This document shows, one piece after another, positions 1 through 64,000 of a stretch of 64,000 nucleotides of DNA. The notes under the pieces were generated by a model that saw nothing but the letters and a program-made list of their open reading frames with translations, did no database searches and was not told the DNA's origin. The position numbers and the translations under genes are program-made. The first letter of the stretch is position 1. Every line of letters begins with the position of its first letter. The stretch lies in assembly GCA_023379935.1 (NCBI GenBank), contig JAMCPD010000002.1, positions 4,411 through 68,410 on the forward strand. Reading direction: 5' to 3'. The stretch comes from Actinomycetota bacterium (lineage in GTDB: Bacteria; Actinomycetota; Acidimicrobiia; Acidimicrobiales; JAMCPD01).

Positions 1-1
1 C

Positions 2-502
2 AATATACCTTCCCGCCTGTCGTTTGCTGTCTCATCGTTGGCCGATAGCCGTGTAATCTTGGATCAACCCGGCGCGGAACGCCTTGTCGGCAAAGGAGAC
101 ATGCTTTTCTTACCGGCTTCTTCGAATGTATCCGTAAGGCTGCAAGGACCCTGGGTTTCAGAAGCTGAGGTTCAAGCTGTGGTAACATACTGGGGGAGAC
201 AGGCTAATCCAACTTATGTAGATGAGTTGATGATAGACAGTGATAACATAGATAAGGTTTCACAGACGGGATCAGCCGATCCGTTTGATGATGAGTTGTT
301 GGACAAGGCTATGGAGCTTGTAGTGCGTTCTAATATAGGATCAACCTCTATGTTGCAGAGAAAGCTTAGAGTGGGATTTGCAAGAGCAGGTCGCTTGATG
401 GACTTGTTGGAGCAAAAAGGAGTTGTTGCGCCGGCTAAAGGTTCCAAAGCCAGAGAGGTTTTAATGACTACTGAAGAGTTGGATGCGCTTAACAATACCT
501 AA
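2..502 (+). CDS. ftsK: DNA translocase FtsK/SpoIIIE, C-terminal part (5' end outside window)
   Basis: The frame is open from the window edge ([27 protein letters not shown]). It ends with a gamma-domain-like w[32 protein letters not shown]. Confidence 0.85.
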
Positions 503-1736
503 GAAAATGGTTGGGTATCTCTGGCGTATCTTTTTGATCATTGCAACGGTGCTGGTTTTAGCGCTTTCATTTTTGGCGGTTACATCTCCGTTACCGAACA
601 CGAAAGTTGTGATTGCGGTTCCCAAACAGATACGTTTTGCAGGTTCCATACCGGCTATGCCTTGGCCCGAAACAGGGGAGGCTGCTGTATCAGTGCCGGG
701 TATCGGATTTACGGAACAGTCACCCATACAAACTCCGGTTCCCATTGCAAGTGTTACAAAGATGATGACGGCATACATTATATTGAAAGATCATCCATTG
801 ACCCCTGGTGCTACGGGTCCTGAGCTACGTATGACTCAACAGGATGCGTATCGTTTTGGCACTGATACAAGCTTTGATGAAAGTTCGGTTTTTGTGGCAC
901 CCGGCGAGTTATTAAGTGAATATCAGTTGTTGGAGGCGCTGTTGGTTCCCTCTGCCAACAATATAGCTTGGACATTAGCTCGTTGGGATTCGGGATCGGT
1001 TGCGAGATTTGTTGTTAAGATGAATGCTTGGGCAAGAGAACTTGGTATGAATTCTACCCATTATGCAGGACCCAGCGGCTTTAACCCTGCCAGTGTTAGT
1101 ACTCCGGCTGACCAGCTGAAACTTGCGGCAGTTGTTATGGCCAACCCTGTTTTCAGGTCGATAGTGAATATGCAAAGTGTCAATTTACCTATAGCGGGGG
1201 TTGTATCCAACTATAATCCACTGCTTGGCATTGATGGTATAGTGGGAGTCAAGTCGGGTTTTACGCCTCAAGCCAACGGTTGTTTGGTTGCAGCAGCTGA
1301 CACCTCAGTTGGTGGTGTACAAGAGACGGCCATGGCGGCAGCTTTTGGACAACCGGGGTGGTTACCATTGCGTACTGCGGCAAATGCCGATCAAGCTTTG
1401 ATAGATAAGCTAAAGGCCAGCCTAGAGACTGTTCATGTGATTGGGAAAGGTGCTGTTGTGGCACGTATGCTTGTTCCCTGGAAATCAACTCCCGTTCTTC
1501 TTCATGCAGGAAAAGAGGTTTCTCTGGTAGCATTACCCGGGATGAGCGTTGAACTGAGTAAAAGCGCATTACTTACACACGAGGGTCTCACACATGAGGG
1601 GGTTACACACAGGAAGCTCGAAGATATACCTACACTGCATGTGGGCCTTGGTGAACAAGAGTACTCTCTTTCGCTCTATGATAATCACCCCCTAACCGCC
1701 CCATCGTTTCTTTGGCGCTTAAATAGATTTTGGTAA
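483..1736 (+). CDS. D-alanyl-D-alanine carboxypeptidase (serine-type, S11/PBP-like), N-terminal membrane anchor
   Basis: SxxK (SVTK), SxN (SAN) and KSG motifs occur in the correct order, and the N-terminus is hydrophobic. The start is ambiguous (483 or ATG 507). Confidence 0.8.
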
Positions 1737-1770
1737 ACTAAAAAGCGCGGGTTTTGGTAAACTGTTTGTC

Positions 1771-2631
1771 ATGTGGTCAAGAGCACCTGCATCATCTGCA
1801 AATTTAGGTCCGGGTTTTGATACTTTGGCGGTAGCTTTGGACCTTTATGTAGAAGTAGAGATCCAAAAGGCAAGGCATTTAAGCGTAAAGGCCACGGGAC
1901 AGGGTTCTGAGTTTATCGACAAGGGAGCATCCCATTTGGCTGCAAGAGTCGCCTTTTTAGTCCTTGGTCATGACAATGTTTCAATTAACATACATTCCGA
2001 CATACCGGTGGCTAAAGGATTGGGTTCTTCGGCTGCGGTAGCTGTTGCTGCTGCTGCTGCGGCCGGTTCAACCGATCCATTGACAGTAGCTGCCATAGTT
2101 GACGGACATCCTGAAAACGCTGCTGCTTCCGCCATGGGAGGTTTAGTTGCTGCTGCAGTACTACACAACGGTCCGAAAGCAATCAACCTGCCTCTTGATC
2201 CTGGTTTAGCCTTTGTGGTACTGGTTCCGGAAAAGACTATCCTGACAGAGAAGGCTCGTCAAGTGCTGCCCAAGACTGTGAGTCTAAGTGATGCCGTATT
2301 CAACTTAGGGCGTATGAACTTACTTTTGGCCGGTTTGGCGGGGAGTTCTTATTTATGCAAGGAAGCAACTGAAGATAGGCTGCATCAAGACTTTCGAGGT
2401 CCGTTATTCCCCGAAGCACCCCAGTTGCTTTCCAGGCTTCTTGCTGGAGGTGCTTTAGCTGTGTGTTGGTCGGGAGCAGGCCCGAGTCTTCTTGGTATTT
2501 GTGAAAAAGCTGCAGCCCAGGAAGTACTCATAGCCGGACGTGATGCATTGAAGCAGCTTAGGTTGAAAGGTAAAGCCATGTTGTTGCATGCCGATATGCA
2601 AGGCGTTATTGTTGCGGATCATCCTCTGTGA
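1771..2631 (+). CDS. thrB: homoserine kinase
   Basis: GHMP kinase motif PVAKGLGSSAAV, N-terminal APASSANLGPGFD, length about 286 aa. Confidence 0.85.
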   Translation: MWSRAPASSANLGPGFDTLAVALDLYVEVEIQKARHLSVKATGQGSEFIDKGASHLAARVAFLVLGHDNVSINIHSDIPVAKGLGSSAAVAVAAAAAAGSTDPLTVAAIVDGHPENAAASAMGGLVAAAVLHNGPKAINLPLDPGLAFVVLVPEKTILTEKARQVLPKTVSLSDAVFNLGRMNLLLAGLAGSSYLCKEATEDRLHQDFRGPLFPEAPQLLSRLLAGGALAVCWSGAGPSLLGICEKAAAQEVLIAGRDALKQLRLKGKAMLLHADMQGVIVADHPL

Positions 2632-4025
2632 GTACTGAGACTTGGCGAGCTACTGAGACTACTGAGACTGTGCGAACTACCGGGCGAACTACCGGAACTT
2701 CCCGGGGGAAGTTTTTCATTCGTACTTTCGGTTGCCAGATGAATGAGCACGATTCAGAACGGTTGGCTCAGATATTTTCTGAAAAGGGTATGGAGCAGAC
2801 TGCATGTATTGATCAAGCAGACCTGGTTATAGTTAATACATGTTGTGTAAGAGAGAATGCCGACAACAAGTTGTATGGATATTTGGGAAGATTGAAGTTT
2901 ATCCGGGAGACAAACCCCAACTTGGTTATTTTAGTAGGGGGGTGTCTTGCGCAAAAGGACAGTCAACTCATAGCGGCAAAGGCACCGTTTGTGGATGCAG
3001 TTTTTGGTACTCACAATCTGCACCGTGCGTATGATCTGTTTGAACTTGCACAGTCCAATCCAGCCAAACCCGTAGTCGAGATATGGGACGCTCAAGATGA
3101 GTGGTGGGCACCCTCACCGAAAAGCAAGTCTCCCTGGTCGGCGTGGGTTACGATACAGGTGGGATGCAACAACTCTTGCACATTTTGCATAGTCCCTTTT
3201 GTACGTGGGGCAGAAGTAAGCAAACCTTTGGATACGATAGTTGACGAGGTCAGTTCTTTGGCATCCGAGGGAGTAGTTGAGGTTACTTTACTTGGTCAAA
3301 ATGTCAATTCGTATGGTAGGGATATTACCAAGAGAAAACCGTTGTTTGATCAACTGCTTAAAGCGGTAGGGAGTATAAATGGTATACAAAGGATTCGTTT
3401 TACCAGTCCCCATCCGAAGGACATTTCGCACTCGACGATTCGCGCTATGGCTGATACCCCTTCAGTATGCGAGCATTTACATTTGCCCCTCCAATCCGGA
3501 AGTAATCGTATTCTAGCTGCCATGCACAGGGGATATACGAGAGAAAGATATATCGAGCGGCTTAGCGATGCACGACAGGCCATCAGTGATCTGGCGGTTA
3601 CAACTGACATAATAGTTGGTTTCCCAACTGAGACGGAAAAAGATTTTGAGGAAACTTTAGAGGTGGTGGCTGAGGCTGAATATGATGGTGCTTACTCTTT
3701 TATCTTTTCACCCAGACCGGCTACCAAAGCAGCTGAAATGGACGGTGATTTTGTTCCGCCGGAGGTATGTTTAAGTCGTTATGAGAGGCTGCAGGTTGTC
3801 CTCTCACATTCCAGCTACAAAAAGCATCATGAACGCGTGGGAAGGCTTGAAGAAGTCTTAGTTGAAGGTCGTTCCCAACGTAACCCCAACTTGTTCACCG
3901 GTAGAACCAGGCAGAACAAGCTGGTACACTTTGGTGGGGATGATCTTGTAACCGCCGGTTCAACCCTTTTGGTACGTATAACTGATGCCACGTCGCATTA
4001 CTTGTTGGGAGAGCAGGAAAAATGA
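2628..4025 (+). CDS. miaB: tRNA-i6A37 methylthiotransferase MiaB
   Basis: FFIRTFGCQMNEHDSE in the UPF0004 domain, radical-SAM CNNSCTFC, TRAM-like C-terminus. The GTGA start overlaps the thrB stop. An alternative GTG at 2670 follows a short-tandem-repeat leader. Confidence 0.9.
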   Translation: MSTETWRATETTETVRTTGRTTGTSRGKFFIRTFGCQMNEHDSERLAQIFSEKGMEQTACIDQADLVIVNTCCVRENADNKLYGYLGRLKFIRETNPNLVILVGGCLAQKDSQLIAAKAPFVDAVFGTHNLHRAYDLFELAQSNPAKPVVEIWDAQDEWWAPSPKSKSPWSAWVTIQVGCNNSCTFCIVPFVRGAEVSKPLDTIVDEVSSLASEGVVEVTLLGQNVNSYGRDITKRKPLFDQLLKAVGSINGIQRIRFTSPHPKDISHSTIRAMADTPSVCEHLHLPLQSGSNRILAAMHRGYTRERYIERLSDARQAISDLAVTTDIIVGFPTETEKDFEETLEVVAEAEYDGAYSFIFSPRPATKAAEMDGDFVPPEVCLSRYERLQVVLSHSSYKKHHERVGRLEEVLVEGRSQRNPNLFTGRTRQNKLVHFGGDDLVTAGSTLLVRITDATSHYLLGEQEK

Positions 4026-4957
4026 GTCGGCGCTTTGTTTTACTTGGGCCCACGGCATCAGGGAAATCTGAAATAGCCATGGATATTGCTCGAGTGAATA
4101 GCAATATTGAACTGGTGTATGCAGACTCTATGTGTGTTTATAAAGGTATGGATATAGGTACCGCCAAACCTACTTTAAAAATGCGCTCTCAAGTTCCGCA
4201 TCACTTATTGGATCTTGTGGAGGTAAGCGAGGAGTTTTCTGTCAGCGAGTTCCAGCAACAGGCTTTTACCGCCATAAAGGAGATAGAAGATAGAGGCCAT
4301 ACGGCTGTTATTGTCGGAGGTACCGGTTTATATATAAGAGCCATTGTTGATAAGCTCAACATACCTCCGCGTTTTCCTGAGATTACCGCAGAACTTGAAC
4401 AAGAACCAAAACTGTTCCGCCTCTACGGGTTGCTTTGCGAGTTAGATCCCCTAGCGGCAGAGCGGATAAATCCCCTTAACAGGCGGAGAATAACAAGGGC
4501 ACTTGAAGTTGTATTGGGAACGGGCAAGCCCTTTTCCTCTTTTGGGCCGGGATTAGACAGTTACACACCTAACCCTGATTTTACGATGTTGGGTATATCT
4601 CTTAATACGGATGAACTGAAAAAACGTATAGAGGAACGGTTGAAACACCAGTTCGAAGCGGGTCTGTTGGCTGAAGTGATCTCACTTGTCGGTAGGGTTG
4701 ACAAGCTTTCACGAACTGCCCGTCAAGCATTGGGATACAAGGAACTCCTTGACTGGTTGGGATACGAAGATACCTTGGCTTTCCGCCAGGATCAGGTGGA
4801 CCTAATACCACAAGAGGTGATCGGGCTGATATTAAGGCGGACCAAAGAGTTTGCTCGACGACAAATGGCCTGGTTTCGCAGGGATAACCGGATCAACTGG
4901 GTAGCTTCGGCAGACCAAGCCGTAGCGTCCTTCGAATCTTTCCTGAGAGCGGCTTGA
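4022..4957 (+). CDS. miaA: tRNA dimethylallyltransferase MiaA
   Basis: P-loop LLGPTASGKSEIA, IPPT-family length, ATGA overlap with miaB. Confidence 0.9.
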   Translation: MSRRFVLLGPTASGKSEIAMDIARVNSNIELVYADSMCVYKGMDIGTAKPTLKMRSQVPHHLLDLVEVSEEFSVSEFQQQAFTAIKEIEDRGHTAVIVGGTGLYIRAIVDKLNIPPRFPEITAELEQEPKLFRLYGLLCELDPLAAERINPLNRRRITRALEVVLGTGKPFSSFGPGLDSYTPNPDFTMLGISLNTDELKKRIEERLKHQFEAGLLAEVISLVGRVDKLSRTARQALGYKELLDWLGYEDTLAFRQDQVDLIPQEVIGLILRRTKEFARRQMAWFRRDNRINWVASADQAVASFESFLRAA

Positions 4958-5982
4958 AAGACGATGAGAACTTTCACGGTAAAATGATTCACCTTACAAA
5001 ACATCATGGACTTGGCAATGACTTTCTCGTGCTGATTGATTTGGAAGACAGACTGCACCTTAGCACTGATCAGATAAGTATCTTATGTGATCGTCATATG
5101 GGTGTTGGAGCTGATGGTTTAATACGTGTCTTGAAGGGTGACGGATATAGCAACAGACAAGTCCAGGGTGACAGCATCGAAGGCGGAGAAGCTGGCCAGA
5201 GTACGAGAGTTATTGAGGATGCCAAGGTGGCAATGTGCTTGTACAATGCTGACGGGAAAGAGGCTGAAATCAGTGGAAACGGTTTGGCATGTTTGGCCCA
5301 GGCTGTTTTAGATGCGGGGCTGGTATCGCCAAGTGAGTTCTTAGTTACAACAGCTGCCGGGGTGCGCAAAGTGTCGGCTAAGCCGAGTGATACCCCTTTT
5401 GAGTACAGAGTGAAACTTCAAATGGGTGAAGTTTCACTGCAAGACATGCCCGAATTAGTGAATCCGCTTGGGGCCGCATTGGCGGATCAGCCTGACTGCA
5501 TTGAAATCTTACAGTTTTGCCGGGCTGATGTGGGCAATCCTCATTTGATAGCACTGACAAAGGATGCAAGAGGTATTAATCTTTTATCTGACACCATGAT
5601 AGTGCTGCGGTTGCTTGATGCCAAGGGTATTGACCGACAGGTGAACCTTGAGTTCATATCTATTGGTGAAAAATCCGATGAAATAGAGATGAAAGTGTTT
5701 GAAAGAGGAGTTGGTGAAAGTCTGGCTTGCGGGACCGGAAGTTGCGCAGCGGCGGCAGCGGCCCATATGTGGGGACATGTCGGCACTGATGTTGTTGTAA
5801 ACAACCCCGGTGGAGTACTTCACGTAGAATTGACACCGCTTCCATCTCAAGGGGGTGCTACCGCGGCAAGAGTATTTCAGGCAGTACTTGACACAACAGC
5901 CAAAAAGGTTGCCGATATAGAGGTCGATCCGAATGCTTTGAAACGCTTCGGTGTGAGATCTTTTGGACAGGGAGTCCTTTAA
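4954..5982 (+). CDS. dapF: diaminopimelate epimerase
   Basis: HGLGNDFLVL, SGNGLAC (first catalytic Cys), GNPH, ACGTGSCA (second catalytic Cys). Confidence 0.85.
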   Translation: MKDDENFHGKMIHLTKHHGLGNDFLVLIDLEDRLHLSTDQISILCDRHMGVGADGLIRVLKGDGYSNRQVQGDSIEGGEAGQSTRVIEDAKVAMCLYNADGKEAEISGNGLACLAQAVLDAGLVSPSEFLVTTAAGVRKVSAKPSDTPFEYRVKLQMGEVSLQDMPELVNPLGAALADQPDCIEILQFCRADVGNPHLIALTKDARGINLLSDTMIVLRLLDAKGIDRQVNLEFISIGEKSDEIEMKVFERGVGESLACGTGSCAAAAAAHMWGHVGTDVVVNNPGGVLHVELTPLPSQGGATAARVFQAVLDTTAKKVADIEVDPNALKRFGVRSFGQGVL

Positions 5983-5987
5983 TCACT

Positions 5988-7196
5988 GTGGCTTTAATAG
6001 AGCGGACATTTAGGGAGCGTATAGTGTTGGTAGGGGTTGCTTTGAAGTGGCAAAAGCTCTCTTTTGTAGAGGCCAATTTGGATGAACTCAAGGATCTGGT
6101 CAATACTGCTGGCGCGGATGTGGTGGCGCGGACTTTGCAACATAGAGATGTCCCCGATCCCGCCACTTATCTCGGTAAGGGCAAAGTTGCACAGCTGTAT
6201 GAAGTTTGTGAATCGTTGGACGCGGATACCGTAGTCTTCGATGACGAGCTTACCCCTGTTCAGCAACGTAATCTGGAGAAGCTGCTTGGGCGCACCGCTA
6301 TAGACCGCACGGCGGTGATACTAGACATTTTTGCTCAAAATGCCCGCAGTGAAGAGGGTAAGGCTCAGGTGGAGCTGGCTTTAGTACGCTATATTCTTCC
6401 CCGCCTCAAGGGTAAGGGCGTGGCTTTCAGCCAGCAAGCAGGCGGGATCGGGACGAGAGGACCAGGCGAGACCCAGCTTGAGGTTGATCGTCGTAGATTG
6501 GAAAGACGCACCAAACAGTTGGAGGCCAATCTGTCTCATCTGAGTAAAGTGAGAAAAACCCAAAGGCGGGCCAGAAAGCGTTCCAACTACAAGACGATTG
6601 CACTGGTTGGATATACCAACACAGGGAAGTCCACTTTGCTGAACCGGCTGACCAAAGCCGATGTGTTGGTTGAGGACAGACTGTTTGCCACTTTAGATCC
6701 GCGTACCCGTAAACTATGGCTTGAAGACTACGGTACTGTTTTGTGTTCAGACACGGTTGGTTTTATACGTAAGCTACCGCATCAGCTGGTTCAAGCGTTC
6801 CACTCTACTTTAGAGGTGGTCACCGAGTCGGACTTGTTGCTTCATGTGGTGGATGTATCTTGTCCGTCACCACAAGCACAGATTGCAGCAGTAAGAGAAG
6901 TGTTGGCTGAAATAGAGGCCGATCAGGTACCGGAGTTAATCGTTTTCAACAAGATTGATGCTTTTATGGATCAGGAGTCAATTCCGCCGACTCGCGTGGT
7001 TAACAATGGTGAAGGCTTGGAGGATATCATCAGTACATGCGATGTCGGCTTGGGTGGTTACGTCTGCATGTCGGCAATCAAGGGCTGGGGGCTTGGGGAA
7101 CTGAGGTCTTCCATAAAAGAGAGGCTTGGTTCTGTAGACAGAGTTTTCGCAAATCAGAATGGGAACGGATTGGATGATGTGTATGTATCAGGATAG
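5988..7196 (+). CDS. hflX: GTPase HflX
   Basis: G1 GYTNTGKSTL, G3 DTVGF, G4 NKID. The HflX N-terminal domain carries GPGETQLE. Confidence 0.9.
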   Translation: MALIERTFRERIVLVGVALKWQKLSFVEANLDELKDLVNTAGADVVARTLQHRDVPDPATYLGKGKVAQLYEVCESLDADTVVFDDELTPVQQRNLEKLLGRTAIDRTAVILDIFAQNARSEEGKAQVELALVRYILPRLKGKGVAFSQQAGGIGTRGPGETQLEVDRRRLERRTKQLEANLSHLSKVRKTQRRARKRSNYKTIALVGYTNTGKSTLLNRLTKADVLVEDRLFATLDPRTRKLWLEDYGTVLCSDTVGFIRKLPHQLVQAFHSTLEVVTESDLLLHVVDVSCPSPQAQIAAVREVLAEIEADQVPELIVFNKIDAFMDQESIPPTRVVNNGEGLEDIISTCDVGLGGYVCMSAIKGWGLGELRSSIKERLGSVDRVFANQNGNGLDDVYVSG

Positions 7197-8418
7197 TTGG
7201 CCGGTTTATCCATACGACCGCCTTGAACAGCTTCGGCTGTCGGCATCAAGTTTTGACGAGGGTGTTATAGATCTTTCGGTAGGCACTCCTTATGACCTTT
7301 TACCTACGAAAGTAATGGATGCATTGGCGGCATCTAATTCCGCTAACGGTTACCCTTTCTCACAGGGTAGTGTTGCCGTCAGAAAGGCCGCGGCGGATTG
7401 GATGAAAAGACGTTTTGAGGTTGTTGTTGACCCGCAGTTTGTAGGCATGTGTATTGGTGCCAAGGAGTTCATTGCTTCTCTGCCGCGCTTTTTAAAGCTT
7501 GCTTGGCCAGATAAGGATACAGTTTTGTATCCTGAAGTTTCTTACCCCACCTATGCCGATAGTGCTCGCCTTGCCGGGTTGCGCTCAATATCAATACCGG
7601 TTTACACAGTCGAAGAAGGCAAGGTTGTAGGGAAAACAGGGGAGGGGCTTTCCGGTAAAATTGTTGAAACAGCTCTCAAGCCGGAAGACAAGGAGGTTGT
7701 CGAACTTGATTTGAGCCACCTTGATCAACAAGATATACAAAGGGCGCTTGTGCTTTGGGTAAACAGCCCGAACAATCCCACCGGGAAAATCTGCAATTTA
7801 GACAGCGTTGTTGAGTGGGGGGACAAGAACAATGTTTTGATTGCAAGTGATGAATGTTATGTGGAGTTTACTTGGGACAGGCCGCCTTCAAGTATTATTC
7901 AAAACCCAACCGGTTTTGCCAACCAGACAGGTCATAAAGATATGACAGGTGTATTGTCCATCCACTCTCTTTCTAAGCGTTCCAACGCGGCAGGACTGCG
8001 TGCCGCATTTTACACGGGGGATGCCGAGCTGGTTACCTGGCTCGTCAAAATGCGCAAGTTTGCCGGTCTCATGGTTCCCGGACCGGTCCAAGATGCTGCC
8101 CAAGTTGCGCTGGAGGATGATAGTCATGTAGAGACACAAAGGTCGCGCTATTTAGAAAGGCTAAATAAGCTGATTGAAATATTGGGCGATATAGGGGTGG
8201 AAGCCAAGATGCCGCAGGGTGGTTTTTATCTGTGGGTTGATGTTGGAGACGGTTGGGGTTTTACAAAATGGCTGGCGACCACCGGTGGAGCACTGGTTAG
8301 CCCCGGGGAGTTTTATTCTGCTGACGCCTTGAACATGGTGCGTGTGGCGGCGGTTCAACCTCTTGAGAATTTGGATATATTGGCGATGAGATTGAAAGGT
8401 TCTAAATGGCGGAAGTAG
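7159..8418 (+). CDS. dapC: succinyldiaminopimelate aminotransferase (class I PLP aminotransferase)
   Basis: PLP-lysine motif SLSKRSNAAGLR, NSPNNPTG, adjacent to dapD/dapE. The start is uncertain (7159 or ATG 7183). Confidence 0.7.
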   Translation: MGTDWMMCMYQDSWPVYPYDRLEQLRLSASSFDEGVIDLSVGTPYDLLPTKVMDALAASNSANGYPFSQGSVAVRKAAADWMKRRFEVVVDPQFVGMCIGAKEFIASLPRFLKLAWPDKDTVLYPEVSYPTYADSARLAGLRSISIPVYTVEEGKVVGKTGEGLSGKIVETALKPEDKEVVELDLSHLDQQDIQRALVLWVNSPNNPTGKICNLDSVVEWGDKNNVLIASDECYVEFTWDRPPSSIIQNPTGFANQTGHKDMTGVLSIHSLSKRSNAAGLRAAFYTGDAELVTWLVKMRKFAGLMVPGPVQDAAQVALEDDSHVETQRSRYLERLNKLIEILGDIGVEAKMPQGGFYLWVDVGDGWGFTKWLATTGGALVSPGEFYSADALNMVRVAAVQPLENLDILAMRLKGSKWRK

Positions 8419-9284
8419 CGGACAACATGGCCCACATAGGGGAACTAAAAGCAGCGATAGAGGATATTTGGGAGAGAAAAGACTCCCTACCCCAAACAGG
8501 CGCTGGGGCTGATGAGGCTTTGGGGCATATAGACAAGGTTATAAGACTTTTGGACTTGGGTAAGTTGAGAGTTGCTGATGTGATAAAAGGATCCAGTGAA
8601 GAGCTGGGCAGGGTAGTGGTACATCAATGGGTGAAAAAAGCGATCTTACTGCAGTTCAAACTGGCTGCTGCTTGGGTTGAACATATGGGACCTTTTGAGT
8701 ATTACGATAAAATACCCTTGAAGCGTGACTACTCCGCATTGGGAGTCAGGGTTGTGCCCGGAGCTTTGGCCAGGTATGGTTCTTATCTGGCCAAAGGAGT
8801 GGTTATGATGCCCAGTTATGTCAACATAGGAGCTTGGGTTGGAGCTGACACCATGATAGATACCTGGGCCACTGTGGGCTCTTGTGCCCAAATAGGGCAG
8901 CGGGTTCACTTAGCCGGAGGCGTAGGAATAGGAGGAGTGTTGGAGCCGCCCCAGGCTCAACCGGTAGTGGTGGAGGATGACGCTTTTATAGGCAGCAGAT
9001 CTATGGTGACTGAAGGAGCGCATATAGGGCAAGGAGCAGTAGTTGGGGCGGGAGTGATCATCAACCCTTCCATAGCGGTAATAGATGGGACGAGTGGAAA
9101 GGAGCTAGGGAAAGGGGTAGTTCCGCCCTGGTGCGTGGCTGTTGGTGCTTATAGACCAAGAGAATATCCAGGTGGTGAATTTTACTTACCGTGTGTCCTT
9201 GTTATAAAACATCTTGAACCAGGTGTTAGGCATGATAAAGTCGAACTTAATGAGTTTTTACGAAATCAAGGTGTAGCTAAATGA
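8406..9284 (+). CDS. dapD: 2,3,4,5-tetrahydropyridine-2,6-dicarboxylate N-succinyltransferase
   Basis: Left-handed beta-helix hexapeptide repeats (GAWVGADTMIDTWATVGSCAQIGQRVHLAGGVGIGG), dap gene context. Confidence 0.8.
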   Translation: MAEVADNMAHIGELKAAIEDIWERKDSLPQTGAGADEALGHIDKVIRLLDLGKLRVADVIKGSSEELGRVVVHQWVKKAILLQFKLAAAWVEHMGPFEYYDKIPLKRDYSALGVRVVPGALARYGSYLAKGVVMMPSYVNIGAWVGADTMIDTWATVGSCAQIGQRVHLAGGVGIGGVLEPPQAQPVVVEDDAFIGSRSMVTEGAHIGQGAVVGAGVIINPSIAVIDGTSGKELGKGVVPPWCVAVGAYRPREYPGGEFYLPCVLVIKHLEPGVRHDKVELNEFLRNQGVAK

Positions 9285-9303
9285 GTTTATCGTCGTATCG
9301 ACT

Positions 9304-10422
9304 GTGCCAGCAGATCCCAAAGTGAAACCACTTTCTGAGTTGACGGTAGCTTTAGTCGGTATTTCCTCCATAAGCGGGAATGAGGATCAAATAGCCTCTT
9401 TTGTCTATGACAAGCTGGTCAAATGCCCATGGCTTGATGTTTTGAGAATTGAGAACAACGTGGTTGCCAGGACTAACTTTGGCAGGAAACATCGTATTAT
9501 ATTAGCGGGGCATTTGGACACCGTTCCTCCGAGTCCGCCTACAACTCCACTTTCATCTGACGATAATACGGGTGCAGACAGTGCAAGGGTGGATAATCGG
9601 GAGATTTACGGACTTGGAGTTGTTGATGCCAAGGGCGGCATAGCCATTATGATAAATCTCGCCACCGAAGAGCAAACCCCTTCGGTTGATGTTACTTATA
9701 TTTTTTACGCATGTGAGGAAATTGGCCGTGAATATAATGGATTGCATAAGATGCTGGCGGCTTACCCGGACTTGTTTGCCGGCGATGCCGCTATTTTGAC
9801 TGAACCGACTGGAGGTATTGTCGAGGCAGGTTGCCAGGGCACACTTCAAATTTTTCTTAGCATGAGGGGCAAACGCGCGCATACCGCAAGACCATCCAAG
9901 GGTGTAAATGCCATACATCGAGCGGGTGAAGTGATCGGCTTGATCAATGCCTATAAGCCGCGTATTTGTGTTTTGGATGGATGTCAATATACAGAGGCGT
10001 TGCAAGTGGTGAATATACAAGGGGGCATAGCGGGTAACGTGGTTCCCGATCTGGTAACGCTGGCGATTAATCATCGTTTTGCACCCGATAAGAACAGCAA
10101 ACAAGCTCTTGAGTTTTTAGAAGGTTTTTTGGAACCTGCGATGGACACCTCCTTTGGAGACAGGATTGAAGTAGTTGATCTGGCTGAGCCTGCACCCCCC
10201 AACCTAGCCAACTCATTGCTTTCCGATGTGGTAGCTGTCAGCGGTGCCAAACCAAGAGCCAAACTGGGATGGACTGATGTCGCCACATTCCATAGCATTG
10301 GGATACCGGCTTGCAACTTAGGACCGGGAGATCCCGAGCTTGCTCATTCCGGCAAAGAACACCTCCCCATCAAGGATTTGGATAAAACAAACTCCTTGTT
10401 TAAGTCGTTGTTAAACAGTTAA
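9304..10422 (+). CDS. dapE: succinyl-diaminopimelate desuccinylase (M20 peptidase)
   Basis: M20 motifs ILAGHLDTVP and ACEEIG, dap context. The last codons lie inside direct repeat copy 1. Confidence 0.8.
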   Translation: MPADPKVKPLSELTVALVGISSISGNEDQIASFVYDKLVKCPWLDVLRIENNVVARTNFGRKHRIILAGHLDTVPPSPPTTPLSSDDNTGADSARVDNREIYGLGVVDAKGGIAIMINLATEEQTPSVDVTYIFYACEEIGREYNGLHKMLAAYPDLFAGDAAILTEPTGGIVEAGCQGTLQIFLSMRGKRAHTARPSKGVNAIHRAGEVIGLINAYKPRICVLDGCQYTEALQVVNIQGGIAGNVVPDLVTLAINHRFAPDKNSKQALEFLEGFLEPAMDTSFGDRIEVVDLAEPAPPNLANSLLSDVVAVSGAKPRAKLGWTDVATFHSIGIPACNLGPGDPELAHSGKEHLPIKDLDKTNSLFKSLLNS

Positions 10423-10455
10423 GGTCTGATGTATCCGCTCGAGTATTTTGTGTTC
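10394..10455. repeat. 62-bp direct repeat, left copy (island boundary)
   Basis: ccttgtttaagtcgttgttaaacagttaaggtctgatgtatccgctcgagtattttgtgttc matches 15553-15614 at 58 of 62 positions. Confidence 0.9.
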
Positions 10456-10612
10456 AACCCATCTTCGGCGATTTTCATAAACTTTCAGTGAAGTTATCCG
10501 ATTCTACGCACATGCATGGGAAATTGAATGAGTGTTATTTGTCAGGTATTGCGAGGAAGTGTGTTTCAAAGCTTGGTTTTAAGCAAGGTAGGATATAAGA
10601 AATCGTTCTTGG

Positions 10613-12720
10613 CCCAACTTTGCCGCTGATGCCCGCAACGCCCCTGGTAGTGGGTCTGTAAGGCCTTAATTTGGTCACTACAACCTTGTGCAACTATTGA
10701 ATGGTTTCTCAAAGTAAGTGTCCTTTACCTTCAAGGTGTCGTAGATCTCCTTGTGGCACGCGCTCTAAGAGTGGCAGAGACCCGCAAGTGATGGATCTGG
10801 TCCTTATCGTCTGTAAAGATGATGGTGGATAAGTATATGGGTGGAGAGTATCTCCTTGATGGTCGAAAAACGCCTCGTATCTCCATTTGTCCACAAGTCG
10901 TATTCGATTCCATCCATAATATGGTACGGCAAGAACCGAGATGAACAGATGTGCAGCGGTTCTCTCCGCCAACTGGTGATATACGGGTCTCAGACCGAGG
11001 TCGCTCTTTAGGGATCTAAATGCCTCCTCCACCCTTACGAGGGTCATGTACAGATTCCAGATCTCTTTTGCATCAAGATCTTTGTGGCTGGTGGTGATGG
11101 TGTAACAGCCATATAGAGATGCCCTTTTGGAGTTGCTCTCCAACTCTTTTACTTCAAGGCTTTTCAGTTTCCTCAGATTCTGGTTTTCAGATGTAATGTC
11201 ATAGAGCGGTTTAATCTCGTAGTGCTTTGCAATAGATGGATACTTGGAGGTGATCCTTCCGAGTGCATTTGCCACCTTGAACTCATTTTTGAGCCTGCCC
11301 GCATCTATGCGTTCTTTCAATTTGGAAAGAGCCTGAAAAGAAACGCACTCTGTGCGCCTCATCCATGGAGTGTTCCTTGGCGGCCCTTCCTTCTGATAGA
11401 CACAGGACCCTTGTTCCCTCCTCGCAGGGGATGGCCTTTACATAGACGGCCTCAGAACCCTTCTTCTCCATCTTGGGTGAAGCCCTCTTTTGCATTTAAG
11501 AACTGCTCTGTGTAGGTCGATCTTTTATCGGAACGCTCTATGACTATGTAGGGATATCCCCTCTTTTTCAACAGCTCCAGGTTTTCTTTGGTGGCTATCC
11601 CTCTATCCATGACGATAGACAGAGGCGTTGGAATGGTGTTCACGGCAGAAAGAGAGTCGATTATGTTAGACATTGTGGAGGGCTCAGAACGGTTCCCCTC
11701 GTAGATCTCCGAGTGCACAGGTACTCCCATCTCATCTGTCACCAGCCCAAGTGCAACTAGGCGGCAGTCGGATCTTTTCTCCTTTGAATGGCCGAACCTA
11801 GGAGCGTGGTTATCCTTGCAGCTACCCTCGAAATAGGTGTTGGTTATGTCGAAGAGCAACAGACGCCTCTTGTAGGGTATCTTCTGTGTCCAGATGCGAT
11901 TGGCCATGGCCTCTATCTCGTGTTTCTTCGCGTACAAAAGATCAGCTGTCTCATATATCGCATCTTTTCCTACTGTGGAGACGTCCATTTCTAACATCTC
12001 GGGAAGTGCACTTATCCTCGTTATCCACCTGTGGCTTAAAAGCTCTGATCCTGGAGATATGAGCCTTGCAAGTATCACCGCCTTTGCAAGGGAACGCCTC
12101 CGTGCATCAAGACCGAGAGAGGAAAAGATCTTCTCGAAGCCGACCCGCCTGTAGTATTCGCCAGCTAGAAGTTCTGCACCGAAGGAGCGGTTGAACGAGG
12201 TGGCGGCGGTTGCAACATCTACATTGACATACCTGGCCTCGCGCTTTCTTGTATCCCTCCTTTCTCTGCTGGTTGCAAGGAAGTCGTAGTGGTCAAGTGC
12301 CTTCTCGGCTGCTTTTGCTATCTCGGGATCTTCTTGCAAAAGGCTCTGAATACCGGCAAGTCGATCGGCAATTGCAGTTGCGAGGCTTTTCCACTGTGAT
12401 CTGTCGACATCTAAATGACCGAGATCCATGACCACCCGCTGGCGCGGACCAGACTTGAGTCCTTATGGACTCTACCAGCTGATGCTTTATATAGATAGCT
12501 CTGGTCTTTCTGTTCTTTGTCTCGGTCTCTCGGATGAACATGGTTTAATTATAGCACACTAATATATCAATATCAAGTATTAATTATAAATAAATAAGAT
12601 TAGGTCACTACATTTGCATATCTGTTGACCATCAGCTTTCTTACCAGCTATTTCACATCGCGGCACCCCGAAATATGGCTGTTTTGGGCATTTTTGGGAC
12701 AAATCAGCCGAAAGTTGGGT
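10613..12720 (-). mobile_element. IS1634-family-like insertion sequence, degenerate
   Basis: Imperfect terminal inverted repeats cccaactttgccgctgat (10613-10630) and atcagccgaaagttggg (12704-12720) bracket the transposase reading frames. Confidence 0.7.
10709..12541 (-). pseudogene. IS1634/IS4-superfamily DDE transposase, disrupted by at least 3 frameshifts
   Basis: The N-terminus MFIRETETKNRKTRAIYIKHQLV (12541 downward) continues in another frame as GPRQRVVMDLGHLDV. LLLFDITNTYFEG is the DDE region. The segment KGSEAVYVKAIPCEEGTRVLCLSEGRAAKE lies in a third frame, and the C-terminal 217 aa in yet another. Confidence 0.75.
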
Positions 12721-12764
12721 TAAGTGTTACACTTCGAAGTTGAATCCGCTGTATAATATATGTT

Positions 12765-13097
12765 ATGGATAATAAAGAAGTCCTATTTAATATTGCTAAA
12801 GACCTTGATTTATTTTGGTCGTATTCCAAAGATATAACTTCTGAGAATATGCCTGACGAAATTCTTATCGAAAAAATACTCGCATACGGTGATATCGATG
12901 CCCTTATATTATTATTTAAAACATATCCTTATAACATTTTATATAAAGTATGGGAAAGAGAACTTATTCCAGATGGACGTTTTGAACCGGCAAATTATTT
13001 TTTAGCGAAATTCTTTTTTAATACGAATATAAATAACATTAAAGTAGAAACAAGAATTAATAGACTTATTAAAATTATGAATAAGGAAAGAGGTTGA
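12765..13097 (+). CDS. small partner protein of the AbiEii-type nucleotidyltransferase (putative antitoxin-like, DUF6922-like)
   Basis: LFWSYSKDI....ILIEKILAYGDIDALILLFKTY resembles the small FWD...YG proteins that usually precede AbiEii NTases. The stop overlaps the start of the next gene. About 30% GC. Confidence 0.55.
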   Translation: MDNKEVLFNIAKDLDLFWSYSKDITSENMPDEILIEKILAYGDIDALILLFKTYPYNILYKVWERELIPDGRFEPANYFLAKFFFNTNINNIKVETRINRLIKIMNKERG

Positions 13098-14008
13098 AAA
13101 TGGAGAATATGTCGCTGGAAAATTTATCGCCCGATACTAAAAAAGTTTTTACCGAACTTCTAAATCAGAAATTAGATTTTTTAGAAAATTTTACTTTGGT
13201 TGGTGGATCAGCTTTAGCTATAAGGATAGGCCACAGGCAAAGCGAAGACCTTGATTTTTTCACTTATAAAGACTGGTTTAATAAGAATGAAATATTTAAA
13301 ACTCTCAGTTTCTTTAAAGATAACAAAATATTGTTAGATAGCAAGGAACAGGTTGATTTAATGTGCGGGGGCGTTAAACTGTCTTTTACGAATGTTTCTT
13401 CTAATCCTGCTTGGCATTTTTTAAAACCAGAACTGGAACAGGATAATAAAATCGGATTAGTTAATATTGCTACGCTTGACCAATCATCCGCTATGAAAAT
13501 ACATGTTCTTTTCTTAAGGTCTAAATTTAGAGACTATTATGATAATTATGTTCTATCAAAATACCATATAGGTTTGGGAAAAATATACGAAAATGCCGAA
13601 AAAGTGATTCCGGGAATGACATTTAGACTCTTTACCACGGCGTTGACATATGTAAAAGACATACAGGATGAGAATATTGATTATTTAAAGCCGACATATA
13701 AGGTTACAAAATCTGAAATACAGCAATTTTTTGAAGGGCAAATTAAAGAATATATCAAAACCGAATATTTAAAAGATAAATCAATAACTGAAGTTCAACA
13801 GGAAGGTAATAACCAATCCCAGTTTTCCTGTTATAAATCTATTTACGAAGAATCCGGTCCCGGTGCCACCGTCATGGAAATAAAAAACGACAAAAAAGAT
13901 ACTGGCTGGATTATGCATAATAAAGAAAGAATATTCACAGACAAAACAAGGACAGAGATAGAGAAGGCTATTAAGGAGCAGGACAGGAATAAGGGGATAG
14001 AGAGGTAA
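13094..14008 (+). CDS. nucleotidyltransferase AbiEii/AbiGii toxin family protein with about 75-aa C-terminal extension
   Basis: LVGGSALAIRIGHRQSEDLDFF (GGxAL..R.S.DLDF motif) and KIHVLFLRSKFRDYYDNYVL (RD.YD motif). Likely ATG at 13100. About 30% GC. Confidence 0.7.
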   Translation: MKMENMSLENLSPDTKKVFTELLNQKLDFLENFTLVGGSALAIRIGHRQSEDLDFFTYKDWFNKNEIFKTLSFFKDNKILLDSKEQVDLMCGGVKLSFTNVSSNPAWHFLKPELEQDNKIGLVNIATLDQSSAMKIHVLFLRSKFRDYYDNYVLSKYHIGLGKIYENAEKVIPGMTFRLFTTALTYVKDIQDENIDYLKPTYKVTKSEIQQFFEGQIKEYIKTEYLKDKSITEVQQEGNNQSQFSCYKSIYEESGPGATVMEIKNDKKDTGWIMHNKERIFTDKTRTEIEKAIKEQDRNKGIER

Positions 14009-14046
14009 GCGGTAATATATTTTTTTGCCACTTGTATTCTATTTTT

Positions 14047-14544
14047 GGCTCCTCGCTAGATTGTGTGGATTTGGGGGAGCGGGAGCTTCCCTGCGATGAG
14101 GTAGATGATGGTGATCATCTTGGCCTTGGAGCGGTAGCCACGAGCCCTGCGTTTGGCCGCTTGGGCGAGCGAGTTTGTTCCCTCGAGCAGCCCGTTGCTG
14201 AGCCGGCTCTGCTGCCAGGCAATGATGCCGTCCCAGTGGGCCTCGACCGTGGCGACGAACTCCTTGACCGGCTCCAGCCGTGAGCGTTTGGCCCCGTAGC
14301 ACCAGCGCCGCAGGTACGTCTCGGCCTCTTCGGTACTCGCCAACTTGTGAACTCGTTGAAGTCGTCGCGCCAACGGGCGGCGCGTGTTCCCTCGAGCCGC
14401 ATGGAGGACCGGGTGAGCTTCTCGTGTTGCTTGACGGTGAGGTTGGCCTCGTTCTTTAGCCACATGTAACGGGACCGCTTGAGTTCGGGACGGATCTTCG
14501 ACTCCGCACGACGTACTTCGTCGACCGCTTCATTGGCCTTGGCT
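14047..14544 (-). pseudogene. ISL3-family transposase remnant (C-terminal part, frameshifted, high GC)
   Basis: The terminus GGCTCCTCGCTAG at 14047 is ISL3-like. Translation gives RYMWLKNEANLTVKQHEKL, then after a frameshift EAETYLRRWCYGAKRSRLEPVKEFVATVEAHWDGIIAW...SNGLLEGTNSLAQAAKRRARGY. The 5' part is cut off at the IS3 end. Confidence 0.7.
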
Positions 14545-15135
14545 GGACCTACCCCCTAATTCCGTACATACGAATCTAAAAAATAAAGGAGAATATGTAT
14601 ATGGAAAATAACAAGAATGGAATCAAACCTTTCTTTTTTGAGTGAGTTCAAAGCTGATGCCGTAAAGCTTGTCAATTCAAGTTCCAGGCCTGTTACTCAG
14701 ATCGCGAGAGAGCTGGGAGTATCAGAAAGTGCTTTGAGGGCATGGATAAAGAAGGTAGGTAATGAAAATGACGGAGTTAAGCCTATGTCCATGGAAGAGC
14801 AGTTGAAGCTGGGCAAAAGGGAAAACGAGGAACTTTAGAATGGAGCGGGAAATCTTAAAACGCTTTGGACCTTCTGGGTGAAGGAGACAAACGGGAGATG
14901 ATATACCAGTTCATCTCCTCCCAGAAGGCCAAATTTCCTATAAAGATTCTATGTCGAGTTTGCAATGTCCCTCGTTCAAGCTATTACGACTGGATAAAAG
15001 TTGCAGATTCCAGGGCAAAAAGACAAGCAGAAAGGAATGTCTCAAAAAAGCTGGTCAGTCAAGTGCTATGAGAAGTCAAGATGCAACTACTGAGGCTACC
15101 CATAAGATCACCTTTGCACTGCGTGCTAACAATAT
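14545..15135 (+). pseudogene. IS3-family element remnant (left IR, orfA with premature stop, truncated/frameshifted orfB)
   Basis: IS3-type end TGGACCTACCCCCTAATTCCG. OrfA HTH is AVKLVNSSSRPVTQIARELGVSESALRAWIKK. OrfB N-terminus is FPIKILCRVCNVPRSSYYDW, then ITFALRANNI after a frameshift. No DDE core follows. Confidence 0.7.
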
Positions 15136-15480
15136 CGACTGGGACGCCGGTCGATTGGTCCAAGGTTCCTGTTAGACCCTATGGGTGGGAACCGGACAAA
15201 AACACCCGCAGTTCGCGGGGAAGTGCCCGAGCCGAAGGTCGTAAGACCAAAGGAGAGGAGAGGAAGACCGCTCGTTCGAATTTAGAGAACGAGGCAGTGA
15301 CCGCCCTTAATCGGGAAGCAGCCTTGACACCTGTTGGGGTGTGTGGATGAATATATCATCCCGAGGCTGCACGGCTGGAGCACCAGCCGCTCGTGTGTCA
15401 CTAAAAGACACTTGAAGAGGAACGGATAGTGTTCATGGCAGGAAGGGAGTCTATTATGGCTGACAAAGTGGAGGGCTCAG
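15136..15480 (+). mobile_element. structured GC-rich non-coding segment, possibly a truncated group II intron ribozyme (5' domains only)
   Basis: No coherent ORF. There is a series of strong local hairpins: cccgc-agttc-gcggg, ctcgttc-gaatttaga-gaacgag, ggctgg-agca-ccagcc, gtgtc-actaaaa-gacac. It interrupts IS3 orfB. The assignment rests on general resemblance only. Confidence 0.3.
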
Positions 15481-15552
15481 AGCGGTTGTTTCAAATACAC
15501 TTTTAGACTGTTAAAATCTGTGAAGTTTCCTGAGACAAATCCGCCCATTTTC

Positions 15553-15614
15553 CCTTGTTTAAGTCGCTGTTAAACAGTTAAAGCTTGATGTATCCGCTCG
15601 AGTATTTTGTGTTC
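15553..15614. repeat. 62-bp direct repeat, right copy (island boundary)
   Basis: Matches 10394-10455 at 58 of 62 positions. Contains the stop and last 14 codons of the SCP2 gene on the minus strand. Confidence 0.9.
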
Positions 15615-15953
15615 TCCAGTTAAGATATCCACCTTACCTTTAATTTTTATTCTTCCTGCAGAGAGTGCTTCTTGAATGGTCATTGTTCCTTCCGACAGTG
15701 AGTTGGCGCAGGAATAGTCTTGGGTAATGGTGAGGGATACCCTGTCCTTATTATCAATGTCTTTCATAAGAGTTACCTTGTTCGCAGATACATCAAGGTA
15801 ATAAGAGATATCCTTCCCTAAAGGTGCATCTGTTAGACAATATTGGATTACAAACGGTTCAGACAAGTCTGAAGAGTTGAAATGGCTGGTTGCTAAAAGC
15901 TTATTTGCTTGTTCAAACCATTCTGCACTTAGAAATTCCGTCATACTCGCCAT
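15570..15953 (-). CDS. SCP2 sterol-binding domain protein
   Basis: SAEWFEQANKLL at the N-terminus and AGRIKIKGKVDIL near the C-terminus are typical of the SCP2 fold. 127 aa. Confidence 0.7.
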   Translation of the reverse strand: MASMTEFLSAEWFEQANKLLATSHFNSSDLSEPFVIQYCLTDAPLGKDISYYLDVSANKVTLMKDIDNKDRVSLTITQDYSCANSLSEGTMTIQEALSAGRIKIKGKVDILTGEHKILERIHQALTV

Positions 15954-15963
15954 TGTATAGCTG

Positions 15964-17043
15964 TTATATCAGGCTGTTATCCGGCTCGTACTGTGATACG
16001 GTATCTTGGATTGAAGAGTGGGCATCTGAAGCTGTCCACCAACCCAAAGATGCGAGGGCGACGATCCCTACCCATATTACTCCGGCAACAGCCAGATGTA
16101 CGTCTGCCAGTCCTTCGGGTGCTTTGTAGAGCGCCACCAATGCTCCCAGTGCTATTTGGATCAGGAAAAATAGTCCGGTCAAAGCTGCTATGGGACGTGA
16201 TCCGGGAGTTGTGCGCCAATGTCTCCACACATGGACTAAAAAAAGTCCAATTACCAATGTAGTCAGGACAACTATTGATCTGTGCAATAACTGCAATGTA
16301 ATTAGCCCGCTGGGGGCCGGGCTGGAGAAACATAAAGGCCATGACGGGCAACTACTCTCTGCTCCTCCGTTTACCACCAATGATCCGGAGATGAGCAGCA
16401 CATAGGTACATGACAATGCAACCCATCCTGAGATTCCCAACCGTTTTACTCTTGGTTGGTTTAGAACTGTTATCGTTGAGCCTGCAGCCAAGGAGGTGGG
16501 AGGCAGGTAGGATACCACTGTTGCTACGGCCAGGACAACCATGACAGCGAGAAACAACATTGCTGTTAGCATATGAAGTGCCACTGTCCAAGGTGCATTA
16601 TGAGTGAATACGGTAACTGCCCCGAGTATAACCTGTAAGATAATCAGGGCTGATGCAACCACTGCTGGTTTTAGTGCAATTGCCGCTTGTTGACGTTGCG
16701 ACAAGATGGTTGTTCTGTCGTGATCGGTATGGTTGACGTGATCAGTACGGGTACTGCTCATACGCCAAAGTAAGAATGTGATCAAAAAGGTGAGTATCGT
16801 AATGATTGATGCCAGGTAACGGTGAGACTGTTCAAGTATCGCATGAAAATGATCTACGTATCCGACTTGTCCATAACAAAGTGGCCAGCTTGGGCATCCC
16901 ATTCCGGAGTTGGTTACCCGTACTGTACTGCCCAGAACTATCAAGGCCCATGTGATAAGCATATTGATTATAGCGAACCATGCCAACCATTTACCTGTCG
17001 GGAACAGTTGTGAGTGTTGTTGATCAGCCTTTGTTGTTTTCAT
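15964..17043 (-). CDS. ctaA: heme A synthase (COX15/CtaA family)
   Basis: Polytopic membrane protein with the paired motifs GMGCPSWPLCYG and CPSWPLCF. Confidence 0.8.
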   Translation of the reverse strand: MKTTKADQQHSQLFPTGKWLAWFAIINMLITWALIVLGSTVRVTNSGMGCPSWPLCYGQVGYVDHFHAILEQSHRYLASIITILTFLITFLLWRMSSTRTDHVNHTDHDRTTILSQRQQAAIALKPAVVASALIILQVILGAVTVFTHNAPWTVALHMLTAMLFLAVMVVLAVATVVSYLPPTSLAAGSTITVLNQPRVKRLGISGWVALSCTYVLLISGSLVVNGGAESSCPSWPLCFSSPAPSGLITLQLLHRSIVVLTTLVIGLFLVHVWRHWRTTPGSRPIAALTGLFFLIQIALGALVALYKAPEGLADVHLAVAGVIWVGIVALASLGWWTASDAHSSIQDTVSQYEPDNSLI

Positions 17044-17055
17044 ACTTCACAATAA

Positions 17056-17892
17056 TTATCTGTTTACCAGTATAGCATAGTTATCCAAAAGTGTCAATAC
17101 TTCATCCCTGCTGCCGGTTGGTATCCACAGGACAACCCTTTCCGCCCCGTTTTCAGCCAGGTTATCTACTATTTCGCAGGTTCCGATAACTCCAAAAGCC
17201 GTGACCGGTATCTTCTCTCGCCCCTTATTTCTTGCCAGTTCTTGCAGTTGGGCTACTTTTGGACCGAGCGGTTTTTGTGAAAGTCCGACATTGGGCATCC
17301 AGCCATCCCCATACTCCACTACCTTGTTATAAACCGTCTTGGCATTTCCTCCCACCAAAATTGGTGGCCCTCCTTTCTGTAGGGGTTTTGGCCAGCACCA
17401 TATAGGATCAAAGTTGACAAACTGTCCGTGAAACTCGGCTTCTTCCTCTGTCCAAATTAGCTTTAAGGCTTTAGCCTTTTCTGCCATAATCTTCCATCTC
17501 TTGGAAGGGTCTATTCCATGGTTACGCATCTCTTCTTCGTTCCAGCCTGCCCCTATCCCCAGTAATACTCTTCCTCCTGAGAGCTGGTCAAGGGTGGCAA
17601 CCTCTTTTGCCAGCTGAATTACGTCACGTTGAATTATCAGGCAGATTCCGGTTGCCAAGAGCAAACTTTTTGTCGCAGCGGCACAAGCTGCAAGGGAGAC
17701 AAAAGGATCCATTATATGGAGATACTCTTTTGGAAGTTCAATTCCACCCATGTAAGGGCTTAGCCGTGAAGTCGGGATATGGCTGTGCTCCGGTAAGAAC
17801 AGCGATTCAAATCCTCGTTCTTCAGCTGCGGTAGCTAATTCTACGATACCCATTGAGTACTCGGTCGGGAAGACAACCAGTCCTAGTTTCAT
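17056..17892 (-). CDS. LLM-class (luciferase-like) F420-dependent oxidoreductase
   Basis: MKLGLVVFPTEY...AEERGFESLFLPEHSHIP and LLGIGAGWNEEE are typical of the TIGR03619-like LLM family. Confidence 0.75.
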   Translation of the reverse strand: MKLGLVVFPTEYSMGIVELATAAEERGFESLFLPEHSHIPTSRLSPYMGGIELPKEYLHIMDPFVSLAACAAATKSLLLATGICLIIQRDVIQLAKEVATLDQLSGGRVLLGIGAGWNEEEMRNHGIDPSKRWKIMAEKAKALKLIWTEEEAEFHGQFVNFDPIWCWPKPLQKGGPPILVGGNAKTVYNKVVEYGDGWMPNVGLSQKPLGPKVAQLQELARNKGREKIPVTAFGVIGTCEIVDNLAENGAERVVLWIPTGSRDEVLTLLDNYAILVNR

Positions 17893-18053
17893 ATTGGACA
17901 GACTAGTTTAATTTATACAGTTCTATCAACTTGCACCGTTTTGTTAATTTGTGTGAGTATGGATAATACTGTTAGGTTTATCACGTTTGCGTAGTTGAAC
18001 TTGGACTGTTATAAACTGATAGTTGATATATACATAGTTGAATATCTATAAAG

Positions 18054-19775
18054 GTGTGGTTGACAATGGAGCAAGAACATTTTGATGTGGTCATAATCGG
18101 TGGAGGGCATAACGGAAGCACCTTGGCTGCTTACTTGGCCAAGTCGGGAGTCAGTGTATGCATCTTGGAGGCTCGTTCTGAATGCGGGGGCGGTCAAGAG
18201 AACACAGAAGTACGCCCGGGTTTCAAGATAGACCCTCATGCGACGTTTCTCTATGGGGGGGCGGCACCCGGTTTTGACCAGCTTGAGCTGTTCAAGTATG
18301 GAATGCGAATGGTGTGGTATTCCTCAATGGCGGGACTGGTTACATTAGATGGTATGGCTGTCAATTTGGGCGGTCGTTTTACGGCCGGGTTGGCGGAGGA
18401 AAGCATAGAAAAGTATGCACCGGGTGTCTCAACCGCGGAGGTTGGCAATATTTTTACCGCCTTGGGGGAAGCTCATATGAGAGAGCTGCTCAGAGCCTTG
18501 TTTTGGACACCTCCTTATCCATTAGATGTGGAAGTGGATCTTCGCGACATGCCATGGTGGCAGGTTTTCCGTAAGTATCTGCCGGGATTTTGGACTGAAG
18601 AACTGGTGGATATGAGCTACATAGACTTCTTGGAGGCAATGGTTACTTGGGAACCCCTCCGCGTGGTGGCTGCTTTTGGAGCCTGGTATTGTGGGGCACA
18701 TCCGGCTTGGGACGGAATGCTGCTTCCATCGTTGGGAGGGACACTGCTTTACAGCTACTCATCCGGTTCTCCGCGGGGCGGTATGCATACTTATGCTCAC
18801 GCAATAATACGTTGTGCTTTGGCTCATGGAGCACGCATTATCACCAATGCGCCCGTGGAAGAGATAATCGTCAAAAATGGTAGGGCGGTAGGGGTCCGTT
18901 TAAGTGATGATGCGGTTTTGCCCGAAAAGACCATATGGGCAGATAAGGCTGTAGTTTCGGGGGTAGACGTGAAACAAACCTTTTTACGGTTGGTTGGCAA
19001 GAAACATCTGGATGTCTCTTTTGTCCAAAAGGTAGGCGACGTTTCCTTAAAGGGCGGCAGTCTCTTCGTTATGCATGTTATATGTAGAGATCTTCCTAAC
19101 TATCACGGCATGAAAGAACCGTTCGATAAAACCGTATATCCTGCAACTATAATAGCTCCCGCTGATTCAATGGACTTCTTTTGGACACAAACCCAAGATG
19201 CTTATTCGCACAAGATCCCACCTGCTCCAACCCCTGAGCATCTGACTATGATGATCTGCAATCACGACCTTTATGATCCCACACGTTCGCCGGAAGGCTA
19301 TCACCTTCTTTCACCCATTTACATTGAAGTCCCGCCACCTCAATACGATGTAACCGGGCCGGAGGGAATCAACAGGCATAAGTCAGAGATAACAAAAGCA
19401 GCACTGAACTTGTTGGGTGAGCTTGCTCCTAATATGAAGGGGGACAACATAGTGGATGTTTTTGTAAATACCCCTTATGACTCAGAGTTTAGAAATGCCG
19501 GCATGTCGGGTGGAAACTGGTATGGTGCCAGGCAGTCTGAAGATCAGTGGTTCTCAAGGCGACCCTTGCCTGAGCTATCCAGGTATAGGACTCCCATAGA
19601 TCGTCTTTATCTGTGCAACCATACTTCTCATCCGGGTGGGCTTTGTTTGATGGCTGTGCCGTATAATTTGATGCATATTTTGATTGAAGATGGCATAGCT
19701 GAGCCGGGTAGCTGGTGGTATCCGTCAGACTGGTGGCTTAGCGAAGGTGATTCTCCAAAGGTGGAAGTAAAATGA
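18054..19775 (+). CDS. phytoene-desaturase-family (COG1233) FAD-dependent oxidoreductase, paralog 1
   Basis: FDVVIIGGGHNGSTLAAYLAKSGVSVCILEARSECGGG; C-terminal LYLCNHTSHPGG. Likely ATG at 18066. Confidence 0.8.
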   Translation: MWLTMEQEHFDVVIIGGGHNGSTLAAYLAKSGVSVCILEARSECGGGQENTEVRPGFKIDPHATFLYGGAAPGFDQLELFKYGMRMVWYSSMAGLVTLDGMAVNLGGRFTAGLAEESIEKYAPGVSTAEVGNIFTALGEAHMRELLRALFWTPPYPLDVEVDLRDMPWWQVFRKYLPGFWTEELVDMSYIDFLEAMVTWEPLRVVAAFGAWYCGAHPAWDGMLLPSLGGTLLYSYSSGSPRGGMHTYAHAIIRCALAHGARIITNAPVEEIIVKNGRAVGVRLSDDAVLPEKTIWADKAVVSGVDVKQTFLRLVGKKHLDVSFVQKVGDVSLKGGSLFVMHVICRDLPNYHGMKEPFDKTVYPATIIAPADSMDFFWTQTQDAYSHKIPPAPTPEHLTMMICNHDLYDPTRSPEGYHLLSPIYIEVPPPQYDVTGPEGINRHKSEITKAALNLLGELAPNMKGDNIVDVFVNTPYDSEFRNAGMSGGNWYGARQSEDQWFSRRPLPELSRYRTPIDRLYLCNHTSHPGGLCLMAVPYNLMHILIEDGIAEPGSWWYPSDWWLSEGDSPKVEVK

Positions 19776-21511
19776 ACAATGCAACTAAAGGTGGAACCAA
19801 ACTTGGGAACAGAGTCGGTATCAATATTACTCCCCCGGAGCATATTTTGGAGGAGTTTCCTCAAGAGTCTTCTTATGACGTAGTGGTTGTGGGCGGGGGA
19901 CCAAATGGATTAATAACAGCCGCTTACCTAGCCAAGGCGGGGCTTTCGGTAATTGTGGTGGAACGTCGCCATGAGATAGGCGGTGGGCTTGCAACGGAGG
20001 AGACCTTATTCCCCGGCTTTTATACCAATCCTCACGCTATCTACCACATGATGGTTGATTATATGCCGTTGTTTCGCGATTTTGATCTTGCCAAGCATGG
20101 GCTGTCCTTTGTCAAGCCAAATGCCCAAATGGCCATGGTCTTCTCTGATTCTTGTCACTTGCTGCTGTGTAACCAGCCTGAGGACACCAAGGACTCCATA
20201 GCCAAGTTTTCCCCCCAAGATGCAAGGGCATTTGGGAAGATCATCCGTAAATGGCGTACGCTTGTCGATGAGCTAATCGCACCGGGAACATATGTACCGC
20301 CGTTAGAACCCATAGATATGATTGAAGCTTTTGAGCGCACTCCATTGGGCCGTGAGGTGCTACGCCTTAGTGAGATGTCACCCCGTGAGATAATTTTTGA
20401 GTCTTTTGAAAATGATCGAGTAAGGGCAGCCATGTTGTATGCCGCGTGTATGTGGGGACTCAACCCCAATGATACCGGACTCGGCTTTTTAGTCCCTCTT
20501 CTTATAGACAGGGCAATGAACAAGGCTCAATGCTATGGGGGTTCACACAAGCTGGCCGGTGCGCTATCGCGTGTTATTCATGCCTCTGGCGGTGTGGTTT
20601 TGGACCAGGCGGAGGTAACCAGGATTATCCTTCATGATGGTGTTGTAAGCGGTGTTGAGTGTTTTGACGGGAGGATCATAAATGCAAAGGTGGTGGTTTC
20701 GAGCTTACCGCCGCCACTGACCTTTGGAACCTTAATGGCCGGCAATGATGATGTGATAAGTTCGGATGGTCAAGGTTCGACTCTTACGGCTGGCATCCCT
20801 GCCGCTTTGCAAGAGACTGCTCACCATTGGGAGTGGGATGGATGGTCGTTTTTTACCCTTGCCGTTGTGACAAAAGAACCTCCCCGGTACAATACCGACG
20901 ATTCTTGGATCAATGATGCTTTTATGGTTGTAATGGGATTTGATTCAACCGATGAGCTTTTAAGCCGTTGGAATGGAGTTTTAGCCGGTGATGCTTACTC
21001 AGTTCCCTTGGGTGGGCACAGTAGCGTTGAGACCCGTTACGATCCTACACTTGTCAGGATCGGCGGGCATGCTGTCAGCTTTTTGCAAGTACATGTACCC
21101 TATGAAATAGAGGGCGGTTGGGATTTGAAAAAAGATGATTTTGGGACAAAACTGCTTGAAACTTGGAGGCGTTATGCACCCAATCTTGATGATGACAACA
21201 TTGTCATGACCTCTTCGGAAACTCCTTTGGACATTGAAACCCGCATAGCCACCATGGTGCGCGGGTCAATTAAGCATGGAGAGTACAATCCGCTGCAGAT
21301 GGGGGTTTTTCGCCCCAGCGATACCTGTGTTGGCGGATGTACACCGATAGAGGGACTTTACCTTTGTGGTGCATCTTCATATCCGGGGGGACTGGTGATA
21401 GGAGGTCCCGGCTATATAGCAGCCAACTCTATAGCTGAGGATCTGGGTATAGAAAAATGGTGGTCAACCCCTGATTATATTGCTCACTACAAGGATACCT
21501 ACTTGTCATGA
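19772..21511 (+). CDS. phytoene-desaturase-family FAD-dependent oxidoreductase, paralog 2
   Basis: YDVVVVGGGPNGLITAAYLAKAGLSVIVVERRHEIGGG; LYLCGASSYPGG. ATGA overlap with paralog 1. Confidence 0.8.
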   Translation: MNNATKGGTKLGNRVGINITPPEHILEEFPQESSYDVVVVGGGPNGLITAAYLAKAGLSVIVVERRHEIGGGLATEETLFPGFYTNPHAIYHMMVDYMPLFRDFDLAKHGLSFVKPNAQMAMVFSDSCHLLLCNQPEDTKDSIAKFSPQDARAFGKIIRKWRTLVDELIAPGTYVPPLEPIDMIEAFERTPLGREVLRLSEMSPREIIFESFENDRVRAAMLYAACMWGLNPNDTGLGFLVPLLIDRAMNKAQCYGGSHKLAGALSRVIHASGGVVLDQAEVTRIILHDGVVSGVECFDGRIINAKVVVSSLPPPLTFGTLMAGNDDVISSDGQGSTLTAGIPAALQETAHHWEWDGWSFFTLAVVTKEPPRYNTDDSWINDAFMVVMGFDSTDELLSRWNGVLAGDAYSVPLGGHSSVETRYDPTLVRIGGHAVSFLQVHVPYEIEGGWDLKKDDFGTKLLETWRRYAPNLDDDNIVMTSSETPLDIETRIATMVRGSIKHGEYNPLQMGVFRPSDTCVGGCTPIEGLYLCGASSYPGGLVIGGPGYIAANSIAEDLGIEKWWSTPDYIAHYKDTYLS

Positions 21512-21960
21512 AGATCAAATCCAGGGGGCTTGGGCGCCGTGAACTGCTTGTTGATTTCAATGAATTCAAGATTACCCGCCAAGGGGATGAGGTGGTATTG
21601 GATGGCAACACCCATGCTCCGGTAACCTGGGAAACCACAATACGAATTACACCTTCTGACATACCCTCAATGATAAGACTGGCCGTCAATCCCAAGATAA
21701 TAGGTTTAGGCTTTCGTTGGGTTTTCAGTCTGTTTCGTCGAAGGTCACATGATGTGAACCCAGCCGAGCGCACTGGAATGGCCGCAGATACCGCTCAAGC
21801 TGAAGGGTTGGCTAAAGCTCCGCGCATACCAGCAGACTTGAGGGCACAGCGTGCGGCTCGTTTGCAGGCCAAAATGGCAACAGAACAAACTGCAGTTTCA
21901 CAGGTCGGTATCAAGCCCGGGTCGCCTGAATCAGAGGAGGTGACAGATCGGAATGCCTGA
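21508..21960 (+). CDS. hypothetical 150-aa protein, translationally coupled inside the oxidoreductase operon
   Basis: Overlaps the stop of the upstream gene (21508/21511) and the start of the downstream gene (21953/21960). No motif recognised. Confidence 0.5.
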   Translation: MKIKSRGLGRRELLVDFNEFKITRQGDEVVLDGNTHAPVTWETTIRITPSDIPSMIRLAVNPKIIGLGFRWVFSLFRRRSHDVNPAERTGMAADTAQAEGLAKAPRIPADLRAQRAARLQAKMATEQTAVSQVGIKPGSPESEEVTDRNA

Positions 21961-23578
21961 AGTATCTTATGACGCTTCTTATGATGCTATTGTGGTTGGT
22001 GCGGGGCATAATGGTCTGTGTTTGGCCGCTTACTTGGCTAGGGCTGGCTTGTCTACTGCGGTGATAGAACGTCGCCATGAAGAAGGCGGGGGAGCCAATA
22101 CCGAGGAGCCCGTAATGGCGGGATTCAGACACAATATGCATGCCCAGTATATGGAGTTTTTCGATATAATGCCCATGATTCAAGACTTTCACTTGGATGA
22201 AATCGGGTTGCGTACCGTAATGCCTGAGGTTCAGGCAGGCATAACCTTTAGAGATGGAAGACCGCCAATAGTACTGCACAGACCTGACTTACTTGATCGC
22301 ACTCACGCCAGTATATCCCGTTATTCAACGGCTGATGCCGATACGTTTGTAGAGTTGAAGCGTTTGGCAATAAACATTGAGCCATTAATTGCTCTAAACT
22401 TATACAATCCCCCCATGCCGGTGCCTCCAGAGGGGCAGCTTGCCATGCTGGAAGGAGCATTCGGACATGCCGGACTTGGGATAGGTCCCCACTGGCTTGC
22501 CAAGACTCCCAAGGCTCTTATCGATGAGCTTTTTGAAACACCCGAGCTGAGAGCTTTAATGTATCGCATCACGGTGGAATGGGGCTTTCCGGTGGATCAA
22601 GCAAATACCGGTGGGGGATTTTTAACTTTTGTACTCTGGACGTGCGGCAACTGGAAACTGGCCAAAGGCGGAACACATTCCTTGGCTAAGGCAATGACGC
22701 AGGCTTGCTATCAAGTAGGTGTAGACTTGATAGAGAACACAGCCGTTAAAGAGATAGTTGTAAGAGGAGAGCGGGCAGTTGGGGTACGTACCTCGGATGG
22801 CAAGTACATTGAGGCGAAAAAACTGGTTGCGTCCAATGCAGACATCAAACAGACTCTTTTGGATATGGTTGGTCAAAACCATCTCAGTCAACTTTGGGTC
22901 AAAAGAGCAAAGGCATTTCGCTATGGACCCAGCCATGTGCTTGGGACATTGGCTTTTTGCTTGCATGAAGCTCCAAACTATCTTTCTGCCCGCTGGGACC
23001 CCGACATAAACAACTGTTTTTATACTGTTGTGGGTTTCGACGGGCCTGATGATATGATCCGTTACATCAGAGATGCTTATTCGGGTCGTTTACCCGAACC
23101 TGCTGCGGGAACATGGGTCAACAGTTTATGGGATCCTTCTCAAGCCCCTCCCAGCAAGCATTCTCTGACCGGATGGTATTTTTTCCCGCCTGCAAGTTCT
23201 CTCAGTGCAAAAGACTGGCAAGAGGTGCGAAACAGTTACAATGAACGGTTTTTGTTAAAGTGGGAGAAGTTCGCGCCCAATATGACGAGAGACAACGTTA
23301 TAGCTATGCGCCTCTACACACCTGATCAAATGGAGCACAAAAACCTGATGATGGAAGGAGACTTTTCAAACGGTGAGTTTTCTGTTGATCAAATGGGTCA
23401 AAACCGTCCGTTTCCGGAAGCGTCCAACTACCGAACCGAACTTGAGGGGCTTTACCTTTGCGGTCCTTCCTCTCATCCGGGTGGCGGTATGCATGCGGCA
23501 TGCGGATACAATGCTTATAAAGTTATAGCTCAAGATATCGGGTTGCCAAGCCCACTAGTTTCAGAAAGAGGTTATTAA
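21953..23578 (+). CDS. phytoene-desaturase-family FAD-dependent oxidoreductase, paralog 3
   Basis: YDAIVVGAGHNGLCLAAYLARAGLSTAVIERRHEEGGG; LYLCGPSSHPGG. Confidence 0.8.
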   Translation: MPEVSYDASYDAIVVGAGHNGLCLAAYLARAGLSTAVIERRHEEGGGANTEEPVMAGFRHNMHAQYMEFFDIMPMIQDFHLDEIGLRTVMPEVQAGITFRDGRPPIVLHRPDLLDRTHASISRYSTADADTFVELKRLAINIEPLIALNLYNPPMPVPPEGQLAMLEGAFGHAGLGIGPHWLAKTPKALIDELFETPELRALMYRITVEWGFPVDQANTGGGFLTFVLWTCGNWKLAKGGTHSLAKAMTQACYQVGVDLIENTAVKEIVVRGERAVGVRTSDGKYIEAKKLVASNADIKQTLLDMVGQNHLSQLWVKRAKAFRYGPSHVLGTLAFCLHEAPNYLSARWDPDINNCFYTVVGFDGPDDMIRYIRDAYSGRLPEPAAGTWVNSLWDPSQAPPSKHSLTGWYFFPPASSLSAKDWQEVRNSYNERFLLKWEKFAPNMTRDNVIAMRLYTPDQMEHKNLMMEGDFSNGEFSVDQMGQNRPFPEASNYRTELEGLYLCGPSSHPGGGMHAACGYNAYKVIAQDIGLPSPLVSERGY

Positions 23579-23580
23579 CC

Positions 23581-24063
23581 ATGCCGGACATTTATACACA
23601 ACCGTGGTATGAGGCTGTCAAAGACACGATAAACCAAGAGGTGACCAAGCTCAAAGATATTCCCGATGGCAAGTGGGTGTTGGCAGTGGAAATAGTTGCA
23701 GATGGGGTATCACCTTATGTGGGAGGTGGCGCAGATGGTGCTGCAAATCTTACTGCCACCGGAGCAGATGAACGACATTTCCTGATTGAGATCAGTGACG
23801 GTCGTTGCAACTGGTATAAAGAGGTTGAAGGCGATTACGGTGATGTGGAGTTGAGCTACCGTTTCAGAGGTCCGGCCACTGTTTTTGATGAGATTGCAGC
23901 AGGGATAACGGATCCGATTGATGCCGCTTTAAAAGGGGCAGTTAAAGTCAGAGGTGATATGCGTTTGTTGATGCGTCAAGCAAAGCATGTTAAAGTACTC
24001 TTGGAGGCCTATTCAAAGGCTGTTGATACCTCTTGGCCCAAAGGAAAGCCACCTTATGCATAA
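23581..24063 (+). CDS. SCP2 sterol-binding domain protein
   Basis: QPWYEAVKDTIN at the N-terminus and AALKGAVKVRGDMRLLM near the C-terminus. Starts 3 nt after the stop of paralog 3. Confidence 0.65.
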   Translation: MPDIYTQPWYEAVKDTINQEVTKLKDIPDGKWVLAVEIVADGVSPYVGGGADGAANLTATGADERHFLIEISDGRCNWYKEVEGDYGDVELSYRFRGPATVFDEIAAGITDPIDAALKGAVKVRGDMRLLMRQAKHVKVLLEAYSKAVDTSWPKGKPPYA

Positions 24064-25708
24064 GAGGTATGATGCCGTAATTATCGGTGCCGGTCACAAC
24101 GGTTTAACTTTGGGTGCCTACTTGGCAAGAAGTGGATTGGATGTAGTTGTCTTAGAACGCCGTCATGAAGAAGGCGGCGGGCTTTGCACTGAAGAGCTTA
24201 CCCGCCCCGGGTTTTTGCACAACATACACGCCAACTACCACACCTTTGTAGACTTAGCGCCTCCCATAGAAGATCTTGAACTTAGAAAAAATGGTGTTGT
24301 ATATGTGAGGCCTGAGGTTCAAATGGCTTCCATTTTTGAAGACAATACGGCTCTTTGTATATACACCGATTTGGATGCCACCGTTGAGTCAATGTCGCGT
24401 TTTTCTCCTGCTGATGCAGAAACTTTTAAGCGTCTCTATACGGAAGCACATGGGTATGTGGACTTGTTATTGGGTACTTTAATGTTTCAGCCCCCGATGT
24501 CGATCAAAGAGTTGACTGGCGCGCTCGGAACTTTCGGAATAGAGGATCGTTCGGAGTTCTTAGGCGTGAAACTGCGCCGTCAAAGCATCAACCAGTTTTT
24601 GGATCAACATTTTGAACACCCCAAGATCAAAGCCCACTTGGCTTTCCATGGTGCGGTGTGCGGATATGCTAACGATGTGGTTGGGCTTGCAATCGGTTTT
24701 CCGCTGCTGATCGGCAAGATAGACAACTGGAATCTTTGTGTTGGAGGGTCCCATCGCCTTGCCCATGCTTTGTGGAGAGATCTGGCACACCATGGCGGTA
24801 CTTTGATCACAGATGCCGAGGTTGTTTCAATTGTTGTGGAAGACGGGCAGGCAACGGGGGTACGCTTGAGTGACGGGGAAGAAATACAAGCCACCAAGCT
24901 GGTTGCTTCGACGGTAGATGTGGAACAAACCTTTTTGAGGTTTTTGGGCAAAACGACCGGTGCCAGTGCGGATGGGGCCGGGGATAGCGTGAAAGAAGAT
25001 GCCGTGGGAGGTATTTCAACAGAACTTATCGACAGGGTTGAAAGCCGAATAGCTCATCAGGATTGGACGCTTTTCTCGGTTCACCTGGCCCTATCCGAGC
25101 CTCCTTATTACGAGGCGGCTGAGTTCAATCCCGATGTCAATAATGCCTGGGTTGTGAACCTCGGGTATGAATCACTTACGGAAATGAATCGTGACTGGCA
25201 AGATATACGAGCAGGGAAGCTTCCTTTGCCGAAACCGAATGCAGCCGTTAACTCACTTTTTGATACGACCGATGCCCCTGCCGGATGCTATACAGGTCTC
25301 TTACGTCAGTTTGCGCCGTTTTCTTTGGAACAAGAAGGACCCGGCGGGTGGGAGATCATAGGTCGCCAGTATGCAAGACAGTGCATCCAAACTTGGGAAC
25401 GGTTTGCCCCCAACTTGAGTTCCGACAAAGCGGTACTGGATTGGGTTCCTTATACTCCACTTGAGATTTCCCAAAAGATGATAAATATGGTTCAAGGAGA
25501 CTGGATGTGCGGAGCTATAAAATTGGACAACATGCTTGACCAGCGTCCATTGCCTGAACTAGGAGGATACAAGACGCCTATCGGAAGGCTTTATATGGCA
25601 GGCTCGACTCAGCATCCGCATGGTTTTATAACTTTTGGACCGGCTTACAACGCACTGTCGGTTATAGCGGATGATTTGGGAATAAAACCTTGGTGGAGGA
25701 GGATATAG
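24056..25708 (+). CDS. phytoene-desaturase-family FAD-dependent oxidoreductase, paralog 4
   Basis: ATG at 24056 gives MHKRYDAVIIGAGHNGLTLGAYLARSGLDVVVLERRHEEGGG and overlaps the SCP2 stop. The ORF track extends upstream to 23987. C-terminal LYMAGSTQHPHG. Confidence 0.8.
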   Translation: MHKRYDAVIIGAGHNGLTLGAYLARSGLDVVVLERRHEEGGGLCTEELTRPGFLHNIHANYHTFVDLAPPIEDLELRKNGVVYVRPEVQMASIFEDNTALCIYTDLDATVESMSRFSPADAETFKRLYTEAHGYVDLLLGTLMFQPPMSIKELTGALGTFGIEDRSEFLGVKLRRQSINQFLDQHFEHPKIKAHLAFHGAVCGYANDVVGLAIGFPLLIGKIDNWNLCVGGSHRLAHALWRDLAHHGGTLITDAEVVSIVVEDGQATGVRLSDGEEIQATKLVASTVDVEQTFLRFLGKTTGASADGAGDSVKEDAVGGISTELIDRVESRIAHQDWTLFSVHLALSEPPYYEAAEFNPDVNNAWVVNLGYESLTEMNRDWQDIRAGKLPLPKPNAAVNSLFDTTDAPAGCYTGLLRQFAPFSLEQEGPGGWEIIGRQYARQCIQTWERFAPNLSSDKAVLDWVPYTPLEISQKMINMVQGDWMCGAIKLDNMLDQRPLPELGGYKTPIGRLYMAGSTQHPHGFITFGPAYNALSVIADDLGIKPWWRRI

Positions 25709-25766
25709 TCTGTTGATGCCTGCGACAGTTGATTATTCGAGATTACATGTTGATTAAAACCGTCAG

Positions 25767-27233
25767 ATGTATGATGTGATAGTAGTTGGCGCAGGATACG
25801 GGGGGGTTACTTGTGCCGGTTTGTTGACTAAATATGGTTATAAAGTAGCTTTAGTTGACAAAAATCCTAAGGCTGGGGGAAAGGCTATGAGTGTCAGCAA
25901 AAAAGGGTTTGTATATGAGATGTGGCCGATTCTTGGCGGACCTTCTGTGCCTTCCCGCTTTCATGAACTGGTGGATATTTTGCAACTGCACGATGATGTT
26001 GATTTGTTGACCTCCTCTGAAACCAGCGAAGAGTTTCGCTATATAAAATCAGATGGTCGGGTGGTAACATCGCCATTTCCAACTCAGGGTTCTTATGGTG
26101 ATTCAAATGAGATGAACAGGGTTCTTTCCGAAGCAGGTATAAGTTTAGCAGAGGCCGGAAACCTGTTGAAATTGATGGCTGCCATTTTGAGCACCACGCC
26201 GGAACAGTTGGAAGGCTTGGAACACGTTAGTGTTTTCGAATGGGTACGTTCTTTTGAGATAGGGAGTGTTTTGGAAAGCTATCAGTTTTCCCTATGCAAC
26301 CTGTTATTTGTTGTGGCGCTAGACAAGCTTCCCGCCGCAGAAGCGATAAGAACTCTGCGAGACTTCTATCAAGGCGGAGCAGGTCGCTATCATAGGAAGG
26401 GATATGGCTACGTAGCGCAAGCGGTAGTTGGATATATCCAAAACCACGGCGGCACTTGGTTGCCCAAGACTAAGGTTGATCAGATATTGGTTGAAGATGA
26501 TAGCGCTGTGGGAATAAAAGCTGGCGGCAAGGTTTACAAGGGGAAGACGGTTGTTTCAAATGCTGGGTTGCAACCCACAGTATTGAAACTGCTGGAGCCA
26601 TACTCAAGCACTGCACTGCCACCCGACTACCTTGAATGGGTAAAAAGGTTGGAACCTTCTTGGGCTTTTGTTGGCGTACGCTATTTTGTGGATGCTCCCG
26701 TATTCGACAAAGCCAGCATAATACAGTTTTCTGATGAGTCTTGGTGGGATACCGAGCGTTTCGAGAGCGCCAGGAATGGATCCTGGCCTGACCAGCCCTT
26801 GCTTTTTATCGTAGTTCCTTGTTTATATGATCCCTTATTGAGTCCCGACCCTTCTCACCAGGTAATTTTGGCGGGTACAATGTGTTCTCCTGATCCTTCC
26901 TCACCTATGAACCAAGCCGCAGTGGGAAAAGTAGAAAAGGTAATGGAAAAGTACTGGCCAGACCTGAGATGGCATACTACAAAAAAGGAGGCTTTTACTT
27001 CACAAAATATCTCAGCTCAAAGCCGTGCGAGTGTGGTTTTTGGACAAGGCGGGGAGTGTATTGGACTTGGTCAGGTAATCGGTCAATGCGGGCCTGACAA
27101 ACCCAACCCAAAAAGTCCTTTGAGCAGATTGTGGTTTGTAGGTTGTGATGCAGGTGGATATGGGTGCGGTACACATCAAGCTGTTGAATCCGGCTTTCAA
27201 GTAGCTGAGATGGTAGCCAAGGAGTTGGGCTAG
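25767..27233 (+). CDS. phytoene-desaturase-family FAD-dependent oxidoreductase, shorter divergent paralog 5
   Basis: MYDVIVVGAGYGGVTCAGLLTKYGYKVALVDKNPKAGGKA. 488 aa. Confidence 0.75.
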   Translation: MYDVIVVGAGYGGVTCAGLLTKYGYKVALVDKNPKAGGKAMSVSKKGFVYEMWPILGGPSVPSRFHELVDILQLHDDVDLLTSSETSEEFRYIKSDGRVVTSPFPTQGSYGDSNEMNRVLSEAGISLAEAGNLLKLMAAILSTTPEQLEGLEHVSVFEWVRSFEIGSVLESYQFSLCNLLFVVALDKLPAAEAIRTLRDFYQGGAGRYHRKGYGYVAQAVVGYIQNHGGTWLPKTKVDQILVEDDSAVGIKAGGKVYKGKTVVSNAGLQPTVLKLLEPYSSTALPPDYLEWVKRLEPSWAFVGVRYFVDAPVFDKASIIQFSDESWWDTERFESARNGSWPDQPLLFIVVPCLYDPLLSPDPSHQVILAGTMCSPDPSSPMNQAAVGKVEKVMEKYWPDLRWHTTKKEAFTSQNISAQSRASVVFGQGGECIGLGQVIGQCGPDKPNPKSPLSRLWFVGCDAGGYGCGTHQAVESGFQVAEMVAKELG

Positions 27234-27856
27234 GCGGAAGTTACCGGTGATGTTTCGTTCCAGCTTAAGATGACAGGCGTTCCTCTTTCGTATCCCAGTT
27301 TGCTTATCGATGCAGTGCTTAAAGTGAACAGACGGCCGTTTACAGGCGCCAAGCCCAACCAACGCGCGCACAGTATACGTAAACAGTGTGCATGCCCGAA
27401 GATAAGAGTTCTTTCTGATGTTACTTCTCGGCGAATTTCATTCAATATAGTGTCGACGCGTTTTCCAACTTCCCCCAAACTCTCGCCTTTTTCCACACCA
27501 TCATTCCACAGTGACCAACCGGGATGCATAGCCTGTATTTCAGCCGTAGTTTTGCCCTCGTAAGCTCCGTAGTCCCACTCAACCAGTTCGTCTCTTATCT
27601 CTGCTTTATCGTAGCCTGCAAGGGAGCAGGTTTGGCGCGCTCTCGATAGAGAACTGCAAAAAACACGCCCTACCTTGAGCCGGTCGAGCTCGTTCATCTT
27701 AGCAAGGCGATGTTTTAGCATGCTTGCTTGACGAATTCCTGTCTGATCCAAGGGGATATCAGATCTGCCGGTGTGAAGACCTTCCTTGCTCCAAGCCGTC
27801 TCCCCATGCCTAATCAGAACTATAGTCATACTGTTTGTTGCATCGGCTTTGTCCAT
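27230..27856 (-). CDS. histidine phosphatase family protein (phosphoglycerate-mutase-like)
   Basis: RHG motif IVLIRHGETAWS and a later GHAH. Its stop overlaps the stop of the convergent gene within the tetranucleotide CTAG. Confidence 0.75.
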   Translation of the reverse strand: MDKADATNSMTIVLIRHGETAWSKEGLHTGRSDIPLDQTGIRQASMLKHRLAKMNELDRLKVGRVFCSSLSRARQTCSLAGYDKAEIRDELVEWDYGAYEGKTTAEIQAMHPGWSLWNDGVEKGESLGEVGKRVDTILNEIRREVTSERTLIFGHAHCLRILCARWLGLAPVNGRLFTLSTASISKLGYERGTPVILSWNETSPVTSA

Positions 27857-27901
27857 TTACCGTTTTATCCTAGCCGTTTTTGGCGGTTGATCACAGTAAC
27901 A

Positions 27902-28486
27902 ATGTCAAACAAAAAAATTCCCTACTTGATCGTTGTGTTGTATGATTGTTTAATGAACTATCAACATGTTTTGGTGGATCCTGAATCATCCGGTATGGCT
28001 AGTATGCTGGGGGACTTATTAGAGGAGAACATAGCAGATTCCAAGATCAGGAGGCGGTTACTTGCCATTGGCAAGGGTGGCGTAGTTATTACTGCAGCCG
28101 ATAAGGGAGTTTCTGTTTTGCTCCTGTTTGAGCGGGATAAGGTGAGGATAGTTGACTTAGACACTGATGCCTGTGTCAGCGGTCACCAGTTTTGTGAACT
28201 TAGTGGACCTTGGTTGGATATGGCGGACCTGTGTTCCGGGCAGCTTTCTGTGTTTAGAGCCATATACAATGGCAAGCTAAAGATCAGACGATTGAAATAT
28301 GTCCACAAAGAAGATATTTTAGCACTTGTCGCGGCTTCAGTACTGTTAAAAGTTCCGTCATCATTCTATGGTGAGAAACAAAAATGGCCGTATGTGGTAG
28401 TGACTGTTGTTGGGGTAGCTGGCCTTGTTGCCCTTTTGATTCACTTTAGAAAAAGATGTTTTTCAACTACCGGGGTTTCCCTTTAG
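27902..28486 (+). CDS. SCP2-like domain protein with C-terminal transmembrane anchor
   Basis: ATG at 27902 or 27953. LGDLLEENI...GKGGVVITAADKGVSVLLLFERDKV...YNGKLKIRRL resembles SCP2. C-terminal WPYVVVTVVGVAGLVALLIHF is hydrophobic. The upstream part of the ORF-track frame overlaps the phosphatase gene. Confidence 0.45.
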   Translation: MSNKKIPYLIVVLYDCLMNYQHVLVDPESSGMASMLGDLLEENIADSKIRRRLLAIGKGGVVITAADKGVSVLLLFERDKVRIVDLDTDACVSGHQFCELSGPWLDMADLCSGQLSVFRAIYNGKLKIRRLKYVHKEDILALVAASVLLKVPSSFYGEKQKWPYVVVTVVGVAGLVALLIHFRKRCFSTTGVSL

Positions 28487-28691
28487 AATAGATTTACCGC
28501 AAGGACTTGGGAGTTGGTGCGCACCCGACTCTACTCTAACGGACATCCTTCACTATCAGGAAAGTTGTCGATATCTGCTATCTGAGTAGGACATCTGTTC
28601 CTCGTTCCAGAGACCTCCATTTGGGAGTATGACCGGTGAACAACATTGCCCAGCGGATGGTAGGAGTTGTCAAAAATACCCGAATAACACC

Positions 28692-29978
28692 CTATTCATA
28701 GATCTTTTCATCATCCGCATCGGCTCCCTCCGCATCAGCTTCAACGTTGCGCCTGTTGCGTCGGCGGGCATCTTGTGCATACTGCTTATACCATTCATGG
28801 GCAACAATCAAGGACATCATTTCATTTGTACCGGTCCATATTGAGGCAAGCCTGATATCTCTGAATGTACGCTCTATCGGGAAAACATTAGTGTAACCGA
28901 TGCCACCCATTACCTGCATGGCCTTATTGGTTACTTCCTGGCAGCTTTGTGTAACAAATTTTTTAGTTTCACTGATTAAACGGCGGGTTGTGCTGACATC
29001 CAGTCCCTTGTCAACGGCCAGAGCCGTCGTGTAGACCATGGCACGTGCGGTATCAAGGAGCATAACGGAATCGGCTACCTGAAAGCTAACTCCCTCAAAC
29101 TGATTTATTATTTGTCCGAAAGCCTTTCTTCGTGAAGTATATCCTGTTGCGACATCAATTACGGGGGCGGTGGCTCCGATAGTCATAGCGGCAGTGCCTA
29201 ATCGTTCCGGTATCATCATGGTGTCAAATACAGCTTTCCCACCTCCCTGTGCACCAAGCAGGTTTTCTTTTGGGATCTCTACATTATGAAAAGCCAGCCT
29301 TCCTGTTCCCCCACCACGACAACCCATCAACCCGTAAAGGTATTCGACTCTTACACCCGGTCCACGGTCAACTATGAAACAGCTAAGGTGTTGGTGTGAA
29401 CTTTGATCAGAGTTGGAGGTTGGTGCTGAGTCGCCTTCGTTGCCTTCCCCTGTTATCGTGCGGGCATAGACTAAAAAATAATCGGCACCCTCAGCTCCAA
29501 CAATGAAACGCTTTTGACCGTTTAATACAAAATAATCACCTTTATCCGATGCCACCGTCGTTGCTCCAAAAAAGTCCGATCCTCCGCGTGGTTCAGTCAA
29601 ACATTCCGCCGCAAACTTTTCTCCCCTCAAGACGGGGAGTACATAGCGCTCGCGCTGCTCGTCGGTGCCGTGTTGGATAATGGCATCACATACCAGCTCC
29701 GCACCAACCCCAAAAATACAAGCAAAGATATACCCGAGCACCCCTACTTCCTCTAACACCATGCAAGCAGTAACCCAGTCCATGCCGCGACCACCCCACT
29801 TTTTAGGATACCTGCAACCAAAAAGATGCCTCTTGCCGGCTTCAGCTAAGAACTCCTTCGGGAATGAAATCTTGTCTTTATCCATATCCAAGATCATCCG
29901 CTTGGGTACCCAAGATACAAACTCCCTGACCTCTTCCCTTATAGCCAGCTGTTCTTTGCTCAACAAAAAATCAAACAT
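28692..29978 (-). CDS. acyl-CoA dehydrogenase family protein
   Basis: CLTEPRGGSDF, and IWTGTNEMMSLIVA near the C-terminus, followed by an acidic tail. Confidence 0.8.
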   Translation of the reverse strand: MFDFLLSKEQLAIREEVREFVSWVPKRMILDMDKDKISFPKEFLAEAGKRHLFGCRYPKKWGGRGMDWVTACMVLEEVGVLGYIFACIFGVGAELVCDAIIQHGTDEQRERYVLPVLRGEKFAAECLTEPRGGSDFFGATTVASDKGDYFVLNGQKRFIVGAEGADYFLVYARTITGEGNEGDSAPTSNSDQSSHQHLSCFIVDRGPGVRVEYLYGLMGCRGGGTGRLAFHNVEIPKENLLGAQGGGKAVFDTMMIPERLGTAAMTIGATAPVIDVATGYTSRRKAFGQIINQFEGVSFQVADSVMLLDTARAMVYTTALAVDKGLDVSTTRRLISETKKFVTQSCQEVTNKAMQVMGGIGYTNVFPIERTFRDIRLASIWTGTNEMMSLIVAHEWYKQYAQDARRRNRRNVEADAEGADADDEKIYE

Positions 29979-30039
29979 GGCTACAGTTCATCTGGCAGCT
30001 GTACGCCGGTAAAGCCGTGATTTATCGAAACCGTCCACC

Positions 30040-31053
30040 TTAGATGACTCCCGATAAAGTCTTGATTGGCATAGACAAATCTTTCAACATTTCCAAGTCT
30101 TCTTTTGCCGTACGACCCAATGTTGTAAGGTAGTTACCCACTATCAGTGCATTTATACCTGATGTCATCCCCATGGCTTGAAGCTCTCTTAGGGTAACTT
30201 CCCGCCCGCCGGCGTAACGGAGCAGCACACCAGGTAGTCCCAGCCTGAACAGCGCTATCCATTTTATGGCTTCCATGGGGCTGATTAGTTGACTTTCGCC
30301 CAAAGGTGTTCCCGGCCTTGGGTTTAAAAAGTTAAGTGGTACTTCTGTTGGTTTGAGCTCAGCTAATTCTGCTATCAACTCCACTCTTTGTTCATCAGTT
30401 TCGCCCAATCCAATAATGCCGCCACAACAGAGTTCCATTCCCCATTTTCTCACCAGTTTGGCAGTTTGAACTCGCTCATCGAAAGTATGGGTAGTTACTA
30501 TATTTTGAAAAAAAGAGCGGGATGTTTCCAAGTTGTGATTATAACGATGAACGCTTGCTTCGCTTAAACGTCGTGCTTGGTTATCGGTTAAGATACCCGC
30601 ACTAACATTTACGTTTAATTTGGTATGTTGCTTCACAGTTTCAACCAACTCTATGATTTTTTCGAAAGTACGTTCATCTGGACCTCTTAGTGCCAAAACT
30701 ATGCAAAACTCTGTTGCACCGGTAGCTTCCGTCTCTTGCGCCGCTTTAAGTACTTCGTCCGGATCCAAAAAAGGAGTTGCATGCAGTGGAGAGTCATAGC
30801 TGGAGGACTGACTGCAGAACTTACAGTCTTCGGGGCAGGCTCCGGTTTTAGCCGATACGATTCCTTCCACATCCACCTCCGGACCGCACCAAGCCATTCT
30901 CACCTCATGAGCCAGCGCCGCAAGTGATACAGTTGCCTGCTCGGGCAGTTTTGCTAAAGCGTGAAGTTCTTGCAGTGTCAGAAAGCGACCTTCATCCACC
31001 AAGGCATGCCTTGCTTCAATGATTAAATTATTGTTATAGGAGTTGTCAATCAC
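30040..31053 (-). CDS. bioB: biotin synthase
   Basis: Radical-SAM CPEDCKFCSQS, YNHNLETS, length 337 aa. Confidence 0.85.
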   Translation of the reverse strand: MIDNSYNNNLIIEARHALVDEGRFLTLQELHALAKLPEQATVSLAALAHEVRMAWCGPEVDVEGIVSAKTGACPEDCKFCSQSSSYDSPLHATPFLDPDEVLKAAQETEATGATEFCIVLALRGPDERTFEKIIELVETVKQHTKLNVNVSAGILTDNQARRLSEASVHRYNHNLETSRSFFQNIVTTHTFDERVQTAKLVRKWGMELCCGGIIGLGETDEQRVELIAELAELKPTEVPLNFLNPRPGTPLGESQLISPMEAIKWIALFRLGLPGVLLRYAGGREVTLRELQAMGMTSGINALIVGNYLTTLGRTAKEDLEMLKDLSMPIKTLSGVI

Positions 31054-31079
31054 GCTTATAATCTAGCATATTATTAAGT

Positions 31080-32396
31080 ATGGCATGGGACTTTACTACT
31101 GAACCGGAATTTGAAGAAAAGCTGGATTGGATGCTGCGGTTTGTGGGGGAAGAGATATACCCTTTGGAAACTTTGAATCTCAATCATAAAATCCTGCTCA
31201 AGGCTATTGCTCCTTTACAAGCCCAGGTCAAAGCTCAAGGGCTTTGGGCTGCCTATCTGCCTCCCGAACTTGGCGGGGCTGGATTCGGACAGGTGAAGCT
31301 GGCACTGATGCATGAGATTTTGGGACGCTCAGTATATGCACCTTTGGTCTTTGGGAATAATGCTCCCGATTCAGGCAATGTGGAACTTCTTGCAAATGGA
31401 GTGGCAACAACCAAAGATGAAAACATGAAAAAGCGATGGCTTCTGCCCCTACTGGAGGGTCAGTTACGCAGCGGTTTTTCCATGACAGAGCCGGAGACTG
31501 CCGGTTCTGACCCTATGCTGATAGCTACGACTGCCCGAAGAGATGGCGACGAATGGGTTATAAATGGGCATAAGTGGTTTACAACCAACGGTTCTATAGC
31601 TGATTTTTTGATAGTGATGGCACTCAGCAGTCCTGAAGCTGAGCCAAGGCGACGTTTTTCAATGTTCATTGTACCGGTTGATACTCAAGGAGTTAATATT
31701 GTAAGGGATGTGCCGACTTTGGAAAATCCGACTTCAAACAGTTCAAAAGAGCACTTTGGGTATTTTGGCGCACACAGTGAAATCCGCTATGACAACGTTA
31801 GGATACCTTCGGAGAACCTGATTGGCCGTGAAGGAGACGGCTTCTTATTGGCACAACAGCGTCTTGGCCCGGGCAGGATCCATCACTGCATGAGGTGGTT
31901 AGGACAAGCCAGGAGAGCTTTTGATATGCTTTGTGAACGAGCCGTATCGCGTTTTGTGCACGGTTCAGTGTTATCAGAGAAACAGGGCATACAAAACTGG
32001 ATTGCTGATTCGCTGGCCGAGATGACTTCAGCGAGACTGTTGACTTTATATGCTGCTTGGAAAATCGACCGGGAAGGCCCCGCAGGAGCCAGAGTTGAGA
32101 TAGCGATGATCAAGTACCATGGGGCCGGTGTATTGTATAACGTAATTGATCGTGCCATACAGGTGCATGGTGCCTTGGGTTTTTCATCTGATTTACCCTT
32201 GGAGGCTATGTATAGGGCAGCTAGGGCGGCCCGTATATATGATGGTCCAGATGAAGTTCACAAGATCACTGTAGCGAAAAGAGTACTACGGCAGTATACG
32301 CCCAGTGAAATACCGACTGAACACATTCCAACCCGTCAAGCTAGCGCCAAGATCAAGTTTGCCAAGTTGTTGGAAGAGACATCAGCCGACAGTTGA
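31080..32396 (+). CDS. acyl-CoA dehydrogenase family protein
   Basis: SMTEPETAGSDP, IYDGPDEVHK. 438 aa. Confidence 0.8.
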   Translation: MAWDFTTEPEFEEKLDWMLRFVGEEIYPLETLNLNHKILLKAIAPLQAQVKAQGLWAAYLPPELGGAGFGQVKLALMHEILGRSVYAPLVFGNNAPDSGNVELLANGVATTKDENMKKRWLLPLLEGQLRSGFSMTEPETAGSDPMLIATTARRDGDEWVINGHKWFTTNGSIADFLIVMALSSPEAEPRRRFSMFIVPVDTQGVNIVRDVPTLENPTSNSSKEHFGYFGAHSEIRYDNVRIPSENLIGREGDGFLLAQQRLGPGRIHHCMRWLGQARRAFDMLCERAVSRFVHGSVLSEKQGIQNWIADSLAEMTSARLLTLYAAWKIDREGPAGARVEIAMIKYHGAGVLYNVIDRAIQVHGALGFSSDLPLEAMYRAARAARIYDGPDEVHKITVAKRVLRQYTPSEIPTEHIPTRQASAKIKFAKLLEETSADS

Positions 32397-32413
32397 ACAA
32401 GCGGCAGACACAT

Positions 32414-32752
32414 TCACACGTCGTCGAGTGTGTAATCTCCTTCGGGAGTACCGGCGGCAGAAGCTGTACCGGCTGAAGCTGCCCCTGTTGCCCCTGCCCC
32501 TGTTGGGATAAGGTCAATCGGTCCGTTGGCGACGAAAAACTCATCCAGTGCTTTTAGTGCGGCTGTTAGCCCATCCGGTGAAGCTTCGTGACGTTGTTGG
32601 GCATAGTAAGCGGCACCTAGATTGCGCAACAGGGTATCTCCCTGACGCTTTAGCTGTACTTGGTCAAGTTTTGCTTGTCCTTGAGCGATACCTTGTTGTG
32701 TCTTTTGCACTGCCTGCTCAGCCTGTGCTTTTACTTTATCCAGAAATCCCAT
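32414..32752 (-). CDS. hypothetical coiled-coil / low-complexity protein
   Basis: ATG at 32752 (MGFLDKVKAQAEQ) is preceded by AAGGAGAG. The longer ORF-track start at 32800 lacks an RBS. Confidence 0.5.
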   Translation of the reverse strand: MGFLDKVKAQAEQAVQKTQQGIAQGQAKLDQVQLKRQGDTLLRNLGAAYYAQQRHEASPDGLTAALKALDEFFVANGPIDLIPTGAGATGAASAGTASAAGTPEGDYTLDDV

Positions 32753-32843
32753 TATTCTCTCCTTATTGTTTGCTATTCTAGTCTTGTTGTTGTAAGCCAT
32801 AATCTTACGGCATCTATCCTACTACAACGCTACAGCAGTTACC

Positions 32844-33626
32844 TCACAGTAGTCCACCAAGCAGACTATCTTTTTCTTCGCTGGAACTGGAAAGGTAGGG
32901 ATGTAAAGAGCGTGCCAGTGCTTCAATATTCATTGACTGGATAAGCACTATGCCATCACCTTCCAATGTAGCCAGGTTAATTCCCTGGTCCCCAAATACG
33001 GCAGTCATGGCGGTTTGTGCATTAAGCCCGCCTATGCGTTCTACTGCATAGGTGACGGTATCCTCAAAGGCTACTATGCATCCCGTATGTATCTGGATCT
33101 TTCCTCCATATTTTGATGGATTTAGTTCTACAAAGTTACCTGCCGCGGCGATAAACAAGGTGCCACTTCCGGTGAAGTGTTCGAGAACGAATCCCGCACC
33201 CCCCCGTAGTCCAGTACGTATACCGGTGAAGCTAATATCGAAGTTTACACTGGATTCTGCTGCCACAAAAGTACTTTTTTCGGTATACCAGCCTTTGGTG
33301 CCGTCAAGCTCAATTGCCCGCAGTTCACCGGGCATGACACCCGCAAAGGCCGCCAAGCCGCCGCCTCCAGCGGGTGTGAAGTACTGGAATGCCAGGTGTT
33401 CACCGGCGACTACTCGTTTGCCAACATCAAGAGCCTTTTGAAGAAAGCCACCTGCGGCAGAAGGGGCACCGGCTTGATTTCCCACAGGTCGGGTGAGGCG
33501 AGTTTCGATGGCAACATTTTGAGTCTTCCAGAGGAACTTTCCGGGTTCAGCATAAAGCGTTTGGGCCGCTTCAAGTTGGCAGATAGCCAGTTGCATTGAG
33601 TTACCTACTAACTTGTGGGCAATCAA
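32844..33626 (-). CDS. AIM24/TIGR00266 family protein
   Basis: The family-typical pattern runs along the whole length (LAICQLEAAQTLYAEPGKFLWK...GAGFVLEHFTGSGTLFIAAAGN...). Confidence 0.65.
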   Translation of the reverse strand: MIAHKLVGNSMQLAICQLEAAQTLYAEPGKFLWKTQNVAIETRLTRPVGNQAGAPSAAGGFLQKALDVGKRVVAGEHLAFQYFTPAGGGGLAAFAGVMPGELRAIELDGTKGWYTEKSTFVAAESSVNFDISFTGIRTGLRGGAGFVLEHFTGSGTLFIAAAGNFVELNPSKYGGKIQIHTGCIVAFEDTVTYAVERIGGLNAQTAMTAVFGDQGINLATLEGDGIVLIQSMNIEALARSLHPYLSSSSEEKDSLLGGLL

Positions 33627-33687
33627 AGTACTGATCCCGGCCTCATACCACTCAATCTGTTTATGGTCTTTATCCTAGAACCGGGTT

Positions 33688-36600
33688 TCATGTAAACCAC
33701 CCTACCACATCCACAATCACGTTTGTGCTGCCGGCATAGAGGGCGATATTGATTTTACCCGTACTTCCCAGCCCAACGGTTACAGAGTTGGCTATTACAT
33801 TGCCAGATGTGAAGTTTAGGTTTGAAACTACCGGCTGTGCGGCACTTTCCGGCCAAACAGTCAAGTATCCGGAGTTAGTTGGGGATACTGCCGTTACGTT
33901 CAGCACAACAGCAGTTGCATTAGACGGTATAGGCCCCACCCCAGCCAAGTTAAGTGTCAATGGCGCAGAAGACAAAAGCGATGTTCCTGAACACGGAGTG
34001 GCATAGCCAACTGCCGATATTCCCCTGCTGTCACATACCCTATATGGGGTTGTGCCGACAAAAGAGCTCCCGGAAGCAGAAAAGTATCCTGTTACATCCA
34101 CGGCAACGTTTGTACTTCCTGCGAAGTTATAGATGGAAATCATACCCGGTTGTGATCCTGAAGATACGGGAACAATCACAGCGTTCGGAACAGTTTCACC
34201 TGATATGAAGTTCAGGTTTGAAACCACCGGTTTGGAGGAACTTTCGGGCCACACAGTAAGGTATCCTGGATTGGTCGGGCTGATAGCTGTTACATTCAGC
34301 ACAACAGCTGTGGCAGAAGCTGGAACCCCACCTGTTCCTGAACAAGAAGATATAGTGCAAGAACTGCTGGGGGCAACTTTTACATTTAATGTAGTTCCGC
34401 CAGTAAGCGTTTTGCCTTGGCAGTTTGAAAGGTTGGAACCGGACAACTGGCTCGGATCACCACTTCTTGTGTCACATACCCTGTATGGAGTTATTGGCGT
34501 AAAAGTGGAGCCGCCGGGGCTTCCCACATATCCCTCTACGTCAATTACGACATCGCTTATGGCATATGAGTATATAGAGATGCAGCCTGTGCATGAAGAG
34601 GTTGAACCTAAGGTAACTTCAACTAAGTTTGGAACGACTGTTCCTTTTGCATAGTTGAGGCTGGAGGCGGTTGGCCGAGGTTGACCGGCCGGCCAAACAG
34701 TCAAAAATCCGGCGGCACTCGGGTTGATAGCCGTTACGTTCAATATGACTGAACTGGCAGAGGACGGTACGCCATCGGAGGCGTTTGGACCTGCGCTGGT
34801 GGTATCGGAATAAGTACCGGCAATAGGGATGGTGAGAGTGGATGAGTTGCCGTTTGCTCCCAAGGTTAGCCCTCCGCAAGCTGTTAAATCAGTACCGGCA
34901 CTGCCAAGTTTGGAGGGGTTACCGCTTCTTGTATCACAAACACGATAGGGAGTTAGCGGATTATAGGCTGTCCCAGTTGCGGCTGAAGCGGGTAGGTAGG
35001 TATATGCCGTCCAGTCAGAGGTTACGTTTGATACGGAAGCAGTAACTTTAACGGTATACGGTAAAGTTACACCACTTGGCGGTACCGGCACAGTGGCGCT
35101 GCAAGAGGTCGTGGTGGAGCAGGTAACTCCTGAAGCGGCAATGCCTCCAAAAGACACTGACGTTGCACCGCTGCCACCGGTAGTGGAGAACCCTGTTCCA
35201 TTTAAGGTGATGCTGTTGCCTCCCGTTCCGGGCCCATTAGAGGATGAAAGAGAGGTTAAGAGCAGCGGACCGCTTATAGATGGGGTAGTGCCAAGCAGGA
35301 CATTGCCTGAGGTATCTACCGCCGCACAGAATGATGCTGTGGCACATGACACGGAATTTGGAGAAGCACTAGTATCGATACTGTGTGGAGCGGACCAGCT
35401 CGTGCCGTTGTAAGTGAGTGCGTTGGTATAGTCCACCGCCTCACAAAAAGTTGTGCTAACGCATGATACGGATATGAGATTATCAACGGTATCAATGGAT
35501 TGCGGTGGTGACCAGCCACTGCCATTATAGGTCATTTCGTTGCCGGCAAAGTCTACTGCGATACAAAATCCGGCTGATATACATGACACTGAGTCAATGT
35601 CGCCGTTGGTATCAATGGCATCCGGTGCCGACCATGTGGTGCCGTTATAGATAAAGACAGTGCCTGAAGGACCGTTATCTGCTGCCACACAAAAAGTTGA
35701 ACTGACGCACGACACAGAGTGGAGTTGATTGTTGGAATCAATGTTTTGCATGGACCATGAGGTGCCGTTCCATGTGAAGGCGTTGCCCCCGTTGTCAACT
35801 GCCGCACAAAAAGTAGTACTGGCACACGACACAAAATTGGGAGAGCCGGTGGTGTCAAAGTTTGTAGCAGACCAGCTTGTGCCGTTGTAAGTCAATCCGT
35901 CACCATAAGTATTCACTGCCATGCAAAAAGTAGTACTAAGACACGATACGTAAGTGGCAGAAGAATGAGTAGGGTCAACTTGTTGCGCTTTGGACCATGA
36001 GATGCCGTTGTAGATAAGAAAATTACCGGTATTATCCGTTGCCACACAAAAAGTTGAGGTGGTACATGATACGGAGGTGAGGCCGTTGGTGTAGAGAGCG
36101 CCAACTAATGACGGAGACCATGAACTGCCGTTGTAAAAAAGTGTATTGACTGAGCTTCCTACAGTTGCGCAAAATGTTGTACTGGTGCATGACACAGAGT
36201 TTAAATTAACAGGGTAAATGCTTTGTGACGACCATGTGGTGCCGTTATAGGTAAATCCATATCCGGAGGTATCCACCGCCACACAATAAGATGTCAAAGG
36301 GCATGATACGCTGTTGATAGAGTTGTATGGTTTTGGATTTGTGTCAATTTGTTGTGGCGAAGACGACCATGTGGTGCCGTTATAGGTAACTTCATTACCG
36401 GAGGAATCTACTGCTACACAGAAACTGGAGCTGGCACATGACACAGAGGTTAGACCACCTCCGCTTGGATCAATGCTGACAGGAGACGACCAACCGCTGC
36501 CGTTATAGGTAACTTCATTACCGGAGGAATCTACTGCTACACAGAAACTGGAGCTGGCACATGACACAGAGGCAAGAGGCTTGTTTGAAGAGATGTTCTG

Positions 36601-37176
36601 CGGAGACGACCATGTGGTGCCGTTATAGGTAACTTCATTACCGGAGGCGTCTACCGCTACACAGAAACTGGGGCTGGCGCATGACACGGAAGTAAGGGCG
36701 TAACCGCTTCCATCAATGCTTGTCGGAGGTGGCCAAGAGGTGCCATAGCCCACATCCGCATTATCCTTGGCATCCACTGCTACGCAGAAGGTTGTAGTAG
36801 CACATGAGATAGAGGTTATACCACCTCCGTTCGGGTCAATATTTTGCGGAGATGACCAGGCGGTTCCGTTGTAGGTATACACATTGCCGGAAAGGTCTGT
36901 TGTTACACAGAAACTGGAGCTGGCACATGAGATAGAGGGTAAACTACCTCCGTTTGCATTAATATTTGGATCGATATTTTGTGGTGATGACCAAGTCATA
37001 ACGGTAGTTCCGGCTGCGCTGGCTGGAGTCACTGCTGTCATTATTGTTACGAGTGAGGTTGTGGCCAACATTACGATAGAGGCAAGCAAAACAATGAAGC
37101 GCTTTAGTCTGTTTATCCCAAAGTCAAGACCCGACCTGTTTGTTGTTGTGCTCTTGCTGTTTATTGACAAAGTCAT
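33688..37176 (-). CDS. giant secreted repeat protein 1: signal/anchor, 14 two-Cys ~41-aa repeats, one IPT/TIG domain, three C-terminal PYRVCDTRS...LTVWP domains
   Basis: ATG at 37176 is preceded by AAGGAG (the ORF-track TTG is at 37227). Hydrophobic IVLLASIVMLATTSLVTIMTAVTPASA. The repeat motif SVSCxSxxFCVAVD..GN..TYNGTxWS was counted 14 times. Confidence 0.85.
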   Translation of the reverse strand: MTLSINSKSTTTNRSGLDFGINRLKRFIVLLASIVMLATTSLVTIMTAVTPASAAGTTVMTWSSPQNIDPNINANGGSLPSISCASSSFCVTTDLSGNVYTYNGTAWSSPQNIDPNGGGITSISCATTTFCVAVDAKDNADVGYGTSWPPPTSIDGSGYALTSVSCASPSFCVAVDASGNEVTYNGTTWSSPQNISSNKPLASVSCASSSFCVAVDSSGNEVTYNGSGWSSPVSIDPSGGGLTSVSCASSSFCVAVDSSGNEVTYNGTTWSSSPQQIDTNPKPYNSINSVSCPLTSYCVAVDTSGYGFTYNGTTWSSQSIYPVNLNSVSCTSTTFCATVGSSVNTLFYNGSSWSPSLVGALYTNGLTSVSCTTSTFCVATDNTGNFLIYNGISWSKAQQVDPTHSSATYVSCLSTTFCMAVNTYGDGLTYNGTSWSATNFDTTGSPNFVSCASTTFCAAVDNGGNAFTWNGTSWSMQNIDSNNQLHSVSCVSSTFCVAADNGPSGTVFIYNGTTWSAPDAIDTNGDIDSVSCISAGFCIAVDFAGNEMTYNGSGWSPPQSIDTVDNLISVSCVSTTFCEAVDYTNALTYNGTSWSAPHSIDTSASPNSVSCATASFCAAVDTSGNVLLGTTPSISGPLLLTSLSSSNGPGTGGNSITLNGTGFSTTGGSGATSVSFGGIAASGVTCSTTTSCSATVPVPPSGVTLPYTVKVTASVSNVTSDWTAYTYLPASAATGTAYNPLTPYRVCDTRSGNPSKLGSAGTDLTACGGLTLGANGNSSTLTIPIAGTYSDTTSAGPNASDGVPSSASSVILNVTAINPSAAGFLTVWPAGQPRPTASSLNYAKGTVVPNLVEVTLGSTSSCTGCISIYSYAISDVVIDVEGYVGSPGGSTFTPITPYRVCDTRSGDPSQLSGSNLSNCQGKTLTGGTTLNVKVAPSSSCTISSCSGTGGVPASATAVVLNVTAISPTNPGYLTVWPESSSKPVVSNLNFISGETVPNAVIVPVSSGSQPGMISIYNFAGSTNVAVDVTGYFSASGSSFVGTTPYRVCDSRGISAVGYATPCSGTSLLSSAPLTLNLAGVGPIPSNATAVVLNVTAVSPTNSGYLTVWPESAAQPVVSNLNFTSGNVIANSVTVGLGSTGKINIALYAGSTNVIVDVVGWFT
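33691..34965 (-). repeat. three tandem copies of a ~125-155-aa C-terminal domain (protein 1)
   Basis: PYRVCDTRSG ... VVLNVTA..P...GYLTVWP ... SNLNF ... DV.GY(F/V) appears three times. Confidence 0.8.
35284..37002 (-). repeat. 14 tandem ~41-aa (about 123-bp) two-cysteine repeats
   Basis: Motif count taken from the translation. Identical 74-mers at 36376-36449 and 36499-36572 show recent duplication or gene conversion. Confidence 0.85.
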
Positions 37177-37260
37177 AGAAATTCTCCTTGTAGTTCTCTT
37201 GATAATTGCTTTAAAATGGTATGACAATTTAGCATCACTATATAAGGATAATGAGTTGGG

Positions 37261-37289
37261 TTACTAGGGGGATATCCCCCTAAAATAAG
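37261..37289. promoter_or_regulatory. 29-bp conserved motif with perfect 18-bp palindrome TAGGGGGATATCCCCCTA, upstream of giant gene 1
   Basis: ttactagggggatatccccctaaaataag is identical at 28 of 29 positions to 44834-44862, upstream of giant gene 2. Confidence 0.45.
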
Positions 37290-37354
37290 AACCTAAAATC
37301 GGGGAAGAGAATAAGCTGCTTATGTCGTATTTAGCCGTGTTGTATCTCGCGATT

Positions 37355-40300
37355 TCACCCATACCACCCAACCACATCCACGATCACATCTGTTGAACCT
37401 GAGTAGTTGTAGATTGCTATATTGCCTGCTGCGCTAAGAGGTACGGTTACAAAGTTTGGTATAGCTCCGCTAAATTGGGTGAAGTTCAAGTTTGATGAAG
37501 CAGGTTTTGAGGCCCCGGCGGGATAAACGGTTAGATAAGAAGGTGAGGTAGCGTCTGCTTCCGTGACGTTTAGCACAACAGCTTTTGCGCTTTTTTGAAC
37601 AACACCTGTCAAAGAACCGGCAGTCCCTTGATATCCAGATACCTGTACTGACAGAGTTTGACCTGCAGTTATAGTGTTTCCGGTGCACTGATCTGTTATC
37701 TTTGACAGAGTTTGTGACCTAGTGTCACATATCCTATAGGGCACGGTCCCAAAAAATTGAGTTCCAGAGGTAGAAGAGGTAAAGTAACCCACTACGTCTA
37801 TGATTACATCTGTTGAACCTGATAAGTTGTAGACAGAGACAGTCCCGGTTGGCGAAAGCTCGGCTATAACTCCGTTTGGTCTTATCTCACCGGCCGCAAA
37901 GTTTAAGTTTGATGCAACAGGAGGAGTACCGGCAGGATAAACGGTTAGATACCCGCCTTGATTCGAGTCTGCTTCTGTCACGTTTAGTACTACAGCCGCC
38001 CCGCCGGTTTGAGGTACAGCCTGAGAAGGTGAAGCGGCAGTCCCTTGATATCCCGATACCTGTACTGACAGAGTTTGACCTGCAGAAATAGTTTTTCCGG
38101 TGCACTGATCTGTTATCTTTGACAGAGTTTGTGACCTTGTGTCACATATCCTATATGGGGTTAGGGGAACAAAGCTGCCTTGGCCTTTTTGAGATACAGG
38201 TCCAAAGTATCCCTCTACGTCTATTGCTATATCCGTATTACCGTTATAGTTGTAGACGGTTATACAGCCACTACAGCCGGAGGTATTACCTAAAGATACC
38301 TGTACAAGGTTTGGTATTGCTCCTGTTGTTTGATTGAAGTTCAGACTGGAAGAAGCAGGTTTTGTGGCTCCGGCGGGATAAACGGTTAGATATCCAGAAG
38401 ATGTAGACGAAGCTTCTGTCACATTCAGTACTACAGCCATAGCTCCATTTGGAACTATTGAAGCGCCAGAAGCAGCATTTCCCTGATATCCCACAACCTG
38501 TATGGTCAAGTATCCTCCTGGAAGAATAGTCTTGCCGGTGCACTGGTTTTGAAAAGTACCTTTTACGCTAAGTGACCTGGTGTCACATATTCTATAGGGC
38601 ACAAGGGAGTTATACCCACTATAAGTTGTATAGGTATAGCTTAGGGCATTTGAGGTTCCATCAGAAGTCGTAACTGTGACAGAAACTGTTCCTGTTCCAG
38701 AAGGTGATACGGCGCTACATGAGGAAGTGGTAGAACAAGACACTGATGTTGCCGCAGTTGATCCAAATGAAACGGTTGTTCCGCCCGAGGCAGTTGAAAA
38801 ACCAGTCCCTGTTAGAGTCACGCTTGTACCACCCGAAGCAGGTCCTGAAGTCGGAGAAATTGAGGAAAGGGTCGGAGCGGGTATGTAGGTATAAGTAACT
38901 GCACCTGAGGTACCGCCAGCGGTAGTTACTGTAACATTTACACTTCCGCCGCCCGCCGGTCCGACAGGTGTAGTTCCACTACATGAGGAAGTAGTGGAAC
39001 AAGTTACAGAAGTTGCAGGAGTAGATCCAAAGGAAACAGTTGTTCCGCCCGAGGCTGTGGAGAAGTTGGTACCTGTAATACTAAACGATGTACCACCTGT
39101 TTGCGGCCCTGAAGTTGGAGTAATGGAGCTTAGGGTCGGTGAAGTAGCTGTAGTATAGTCATAGTTTATACCACTTGAGGTACCGCCAGCGGTAGTTACT
39201 GTAACAGTTACATTTCCGCCACCCGATGGTCCGACAGGTGTAGTTCCACTACATGAGGAAGTAGTAGAACAAGAAACACCTGTTGCGGGGTTTCCAGTTC
39301 CAAAGTCAATGGTTGTGCCACCCGAGGCTGTGGAGAAGTTGGTACCTGTAATACTAAACGATGTACCACCGGCTTGAGGTCCTGAAGTTGGAGAGATAGA
39401 GGTCAGGGTTGGAAGCGGCATATAGGTATAACTTTGTGCCCCTGAAGTTCCACCTCCGGTTGTAACTGTTACTGAAACCGTTCCTGTTCCAGAAGGTGAT
39501 ACGGCGGTACAAGAGGAAGTCGTAGAACAAGAAACAGATGTTGCCGCATTTGACCCAAAGGAGACGGTTGTTCCGCCTGAGGTGGTTACAAAGTTAGTAC
39601 CGGTTAGTGTTACCGTTGTACCACCACCTGCAGGTCCTGAAGTCGGAGAAATTGAGCTTAGGGTCGGAAGCGGCATATAGGTATAACTTTGTGCCCCTGA
39701 AGTTCCACCTCCGGTTGTAACTGTTACTGAAACTGTTCCTGTTCCAGAAGGTGATACGGCGGTACATGAGGTCGTAGAAGAACAGGAGACAGATGTTGCC
39801 GCATTTGACCCAAAGGAGACGGTTGTTCCACCCGAGATGGTATCAAAGTTAGTACCGGTTAGGGTTACGGTTGTACCGCCTGTTTGTGGTCCTGAAGTTG
39901 GAGAGATACCGGTTAGGGTCGGAAGCGGTATATAGGTATAGCTTTGTCCTGACGAAGTTCCACCTCCGGTTGTAACTGTTACTGAAACCGTTCCTGTTCC
40001 AGAAGGTGATACGGCGGTACATGAGGTCGTAGAAGAACAAGTTACAGATGTTGCTTGGTTTGATCCAAAGGAAGCAGTTGTTCCGCCTGAGGTAGTTACA
40101 AAGTTAGTACCGGTTAGTGTTACCGTTGTACCACCACCTGCAGGTCCTGAAGTCGGAGAGATACCGGTTAGGGTCGGAAGCGGCATATAGGTATAACTTT
40201 GTGCCCCTGAAGTTCCACCTCCGGTTGTAACCGTTACTGAAACCGTTCCTGTTCCAGAAGGTGATACGGCGGTACATGAGGTCGTAGAAGAACAGGAGAC

Positions 40301-43300
40301 AGATGTTGCCGCATTTGATCCAAATGAAACGGTTGTTCCGCCTGTGGTGGTTACAAAGTTAGTACCGGTTAGGGTTACGGTTGTACCGCCTGTTTGTGGT
40401 CCTGAAGTCGGAGAAATTGAGGTAAGGGTTGGAGCGGCAATGTAGGTATAGTTTTGTCCGCCCGAGGTTCCCCCTCTCGTTGCAACCGTGACAGAAACCG
40501 TTCCTGTTCCAACAGGAGATACAGCGGTACATGAGGTTGTAGATGTACAAGAGACTGATGTCCCAGCAGTTTTACCAAAGTCAGCGGCTGTCATTACAGC
40601 GTTGCCACTTTGGTCCATCGCCACACAAAAGCTTGCAGATACACACGAGACAGAATCGAGCCAATGGGTGCCGTCAATGTTTGTGACAGTTGACCAGCCC
40701 GTGCCGTTGTAGGTGAGGGTGTTACCATTTCCGTCCACCGCCACACAAAAGCTTGCAGATACACACGAGACGGAGGCTAGGTCTTGTAAGCTATCTATAC
40801 CGGAAGGTGTTGTCCAGCTTGTGCCGTTGTAGGTCAGGGCGTTACCGTTATAGTCTACCGCCGCACAAAAACTTGTAGAGGGACACGAAACGGAACTTAG
40901 CCAATTGGTGCCGTCAATACTGGCAGGAGACGACCAGCTTGTGCCGTTGTAGGTCAGGGCGTTACCATTTCCGTCCACAGCCGCACAAAAGCTCTGAGAT
41001 ACACACGAGAGGGATAAATTCCCGCCGGCGTTTGTATCAATAGTTGTGGGAGCCGACCAGCTCGTGCCGTCGTAGACCCAGTAGTTGCCGGTTCTGTCTG
41101 CTGCCGTACAAAAGCTCTGAGATACACACGAGACGGAACTGAGCGCATTGGTGCCATCAATGTTTGTAGTCGTCCAGCTCGTGCCGTTGTAGGTGAGGGC
41201 GTTACCACGTGCATCCACAGCCACACAAAAGCTTGCAGATATACACGAAACGGAGGTGAGGAAATTGGTACCGTCAATACTTGTAGCAGCTGACCAGCTC
41301 GTGCCGTTGTAGGTGAGGGCGTTACCATTTCCGTCCACTGCCACACAAAAGCTTACAGATGTACACGAGACGGAATTGAGCCAATTGGTGCCGTCAATAC
41401 TTGTAGCGGGCAGCCAACCGGTGCCAAATAAAACGGTTGTTCCGCCTGTGGTTGTGGAGAAATTAGTACCGGTTAGGGTTACGGTTGTAGCACCCGAAGC
41501 AGGTCCTGAAGTTGGAGAGATAGAGGAAAGCGTCGGAGCGGGAGGATATACTGCTTGTGACAACATGCTGGAAGTAGAGGTAGTAAAGTCTGTATCTCCT
41601 GAGTAGACAGCGGTAATAGAGTGGTTGCCGGGGGAACCATAATTGACGGTGCATGTTGCGTTACCGCCAGATAAAGTAACTGCAGTACATCCCGATATAG
41701 GTGAACCTCCATCCAAGAACTCCACAGTTGCCGTAGGGGTTCCAGAACCCGGTGCAGATACAGACACAGTGGCTGTATATGTAACATTTTGTCCGACAAT
41801 TGAAGGGTTTGGAGATGAAGACACCGAGGTAGATGTAGATGCCTTTGATACACTAAGACCTGTTGTATTAGAAGATGCTACAAAGTTGGAATCACCTGAA
41901 TAACTAGCAGTTATAATGTCTGATCCTAAAGGGGCGTTAGTGGCATAACAAGAACCTGAACCACTGCTAAGGGTAGCAGTACACAAAGTGGTAGGACCTG
42001 ATGTGAATGTAACAGTTCCTGTCGGAGTTACACCTTCTCCTGTTACGGTTGCAGAGTAACTGACACTTTGTCCATAAACAGAAGATGTGGGGGTAGAAGA
42101 AACTGTAATAGCGGCATTGACTGAGTGGAAGATAACTTCGTTACTACCCGCCACCGCCACACAAAAGCTTGCAGATGCACACGAGACGGAACTGAGGATA
42201 TTGGTACCGATAATACTGGTGGGAGCTGACCAGCTGATACCGTTGTAGGTGAGGGCGTTGCCTGAAGAGTCTACCGCCACACAAAAAGTGGATGAAGGAC
42301 ATGAAACAGAGTTGAGGGATGTGCTTCCGTCAATGTTTTTAGCGGTGGACCAGCCTGTGCCGTTGTAGGTTAGGGCGTTGCCTGAAGTATCTACCGCCGC
42401 ACAAAAGGTGGATGAAGGACACGAGACAGAGGTGAGGTATTTTAGGCTATCTATACTGGAAGGTGTCGTCCAGCTCGTGCCGTTGTAGACCAAGTAGTTG
42501 CCTTGGTTGTCCACTGCAACGCAAAAGTTTAAGTATGGTGGGGCACAAGAAACGGAGGTTAGAGTGGTAGGATCAATATTTGTAGGTGTCGCCCAACCGA
42601 AACCGGTGTACATGATTGCATTACCATTTAAATCTACTGCCATACATGTAGTTGTTGAGGTACATGAAACAGAGTTGAGGGATGTGCTTCCGTCAATATC
42701 GGTATTAACAAACCAGCTTGAACCGTTATACAAAAATCCATAGCCGCGGTTATCTACAGCTCCACACGTGACCAAGTTACCAGGACTACACGAGACAGAC
42801 TTGATGACATTAGTACCGTCGAAGTTTGTCGCACTAGTCCAGCTCGTGCCGTTGTAGGTTAGGTAGTTGCCACTTCCGTCCACAGCCATACAGAAGCTCT
42901 GAGAGGGACACGAGACGGATTCGAGCTGGTTGGGATTATCAATGCTGACGGGGCCATACCAGCTTGTAGTGTTATAGGACAAAACATTGCCCTTGTTATC
43001 TACCGCTACACAGAAGTTAGACGATGTACATGAAACGGAGTTGAGAATAATCCAGTTAGCGCCTGCACCGTCTATTCTAAGGGGTGTAGACCAGCTTGTG
43101 CCGTTGTAGATTAGGGCATAACCATTGTAGTCTACCGCCACACAAAAGGTTGTAGATGCACACGATATGGACATGATGGTGGTATTATCAACACTAAGGG
43201 GTGTAGTCCAGCTCGTGCCGTTGTAGGTCAAGGCATAGCCAGTTCCGTCCACAGCCGCACAGAAGTTCTGAGATGTACACGAGACGGACTCGAGGAAGCG

Positions 43301-44821
43301 GGTGCCGTCAATACTGGCAGGAGCTGACCAACTACCGTTGTAGGTGAGGGCGTTGCCATTGTTATCCACCGCCACACAAAAGCTTACAGATGTACACGAG
43401 ACGGACTTGAGGGAATTGGTGCCGTCAATACTGGCAGGAGCTGACCAACTACCGTTGTAGGTGAGGGCGTTGCCATTGTTATCCACCGCCACACAAAAGG
43501 TGGATGATGTACATGATACAGATAAACCCCCGCCGGAGTTTGTATCAATAGTTGTGGCAGCTGACCAGCTCGGGGCGTTGTAGGTGAAGGCGTTGCCTTG
43601 GTCGTCCACCGCTATACAAAAGGTTGATGATGCACATGATACAGATAAAAGCGGCTGGAAGCCGTCAATGTTGGTGGGAAAAGTCCAGCTCGTGCCGTTG
43701 TAGGTAAGGGCGTTGCCGGCATGATCCACCGCTACACAAAAACTTGACGAAGGGCACGAGACAGAATCAATGATGACAGTACCGTCGAAAGTAGTAGCAG
43801 TTGACCAGCTCGTGCCGTTGTAGACCAAGTAGTTGCCAGTGCCATCCACTGCCACACAAAGGGTTCCAGATGCACACGAGACGGAAGTGAGCCAATTGTT
43901 ACCGTCAATAATGGCAGGAGCTGACCAACTACCGTTGTAGGTAAGCGCGTCGCCCAAGTTATCCACAGCCTTACAAAAGGTTGCAGATACACATGAGACG
44001 GAATCAAGCTGGAAGGTGTCAATACTTACAGGGCTCGTCCAACTACCGTCGTATTCAACTGCATTTCCATTTACGTCCACCGCCATACAAAAGCTTGTCG
44101 TTAGACATGAAATGGAAGTGAGGGAATTGGTGCCGTCAATATCGGCATTAACATACCAGCTTGAACCGTTATATAAAAATCCATAACCGCGGTCATCCAC
44201 AGCTCCACACATTATCAAGTTACCGGGGATACACGAGACGGAATTGAGGGAATTGGTGCCGTCAAAGTTTGTTCTCGTCCAGCTCGTGCCGTTGTAGACC
44301 AAGTAGTTGCCACTGTTATCCACTGCCATACAAAAGCTTACAGATGTACACGAGACGGACTCAAGCCAAGTGGTGCCGTCAATACTTGTAGGAGCCGACC
44401 AGCTTGTGCCGTTGTAGGTGAGGGCGTTGCCAGCACTGTCTACCGTCACACAAAAGCTTGTAGATACACACGAGACGGAATTGAGGGGATGATAGATTCT
44501 GTCAATGTTTGTAAGGCTGGTCCAGCTTGTGCCGTTGTAGGTCAAAGCATTACCGCGATTATCCACCGCTATACAAAAGGTTACAGAGGGACACGAGACG
44601 GACTCAAGCCAAGCGGTGCTGTCAATGGGAGTACCAGCCGACCAGAACGATCCTCCTGGCGTTGCTGCTCCGGCTGTTGTGGGAGTGAGGAGTTGTACAG
44701 CTGTGTTGATCCCAACAAGCGTTGATAAGGATACCACCACACAGAGGAGGTTTCTCAATACAAGCGGACGGCTGAGTTTTGAAAGAAATTTTGTACAAAA
44801 CATGCCTATAATCATCAACAA
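37355..44821 (-). CDS. giant secreted repeat protein 2 (2488 aa): signal/anchor, 21 two-Cys repeats, two Ig-like (Big_3_5-like) domains, split IPT with nested 7 repeats, 7 IPT/TIG domains, three C-terminal PYRICDTRS...LTVYP domains
   Basis: One uninterrupted ORF. The likely ATG at 44815 follows AAGAGG. The domain layout was read directly from the translation. Confidence 0.85.
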   Translation of the reverse strand: MLMIIGMFCTKFLSKLSRPLVLRNLLCVVVSLSTLVGINTAVQLLTPTTAGAATPGGSFWSAGTPIDSTAWLESVSCPSVTFCIAVDNRGNALTYNGTSWTSLTNIDRIYHPLNSVSCVSTSFCVTVDSAGNALTYNGTSWSAPTSIDGTTWLESVSCTSVSFCMAVDNSGNYLVYNGTSWTRTNFDGTNSLNSVSCIPGNLIMCGAVDDRGYGFLYNGSSWYVNADIDGTNSLTSISCLTTSFCMAVDVNGNAVEYDGSWTSPVSIDTFQLDSVSCVSATFCKAVDNLGDALTYNGSWSAPAIIDGNNWLTSVSCASGTLCVAVDGTGNYLVYNGTSWSTATTFDGTVIIDSVSCPSSSFCVAVDHAGNALTYNGTSWTFPTNIDGFQPLLSVSCASSTFCIAVDDQGNAFTYNAPSWSAATTIDTNSGGGLSVSCTSSTFCVAVDNNGNALTYNGSWSAPASIDGTNSLKSVSCTSVSFCVAVDNNGNALTYNGSWSAPASIDGTRFLESVSCTSQNFCAAVDGTGYALTYNGTSWTTPLSVDNTTIMSISCASTTFCVAVDYNGYALIYNGTSWSTPLRIDGAGANWIILNSVSCTSSNFCVAVDNKGNVLSYNTTSWYGPVSIDNPNQLESVSCPSQSFCMAVDGSGNYLTYNGTSWTSATNFDGTNVIKSVSCSPGNLVTCGAVDNRGYGFLYNGSSWFVNTDIDGSTSLNSVSCTSTTTCMAVDLNGNAIMYTGFGWATPTNIDPTTLTSVSCAPPYLNFCVAVDNQGNYLVYNGTSWTTPSSIDSLKYLTSVSCPSSTFCAAVDTSGNALTYNGTGWSTAKNIDGSTSLNSVSCPSSTFCVAVDSSGNALTYNGISWSAPTSIIGTNILSSVSCASASFCVAVAGSNEVIFHSVNAAITVSSTPTSSVYGQSVSYSATVTGEGVTPTGTVTFTSGPTTLCTATLSSGSGSCYATNAPLGSDIITASYSGDSNFVASSNTTGLSVSKASTSTSVSSSPNPSIVGQNVTYTATVSVSAPGSGTPTATVEFLDGGSPISGCTAVTLSGGNATCTVNYGSPGNHSITAVYSGDTDFTTSTSSMLSQAVYPPAPTLSSISPTSGPASGATTVTLTGTNFSTTTGGTTVLFGTGWLPATSIDGTNWLNSVSCTSVSFCVAVDGNGNALTYNGTSWSAATSIDGTNFLTSVSCISASFCVAVDARGNALTYNGTSWTTTNIDGTNALSSVSCVSQSFCTAADRTGNYWVYDGTSWSAPTTIDTNAGGNLSLSCVSQSFCAAVDGNGNALTYNGTSWSSPASIDGTNWLSSVSCPSTSFCAAVDYNGNALTYNGTSWTTPSGIDSLQDLASVSCVSASFCVAVDGNGNTLTYNGTGWSTVTNIDGTHWLDSVSCVSASFCVAMDQSGNAVMTAADFGKTAGTSVSCTSTTSCTAVSPVGTGTVSVTVATRGGTSGGQNYTYIAAPTLTSISPTSGPQTGGTTVTLTGTNFVTTTGGTTVSFGSNAATSVSCSSTTSCTAVSPSGTGTVSVTVTTGGGTSGAQSYTYMPLPTLTGISPTSGPAGGGTTVTLTGTNFVTTSGGTTASFGSNQATSVTCSSTTSCTAVSPSGTGTVSVTVTTGGGTSSGQSYTYIPLPTLTGISPTSGPQTGGTTVTLTGTNFDTISGGTTVSFGSNAATSVSCSSTTSCTAVSPSGTGTVSVTVTTGGGTSGAQSYTYMPLPTLSSISPTSGPAGGGTTVTLTGTNFVTTSGGTTVSFGSNAATSVSCSTTSSCTAVSPSGTGTVSVTVTTGGGTSGAQSYTYMPLPTLTSISPTSGPQAGGTSFSITGTNFSTASGGTTIDFGTGNPATGVSCSTTSSCSGTTPVGPSGGGNVTVTVTTAGGTSSGINYDYTTATSPTLSSITPTSGPQTGGTSFSITGTNFSTASGGTTVSFGSTPATSVTCSTTSSCSGTTPVGPAGGGSVNVTVTTAGGTSGAVTYTYIPAPTLSSISPTSGPASGGTSVTLTGTGFSTASGGTTVSFGSTAATSVSCSTTSSCSAVSPSGTGTVSVTVTTSDGTSNALSYTYTTYSGYNSLVPYRICDTRSLSVKGTFQNQCTGKTILPGGYLTIQVVGYQGNAASGASIVPNGAMAVVLNVTEASSTSSGYLTVYPAGATKPASSSLNFNQTTGAIPNLVQVSLGNTSGCSGCITVYNYNGNTDIAIDVEGYFGPVSQKGQGSFVPLTPYRICDTRSQTLSKITDQCTGKTISAGQTLSVQVSGYQGTAASPSQAVPQTGGAAVVLNVTEADSNQGGYLTVYPAGTPPVASNLNFAAGEIRPNGVIAELSPTGTVSVYNLSGSTDVIIDVVGYFTSSTSGTQFFGTVPYRICDTRSQTLSKITDQCTGNTITAGQTLSVQVSGYQGTAGSLTGVVQKSAKAVVLNVTEADATSPSYLTVYPAGASKPASSNLNFTQFSGAIPNFVTVPLSAAGNIAIYNYSGSTDVIVDVVGWYG
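37358..38623 (-). repeat. three tandem copies of the C-terminal domain (protein 2)
   Basis: PYRICDTRS ... AVVLNVTEA....GYLTVYPAG ... SNLNF ... DVVGYF appears three times (155, 139 and 128 aa). Confidence 0.8.
38624..40438 (-). repeat. seven tandem IPT/TIG-domain coding units (255-270 bp each)
   Basis: Unit boundaries fall at about 40438, 40183, 39928, 39673, 39418, 39148, 38881 and 38624. The central four 255-bp units share long near-identical DNA stretches. Confidence 0.85.
40580..41416 (-). repeat. 7 two-Cys repeats (279 aa) nested inside an IPT/TIG domain
   Basis: The IPT N-half ...GGTTVLFGTG (41417-41542) and the C-half FGKTAGTSVSCTSTTSCTAVSP... (40439-40579) flank the block. Confidence 0.8.
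41543..42121 (-). repeat. two Ig-like domains (bacterial Ig group 3-like)
   Basis: YGQSVSYSATVTGEGVTPTGTVTF...ASYSGDSNF and VGQNVTYTATVS..GTPTATVEFLDGG...AVYSGDTDF. Confidence 0.65.
42122..44650 (-). repeat. 21 tandem ~40-aa two-cysteine repeats
   Basis: The motif (S/T)(V/I)SC....(F/L/M/T)C.AVD was counted 21 times in residues about 58-900. Confidence 0.85.
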
Positions 44822-44833
44822 ATACCTCTTGTT

Positions 44834-44862
44834 TTACTAGGGGTATATCCCCCTAAAATAAG
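44834..44862. promoter_or_regulatory. second copy of the 29-bp palindromic motif, upstream of giant gene 2
   Basis: ttactaggggtatatccccctaaaataag lies 13-20 nt upstream of the candidate start codons. Confidence 0.45.
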
Positions 44863-45265
44863 CCAGTTGAAATAGGCCAGTGAACTACTTGTTCCCTCTG
44901 GGTAACATTTCAATGGCCATCTTTCCTGGTACAGGAAAGATGGGTTGGATATGTACTATAACGAAGAGTGATGCGTCCTTGAATAGTTGTTGGAAGTCTT
45001 CCTGTTTCACCTTTTGTCTTTGGCGGCAGGTGGATTTGTTGGTCATGCTTCGACAGTTTTCTCCAGATCCATAAGGTGTTGCCATATAGCCAAATACATC
45101 ATACATATGTTTGACTATCGAGTCACTACCGAAACCTATCCGTCTCGGCCCTAAATGGCCGGGATTTTTGTCATATTCCGCTAAATCTTATATTCGGCCT
45201 TCGCCAAGTTCCCTTAACGCATAAGTGGGGTGGTATTTGGGGGTTGATATATGTAAGTTTGCGGT

Positions 45266-47203
45266 TTAAACTCCGGCACATTCCCCAATACCGACATCGG
45301 CAACGTAAGGTCCGGTTTCATCAAAGTCGATATAAAAGCCTGGGTTTTCTTCCGGGGTAGGGAAGTTGTCCAAGTCCGCCAAGTTTGCGGCAACAGCCTT
45401 TGCTCCTCCTTGTCTTTGTAGCCACTCATGAAAAGATTCACCCAAGTTGCGCTCATCTGCAAAACGGGCGATTACCCTAACGGCAGCTTCAGAGGCATTT
45501 TTAGCCGGTAAGCGAAGAGCTTTTGCCCCAAATGTCGCCCCATTTTCATCCACATAACCACCCAGAAACATTTGATACCCGGGAGCGGACTGCCCGTGTG
45601 CCCTTCGTTCCGCCCCCATAAAGCCTATGTCTGCTGTATGGTGTTGCCCGCAAGAGTCAGAACACCCTGAAATGTTGATTCTAACTTCACCTATTTCAGC
45701 CAGTCCGGCCTCTTCCAAAGCTCTGCTTATGTCGGTAGCCAACCCCCGTGACTGGGTTACCGCCAAGTTGCAAGAGTCCGCACCCGGACAGGATACTACA
45801 TCTCTGGCTAACCAAGCACATGGTGTACTCATCTTTATTGCATCCAAGCGTTTGAACAGTGTCGGGAGTTGTTCAACTGTCAGGTTTTTGAACACGAGGT
45901 TTTGTCGTATCGTGGTGCGTACCTCAGCTTGAAGCTCACGCTGAATATCTGCCAGTTCAGCGAACTGTTCAGATGTTATATCGCCAAGTCGTATGTGAGC
46001 GTATGCCGAAACCTTTCCACTGGGTGCCATAATTACATTGTAAGATAACCACTTCTGGTAAGGATCGGATGGACTGTTTTTGTCGTCCCGAAACGCTATT
46101 GGCTGAGAATAGGCATCCGGTACGGGGTTGGCCGATGTGAGTTCTCCCGGTAGATTGGCGGCCGGCGGAACAGGTTTTTCCGGTCCGAGATTCACCTGTG
46201 CGTTAGGTTCATCTCCCCATTTTTCCACCAACTCCGGTATCCCGCCCTTCCAAGTTACCGAAGCTATTAAAAACTTGCGTTCTTTTAGTATTCTCTCCCG
46301 TAACTCTTCAATTCCCATGGTGTCAAGCAGCCATTTCATCCTTGCTCTTATCTTGTTATCTCGATTTCCATAGTGATCAAAGGTGCGCAAAACAGCTTCC
46401 ATCGTCGGCAGCAGGAGTTCTCGCGGGGTAAACTCCTCCAGTACCTGAGCGGCATGTGGGGTAGCACTGAGGCCGCCGGCTATGAATAGACGGAACCCCT
46501 TTTCAAGCTTTCCTTCTTGTGTTGTTCTTGTTATGGCAACGACTCCTATGTCGTTGAAAGCACCTTGCGCACAGTCTTGCACACAGCCCGAGAAGCTGAT
46601 CTTAAACTTTCGCGGGAGTCTTTGAGAATAGGGATTACGCAAGAAATGCCTGAACGCGGCTTCAGCCCACGGGGTAATGTCCAGCACCTCCAAAGGACAT
46701 GCTCCCGCTAAATGACAACCTGTTATATTACGTACGGTGTCTCCACAAGCCTCCCTGGTGGTAAGTCCGACGCTTGCTATGTCCCGCAACAATGATGGTA
46801 CGGTATCCAACTTTACGAAGTGAAACTGTATATTCTGCCTGGTTGTTATATGCCCCCAGCCTCTTGAATACTTTTGTGCCACCTGTCCGAGCATCTCCAA
46901 CTGTTCTGGACGTACCCCGCCGTATGGGAGCTTCACCCGTACCATGTGTTCATTGTCTTGACGTTGCCCGTATATACCATTGTTGAGTCTGAAAATCTTA
47001 AAACTGTCTTCATCTAAGGTTCCGTCACGATAGGAAGAGAGCATCTTTTCAAATTTTTCGACATCTGCAAGTTCAGCAGGGTATGAGCTGGTTGGGACAG
47101 CTTCGCTTGATGGCAGAGGGTTGTTGGGGGTGGTTATCTGGTTTTTTGAACTGGCGTTGGTATCATCTGATGTTTTTTCATTTATGGCTGTAGTTTTTGT
47201 CAT
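45266..47203 (-). CDS. sirA: ferredoxin-dependent sulfite/nitrite reductase (siroheme, 4Fe-4S)
   Basis: Duplicated NIR_SIR halves and the Cys cluster VSCPGADSC...ISGCSDSCGQHHTADIGF. ATG at 47203 is preceded by GGAGA. The ORF-track TTG at 47248 lacks an RBS. Confidence 0.8.
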   Translation of the reverse strand: MTKTTAINEKTSDDTNASSKNQITTPNNPLPSSEAVPTSSYPAELADVEKFEKMLSSYRDGTLDEDSFKIFRLNNGIYGQRQDNEHMVRVKLPYGGVRPEQLEMLGQVAQKYSRGWGHITTRQNIQFHFVKLDTVPSLLRDIASVGLTTREACGDTVRNITGCHLAGACPLEVLDITPWAEAAFRHFLRNPYSQRLPRKFKISFSGCVQDCAQGAFNDIGVVAITRTTQEGKLEKGFRLFIAGGLSATPHAAQVLEEFTPRELLLPTMEAVLRTFDHYGNRDNKIRARMKWLLDTMGIEELRERILKERKFLIASVTWKGGIPELVEKWGDEPNAQVNLGPEKPVPPAANLPGELTSANPVPDAYSQPIAFRDDKNSPSDPYQKWLSYNVIMAPSGKVSAYAHIRLGDITSEQFAELADIQRELQAEVRTTIRQNLVFKNLTVEQLPTLFKRLDAIKMSTPCAWLARDVVSCPGADSCNLAVTQSRGLATDISRALEEAGLAEIGEVRINISGCSDSCGQHHTADIGFMGAERRAHGQSAPGYQMFLGGYVDENGATFGAKALRLPAKNASEAAVRVIARFADERNLGESFHEWLQRQGGAKAVAANLADLDNFPTPEENPGFYIDFDETGPYVADVGIGECAGV

Positions 47204-47522
47204 TTTCTCTAATATCTCCGTAGTTGTAATTATGACTATGTAGATCAATTATTACATAAATTGGATGTGTTGTCAAGAGTTTTTCACTTTTTACTTTAAA
47301 CTGCACGTCATCGATACCATTTGGTAACTTTATGTACTGTTGCACGGCAATTTTATGGGCATTTAAGATGAACGGAGCATCTGTTAGTACCTGCCACTCA
47401 ACAAGTTCCCGCACATTCCCAGACAGCAAAATAACCAAAGGCATGAAGCTGTCACACCGCTTTAGTATAGTGGTGATAATGGTTGATAAATGCCTTTGGG
47501 AAATGATTAATCGAGTGCTCAA

Positions 47523-49709
47523 GTGAACCGGCAACCGAAGCTAATGTCACAGGAGTTGCTGAAAGACGCACTTGCATTTCCGACGTACCCCGCCGGAGAT
47601 GAACCCGACAGAGATGAAGCCCAGAACCGTGTTTTGCTGGAAGATCTTGATGAGTTTCAGTATCAAGCTGTTACCACAGCCAGTATTCCACTTAGAATTT
47701 TAGCCGGTGCGGGTTCAGGCAAGACGAGAGTGTTGACTCGTAAAATAGCTTGGCGTATTCGGCAAAATACCGCAAAACCCTCCCATGTGCTCGCCATCAC
47801 TTTTACCCGTAAAGCGGCAGGGGAACTGCGAACACGCTTGAAAGATCTGGACATATCCCAAAAGACTACGATAGGCACTTTTCACTCTGTTGCGCTGGCA
47901 CAACTTAAAATATTCTGGTCTGATCATAACATTTCGCATCCTAGAGTAATGGCAAGCAAGAGTAAACTTCTGTCGGAACTGGTTGCATCTCAACAAGCTC
48001 ATTTTACTCGTGAACAAACAGAACAAGCGGGAATCGCTATGAAGACCTCTGAACTATCCGGAGAAATTGAGTGGGCTAAAGCGCGGATGCTAACTCCAGA
48101 AAGTTACTATGCCGCAGCATTGCGTGAGGGACGGAGTCCTACCATAGGAGTCTCCAAGGTTGTCGAACTTTATGACTCATATGAGCTTGCCAAAAAGAAA
48201 CGTAACTTAGTTGATATGGAGGATATACTTGATCAGTGTGCTGAAATGATTGAGCATAACAGTTTGTTCGCTGCCGGTCAACGGTGGAGATTCCGTCACT
48301 TTTTTGTGGATGAGTTCCAAGACGTCAACCCCGCTCAGTTCAGGCTCTTGAGAGCATGGGTAGGGGATCGAAAAGATCTTTGTGTTGTCGGTGACCCCAA
48401 CCAAGCGATTTATTCCTGGAACGGCGCGGACCCTTCTTTGCTGGATAATCTGGGGCGTTGCTGGCCTTCAATGGAAACTGTTACCCTCCCTAAGAACTAT
48501 CGCAGTACTCCTCAGATAGTAACTGTAGCTAACCGGGTCAAGATTAGAGCTGATATGGTTGTTTCCGGCGGAGTTGTCTCCGGCGGGGTTGGTGAAGGCA
48601 AGCCCAAAACAGTGCGCGATGGTGGGCCTATTCCGACCTTGACTTCTTATGTGAACGACGTTAAAGAGGCAACTGGAATTGCCCGATTGCTCCGCTGCGC
48701 TTGGGCAAGTGGGTATCCATGGTCTGCCATGGCTGTGTTGTTTCGAACCAATGCCCAGTTGTTGTTGGTACAGCAAACTCTAAAAGAAGCCGGTATTGCT
48801 TGTAATTGCGGTAATTCAGCAACGTTTATAAGGAAACCTGAGGTTTTAGATATATTGCGTGAGTGTAAGAAACTCAACAGCGGCTCTGAATTTACAACCT
48901 GGTTGGACGACGTATCCTTTGATGCCTCTTGCACTGACGTATCGGATACCCTCTCGGATACTCTGCAATCAGTAGTTTTTTTGGCTCGTGAGTATATTGC
49001 GACTGAAGAAACTCCTACAGGTAATGGGTTTTATGATTGGGTAATGACAGCGGCTTCGTTGGAAGCTGTATCGCAAGATAAAAATGCGGTTGAACTTGTG
49101 ACATTCCATCGTGCTAAAGGTTTGGAATGGCCGGTAGTATTTTTAGCCGGTTTGGAAGATGGATTTCTCCCGATGTCTCATGCAAGGACAGCTTCAGCTG
49201 TGGATGAAGAGCGAAGGTTGCTTTATGTGGCTGTCACAAGAGCTGAAGAAGAGTTGCACTGTTCTTGGGCGCAGTATAGAACCATCAATAAACGCACGAT
49301 ATCGCGACAACCTTCACCCTGGCTTAGTGAGATAGCGGATGCTATTGATGCGATGGAAGGGGATAGGCAAGGTGGGCAAAGTCAATCAAATCTGTCCAAG
49401 TTTATTGCTGATGCTCGTGCCAGTTTGAATGCTTCGCGCACAGACAGTTTTAACTCTAGACCATCTGTGGTTTTGGAACGTCTTGCCAACGAAGAAGTTT
49501 TGAAGTTACTTCGTGAATGGCGTGCAGGGATGGCTCGTGTAGCATGTGTCCCTCCGCATGTGATAATGCATGACTCAACATTGGCTGAGTTGGCATGTGA
49601 ACTACCCACCAACAATGAGAAGCTTATGGGGATAAAAGGGATTGGACCTATAAAAGCAATGAGTTTTGGTGAACAGGTATTGGAAATCATCAAAAAAGGT
49701 ATCTCGTAG
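47523..49709 (+). CDS. UvrD/PcrA/Rep-family ATP-dependent DNA helicase with C-terminal HRDC domain
   Basis: Walker A AGAGSGKTRVLT, motif II FVDEFQDVN, TFHRAKGLEWPVVFL, LLYVAVTRAEEEL. The HRDC-like tail is VPPHVIMHDSTLAELA....GIKGIGPIKA. Confidence 0.85.
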   Translation: MNRQPKLMSQELLKDALAFPTYPAGDEPDRDEAQNRVLLEDLDEFQYQAVTTASIPLRILAGAGSGKTRVLTRKIAWRIRQNTAKPSHVLAITFTRKAAGELRTRLKDLDISQKTTIGTFHSVALAQLKIFWSDHNISHPRVMASKSKLLSELVASQQAHFTREQTEQAGIAMKTSELSGEIEWAKARMLTPESYYAAALREGRSPTIGVSKVVELYDSYELAKKKRNLVDMEDILDQCAEMIEHNSLFAAGQRWRFRHFFVDEFQDVNPAQFRLLRAWVGDRKDLCVVGDPNQAIYSWNGADPSLLDNLGRCWPSMETVTLPKNYRSTPQIVTVANRVKIRADMVVSGGVVSGGVGEGKPKTVRDGGPIPTLTSYVNDVKEATGIARLLRCAWASGYPWSAMAVLFRTNAQLLLVQQTLKEAGIACNCGNSATFIRKPEVLDILRECKKLNSGSEFTTWLDDVSFDASCTDVSDTLSDTLQSVVFLAREYIATEETPTGNGFYDWVMTAASLEAVSQDKNAVELVTFHRAKGLEWPVVFLAGLEDGFLPMSHARTASAVDEERRLLYVAVTRAEEELHCSWAQYRTINKRTISRQPSPWLSEIADAIDAMEGDRQGGQSQSNLSKFIADARASLNASRTDSFNSRPSVVLERLANEEVLKLLREWRAGMARVACVPPHVIMHDSTLAELACELPTNNEKLMGIKGIGPIKAMSFGEQVLEIIKKGIS

Positions 49710-49722
49710 GTCTTAGTTTGCT

Positions 49723-50496
49723 GTGTTGAAAGCATTCTGTTCGGGACAGGTATTCGGGGTTCGCTATGGAACCGGAGTTCCTTGGGTGTTGACTTTACCC
49801 GGGTGGCAAAGAACCCATCAAGACTTTGAAGCCGTTTTTGCACCCGCTGCGGGAGATGGATCGGGTGATACGCCAATAGATGCCATAGTACTTGACCTGC
49901 CCGGATTTGGCAATACTCCTCCGCCTTCTGTTGTTTGGGGAACTCAAGACTATGCCGACTTAGTGAAAGATGTACTTGATGAATGTCAAGAACGGGTGGT
50001 GATACTGGGACATTCTTTTGGTGGGAGGGTAGCTCTACAGCTGGCCACAGCTTTAGAGCACAGGGTTTCCGCATTGATATTAAGTGGTGTTCCGCTGCTT
50101 CGCCTAAGACCTATCTCTGAACCATCGTTGTTGTATCGCCTTGTACGCAGGTTGTATTCATCGGGGTTTTTATCTGAGCAGAAAATGGAGAAGGTGAGGC
50201 GCCACTATGGTTCTGCTGATTACAACGCAGTCCAAGGGATAATGCGTCAAGTGTTGATAAGGGTGGTGCAAGAAAGTTATGAAACTCGACTGCCGTCATT
50301 GACCTGCCCCGTAGAACTTGTATGGGGGAAGGATGATGACCAGACTCCTTTGGAGTTGGCCGTAAAAGCAAAAGAGTTAATCCCGCATGCTCATTTAACC
50401 AGCTGCGAAGGTGTTGGGCACCTTCTTCCCATTGAAGCTCCGCAAGTTTTACGTAGCGTATTGTTACGCTATAGTGATAGGTTGACCAATCAGTGA
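49723..50496 (+). CDS. alpha/beta hydrolase
   Basis: Nucleophile elbow GHSFGG, late GVGHLLPIE. 257 aa. Confidence 0.75.
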   Translation: MLKAFCSGQVFGVRYGTGVPWVLTLPGWQRTHQDFEAVFAPAAGDGSGDTPIDAIVLDLPGFGNTPPPSVVWGTQDYADLVKDVLDECQERVVILGHSFGGRVALQLATALEHRVSALILSGVPLLRLRPISEPSLLYRLVRRLYSSGFLSEQKMEKVRRHYGSADYNAVQGIMRQVLIRVVQESYETRLPSLTCPVELVWGKDDDQTPLELAVKAKELIPHAHLTSCEGVGHLLPIEAPQVLRSVLLRYSDRLTNQ

Positions 50497-52232
50497 GGCT
50501 ATACTGGTGGGTCCCCGCCGCATGCTGCCTTGGGGCTTTGTTTCCTGCGTTACTGCGGTGGGCAAGAGTTGCACAACGTGAACATTACATTACAGGCAGA
50601 GTTACACTTTTTGCCTGGAGATGGTGGTCATCGGGTATATTGAATTTGCTTCTCGCCTTGTTGGGGCTTTTCTGCCTTTTTGGTACTGCTTTTAATGTTT
50701 TCCCCTTAGTTTTAGCTGTTCTGGTAGCCGTGATAGTTGCTGTCGGTCCTGTTGGGCTTTCCATCAAGGGCAGAACCGGAGCTGTTGTATGGACGCGTAG
50801 AATGCGTATCTTAGTGGTTGTGTGGGGATGTTTGACTATATATATCTTCTTTGCCGGAATATTGTATAACAAGTTGTTATTTGGAGGAGCAATAAAGGTG
50901 AACCTAATACTTTTTGTGCTTGGCTTAGCCGCTTTTGGCGCTCCTTTTGTTATGGAGATTGCGTTGGTTCTCACAGCCCCTTACGAAAGAAGAGTTGCGC
51001 GGAGTTTTGTTGCCGAAGCCAGTATCAAATTGAAGAAGGTATCTCCTTATGTGATAGCTGTTACCGGTTCTTATGGCAAGACAAGCGCTAAGAACTACAT
51101 TGCTCATTTGCTGAAAGAGAAGTATTTTGTGTTGGCTACTCCGGCCAGCTTTAACAATAATGCCGGTTTAGCCCGTTCAATCAATGAACAGCTTATGCCG
51201 TCCACCCAAGTATTTGTAGCAGAGATGGGTATTTATGGTCCGGGGGAAATTTCCGCTATGTGTACTTGGACCGAACCCAAGATATCTGTGATAACTGCCA
51301 TAGGTCCGGTCCACTTAGAGAGGATGAAGACCATGGAAAGAATAGTCTCTGCCAAGGCTGAGATATTAGATGGTGCATCAGTGGGGGTGCTCAATATTGA
51401 CAACCCTTATCTATCCAAGTTGGCGAACGAGTTGGAAGCTGCTTTGGCGGGGCGTGAGCCTGAAGAGTTTTCCGGTGGCATTCTCGGCTCCGGTAACTCA
51501 AAAAAGTTTAATATTCCAAAGAAAATAGTCCGTTGCTCAACAAGGGATATTTCTGTTGATGTTTGTGTCCTTCGTGTCGGTTCGGAAGAAATCGAGCACT
51601 CTCCCGAAATCGTCGAATCTTTGAAAATCCAAACTCTTGATCTGTATGAAAGAGGATCGTTGGTGGCGAAGAGCTCTTGTCCTTCAAATATTCATTTGTC
51701 AAATATTGCATGTGCTATAGCGGTTGGGTTGGAAATGGATATACCATGGGAAAAGATTGCAACATTGCTTCCTTTGATACCCGAGGTGCCCAACCGCCTT
51801 GTTATCTCCCAAAATCAGAAGGGGGTCACTGTTATTGATGATACCTACAACTCTAACCCTACGGGCGCCAAGTCGGCTTTGGATTTGCTGGGTAAGCTGG
51901 CCAACTCGGCGGCAAGGGAAACCTCCGAAGTGAGCCGTTGTGTGCTTGTAACCCCGGGTATGGTAGAGCTTGGTAAACGTCAGAAGCAGGAGAATTTTCA
52001 GTTTGCAAAGCTTGCCGGTGAAATAGTTACTGACCTGGTTGTCGTGGGGCGTAGCAATAAGAAAGCTTTGATTGACGGCATAAGAGCGACTCGGATGGAC
52101 GGAACACAACCAGATGGGCCGCAAGTTATAACTGCCAAGACGTTACCCAAGGCGCTTGATTGGGTGCGCAGAAACTTGATCCAAGGCGACGTGGTTCTTT
52201 ATGAAAATGATCTTCCTGACCATTTTCCCTAA
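50493..52232 (+). CDS. Mur ligase family protein (MurF-like) with ~165-aa polytopic membrane N-terminal domain
   Basis: Four to five hydrophobic segments come first, then VIAVTGSYGKTSAK, AEMGIYGPGEI, ITAIGPVHLERM, DDTYNSNP. GTGA overlap with the upstream hydrolase gene. Confidence 0.75.
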   Translation: MRLYWWVPAACCLGALFPALLRWARVAQREHYITGRVTLFAWRWWSSGILNLLLALLGLFCLFGTAFNVFPLVLAVLVAVIVAVGPVGLSIKGRTGAVVWTRRMRILVVVWGCLTIYIFFAGILYNKLLFGGAIKVNLILFVLGLAAFGAPFVMEIALVLTAPYERRVARSFVAEASIKLKKVSPYVIAVTGSYGKTSAKNYIAHLLKEKYFVLATPASFNNNAGLARSINEQLMPSTQVFVAEMGIYGPGEISAMCTWTEPKISVITAIGPVHLERMKTMERIVSAKAEILDGASVGVLNIDNPYLSKLANELEAALAGREPEEFSGGILGSGNSKKFNIPKKIVRCSTRDISVDVCVLRVGSEEIEHSPEIVESLKIQTLDLYERGSLVAKSSCPSNIHLSNIACAIAVGLEMDIPWEKIATLLPLIPEVPNRLVISQNQKGVTVIDDTYNSNPTGAKSALDLLGKLANSAARETSEVSRCVLVTPGMVELGKRQKQENFQFAKLAGEIVTDLVVVGRSNKKALIDGIRATRMDGTQPDGPQVITAKTLPKALDWVRRNLIQGDVVLYENDLPDHFP

Positions 52233-52329
52233 GGTGTGCCGTTCTGTCTTCCCGCTTACCTATTGTGGCTAACTTAGCGAGGAGTCAAGGACATTATATC
52301 CTTCTATTCAACTGTGCTATCTTGGTAGT

Positions 52330-53553
52330 GTGAATAGTTTTTCGTCTGTAGCTGTGATATTTGGCGGCCCTTCGCCTGAACATGATGTAAGCATACTTAC
52401 AGGGCTTCAAGCAGCGAGAGGGCTAAAAAGTGCCGGTATGACAGAACAAATCAAGGCTTTTTACTGGGCGAAATCCGCTCAGTGGTATGAAGTTGATCCT
52501 TTTGTCGAAGCAGAAGCTTTTTTACAGGGACTACCCGACAAAAGCCGTAAGTTGAACTTCTTGGCAGTGCCGGAGGGGGGGTTTTTCTATGAAGGTGGTT
52601 TTGCTGGTTTTGCTAAAACTGTCAGCAAAAAAAAGTCAATAGGGGTAGATGTTGTTCTCAACTGTTGTCATGGAGGACCCGGTGAGGACGGTACTTTGCA
52701 AGCTGCACTGACTTTAGCTGGAGTACCCTATACAGGACCTTCGGTTGCTGGAGCCGTTTTAGGCATGGACAAGATGTTATTTTGGACATTGGTCCATTCA
52801 GCAGGCCTGCCCGCTTTACCGAGAATATCCATACCGCCCATACAGCGGGGGGAGAAGGGACAGGCAAAACAGGATCCAAGTCAATTAAATGAACCGGAGG
52901 ACATAGGGTTTTTTGGGGATATAGGACCTTTTATAGTAAAGCCCCGTTTTGGCGGTTCTTCGATTGGCATAGAGGTAGTTGAAGATTTGGATACAGCTCG
53001 TGCGCTGGTTGCTTCCACTCCCCATTTCATGCAAGGTGCTGTTGTGGAGCCGTACCGCAATGAGCTGTTTGACTTACAGATTGGGGTTAGGACATGGCCC
53101 AAACTGGAGTTCTCAGCTATTGAGCGTCCTTTTCGCGCTTCTTCCAACTCTGTTTCTTTCAACTCCGGGATTCTCGGGTACGCCGACAAGTATGTAAGCG
53201 GTGAAGGTATGTTAACTGCTCCAAGGGAACTTCCGGCCAAGTTGTCGCAAAGTCTGGAACATCGGCTGCTTGTTCTAGCAACCCGAGTCGCTTTGCTATC
53301 CGAAGTGCGTTCTGTGGCCAGAATTGATTTTCTTTCTGATGGGAATGAACTGTATATAAACGAAATAAACACCATTCCAGGATCGTTAACCAGGCACCTG
53401 TGGGTGGATCCGCCTATTTCCTTTGAGGACATTCTCAGTGATATGCTATCTGAAGCAATCTCTATTCCTATGGGCATGAATATGTATACAACTCAAGGTG
53501 CGGATGGAACTGCTCTTAGAAAGGCGGGATCTATTGCAAGTAAACTGGCGTAA
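52330..53553 (+). CDS. ddl: D-alanine--D-alanine ligase (ATP-grasp), long form
   Basis: VAVIFGGPSPEHDVS, VKPRFGGSSIGI, INEINTIPG. 407 aa. Confidence 0.75.
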   Translation: MNSFSSVAVIFGGPSPEHDVSILTGLQAARGLKSAGMTEQIKAFYWAKSAQWYEVDPFVEAEAFLQGLPDKSRKLNFLAVPEGGFFYEGGFAGFAKTVSKKKSIGVDVVLNCCHGGPGEDGTLQAALTLAGVPYTGPSVAGAVLGMDKMLFWTLVHSAGLPALPRISIPPIQRGEKGQAKQDPSQLNEPEDIGFFGDIGPFIVKPRFGGSSIGIEVVEDLDTARALVASTPHFMQGAVVEPYRNELFDLQIGVRTWPKLEFSAIERPFRASSNSVSFNSGILGYADKYVSGEGMLTAPRELPAKLSQSLEHRLLVLATRVALLSEVRSVARIDFLSDGNELYINEINTIPGSLTRHLWVDPPISFEDILSDMLSEAISIPMGMNMYTTQGADGTALRKAGSIASKLA

Positions 53554-53592
53554 AAATAAGTGTATAAAATTATTGTATGGCGGATATAAAAT

Positions 53593-54225
53593 ATGAATAG
53601 TCAAGACATTATGAATGAAGGTGAGGAGCTTGTGGCTGAGATACGGCTCCATTGGGTATTTATTATAAAACCCTTTGCACTCTCTTTGGCTCTGATAGCT
53701 TTGAGCATAGCGATATTTGTCCTGTTTCCCAAAGCACCTATATATGTTGCCATAGTGCTTGGTGGGTTGGTAGTGTTATCCGTAATGTGGCTTTTGGTCA
53801 AAGCGGCTAAATGGCACTCAAAAGTTTTGCTCGTAACATCCAGTCGCCTTATATATCAAGAGGGAGTCCTTTCAAAAAAGGGACAGGATTTCCGTTTGAG
53901 CAGGCTTAATGACATCTCCTTCTCGCAGCCTTTTTTCCTGCGAATTGTTGGCGCGGGAACTCTTGTTATAGAAACCGGCGGTGAACAAAGTCAACGTAGA
54001 TTTTCACCCATATCGCGACCCAGAGAGGTACTAAGCTTGATTAATGAACAGATAGAGGCACAAAGTCAAGGAGGAATGGTAGCCAGTGGGCACGAAGGTA
54101 TACATCCCAACAATGTTAAAACCATTCCTGAGCAGATTGAGCAACTCAATGAACTCTGTGTGAAAGGAATAATCACAAGAGAAGAGTTTGAGTCAAAAAA
54201 AGCTCAGTTGTTGCAACGTATGTAG
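53593..54225 (+). CDS. membrane protein with bacterial PH (YdbS/YdbT-like) domain and C-terminal SHOCT domain
   Basis: A two-TM hairpin is followed by LLVTSSRLIYQEGVLSKKGQDFRLSRLNDI. The C-terminal IEQLNELCVKGIITREEFESKKAQLL is SHOCT-like. Confidence 0.65.
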   Translation: MNSQDIMNEGEELVAEIRLHWVFIIKPFALSLALIALSIAIFVLFPKAPIYVAIVLGGLVVLSVMWLLVKAAKWHSKVLLVTSSRLIYQEGVLSKKGQDFRLSRLNDISFSQPFFLRIVGAGTLVIETGGEQSQRRFSPISRPREVLSLINEQIEAQSQGGMVASGHEGIHPNNVKTIPEQIEQLNELCVKGIITREEFESKKAQLLQRM

Positions 54226-54246
54226 CTGCATTCGTATATACGAATG

Positions 54247-55395
54247 CTATGAGTTGTTTGTTGTAGAGTATGCTTTTCCTGAAGCTGTTACCTTCCATGA
54301 CCGCACCGGAATGTCTCCAAGATTGACCGCCCCCTGCTTTGCCAGTGCCACTACACACCCGCCAAAGCCTCCCCCGGTCATTCGAACACCGTATACCCCG
54401 GGCAACCCACGCAAGATGTCGACGAGTTCATTTACTTCCGGAGTGGAAACTTCAAAATCTTTTATCAAGCTCAAGTGACTTTTGTTCATGATTTCGCCGA
54501 CGTTTCTGAAATCATTTCTGCCCAGGGTATCCACAAAATTCAACACCCTGTCATTCTCCGTTATTATATGTTTTGCACGCTTATAAATAGTAGAGTCTTT
54601 TATGTTTTTTTTAACAGACGGAAGGTCTTTTATTCCCAAGTTACTTAACGGTCCTACCAGTTTGGTAGCTGTTGCACATTCTTGTTGCCGCAGCGCATAA
54701 CCACTTGCACTGAGTTGACGATCCTTACCTGAATGTGCGACTATAACTTCTACATCTTCGGGTATCAGAACTAGTTTTGTTTCAAGAGATGAGAAGTTGA
54801 CCAACAATGCGTGGTTTTCGACTGCCGATACAGTTATCAGCTGATCCATCAATCCACACATTACTCCGGTAGCTTTGTATTCAGCTTCCCGACAGAGTTC
54901 AGCCAACTTCAAGGGTTCACCCTGATATCCGAAGGCCAGTGCCAGGGCGATCTCCAGTGCCGCAGAAGATGACAGCCCTGCTCCTATAGGCAGGCTGGAA
55001 AACACGTAACCGTTGCCGCCACTTATCCCATTTCCAAATAGTTCATCTTGTTTCAATAACTTATCTCGCTTTAATTGACCGCCACTTGATCTGGTTTCGT
55101 GAGATGAAGATTCAGTTATCATATACAATATAGCCATCATGTATCTTGCCCAGACAGGTTTCAGTTTTGGCAGTATGTAGTGCATATAGTCATGCTTATT
55201 TACGGCAAACTGTAACAGTTTTATTTGAGTACGCTGGTGATCATTGGCCGAGGTGAAGTCAAGAACCTCTCCTCCGTCAGGCCTGAAGATAACGTTCGTC
55301 CCCATATTGATTGCCATTGGCAGCCCAAAACCACCATTATAGTCTGTATGGTCACCTATGAGGTTGACCCGGCCTGGAGCGTAAGAATGAATCAA
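54247..55395 (-). CDS. galK: galactokinase
   Basis: GRVNLIGDHTDYNGG signature and GHMP motif LPIGAGLSSSAALE. Confidence 0.85.
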   Translation of the reverse strand: MIHSYAPGRVNLIGDHTDYNGGFGLPMAINMGTNVIFRPDGGEVLDFTSANDHQRTQIKLLQFAVNKHDYMHYILPKLKPVWARYMMAILYMITESSSHETRSSGGQLKRDKLLKQDELFGNGISGGNGYVFSSLPIGAGLSSSAALEIALALAFGYQGEPLKLAELCREAEYKATGVMCGLMDQLITVSAVENHALLVNFSSLETKLVLIPEDVEVIVAHSGKDRQLSASGYALRQQECATATKLVGPLSNLGIKDLPSVKKNIKDSTIYKRAKHIITENDRVLNFVDTLGRNDFRNVGEIMNKSHLSLIKDFEVSTPEVNELVDILRGLPGVYGVRMTGGGFGGCVVALAKQGAVNLGDIPVRSWKVTASGKAYSTTNNS

Positions 55396-55430
55396 TAGCG
55401 GATGAGGTTATCTAACTTATTGGGCTTGTC

Positions 55431-55474
55431 GGGTTTATAATGCCCGGGTTTATAATGCCCGGGTTTATAATGCA
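55431..55474. repeat. 15-bp tandem repeat gggtttataatgccc, about 2.9 copies
   Basis: Copies at 55431, 55446 and 55461 (the last partial). The last copy contains the stop codon of the GH1 gene. The array fills the GH1-galK spacer. Confidence 0.85.
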
Positions 55475-56931
55475 TGGCGAACCACCGAAAGATCGCCCTT
55501 ACGGAGACCTTGTATAATGTCGCGATAAGCTTGTCTGGAGTCATTTCCCATTGAATCTGTCTCTTTCCATCTTACCCCTCTTTCCCGATCAATACCGAAG
55601 ATACCAAAACGCGGTTCGTAACTTCCCCATTCGTAGTTGTCTACAAGGCTCCAATGCCAGTATCCAGTGATCGGTATGCCTGATTCTATTCCTGCTACAA
55701 CCCCGGCCAAGTTCTCTCGCAGATATCTTGGGCGGTCCCACCCGTCCAGGCGCTGATAGGCACGTCCCTTTTTTACTCTGTTGCACAGTCCGTTTTCCAC
55801 TACCCATACATCCAAATCCTTTACGGTATTTATTTCACAAAAAGTAGTAAGTCCCGCAGGGTCCGGCACGCTATCCCATAACATGGGGCGTAAAGTGAAG
55901 TTACGTTCTCCTGCTGTAGCGTGGCCGGGCAGTTTTATGCTGTTGCCAATTACCGGATCATAGTAGTCAATTCCCACAGCATCTAAGGTCTTATCGTATG
56001 GGCTTTCATATACTGCCTCTATTGTCTTTGGCAGTGCGGAAATGTAAGGATGAAATCTGTGAGCCAAACGACGGAATACGTCTTCTTTTACCCTTATTCC
56101 CATGGTATGGGTAGCAGGTAGTTTTGCATACCATTTGCGACGTTGTTCTTGTATCCACTCCTTTGCGTCTTGTTTTGCAACTCCAAGTTGCCGGAGCAAC
56201 AGGACATCAATCAAAAAACGGTCAAGTTCATAAAGGGTGAATGAGCAACTGTTGGTGGTGACTTTAGCATGTGGCTGTAGATCGTGTATTGCTTGGTAAG
56301 CAAGCACATGAGCAGTCAGCATATTGTCCAGAGCTTTGTATACATGCCTTATATTGGTTATGCCTTTTATGCTTTGCAGTTCGCCTGAGGGTGAAAAAAG
56401 TCCAAATAAGTAGGTCATTAAAGCAACTATATTTATTTCGTTGATCGTTACCCACAATGAGCAACGGTCGGAAAACTGTTTTACTGCAGTATCAACCCAT
56501 GCTTTAAACAGTTGAGGGGAGTCGTCATCAAGCCACAGATGTTCGCCAAGCCAGAGAGGATGAGTGAAGTGTTCCAAGGTAAGCAGTGGCTCCATGCCTC
56601 TTTCTTTACAGGCATCGATAATCTTTCCGTAATGTTCCAGTGCAGAGTTGTCTGTGACCCCCGGTTCAGGTTGACATCTGGTCCATTCGATTGACATCCT
56701 AAAGCTATTTATACCAAGTGACTGAGCATAATCCAGCTGTTCTTCATAGCGGTTCCAGAAATCAACTGCTATACCTGAAGGCTCAATTTTTCCTTTGTCT
56801 TCTTGTACCTTCCAGTTGTTTGCCGGTTCACCCGGTCCATTATATCCGCCTTCAACTTGGTATCCTGAAGTTGCCACTCCGAATAAGAAGTTGTTGGGGA
56901 GAATGTTTTTGTGTGATGTCTTCTTGGCCAT
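55465..56931 (-). CDS. glycoside hydrolase family 1 beta-glucosidase/galactosidase
   Basis: FLFGVATSGYQVEGG, TINEIN (acid/base region), VVENG (nucleophile region). Confidence 0.8.
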   Translation of the reverse strand: MAKKTSHKNILPNNFLFGVATSGYQVEGGYNGPGEPANNWKVQEDKGKIEPSGIAVDFWNRYEEQLDYAQSLGINSFRMSIEWTRCQPEPGVTDNSALEHYGKIIDACKERGMEPLLTLEHFTHPLWLGEHLWLDDDSPQLFKAWVDTAVKQFSDRCSLWVTINEINIVALMTYLFGLFSPSGELQSIKGITNIRHVYKALDNMLTAHVLAYQAIHDLQPHAKVTTNSCSFTLYELDRFLIDVLLLRQLGVAKQDAKEWIQEQRRKWYAKLPATHTMGIRVKEDVFRRLAHRFHPYISALPKTIEAVYESPYDKTLDAVGIDYYDPVIGNSIKLPGHATAGERNFTLRPMLWDSVPDPAGLTTFCEINTVKDLDVWVVENGLCNRVKKGRAYQRLDGWDRPRYLRENLAGVVAGIESGIPITGYWHWSLVDNYEWGSYEPRFGIFGIDRERGVRWKETDSMGNDSRQAYRDIIQGLRKGDLSVVRHAL

Positions 56932-57052
56932 AATAGTTTAAGACATTAGCAAAGTTATTATTTGTGTGCTAATCAAAACCGCCGTTATTATTTATTAACG
57001 TGTATATTTCATGACAAGACGACAGTGGAGATTTTGTGGATAACAAAAAGGA

Positions 57053-58228
57053 GTGTGTTGTACTGTGAGCGGTCCGTTGGAAGGGATACGTATAATAGAG
57101 ATAGCCGGGATTGGCCCCGCTCCTTTTGCTGGCATGATGCTTGCAGATGCCGGTGCCGAGGTATTACGTATAGATAAGGTGGCGGGAGCGCTATCTAAAA
57201 CGATGGAGTTTGATTTACTGAATAGAGGACGCAAATCTCTTGGAGTTGATTTGAAAAATCCCGATGGGAAAGAAGCAGTGTTGAAACTGGTGGCCCGAGC
57301 CGATGCTTTGATAGAGGGTTTCCGTCCCAAAGTAGCGGAAAAGTTGGGTATAGGACCAAAGGAGTGCCTGGATCGAAATCCCAAATTAGTCTATTGCCGC
57401 ATGACCGGTTGGGGACAAGTCGGACCTTTGGCCGATAAAGCCGGTCATGACATCAACTACATAGCAGTTTCCGGCACTTTGGATGCCATCGGTAGGGCCG
57501 GAGAACCCCCGCTGCCCCCAATTAATTTAGTGGGAGATTTTGGCGGCGGAGGAGCATTGCTGGCATTTGGCGTGTTGGCCGGACTGTTGGAAACATCTCA
57601 CTCAGGTAAAGGGCAGGTAGTTGATGCTGCAATGGTTGATGGGGCAGCTTTACTTGCTACGATGATTCACAGTTTTAGGGCACTTGGCTGGTGGACTGAT
57701 GAGCGGGGAACAAATCTGTTGGATACCGGCGCACCATTTTATGAAGTTTATGAGACCAAGGATAACAAGTGGATTTCTGTCGGAGCCATAGAACCTCAAT
57801 TTTATGCACAATTAATAGAACGTTTGGGGTTGGATCAAGATGACAGTTTACCCCCCCAGATGGATCGTAGTCATTGGCCTGAAATGAAAAAAAAGTTTGC
57901 CGCTATTTTTAAAACTAAAACCCGCGATGAATGGTGCAAAGTCATGGAGGATGTTGATGCGTGCTTTGCACCCGTTCTCTCCATGGCTGAAGCACCTAAA
58001 TATCCTCATAACCGAGATAGGGAGGTATTCATAGAATCCGATGGGGTTGTACAGCCGGCAGCCGCACCCCGTTTCAGCCGTACTCCTTCTTCAGCCGGAC
58101 CGCTGGAGAGGTCATCCGGCGAGTCGTTGCCAAAGAAGTCTAAAGAAGCTGTTTTCGATATGTTGTCAAGTTGGGGTTTTGATTTAGAAGAGGTAACGAG
58201 ACTGGTAAACAACAATGTCATTGCTTGA
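57053..58228 (+). CDS. family III CoA-transferase (CaiB/BaiF; alpha-methylacyl-CoA racemase-like)
   Basis: GIRIIEIAGIGPAPFAGMMLADAGAEVLRIDK and LVGDFGGGG. The likely start is GTG 57065, about 12 nt after AAGGAG. Confidence 0.8.
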   Translation: MCCTVSGPLEGIRIIEIAGIGPAPFAGMMLADAGAEVLRIDKVAGALSKTMEFDLLNRGRKSLGVDLKNPDGKEAVLKLVARADALIEGFRPKVAEKLGIGPKECLDRNPKLVYCRMTGWGQVGPLADKAGHDINYIAVSGTLDAIGRAGEPPLPPINLVGDFGGGGALLAFGVLAGLLETSHSGKGQVVDAAMVDGAALLATMIHSFRALGWWTDERGTNLLDTGAPFYEVYETKDNKWISVGAIEPQFYAQLIERLGLDQDDSLPPQMDRSHWPEMKKKFAAIFKTKTRDEWCKVMEDVDACFAPVLSMAEAPKYPHNRDREVFIESDGVVQPAAAPRFSRTPSSAGPLERSSGESLPKKSKEAVFDMLSSWGFDLEEVTRLVNNNVIA

Positions 58229-58577
58229 TTTTCATCAGGCCTGGGCATGGGTGGTGATTATAGGAAATGGTATGGCAGGCGTATGGGCACTTTGTGCCAT
58301 TAAGTTTGTATCACTCAAAAGAAGAGCTTTGTGGTGGTTTACCTTTTTTGTTCAAGCAGCTGTTTTTGTTCAAGTAGGTACAGGTATTGGACTGGTATTG
58401 CCGAAGCATATGAAACCGCCGGCTTTTCACCCGTTTTACGGTTTTTTGGCTGTTATTGCCGTCGGTATTGTTTATGCCTACAGACGCCAGTTGGCGCGAC
58501 GCTTGTATTTGCTTTATGGTCTTGGTGGGCTTTTTATAATGGGTGTTGGCATAAGGGCGCTGATTACGGCTAAGTGA
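58215..58577 (+). CDS. small integral membrane protein (4 predicted TM segments)
   Basis: Hydrophobic throughout. Overlaps the stop of the upstream gene. No family recognised. Confidence 0.5.
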   Translation: MSLLDFHQAWAWVVIIGNGMAGVWALCAIKFVSLKRRALWWFTFFVQAAVFVQVGTGIGLVLPKHMKPPAFHPFYGFLAVIAVGIVYAYRRQLARRLYLLYGLGGLFIMGVGIRALITAK

Positions 58578-58605
58578 CAGCGTAACTGTTGTCGGTTGAA
58601 AGCGG

Positions 58606-58842
58606 TTAAAGGTTTACAATAGGACAGGTTAGTGTATGTGCTATTCCGTCCAGAACTTGTATGCGACTTACCACCATTTTCCCCAGTTCATCAAGACTTG
58701 ATCCTTGTGCTTTGATTATGATATCATAAGGACCGGTTACCACTTCGGCTGATATGACACCACTGATATTTTTAGCTTGTTTTGCCACTTCGGCGGCCTT
58801 TCCTGCTGTAGTTTGGATAAGTATATAGGTGCTTGTTGTCAT
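58606..58842 (-). CDS. stand-alone Lrp/AsnC ligand-binding (RAM) domain protein
   Basis: 78 aa. YILIQTTAGKAAEVAKQAKNISGVISAEVVTGPYDIIIKA is typical of AsnC_trans_reg. Confidence 0.7.
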   Translation of the reverse strand: MTTSTYILIQTTAGKAAEVAKQAKNISGVISAEVVTGPYDIIIKAQGSSLDELGKMVVSRIQVLDGIAHTLTCPIVNL

Positions 58843-58896
58843 TAACTATTTAATATTAGCAGTATTAATTGCCAAAAGACAAGTAACATAGTTCAA

Positions 58897-60237
58897 GTGA
58901 GCTTTCGTACTTGGCATAAGAGTGCCACACAACGCCTATTAGATTTTTTCAAGGATGCTTTTGATCAAAAAAAGCCTTTGGGTCGCTTGACGCTCACCCA
59001 TGTATTTATGATGGCCGGAGATACTTTAGTGACCTTTTCGTTAGCAGGTTCACTGTTTTTTTCACTATCTCCCAATGCAGCCAAGGACAAGGTAATGCTG
59101 TACTTACTGTTTACCATGGCTCCATTTGCAGTTGTTGCTCCCTTTTTAAGCCCTTTGTTGGACAAAGGTAAAAAAACCAGACCAACTATCGCTTTTTTGT
59201 CTGCGATAGGGCGTGGGGTTCTCTGTTTGTTTATGTCGTTTGACTTGAAGAGCTTCCTTTTATTTCCTGAAGCTTTTGGGATCTTAGTCCTTTCAAAACT
59301 TTATTTAATAACCAAGAGTTCGTTGGTGCCGGCTACAACATCAGTTGATGAATTAGCCTCTGCCAACTCCAGGCTGGCCTTGTTAGCATCGTTGGGGGGC
59401 TTTCTAGCGGGAGCTGTTGCAGCCGGAGGGGTAAAAACGGTTGGGGCCGTGTGGGTATTGCGCTTAGACATATTGCTATATCTACTGGCAGCGATTTTAG
59501 CTGTTCGACTTGTGGCAAAAATACACCTGCCGCGAATTCGAGCAAAAGGAGAGGTCGGGCGTGAAACAGGACCACAAGTTGTCTCTCAGGCAGGCAGTGA
59601 GGCAGTGCCTGAACCTGCTATACAAGCCGGGGAGCAGGTTGAGCCTTTGGCTTATCCGGAACAGACGCATCGCAAGGTTCCTGCAGAATCAATTTTAGCA
59701 GGTACATCTATGTCTGTTTTGCGAGGATCTACAGGGTTTCTTGCTTTTTGGATAGCTTTTGTTTTAAAGCGCGAAGATGCTCCTCTGTGGTGGTATGCAG
59801 TTATGCTGGCCGGGAATGGAGCCGGTTCTGTGGTTGGTTCTATGTCAGTTCCGCGTTTGCGTAAACTACTGACAGAGCAGCATATACTGTTGCTTTCCTT
59901 GATTGGGGTTACTTTTTCCGCCATTGTGTCATTTGTTGTAGGGGGACTGGTAATACAGCTTGTATTGATGTTTTTTACCGGATTTGGGGCAATGGCTGCC
60001 AAGCCTTCCTTTGATGCTTTAGTACAAAAACATCTGCCGCATAATCGACAAGGTAGAGCTTTTGCGCGTTTTGAAACCAGATTTCAGTTGGTATGGGTGT
60101 TGGGGGCATTGTTGGCATTATTGGCTCCCTTGTCTCTAAGTGACGGAGATGTTGTTATGGCTGTGGTAAATGCTTTGACCGCCGTGTCATATGTAACATC
60201 TCGTCGTGCTTTGGCAGAAGGCAGTGGGGGTGGATAG
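58897..60237 (+). CDS. MFS-type transporter (putative)
   Basis: About 10-12 hydrophobic segments with a central hydrophilic loop. 446 aa. GTG start. Confidence 0.55.
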   Translation: MSFRTWHKSATQRLLDFFKDAFDQKKPLGRLTLTHVFMMAGDTLVTFSLAGSLFFSLSPNAAKDKVMLYLLFTMAPFAVVAPFLSPLLDKGKKTRPTIAFLSAIGRGVLCLFMSFDLKSFLLFPEAFGILVLSKLYLITKSSLVPATTSVDELASANSRLALLASLGGFLAGAVAAGGVKTVGAVWVLRLDILLYLLAAILAVRLVAKIHLPRIRAKGEVGRETGPQVVSQAGSEAVPEPAIQAGEQVEPLAYPEQTHRKVPAESILAGTSMSVLRGSTGFLAFWIAFVLKREDAPLWWYAVMLAGNGAGSVVGSMSVPRLRKLLTEQHILLLSLIGVTFSAIVSFVVGGLVIQLVLMFFTGFGAMAAKPSFDALVQKHLPHNRQGRAFARFETRFQLVWVLGALLALLAPLSLSDGDVVMAVVNALTAVSYVTSRRALAEGSGGG

Positions 60238-60247
60238 CGTATTGCTG

Positions 60248-61222
60248 TTATGAACTGCGTGAGGAGGGTGGCAACTCCCAGGACCTTCTCCAAGGACTTG
60301 TTTTTGGACCGCCAAGGCTTGGGGTAGTTCCGGACTTATGGCGTTTTAAGGCTTCCCACCAGTTGCTTGTGCAAGCATCAGCCAGCAAGGCAATCTCTTG
60401 TTCAATACGTTTTTCAAAGTGGACTGCGTCTTCGGTGTCCTTTTTCCCCTTCAGATTGCCGGCACCACTGCTGAGGGCTGGAGTAGTGGGAACAATTGGA
60501 TGTCCGAAGACTACTTTTGTAGGGTAGCGATGTAGTTTGGTTGAATCTTTTGCCAAGATACGTCGGGTTCCGGAGATGTATACAGGCACTACAGGTATGC
60601 CTACTTTTAGAGACAGGTAAGCGGCACCGCCCTTGAAGCGTTGTGCCCATCCGTCGGGTGAACGGGTTCCCTCGGGGAAAATGATGATATTCCAGCCCTG
60701 GCGGAGCAACTCCTCTGCCAAGGCTGCGGAACGTCTGTTTACCTTGGTGCGTTCCATTGGTATTATGCCAAGAGCGAAGGACCATACCGCTGCTTTGAAG
60801 CGTTTGTCGAAAAAGTAGTCGGCAGCTGCCGCCACGACTGTTTTATGGCGGAACTGTTGTGGAAGGCTGCACAGCAGCAGTGGGGTGTCCAAATGACTTG
60901 AGTGATTTGCGACAAAAATAACAGGGGTGCTGACGTTACCCAGTCGATCCAATCCTTCCACTGTGGGCATTGCCACAAAAGACGACAACGGTTTTATTAA
61001 CCAGTCCACCAGGGCAGCTCTCGCTATCCTGCTTGGTTTTGTCCGTGTCCATGATGTGTCATAATAAACACCAAGAGTTGGCTTGGGTGTGGGTTTGGCA
61101 AGTGAGCTTGGCCAGTTTGGTTTCCTCCAAGGCAGCACGGGTTCTGAGCGCGAAGAGAGCAGACTGCGCTCTATTAGATTGCTAAACTGAAAGATGGATT
61201 TAAGTCGCGAGTGAGATGTCAT
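60248..61222 (-). CDS. lysophospholipid (1-acyl-sn-glycerol-3-phosphate-type) acyltransferase family protein
   Basis: HxxxxD block NHSSHLD and FPEGTRS block. ATGA overlap with the upstream LarA-like gene. Confidence 0.75.
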   Translation of the reverse strand: MTSHSRLKSIFQFSNLIERSLLSSRSEPVLPWRKPNWPSSLAKPTPKPTLGVYYDTSWTRTKPSRIARAALVDWLIKPLSSFVAMPTVEGLDRLGNVSTPVIFVANHSSHLDTPLLLCSLPQQFRHKTVVAAAADYFFDKRFKAAVWSFALGIIPMERTKVNRRSAALAEELLRQGWNIIIFPEGTRSPDGWAQRFKGGAAYLSLKVGIPVVPVYISGTRRILAKDSTKLHRYPTKVVFGHPIVPTTPALSSGAGNLKGKKDTEDAVHFEKRIEQEIALLADACTSNWWEALKRHKSGTTPSLGGPKTSPWRRSWELPPSSRSS

Positions 61223-62817
61223 CTTACCTCTGTCAGCAGTAGGGGTGGGCAGTGTAAGTGGGTGATGCTTGGATTAGTCCCAACTATGTCGGACGCTATT
61301 TCAAGCCCGTCATCAAAAGAGGATGCCGGCCTGAACCCGAGCCTTCGTACAGCTTCTCTATCTCCACCAACAACAACGACTCCCCCCAGGTGATCCAAGG
61401 CATGTGCACACCAGTACCACATGTAAAAAGGATGCACTCCATGGTAAGCGTAGCTTTTGCGATACAGGTGTATATACCAAGGATCGACAGCGAAGGATTC
61501 TTCAAACTTTGCCGCCATCTCGACGGGATCTGTTGTTTGGCTTAGCACCTGTTCGAAGAAGTCAATATAGCTGGGATGGTGTAGCGGATTGAACTCCCAT
61601 CTCGTAGGGTGAGTTATGATTACCACCCCACCTTGGCGGACCAATGGTTTGTTTATGTAGAGGTTGAAAAAATATCCCAAGCCCATAACCGCTACCAGTA
61701 TGGGGTTCATGGTTGAGTTAACATTGTAAGGCCCTATGTAAGGCAGCCCCATCGTCAAGATGTCGGTTTGCCCTTCTACGACCATAAGTTGTTGCGCATG
61801 AAGGTTGTTGAGGGTTACTTGATGAACCGCCTCTACTTCCCCTGCTTGGACTGAGGTAACTTGATAGGGGGACTTGATGGAGTGAAGCACTGCTCTTGAC
61901 GCACGGGGAGGCATCTTTTCAAGTATGTTTGAGGTGGTTATGTAGCGCACACGATCTGACAGTGACCACTCCCACTCCCTTTTTTGTAAAAATCCGAAAG
62001 CTTCGGGAAAGGTGTCAGTATTCAAGGTGGTTTCAATTTGGAATATCTTTATACCCGAGTTGGCTATTAGGCGTCCCATTCTCCAAATAGAGGAGTGCAA
62101 AGCAGATGAGTGCATATCCATCAATGAGCGGCTATGCAAGAGTGTATTAGGATTGTGGTGGTGGCGCATAGTTTTGTAGCTTACAAGACCGGTGCACATA
62201 CTTTTATGCCCCCCATCCATGGCGGTTAGGTTAATATTTACATAAACGATAAGGTCAGAGTCGGCTGCTCTTTTGTTAATCTCCACATCTTCACCCGACT
62301 CCGTAGTTCCGATATGCGTTAGTTCATCTAGATTTTCGGCGTCATGTTGGCGAAGAAGCCCATGAGGAGCAAAAGCATCATATATTCGATTACCGAGAGC
62401 ATGCCGCAGTTCGGGTTCTGTCATTCGCCTGTGCAGTCCGAGTGCCGCTATTAAAACTACATCATCGACTCCGGCCTGAGCCGCATAATCCAGCACAGCC
62501 TCAATTATTTGTTGGCGTATATCGGGGGATCTCATTGGCGGTAGAGGCAGAGAGATGTCGTCAAAGACTATTGTCAGACGCATATCAGGTTTTAAGAGAT
62601 CCGGCAAGGGTTGAGAGTCTCCTGTGGGATTGAGAAGAGCATTATCAATACCATCTTCTATGTCGTAAAGAGATTCAACGGGTTCGGGCGGATAGATAAT
62701 TCTGCTGCCCTTGGGTAAGCGTTGCAGGTAAAAACCTTCTCCGTTCCAGAATAAAGTTGGAGGGGTATTGCGGTCCGCTTCTAAGATTAATCCCGGTCTT
62801 GTGAGCCTCTGGCTCAT
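61219..62817 (-). CDS. LarA-like (lactate racemase N-terminal domain / DUF2088) protein, long form
   Basis: LTIVFDDISLPLPP, ALGLHRRMT and DGGHKS correspond in position to the LarA His and Lys regions. 532 aa. Confidence 0.65.
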   Translation of the reverse strand: MSQRLTRPGLILEADRNTPPTLFWNGEGFYLQRLPKGSRIIYPPEPVESLYDIEDGIDNALLNPTGDSQPLPDLLKPDMRLTIVFDDISLPLPPMRSPDIRQQIIEAVLDYAAQAGVDDVVLIAALGLHRRMTEPELRHALGNRIYDAFAPHGLLRQHDAENLDELTHIGTTESGEDVEINKRAADSDLIVYVNINLTAMDGGHKSMCTGLVSYKTMRHHHNPNTLLHSRSLMDMHSSALHSSIWRMGRLIANSGIKIFQIETTLNTDTFPEAFGFLQKREWEWSLSDRVRYITTSNILEKMPPRASRAVLHSIKSPYQVTSVQAGEVEAVHQVTLNNLHAQQLMVVEGQTDILTMGLPYIGPYNVNSTMNPILVAVMGLGYFFNLYINKPLVRQGGVVIITHPTRWEFNPLHHPSYIDFFEQVLSQTTDPVEMAAKFEESFAVDPWYIHLYRKSYAYHGVHPFYMWYWCAHALDHLGGVVVVGGDREAVRRLGFRPASSFDDGLEIASDIVGTNPSITHLHCPPLLLTEVR

Positions 62818-63944
62818 GACGGTTGTTCCCGTTGTATGTTGCGCGGCTTTTTCCGCATATCAAATACTACCTTGATAGCTCCGCGTTGTCCTGCTTTAGC
62901 TGCATGTGCTATGGCATCTTCAAAGTTTTCCAGTCTGTACTTGGCACTGACCAGCCTTTCGAGGTGGTTTGTGACAACCACTTTTGTTGCTGTGTCAAAG
63001 GTTGTGGGTGAATACGTATAGGCTCCTTGCAGAGTTATCTCTTTGTACCATAAGGGGGCCATATCAATCCTTGTTTCGCCGGGCATACCAACCAATACTA
63101 TCTTACCTTTGGGCGACACTACGTCCAAAGCATTTCGCAGAGAATCCCTACTTCCGACACAGTCAATAACTATATCAACACCGGTTGTCAGATGAGTTCC
63201 TGCCATCAATGAAGCGGTACGTTTACGTACGACCCTTCCTGTTTCTGATGGACTTATTATGTATTGTGCTCCCAACTCTTGTGCAAGTTGATACTGTTCG
63301 GGATATTTGGCTACTGCTATAATTTCAGGGTTTATTCCGCCCGAAAAACGTAGATATTGCAAACTGGCCAATACACACAGCCCCAATGTCCCCGATCCCA
63401 ATATAAGTACTTTATCCCCATCGTTTATGTTTGCAGATTCGACAGCGTGCAGAGCACAAGCGGTTGGTTCTATCATCACTGCAGCTTCATCTGTCACATC
63501 GTCTTTTATATAGTGGAGTTGAGTTTTATGGGCTATCAGTTCTTCTGACCATCCGCCTGAAGTATCAGCACAGTAACCCACCATCATTCCGGGCTTTATA
63601 TGCCCGAAAGCAACTCTTTCGCATTGGTTTATATATCCTTTTTGACATGAGTCACACGGTGGATTTATTCCCCTTGTTGCACAACCCAGCACTGCTTTTA
63701 TGACAACCCTGGACTTACCCGCAGGCGGGTTGATGAGTTCGCCGACCACCTCATGGCCCGGCACAAAAGGAAAGCTGACCAACGGTTCAAACCATCTTGA
63801 ACTTTTTCCAGCTAAAGCCGCCAGATCAGAACCACATATTCCCGAGAGTCTCGGACGGATTCGATACCAGTCGGAATCGGGCAATGAATCAGACGGTGAG
63901 TTGGGAACTGAATCGGGCAATCGCGGAGGTTCGGTTTCAACCAA
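62814..63944 (-). CDS. zinc-dependent alcohol dehydrogenase family (MDR) protein
   Basis: GICGSDL, Rossmann LILGSGTLGL, structural-zinc-like CDSCQKGYINQC. ATGA overlap with the downstream LarA-like gene. Confidence 0.75.
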   Translation of the reverse strand: MVETEPPRLPDSVPNSPSDSLPDSDWYRIRPRLSGICGSDLAALAGKSSRWFEPLVSFPFVPGHEVVGELINPPAGKSRVVIKAVLGCATRGINPPCDSCQKGYINQCERVAFGHIKPGMMVGYCADTSGGWSEELIAHKTQLHYIKDDVTDEAAVMIEPTACALHAVESANINDGDKVLILGSGTLGLCVLASLQYLRFSGGINPEIIAVAKYPEQYQLAQELGAQYIISPSETGRVVRKRTASLMAGTHLTTGVDIVIDCVGSRDSLRNALDVVSPKGKIVLVGMPGETRIDMAPLWYKEITLQGAYTYSPTTFDTATKVVVTNHLERLVSAKYRLENFEDAIAHAAKAGQRGAIKVVFDMRKKPRNIQREQPS

Positions 63945-64000
63945 CCTGAGGGGGCCTACTTTGGCACCTTGCGTTGATCCTAAAAAATCCGCTCCGAATA

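Follow-up and report, generated by a model that had tools for sequence, protein, structure and literature searches.

The four long flavoproteins of the operon analysed here, P1 to P4, probably belong to the family of the limonene dehydrogenase CtmAB and the sterol delta-24 desaturase (delta-24-SD), forming two oxygen-independent dehydrogenase complexes with predicted covalent flavin. Because of this family membership, and because relatives of the operon adjoin genes for ethylbenzene-dehydrogenase-type (EBDH-type), aldehyde-oxidising and beta-oxidation enzymes, their most likely function is to oxidise isoprenoid-like lipids at allylic positions independently of oxygen. The family has been studied in only two members, the limonene dehydrogenase and the sterol delta-24 desaturase, the latter described in 2024, and neither the module types reported below nor SCP2-fold or U150-type partners of the family were found in the searched literature. 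These SCP2-fold and small partners are candidates for the missing substrate-delivery and membrane-tethering components, and adding them may be what heterologous reconstitution requires. Activating isoprenoids and sterols without oxygen is relevant to how persistent lipids are turned over in soils, sediments and water, and is also attractive as a chemistry for selective allylic oxidation.

Gene organisation and relationships of the flavoproteins

The operon lies in a window of 64,000 nt (the whole stretch of DNA that was analysed) and consists of two modules, A (P1, P2 and U150) and B (P3, the SCP2 protein, P4 and c3) (Table 1). The seven ORFs and coordinates originally described agree with the ORF list. 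The junctions claimed for them were also read in the sequence, with stop/start overlaps at 19772/19775, 21508/21511, 21953/21960 and 24056/24063 and a 2-nt gap at 23578/23581; thus, 4 nt are shared by the end of P1 and the start of P2, and 8 nt by the end of the SCP2 gene and the start of P4 at its ATG. The P4 ORF spans 23987-25708, and an internal ATG at 24056 yields the 550-aa form; this start is supported by homologs of 531-532 aa, which cover 99-100% of that form. An eighth gene of the system, c3, lies beyond the range first described and was absent from the first listing. No terminator-like or promoter-like signals above shuffled background were detected in 15300-28800. The genome's single heme A synthase-like gene adjoins the operon. 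An acyl-CoA dehydrogenase that also adjoins it shares 72% identity with one located upstream of P1 in a related locus (L019).

Table 1. Features of the operon region (18054..28486), with positions given in the window
Feature	Coordinates	Strand	Description
P1	18054..19775	+	573 aa, GTG start; predicted alpha-type flavoprotein subunit of module A (CtmA / delta-24-SD-alpha-like)
P2	19772..21511	+	579 aa; predicted beta-type flavoprotein subunit of module A
U150	21508..21960	+	150 aa; small protein after P2, module A
P3	21953..23578	+	541 aa; first flavoprotein of module B (predicted beta-type)
SCP2 protein	23581..24063	+	160 aa; soluble SCP2-fold partner, module B
P4	24056..25708	+	550 aa; second flavoprotein of module B (predicted beta-type)
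P5	25767..27233	+	488 aa; distant amine-oxidase / CrtI-superfamily flavoprotein, accessory gene
Histidine phosphatase gene	27230..27856	opposite to operon	sits between P5 and c3
c3	27953..28486	+	177 aa, start 27953 or 27902; second, predicted SCP2-fold partner with C-terminal transmembrane helix, module B

BLASTP comparisons bear out the original view that P1 to P4 are paralogous, with similarity well past chance at 26-34% identity. The closest pairs are P3-P4 (34%, E 3e-96) and P2-P4 (34%, E 2e-95), followed by P2-P3 (32%, E 2e-71), and P1 matches P2 to P4 at 26-30% (E 1e-31 to 2e-51). In phylogenetic trees, P1 and P2 each form their own clade with 100% support and P3 and P4 theirs with 99% support each. 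The P3 and P4 trees are parallel, and the deep branching order among the four is without resolution. The N-terminal dinucleotide fold (GxGxxG) is complete in P1 to P5, as had been stated. The C-terminal block said to be common to the four long proteins is exact in P3, but P1, P2 and P4 each differ from it at one to two positions.

A histidine motif, G-F-x-x-(N/D)-x-H-A, occurs in P1 to P4 approximately 45 residues past GxGxxG: GFKIDPHA in P1 (predicted flavinylation at His62), GFYTNPHA in P2 (His88), GFRHNMHA in P3 (His63), and GFLHNIHA in P4 (His58). The histidine is kept in 6/6 P1 orthologs, in 6/6 intact P2 orthologs (one further is garbled), in 38 of 41 P3 orthologs, and in 43 of 44 P4 orthologs; the remaining three P3 sequences and one P4 sequence are truncated. 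In delta-24-SD of Sterolibacterium denitrificans (alpha WP_067170564, beta WP_067170561), FMN is reported to be bound covalently at His57/His58 within a G-F-(L/R)-x-(N/S)-(T/L)-H-A motif, and CtmA and CtmB carry the same motif as both delta-24-SD subunits (PMC11061730). The motifs of P1 to P4 are of this type, G-F-x-x-(N/D)-x-H-A, and vary past the published consensus at the third (K or Y), fifth (D), and sixth (P, M or I) positions. The analogy with CtmAB that was first drawn for this operon is apt: all four long paralogs bear the flavinylation histidine motif known from CtmA/CtmB and delta-24-SD.

The two-subunit layout of these enzymes, with divergent paralogs of around 57-63 kDa encoded by neighbouring genes, is also seen here. 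According to PMC11061730, delta-24-SD is encoded by two adjacent genes for divergent flavoproteins of about 60 kDa, and CtmA/CtmB of Castellaniella defragrans is a heteromer of COG1233-type flavoproteins with 27% mutual identity (PMC4109377). P1 to P4 are 26-34% identical to one another, compared with 26-27% within the delta-24-SD alpha/beta and CtmA/B pairs (PMC11061730, PMC4109377); the genes of P1 and P2 overlap by 4 nt, and those of P3 and P4 are parted only by the 160-aa SCP2 gene. A by-eye comparison with the approximately 370 residues of each delta-24-SD subunit printed in Table S2 of PMC11061730 suggests alpha signatures in P1 and beta signatures in P2 to P4. P1 and delta-24-SD alpha have a five-residue insertion and two short signatures in common, and P2 and delta-24-SD beta an H-A-I-Y-H stretch. 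Additionally, clade-specific E-A-R-x-E-C-G-G and H-A-T-(Y/F)-L stretches are present in 6/6 P1 orthologs. From these sequence features, module A is predicted to be a canonical alpha/beta pair (P1/P2) and module B a pair of beta-type paralogs (P3/P4); unlike delta-24-SD, module B would thus combine two beta-type proteins.

SCP2-fold and small partner proteins

The SCP2 protein scores 23.8 bits on Pfam PF02036 (cut-off 21.3). In an alignment of 16 sequences with 57% mean column identity, its C-terminal T-x-W-P...P-P motif is invariant. The family is rare, with 53 representatives at E<=1e-10 among 1.84 billion, and its gene directly follows P3 in both known gene orders.

The c3 gene was found in this genome with a relative's protein as query (E 1e-20). 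In relatives it directly follows P4, whereas here P5 and the opposite histidine phosphatase gene intervene. On the Pfam SCP2 model c3 scores 17 bits, below the cut-off, and 7 of 12 c3 family members match at E<=1. The AF2 model (pLDDT 84) contains a predicted transmembrane helix at residues 146-171, and Foldseek returned 23 matches at E<=0.001, with UbiJ-SCP2 and sterol carrier proteins at the top. As modelled, c3 has an SCP2 fold and is predicted to be anchored in the membrane by its C-terminal helix. UbiJ serves the flavin-dependent Ubi enzymes by holding polyprenyl intermediates, a role like that proposed here. In structure, c3 comes closest to the UbiJ SCP2 domain (PDB 6h6o; Foldseek E 6.9e-6, target TM 0.64), but the identity is just 13-15%, the c3 model ends in a predicted transmembrane helix, and the partner enzymes differ. 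A profile-profile comparison of the SCP2 protein and c3 families gave no significant match (probability 4.5%).

U150 has no match in Pfam or NCBIfam, and its AF2 model is poor (pLDDT 59). Alignment shows conservation across the N-terminal ~75 residues and a variable, low-complexity tail. Homologs follow P2 in seven related loci (L012, L021, L023, L024, L042, L052 and L053), and one more copy, in L005, is encoded on the opposite strand away from the module. The main text of PMC11061730 does not mention SCP2, and no SCP2-fold or U150-like partner of delta-24-SD is reported there or in the supplementary file examined. In the ctm cluster, ctmAB is followed by two small hypothetical genes, ctmC and ctmD (PMC4109377), which recalls the small partners found here.

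Distribution and genomic neighbourhood of the modules

The family has many members in uncultured Acidimicrobiia, Chloroflexota, Myxococcota and Binatota, and comprises at least two module types, one accompanied by two dedicated SCP2-fold proteins and the other often by a small U150-type protein. In a set of 47 loci seeded with P4, module B is represented by the SCP2 protein in 41, P3 in 40, and c3 in 33. Only two gene orders occur, P3-SCP2-P4-c3 and P4-c3-P3-SCP2; one is fixed in Actinomycetota and the second in Chloroflexota, Myxococcota and Binatota. The idea that the SCP2 protein serves one or two heteromers fits the co-travel of P3, SCP2 and P4 in 40-41 of the 47 loci and the parallel P3/P4 trees. 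Adjacency of P1 and P2 recurs in nine loci (L019-L021, L023, L024, L042 and L051-L053). Within the class module B is rare, its SCP2-partner profile matching 11 of 301 genomes, this genome included.

EBDH-type Mo hydroxylases adjoin module B in 8 of the 47 loci and module A in two of four metagenome loci (L051 and L053), and aldehyde oxidoreductases/dehydrogenases, enoyl-CoA hydratases, thiolase and acyl-CoA synthetase genes are also found in the flanks of relatives. Similarly, delta-24-SD acts upstream of an EBDH-type Mo-dependent C26 hydroxylase when Sterolibacterium breaks down stigmasterol (PMC11061730). This genome, which is small (1.9 Mb) and 90.8% complete, differs: it has no match to the Mo alpha subunit of the relatives' EBDH-type hydroxylases. 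It likewise has no match to MoaC and no 3-ketosteroid-1-dehydrogenase above the cut-off; therefore, a complete catabolic route is not visible. There is a single PF00384 match, on another contig, with no type assigned.

Proposed function and alternative explanations

The proposed function is built on the observed gene set, histidine motif, helper folds, synteny and neighbourhood in relatives. SCP2-fold proteins would pick up a water-insoluble, isoprenoid-like lipid from the membrane or a carrier and, at the cytoplasmic face, keep it in place at the two flavoproteins. There, the flavins would oxidise a C-H bond beside an existing double bond, yielding a conjugated double bond in the manner of delta-24-SD or a water-derived hydroxyl on an allylic methyl group in the manner of CtmAB, which, without oxygen, attacks a hydrocarbon at an allylic methyl group and hydroxylates it with water rather than desaturating it. 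Electrons would pass to an acceptor, probably the membrane quinone pool, and the product to acyl-CoA-type breakdown. From the observed features we infer that the subunits form complexes, and likewise the class of substrate, the type of reaction and the path of the electrons. The ctm cluster includes a 2Fe-2S ferredoxin and a ferredoxin reductase (PMC4109377), but none is present in the operon here, and the authors of the delta-24-SD study note that its natural electron acceptor and the way its subunits are arranged are still to be established (PMC11061730).

A more elaborate version of this proposal is tentative and, as a whole, rather unlikely. Module B may be a four-subunit, membrane-tethered lipid dehydrogenase of a type not yet described, in which two SCP2-fold subunits, one of them tail-anchored, extract an isoprenoid lipid from the membrane and feed it to a heteromer of the beta-type pair. 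This genome, apparently without molybdenum cofactor synthesis, may have lost the EBDH-type hydroxylase, whose genes come after the operon in the nearest relatives. The two modules together could then desaturate and subsequently hydroxylate allylically with water, amounting to an all-flavin, oxygen-independent route by which inert isoprenoid chains are activated.

Alternatively, the enzymes could be biosynthetic, tailoring a lipid of the cell itself (e.g. by desaturating a quinone side chain or a polyprenyl lipid) with the SCP2-fold proteins presenting it as UbiJ does. The streamlined genome, in which neither a downstream Mo hydroxylase nor steroid ring-degradation genes are visible, is consistent with such a role, as are the UbiJ-SCP2 match of c3, the low-level likeness of P5 to carotenoid isomerase / desaturase-type enzymes, and the neighbouring heme A synthase-like gene. 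We nevertheless consider it unlikely: the genome has no phytoene/squalene synthase, the module is patchy within the class (the 11 of 301 genomes noted above) in a manner unlike a core lipid pathway, relatives have catabolic neighbours (EBDH-type enzymes, aldehyde oxidoreductases and beta-oxidation genes), and both characterised family members are catabolic too (PMC11061730, PMC4109377).

Still less probable is that module A is a sterol side-chain desaturase like delta-24-SD, in a locus that serves to degrade plant, algal or animal sterols in part. The alpha signatures of P1 and the H-A-I-Y-H beta stretch of P2, both read by eye against the printed residues, point in this direction; Acidimicrobiales are among the closest relatives of delta-24-SD (PMC11061730), module A adjoins EBDH-type enzymes in L051 and L053, and SCP2 folds bind sterols. 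However, neither an EBDH-type hydroxylase nor a 3-ketosteroid-1-dehydrogenase above the cut-off was found in this genome, and delta-24-SD is described as highly substrate-specific (PMC11061730), so that function is not transferable at about 30-50% identity.

The conserved order of P3, SCP2, P4 and c3 across phyla, the parallel P3/P4 phylogenies, the translational coupling of the genes, and the two-subunit nature of both characterised relatives (PMC11061730, PMC4109377) make it very unlikely that the four proteins are separate homo-oligomeric oxidases or dehydrogenases with different, possibly non-lipid substrates and that the SCP2 genes are mere neighbours. In favour of separate enzymes, the authors of delta-24-SD discuss homodimeric catalytic units within the complex (PMC11061730), and distant family members on plasmids are single or have amino-acid-type neighbours. 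Because the remote members on Shinella plasmids adjoin aminomethyltransferase and ABC transporter genes, the wider family may reach past lipids.

That P1 to P4 are ordinary carotenoid desaturases or ketolases (CrtI, CrtO or CrtD) can practically be dismissed, since they score far under the cut-offs (145-218 bits against 1000 on the CrtO model NF045689; 54-96 bits against 238 on the CrtI model TIGR02734), bear the flavinylation histidine motif where CrtI-type enzymes bind FAD non-covalently (PMC11061730), and reside in a genome without phytoene synthase. These scores, together with the lack of any match to phytoene/squalene synthase in the 90.8%-complete genome (PF00494, found in 8 of 14 control genomes), uphold the original prediction that classical carotenogenesis is unlikely. 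The resemblance is nonetheless real: CrtO is the best NCBIfam model for P1 to P4 and aligns over the full length, CrtI-type structures are their best sequence matches in the PDB, and some homologs are labelled 'beta-carotene ketolase (CrtO type)' by JGI. CrtI and CrtO (PDB 4dgk and 4rep) have an amine-oxidase / GR2-type flavoprotein fold like that of P1 to P4, and oxidise beside existing double bonds in isoprenoids, as proposed here; they differ in being single-subunit enzymes with non-covalent FAD (PMC11061730) and in a carotenoid pathway context that is missing here.

P5 had been described as a fifth paralog, a description that does not hold. It matches P1 to P4 at 21-34% identity over parts only (BLASTP E 1e-6 to 5e-8) and branches outside them with a branch length of 3.4, and by these sequence comparisons it is a superfamily relative rather than a member of the set. 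The histidine motif was not found in P5 or its two orthologs, and its flavin is probably non-covalent FAD. These orthologs (40% identity) adjoin the module in only 2 of the 47 loci. P5 scores 60 bits on TIGR02734 and 63 bits on NF045689, below both cut-offs, and 59 bits over its full length on Pfam Amino_oxidase; among PDB entries it is closest to 3ka7 (E 1e-13), an uncharacterised oxidoreductase.

Operon layout and flavoprotein relationships

The ORF listing shows seven reading frames in one direction between 18054 and 27233. Their lengths agree with the original prediction, whose stop/start overlaps (4 nt and 8 nt) and 2-nt gap were also borne out by the listing and the sequence. The frames encode four long flavoproteins (P1-P4), a fifth flavoprotein of 488 aa (P5), a 150-aa protein (U150) and a soluble 160-aa SCP2-fold protein (the SCP2 partner). 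For P4, the ATG at 24056 is preferred over the start at 23987 because homologs of 531-532 aa cover 99-100% of the 550-aa form. A promoter and terminator scan of 15300-28800 gave no signal over the shuffled background. The host genome comprises 1.9 Mb in 25 contigs, with an estimated completeness of 90.8%, and the nearest homologs carry the labels Acidimicrobiia or Acidimicrobiales, from which the organism is assigned to this class.

Operon genes and neighbouring features, with the number of P4-seeded loci (of 47) in which each operon protein has a counterpart
Feature	Position	Strand	Basis	Loci of 47
P1	18054-19775	+	ORF listing	7
P2	19772-21511	+	ORF listing	7
U150	21508-21960	+	ORF listing	6
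P3	21953-23578	+	ORF listing	40
SCP2 partner	23581-24063	+	ORF listing	41
P4	24056-25708	+	ORF listing; longest frame from 23987	
P5	25767-27233	+	ORF listing	2
c3 (second SCP2-fold protein)	27953-28486		Own-genome search with a relative as query, E 1e-20; ORF	33
Third SCP2-domain protein	15570-15953	-	Pfam, 22.2 bits	
COX15/CtaA-like membrane protein	15964-17043	-	Only copy in genome	
F420-dependent LLM-class oxidoreductase	17056-17892	-	TIGR03619, 253 bits	

Pairwise comparisons separate the long flavoproteins from the fifth. P2, P3 and P4 are 32-34% identical to one another (E 2e-71 to 3e-96), and P1 is 26-30% identical to these three (E 1e-31 to 2e-51). P5 matches P1-P4 at 21-34% identity over partial lengths (E 1e-6 to 5e-8) and lies outside them in the tree on a branch of length 3.4. 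Therefore, the earlier description of five paralogs holds for P1-P4, which are clear paralogs, and P5 is a superfamily relative only. The tree of 97 proteins contains four clades with support of 99-100%, whose deep order it does not settle.

Pfam assigns the flavoproteins to generic flavoprotein families only. CrtO ketolase is the best NCBIfam model for P1-P4 and aligns over the full length, yet the scores of 145-218 bits fall far short of its cut-off of 1000; for the CrtI family model they are 54-96 bits, and the cut-off is 238. In a profile search, the best solved structures were CrtI-type enzymes at only E 1e-15 to 1e-17, and thus P1-P4 have no close solved structure. Additionally, the phytoene/squalene synthase family had no match in the host genome (90.8% complete), while the same search was positive in eight of 14 control genomes. 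By these scores and the missing synthase, P1-P4 are not carotenoid enzymes, in agreement with the earlier view that classical carotenogenesis is unlikely.

A flavin-attachment motif and two proposed subunit types

Zhan et al. 2024 (PMC11061730) describe the sterol delta-24 desaturase (delta-24-SD) of Sterolibacterium denitrificans, encoded by adjacent genes, as having subunits of 63 and 57 kDa that are 26% identical to one another and 34% and 38% identical to limonene dehydrogenase CtmA and CtmB. FMN is bound covalently at His57 and His58 of these subunits, within the consensus G-F-(L/R)-x-(N/S)-(T/L)-H-A, which CtmA and CtmB also contain, and Acidimicrobiales are named among the closest uncharacterised relatives. 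At the equivalent position, the motif is G-F-K-I-D-P-H-A in P1 (His62), G-F-Y-T-N-P-H-A in P2 (His88), G-F-R-H-N-M-H-A in P3 (His63) and G-F-L-H-N-I-H-A in P4 (His58). The original analogy of the four long paralogs with CtmAB is thus supported in all four by the flavinylation histidine motif. Wherever the region is intact, the related loci retain the histidine: it is present in 6/6 P1 proteins, 6/7 P2 proteins (the seventh, in locus L012, is garbled), 38/41 P3 proteins (the other three alignments end ahead of the motif) and 43/44 P4 proteins (the remaining one is truncated). It is absent from P5 and both P5 orthologs. The best 120 matches each of P4 and P1 included no named CtmA or delta-24-SD sequence, and generic names only were found there.

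Two observations concern individual loci. In 13 loci outside Actinomycetota (in the range L028-L041, L047), cysteine replaces the final alanine of the P4 motif (G-F-L-H-N-V-H-C), and this residue, adjoining the flavin-bearing histidine, could affect the chemistry. The P2-like gene of L012 (6282-7397) has an N-terminus that translates garbled and may therefore be frameshifted; L012 is without both SCP2-fold partners, and L006, another locus from that genome, has the SCP2 partner.

The supplement of PMC11061730 (Table S2) prints approximately the first 370 residues of each delta-24-SD subunit, and over this range they were compared by eye with alignment A1 of the operon proteins and with computed clade motifs of P1-P4. 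P1 and its five orthologs have in common with the alpha subunit E-A-R-x-x-C-G after the second strand, H-A-T-aromatic-L past the histidine, and a five-residue insertion in an L-S-(D/E)-D-A... loop that is found in neither P2-P4 nor the beta subunit. P2, P3 and P4 have E-R-R-H-E-x-G-G and H-A-x-Y in common with the beta subunit, and H-A-I-Y-H is identical in P2 and beta. Because of these signatures, P1/P2 would be a canonical alpha/beta pair and P3/P4 two beta-type paralogs, a typing that is read from the alignments and not computed.

The plasmid collection held only P3/P4 relatives of about 30% identity and no match to the SCP2 partner. One Shinella plasmid (L049) carries an overlapping pair of such family members followed by an aminomethyltransferase-family gene, with ABC transporter genes near. 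A Diaphorobacter plasmid (L048) carries single members, each copy followed by a small hypothetical gene. One copy has cytochrome c oxidase subunit III/IV family genes in its vicinity, the other has Rieske oxygenase genes, and the region also contains enoyl-CoA hydratase genes. From these contexts, the wider family may act beyond lipids.

Conserved modules and their SCP2-fold partners

A scan with P4, using one genome per species, gave 47 loci that were scored with the window proteins, and loci without partners are mostly short contigs ending close to P4. The same gene order was found elsewhere: across the 47 loci, the unit formed by P3, the SCP2 partner, P4 and c3 (module B) occurs in just two orders. 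P3-SCP2-P4-c3 is the order in Actinomycetota, and P4-c3-P3-SCP2 that in Chloroflexota, Myxococcota, Binatota and records labelled delta proteobacterium or Spirochaetales. P3 is nearly always directly followed by the SCP2 partner, and P4 is followed by c3 (single exception, L044).

The c3 gene, of about 140-180 aa directly after P4, was uncovered by clustering the flanking ORFs of relatives. The window copy lies outside the range first described, separated from P4 by P5 and by a histidine phosphatase gene in the opposite orientation. Pfam SCP2 is matched by seven of 12 c3 proteins (best E 1.6e-5), with the window copy under the cut-off at 17 bits. An AF2 model (pLDDT 84.3, C-terminal helix at residues 146-171) has UbiJ-SCP2 (E 6.9e-6) and sterol carrier proteins as its best PDB matches, with 23 matches at E<=0.001. 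Since most members of the family have a hydrophobic C-terminal stretch in the alignment, c3 is probably tail-anchored in the membrane.

The SCP2 partner is well conserved (mean column identity 57%, with an invariant T-x-W-P...P-P end), and its family is small and tight: out of 1.84 billion, 53 representatives match at E<=1e-10, of which 12 reach E<=1e-30. The window protein has a 12-residue glycine/alanine-rich insertion absent from all 15 aligned orthologs. A profile-profile comparison of the SCP2-partner and c3 families was not significant (probability 4.5%) and gave no sign of common descent. A complex prediction for P3 with the SCP2 partner (alignments A5 and A2) gave a score of 0.01 and a mark of 0.32, which speaks neither for nor against binding.

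P1, P2 and U150 form a second unit (module A). U150 follows P2 in L012, L021, L023, L024, L042, L052 and L053; its N-terminal ~75 residues are conserved and its tail is variable and of low complexity. Its AF2 model, built from seven sequences, is unfit for a fold search because its pLDDT is 59. A word-based homolog search returned the self-match only, and a language-model atlas yielded unnamed hypothetical clusters of Chloroflexota and Myxococcota and nothing else.

Pathway context, host genome and functional reading

A molybdopterin enzyme of ~945-985 aa lies beside the module in eight of the 47 loci, directly after c3 in the relatives L019 and L020, which share the two-module operon. Some loci also have iron-sulfur, heme-b and chaperone subunits. 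By NCBIfam, the subunits belong to the type II DMSO reductase / Ebd group, and among solved structures ethylbenzene dehydrogenase (EBDH; E 7e-182) is the best match to the alpha subunit. A metagenome scan seeded with P1 gave four loci, including L051, with an EBDH-type enzyme upstream of P1-P2, and L053, with the order P1-P2-U150-molybdenum enzyme and no P3/P4 in between. An EBDH-type hydroxylase is thus linked to each module independently. According to PMC11061730, the Sterolibacterium desaturase makes a conjugated diene, which a molybdenum-dependent C26 hydroxylase then hydroxylates with water, a functional arrangement to which that of the relatives' modules beside EBDH-type enzymes corresponds. 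Other flanks in relatives include aldehyde:ferredoxin oxidoreductases (four loci), aldehyde dehydrogenases, enoyl-CoA hydratases, thiolase, acyl-CoA synthetases and short-chain dehydrogenases.

The best-supported reading is that the operon encodes two oxygen-independent covalent-flavin dehydrogenase complexes oxidising allylic positions of isoprenoid-like lipids; we infer the substrate, reaction type and electron acceptor of these proposed complexes. The SCP2-fold proteins would make the lipid substrate soluble, present it and keep module B on the cytoplasmic side of the membrane, with c3 anchored by its C-terminus. No signal peptides were seen in the operon proteins. The small genome, in which no downstream steps are visible, speaks against catabolism, and a role in lipid tailoring is the main rival.

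The host genome itself (90.8% complete) has no match to the relatives' molybdenum alpha subunit, its single PF00384 match being unrelated and on another contig, and no MoaC, which was found in 11 of 14 controls. No 3-ketosteroid dehydrogenase scored above cut-off in it. Because the molybdenum hydroxylase and apparently its cofactor pathway are missing, a bolder reading of the two dehydrogenase complexes is that the flavin modules jointly replace the desaturase and molybdenum-hydroxylase pair. The covalent-flavin enzyme family is already known through two characterised members, delta-24-SD and CtmAB, the latter within a ctmABCDEFG cluster that comprises, according to PMC4109377, CtmA and CtmB (27% identical), small hypothetical CtmC and CtmD, a 2Fe-2S ferredoxin and its reductase. 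In the literature searched, no description was found of a module with two SCP2-fold partners, of the small U150 partner, of both module types in tandem, or of both in a genome without a molybdenum hydroxylase.

Few relatives have the module: among 301 sampled genomes of the class, the SCP2-partner profile matches 11, the host genome counted (five of seven in one family). Just upstream of the locus, 10709-14838 contains transposase fragments (DDE_Tnp_1, ISL3, HTH_Tnp_1) and a toxin-antitoxin pair, an AbiEii-type toxin gene preceded by a small ORF, at a GC of 0.37 versus about 0.48 elsewhere. Together with the patchy distribution, this low-GC stretch hints at horizontal acquisition of the operon region.

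Three genes on the minus strand (15570-17892) diverge from the operon. COX15-like genes also occur after the module in L012 and L045, and the proximity may be fortuitous or may reflect a connection with membrane electron transfer. The idea that the COX15/CtaA-like neighbour serves as dedicated electron acceptor was set aside, since as the sole genome copy it is probably a housekeeping heme A synthase. On the other side, adjoining the operon, the biotin synthase gene bioB lies between two acyl-CoA dehydrogenase genes (28692-32396); the one at 28692-29978 may belong to the pathway, because it is 72% identical to a gene that lies immediately upstream of P1 in L019. Further along, 33688-44821 encodes two giant exported repeat proteins unrelated to the operon.

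Follow-up and report, generated by a model that had tools for sequence, protein, structure and literature searches.

Two adjacent open reading frames on the minus strand of an Actinomycetota contig (GenBank JAMCPD010000002.1), here called A and B, encode large proteins in which a unit of about 40 residues with two cysteines is repeated in tandem. The questions are what fold the blocks of units adopt, whether the unit belongs to a repeat family that already has a name, and what such proteins may do. The whole stretch of DNA analysed, 64,000 nucleotides in length, is referred to as the window.

Layout of the two proteins and number of units

The features of both reading frames are collected in Table 1. 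In the public assembly A starts at the ATG at 37176, which gives a protein of 1162 aa. Immediately upstream of the TTG/ATG starts of B there is a ribosome-binding site, AAGAGG. The Rfam and tRNA scans of the window were empty.

Table 1. Features of reading frames A and B in window coordinates; domain assignments are predictions
Feature	Position	Strand	Basis or remark
ORF A	33688..37227	minus	1179 aa counted from first TTG
A, N-terminal export signal or membrane anchor (predicted)	37012..37176	minus	hydropathy
A, predicted propeller 1, units 1-7, aa 78-376	36100..36996	minus	Cys pairs, model, fold matches
A, predicted propeller 2, units 8-14, aa 377-646	35290..36099	minus	Cys pairs, model, fold matches
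A, divergent TIG-like Ig domain, aa 647-752	34972..35289	minus	Smith-Waterman against shuffles
A, triple C-terminal module, three tandem repeats of ~140 aa	33691..34971	minus	unnamed
ORF B	37355..44821	minus	2488 aa
B, N-terminal export signal or anchor (predicted)	44657..44821	minus	hydropathy
B, unbroken 21-unit array, aa 59-899, read as three 7-bladed propellers	42125..44647	minus	three-propeller parse extrapolated from 7- and 14-unit models
B, two Big_3_5 Ig-like domains	41546..42124	minus	PF16640, 1.6e-29
B, N-terminal half of TIG domain 1	41420..41545	minus	broken after ...GGTTVLFG
B, predicted single 7-bladed propeller, 7 units, aa 1135-1414	40580..41419	minus	nested in TIG domain 1
B, C-terminal half of TIG domain 1	40439..40579	minus	FGKTAGTSVSC...
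B, seven more TIG/IPT domains	38630..40438	minus	255-bp tandem repeat in the DNA, 86% identity
B, triple C-terminal module	37358..38629	minus	collinear with A module, 44% identity

From its N to its C terminus, A is composed of a signal or anchor segment, two predicted propellers, a TIG-like domain and the triple module. The N-terminal segment, which has a basic n-region and a hydrophobic core and ends in ...TPASAA, is the only place in A where 19-residue windows are hydrophobic. In both proteins hydropathy indicates a single hydrophobic segment near the N terminus, preceded by a basic stretch, and neither contains an LPXTG motif. Ser, Thr, Gly, Val and Asn make up 56-59% of the residues, Asp, Glu, Lys and Arg 5.7-6.5%, and the pI is about 4.1. 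A preliminary description of this DNA had named the hydrophobic segment, the missing LPXTG motif and the charge-poor composition, and all three were found again in A and in B. Export of the two proteins is consistent with their N-terminal segments. They are also paralogous as proposed there, since they have the unit in common and the triple modules at their C termini align collinearly, with the identity given in Table 1.

The number of units was determined by cysteine pairs, which are spaced at 38-45 aa. There are 14 in A (C101/C107 to C628/C634, about 40 aa each), 21 in the array of B (C77/C83 to C881/C887) and 7 in its internal block (C1153/C1159 to C1393/C1399), exactly the counts that had been reported. 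A unit HMM agrees, with 14 matches in A and 28 in B, or 29 when the incomplete strand at the N-terminal end of the internal block is counted, and with no match elsewhere among the reading frames of the window. The units hold 84 cysteines, whereas the whole proteins have 40 (A) and 86 (B). The consensus first given for the unit was reproduced, but the literal pattern that went with it is overly strict, with no more than 6 and 14 matches. The turn of the unit reads [T]-[YFW]-[ND]-G-[ST]-[ST]-W and thus does resemble an Asp-box (S-x-D-x-G-x-T-W) with one residue fewer, as had been noticed.

The probability that three independent blocks are all multiples of seven by chance is about (1/7)^3 = 0.003, and the peaks at 7 and 14 units in the family as a whole (see below) show that the multiples of seven are not accidental. 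No period-7 signal is seen in the unit-to-unit similarity, and units B03-B05 resemble B15-B17, i.e. at an offset of 12; the arrays thus did not grow by the copying of whole propellers.

The linker of A was compared with a TIG domain of B by Smith-Waterman alignment; it scored 201 as against 64.7+/-8.7 for shuffled sequences, and none of 500 shuffles reached 201. This TIG-like domain was missed by Pfam and by BLASTP against the TIG domain of B.

Predicted fold of the repeat blocks

A structure prediction for a block of seven units had been proposed as a test of ring closure. In the AlphaFold (AF2) model (pLDDT 95.9, pTM 0.93) each unit contributes about four strands to a closed domain made up entirely of beta structure. 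With Foldseek the model matches, over its full length, Ycf48 (TMq 0.75-0.78) and seven-bladed WD40 proteins (TMq up to 0.83). On this model the block is predicted to be a closed seven-bladed beta-propeller of four-stranded blades. The model of fourteen units (pLDDT 91.4) has a single dip in confidence, at the junction after unit 7, and matches the tandem 7+7 propellers 2ymu, 1nr0 and 4nsx over 608-655 columns, i.e. the array is modelled as two separate seven-bladed rings and not as one large ring. The preliminary reading of blocks of 7n units as seven-bladed propellers is therefore borne out by models and fold matches for 7 and 14 units, and is extrapolated from these to the 21-unit block. In total the two proteins would carry six copies of the domain, two in A and three plus one in B.

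In each unit the strands would follow one another in the order A (SVSC.S), B (FC.AVD), C (GNALTY) and D (W-S-x-P-x-x-ID). Every block opens with an extra D strand and ends in a truncated unit; for instance, propeller 1 of A begins with the additional strand W-S-S-P-Q-N-I-D, and YNGTSW is missing from the last unit of propeller 2. The ring would thus be closed in a velcro-like manner, with the leading D strand completing a last unit that ends after strand C. The position of the internal block of B fits a closed ring with its ends together, as it interrupts a TIG domain within a loop; joined up again, the two halves of that domain agree with the next TIG domain at 65 of 89 positions (73% identity). 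The leading strand, the truncated last unit and this insertion all indicate that the N and C termini of the domain are adjacent.

The two cysteines are kept in 3278 and 3274 of 3279 units (>99.8%). They lie on either side of the A-B hairpin and are most likely engaged in structural disulfides, which would suit an exported, acidic and nearly charge-free protein. Co-loss of cysteines as a clue to the bonded partners proved too rare to be used (6 of 6558 cysteine positions lost). A solved precedent is the ectodomain of CRINKLY4 (ACR4/PpCR4), an extracellular seven-bladed propeller whose seven repeats of ~39 aa each give a blade with a conserved disulfide; its authors regard these bonds as adapting the domain to extracellular conditions (bioRxiv 10.1101/2020.08.10.245050). 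It differs from A and B in that it belongs to an RCC1/BLIP-II-like lineage with another repeat sequence, is a single propeller on a plant receptor kinase, has its pore plugged by an N-terminal strand and is outside the top 50 fold matches to the 7-unit model.

An alternative is that the cysteines are not simple staples within a blade, and that they either form bonds to the neighbouring blade, giving a covalent ring, or bind metal as 14 thiols per ring. By DSSP, the 7-unit model has strands at E19-26 and E29-34 with a two-residue turn between ...C-x-S and F-C..., and the 14-unit model has the same. Such a register leaves room for the two cysteines of a unit to lie diagonally, on opposite faces of the blade, and the resulting faces, V/C/V/F and S/A/C/P, would be large against small, as tight packing between blades needs. 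The register is, however, not fixed by the DSSP strings, and a bulged three-residue turn would bring the two cysteines directly opposite each other. In CRINKLY4, the solved case, the bonds are intrablade, and the distance between sheets is usually too long for a disulfide, while the sole pointer to metal binding is a label that JGI assigned automatically to a few homologs. Bonds between blades or bound metal are accordingly unlikely.

The unit among named families and its distribution

The preliminary description could not place the unit in a named repeat family, and at curated thresholds this stands. Searches of Pfam and NCBIfam with A, with B, with the block of seven units and with 51 relatives gave no match above cutoff in the unit region, apart from the Tectonin match of one relative described below. 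The Asp-box models BNR, BNR_2 and PSII_BNR (PF02012, PF13088, PF14870) matched neither the window proteins nor the 51 relatives at E<=0.01, and there was no HMM match to Kelch, PQQ, RCC1 or WD40 within the repeat region. Precomputed annotation lists RCC1 for a few homologs at the level of the whole protein. Candidate hits in the repeat region to Qn_am_d_aII (0 valid stretches), an IFT80 propeller, AsmA and DUF5643 were sub-threshold or driven by composition and were set aside as noise.

Sequence searches of the PDB, for which protein B, a profile of the family and the homolog closest to Tectonin served as queries, gave significant matches to TIG/plexin structures only; Sec13 (E 0.03) and DFPase (E 0.09) were not significant. 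A literature search found no description of this two-cysteine repeat.

Among Pfam families Tectonin (PF19193; Physarum tectonins, Limulus L-6, the Laccaria lectin Lb-Tec2) comes nearest, and it alone gives repeated matches to relatives of the unit, in 15 of 51 homologs at E<=0.01. The best match has 34.2 bits against a gathering cutoff of 30 and the others have 25-30 bits, and the window proteins and the 7-unit block have no match at the same E value. Tectonins are likewise beta-propellers of short, near-identical blades of about 36-40 aa, and they are extracellular, multivalent binders of glycans, e.g. O-methylated sugars and LPS. Known tectonin structures are six-bladed and are not known to have the cysteine pair; no tectonin in the PDB was found by sequence. 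The unit family is probably a remote offshoot of a propeller lineage that is already known, and its kinship to Tectonin would be distant at most.

By structure the best match of the 7-unit block is Ycf48/HCF136 (PSII_BNR, a seven-bladed Asp-box propeller; 5ojr, 5oj5, 2xbg; E ~1e-14), in which strands C and D are joined by a comparable turn with a Trp at its end. The identity is only 12-15%, the turn of the unit is one residue shorter, and Ycf48 is a photosystem II assembly factor without cysteine pairs or tandem arrays. The best matches of the 14-unit model are tandem WD40 proteins (Nostoc 2ymu, Aip1 1nr0, Utp21 4nsx), in which fourteen near-identical units of ~40 aa form two seven-bladed rings. 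These are cytoplasmic, whereas A and B are predicted to be exported, have cysteines in the blades and show neither the WD40 signature nor a Pfam WD40 match. Tandem WD40 propellers and the 14-unit array belong to the same general class of recently amplified propellers (PMC9218822).

The two proteins thus represent a new family on a known fold. The fold is ordinary but the family is not: the unit occurs in 33,940 representative clusters (defined at 50% identity) at E<=1e-3 and in about 24,000 at E<=1e-10, and yet neither a model in Pfam or NCBIfam nor a solved structure or a publication was found for it. Public annotation labels proteins of the family only by accessory Ig, FN3 or DUF4232 domains. 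The carriers are mainly Acidimicrobiia, Solirubrobacterales and Actinomycetes; in soil and peat members of these three groups the unit seems to be a major extracellular module. Flexivirga alba, Pedococcus bigeumensis and Trebonia kvetii are carriers in culture.

Seven units were counted in 94 of 120 short homologs and fourteen in 91 of 120 longer ones, and a profile scan of GTDB contigs, built from 9 closer sequences, gave block-size peaks at 7 (36 blocks) and 14 (19 blocks). Other contiguous arrays of 8, 2x8, 9 and 12 units exist. The claim that the unit always occurs in multiples of seven thus has to be relaxed to a strong mode rather than a rule; the propeller reading stands, and the remaining arrays point to other blade numbers. 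Near-identical blades at seven per ring in arrays of 7, 14 and 21, together with a ring nested within an Ig-like domain, make the family a clean natural case for the study of propeller evolution.

Many homologs are small proteins of 320-490 aa. In others the propeller is fused to GH18 chitinase, CBM5/12, peptidase, PASTA, FN3 or Ig domains.

Proposed function

Our main reading, at a probability of roughly 0.6, is that A and B are exported, wall-associated, lectin-like surface adhesins whose seven-bladed propellers bind glycans multivalently. A binding role is suggested by the fusion partners, by the Tectonin matches among the homologs, by the best viral fold matches, which are phage tail-fibre-like proteins, and by the concentration of variability on a single face, as the variable residues by per-position entropy are in the B-C and D-A loops. 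The possible link to lectins comes from borderline Tectonin matches in relatives, with the 7-unit block of the window itself below the Tectonin model.

One face of the predicted ring is conserved, with the Cys loop on it as well as the N-G-S/T-S/T-W turn that resembles an Asp-box. On the opposite face the conserved Asp14 and Asp34 are situated beside the most variable positions (15, 16, 18, 31-32 and 35-38), and this face or the grooves between blades may offer up to seven ligand sites in each ring, with a glycan as the most likely ligand. The Ig and TIG domains would serve as a stalk, and the triple module would provide a non-covalent hold on the cell wall. The outcome would be a lectin-like adhesin of high avidity.

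Secreted bacterial propellers with several sugar sites per ring are known, i.e. the PLL/PHL lectins of Photorhabdus, which are seven-bladed, and UmbA of Streptomyces. The UmbA propellers of the umbrella toxins bind cell-wall glycopolymers of other actinobacteria, and the characterised ones have five or six blades. In PLL the disulfides run between subunits instead of being present once in every blade, and no sequence relationship of PLL or UmbA to the unit was detected. We note that Ycf48 is an assembly factor and not a lectin, and that the neighbouring genes give no hint of a pathway.

The repeats of the triple module follow the pattern PYRVCDTR ... LNVTA ... GYLTVWP ... DV.GYF. The full-length module is also found on peptidoglycan-active enzymes (CAP, YkuD with PG_binding_1, M23, CHAP, GH25, Amidase_2, SpoIID), and by analogy with these partners we propose that it binds the cell wall and may be an unrecognised anchor. 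If the propellers do bind glycans, they would constitute a new class of lectin or CBM, and the fusions to GH18 chitinase would bear on polymer turnover in soils. A wider picture can be drawn tentatively: the unit may define a very large, undescribed lectin-like propeller family of the Actinomycetota and neighbouring phyla, built in sets of seven blades with disulfides maybe running from blade to blade, and held at the wall by an undescribed triple 'PYRxCDTR...GYLTVWP' repeat that serves many peptidoglycan-active enzymes as a general wall-targeting device. Taken as a whole we regard this picture as doubtful.

The proteins could also be structural components of a surface layer or sheath, with the propellers as rigid, disulfide-hardened lattice blocks that have no specific external ligand. 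Many S-layer glycoproteins are large, acidic, rich in Ser and Thr, poor in charge and exported, all of which would apply to A and B given their predicted export; the triple module recalls the logic of three SLH domains, and conserved partner genes were not found, the only conserved neighbours in 80 loci being extra paralogs of the propeller protein. Nevertheless, enzymes (GH18, peptidases) and many of the small proteins mentioned above carry this propeller as one small module, a distribution more in keeping with an accessory binding domain than with a lattice subunit, and one face of the ring is hypervariable. A lattice role is thus improbable, and the adhesin reading is preferred.

Catalytic propellers, e.g. 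a glycosidase, a sialidase-like or another Asp-box enzyme in place of a binding module, are brought to mind by the Asp-box type of the Ycf48 match and by the shortened Asp-box-like turn, but they are very improbable: the Asp-box families and any glycosidase are unmatched in Pfam, the blades are near-identical and almost uncharged save for two Asp per blade and so offer no unique constellation for an active site, and the presence of six predicted propellers in two proteins together with the fusion to real enzymes such as GH18 argues for an accessory role.

Repeat units and predicted fold

The two ORFs A and B lie head to tail, both on the minus strand. B is preceded by the ribosome-binding site AAGAGG, and the public annotation of A (JAMDDC010000008.1, GCA_023489215.1) has 1162 aa, with the ATG at 37176 as the start. 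By the positions of the cysteine pairs, A contains 14 of the ~40-aa units, whereas those of B form an uninterrupted N-terminal array of 21 and a separate internal block of 7, with a unit spacing of 38-45 aa in both. When the 42 units were used to build an HMM, it matched 14 units in A and 28 plus one partial unit in B, and nothing in the rest of the window. The unit counts of the preliminary description are thus borne out, and we find the consensus, the single N-terminal hydrophobic segment of each protein, the absence of LPXTG from both and the composition (S+T+G+V+N 56-59%, D+E+K+R ~6%, pI ~4.1) as described there. The C-terminal 425-aa modules of A and B align collinearly at 44% identity, so the two proteins are indeed paralogs.

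Coordinates of the two ORFs and of their domain features (positions in the window)
Feature	Position	Strand	Remark
ORF A	33688..37227	-	1179 aa
ORF B	37355..44821	-	2488 aa
Split TIG/IPT domain of B with a whole propeller in one loop	40439..41545	-	rejoined halves 73% identical to next TIG
C-terminal triple module of A	33691..34971	-	three tandem ~140-aa repeats
C-terminal triple module of B	37358..38629	-	three tandem ~140-aa repeats

The earlier suggestion that multiples of seven units are seven-bladed propellers is supported by two predicted models and by the domain architecture. For the internal block of B, aa 1130-1415 were modelled from 51 aligned family members; the model has a pLDDT of 95.9 and a pTM of 0.93, and is all-beta with four strand elements per unit. 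Searched against the PDB with Foldseek, it aligns over its full length to seven-bladed propellers; the top matches are Ycf48 (5ojr, 5oj5, 2xbg; TMq 0.75-0.78, 12-15% identity), followed by seven-bladed WD40 proteins, e.g. G-beta and beta'-COP (TMq up to 0.83). The model that spans the 14 units of A (aa 72-662, 50 sequences; pLDDT 91.4, pTM 0.77) has only one internal low-confidence stretch, residues 301-310, directly after unit 7. Its best structural matches, 2ymu, Aip1 (1nr0) and Utp21 (4nsx), extend over 608-655 columns, and each of these proteins contains two seven-bladed propellers in tandem. Judging from the models and their matches, seven units would form one ring and 14 units two; by extrapolation, the 21-unit array of B would form three.

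Each block opens with an extra short strand, W-S-x-P-x-x-I-D, ahead of the first SVSC, and its last unit ends after C-x-A-V-D-x-x-G-N-x-x, i.e. without the YNGTSW turn. This layout is the one that would be expected of a velcro-closed ring, with three C-terminal strands and one N-terminal strand. Moreover, the internal block of B is not free-standing between domains but lies within a TIG domain. The sequences before (PTLSSISPTSGPASGATTVTLTGTNFSTTTGGTTVLFG) and after it (FGKTAGTSVSCTSTTSCTAVSPVGTGTVSVTVATRGGTSGGQNYTY) rejoin as one TIG, identical to the next TIG of the array at 65 of 89 positions, and an 'FG' recurs on either side of the inserted propeller (..VLFG-TG[propeller]AD-FG-KTAG..). Since insertion into a loop needs adjoining domain ends, as in a closed propeller, ring closure is supported independently. 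B has nine TIG domains, the first being the split one, and two Big_3_5 domains; A has one divergent TIG-like domain. At the DNA level the TIG array (window 38902..40561) is a 255-270 bp tandem repeat with 86% identity and ~6.5 copies. Since such repeats are apt to recombine or to collapse in assembly, the copy numbers seen in relatives that were assembled from short reads may not be reliable.

Blade number in the family

The claim that the units always occur in multiples of seven holds as a strong tendency, not as a rule. Exactly 7 units are present in 94 of the 120 best short homologs, the remainder being mostly arrays that extend to the end of the sequence or give an additional partial-strand match, and 14 units in 91 of the 120 best longer ones. 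Among 80 loci from GTDB species genomes (L001-L080) the commonest blocks have 7 (n=36) and 14 (n=19) units, and most counts of 13 become 14 when a weak last unit is included. Nevertheless, there are clean arrays of 8 (L021, L028), 9 (L001, L036, L039), 11 (L058), 12 (L007, L059, L078) and ~26 units (L060), and similar ones occur among the top library representatives. Two arrays of 16 units, in L014 (ORF aa 812-1408) and L025 (ORF aa 2231-2829), both from uncultured Acidimicrobiaceae/Acidimicrobiales, consist of two near-identical sets of 8, which suggests recently duplicated 8-bladed propellers. The family therefore permits other blade numbers, seven per ring being by far the commonest. Homologs of this kind had been expected to rule out the propeller reading; they do exist, but other blade numbers fit that reading, and the evidence for the propellers of the window is untouched.

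Within B the unit-to-unit similarity has no period-7 signal, so the total of 21 looks held by folding constraints rather than by copying of whole rings. Units 3-5 of B resemble units 15-17, and in the propeller array the DNA of units 10 and 11 has 95% identity (43271..43499).

Family membership and the cysteine pair

Searched against Pfam-A and NCBIfam, the unit gives no match above a model's cutoff, and PDB sequence searches gave nothing significant for it. None of the BNR, PSII_BNR, Kelch, PQQ, RCC1 and WD40 models match. At curated thresholds the unit thus lies outside the named repeat families, as initially proposed. Its nearest sequence family is Tectonin (PF19193), a lectin family, which matches 15 of 51 relatives scanned at E<=0.01, one with a score of 34.2 (cutoff 30 bits) and the others with 25-30. 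A profile search over 1.84 billion cluster representatives yielded 33,940 proteins at E<=1e-3, of which 23,652 remain at a cutoff of E<=1e-10 and 9,486 at E<=1e-30. The carriers are mainly Acidimicrobiia, Solirubrobacterales and Actinomycetes, including the cultured Pedococcus bigeumensis, Flexivirga alba and Trebonia kvetii, with a few Saccharibacteria, Dormibacteria and Chloroflexota. In their sources the proteins are named 'hypothetical protein' or after accessory domains only, and full-text literature searches found no description of the repeat. Both the fold and the overall design (a repetitive propeller outside the cell, blades stabilised by cysteines, an Ig-like stalk) are already known; new are the large uncurated family, its undescribed per-blade cysteine pair and its equally undescribed C-terminal partner module.

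In a census of 3279 units from ~300 proteins the first cysteine is kept in 3278 and the second in 3274; the unit HMM favours Cys-bearing units, yet both cysteines are invariant columns in the alignments, so the near-invariance is clear. For a putatively exported protein, structural disulfides would be the natural reading. There is a solved precedent in the plant CRINKLY4 ectodomain, where seven repeats of ~39 aa form a seven-bladed propeller and each blade has a conserved disulfide (bioRxiv 10.1101/2020.08.10.245050). In all blades of both models DSSP separates ...S-C-x-S from F-C-... by a two-residue turn. A plain 2:2 hairpin register would put the two cysteines of a unit on opposite blade faces, which would leave room for bonds to neighbouring blades; with a bulged turn they would be face to face.

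Putative function and genomic surroundings

Some small secreted proteins carry the propeller by itself; elsewhere it is joined to GH18 chitinases, CBM5/12, peptidase A4, PASTA, FN3, He_PIG, Big or TIG domains, or to N-terminal zinc-ribbon anchors, a pattern typical of an extracellular binding module. By per-position entropy the A-B loop (Cys loop) and the C-D turn (N-G-S/T-S/T-W) of the unit's four strands, A to D, are conserved, and propeller topology would place both on the same face. Variability is highest at positions 15, 16, 18, 31-32 and 35-38, which belong to the B-C and D-A loops of the opposite face and adjoin the conserved Asp14 and Asp34. Among viral proteins the best fold matches are phage tail-fibre-like proteins, and secreted propellers with wall glycopolymers as ligands are known from actinobacteria. 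Because of these matches and precedents, the fusion pattern, the two-faced entropy and the Tectonin similarity, we favour a putative multivalent lectin-like adhesin, with a probability of roughly 0.6, over a structural surface-layer role or a catalytic role of the propellers, both of which seem less likely.

The ~140-aa repeats of the C-terminal triple modules share the signature PYR[VI]CDTR ... LNVTA ... GYLTV[WY]P ... D[VI].G[WY]F and match nothing in Pfam, NCBIfam or, by sequence, the PDB. Full-length copies of the triple unit are present in >3,500 protein clusters, often joined to peptidoglycan-active enzymes (CAP, YkuD with PG_binding_1, M23, CHAP, GH25, Amidase_2, SpoIID); further partners are GH114, GDSL and subtilase domains. 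Its fusion partners point to a putative, undescribed cell-wall-targeting module, which, if true, would explain how A and B are retained at the cell without LPXTG.

The A/B pair has a nitrite/sulfite reductase gene upstream and an AIM24-family gene, acyl-CoA dehydrogenases and a biotin-synthase-like radical SAM gene downstream; UvrD, Mur ligase and Ddl genes are on the other side of the neighbourhood. As these are housekeeping genes, A and B are chromosomal and without obvious operon partners. Propeller-family ORFs (n=101) were found in 72 of the 80 GTDB loci, where tandem or nearby paralogs are common, as in the window, and no other conserved neighbour gene family was found. Between the AIM24-family and acyl-CoA dehydrogenase genes there is a 128-aa ORF (32414..32800, minus strand; 112-128 aa in public calls) without a Pfam match. 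Elsewhere in the window, a low-GC island (10700..15350; GC 0.37 at 12-14 kb vs ~0.48 elsewhere) carries broken transposase genes: two ORFs that together make up a DDE_Tnp_1, the C-terminal piece of an ISL3 transposase and an HTH fragment of the IS3 type. The same island has an AbiEii-type nucleotidyltransferase toxin gene (13094..14008), and the small ORF upstream of it (12765..13097), which has no Pfam match, could be its partner.
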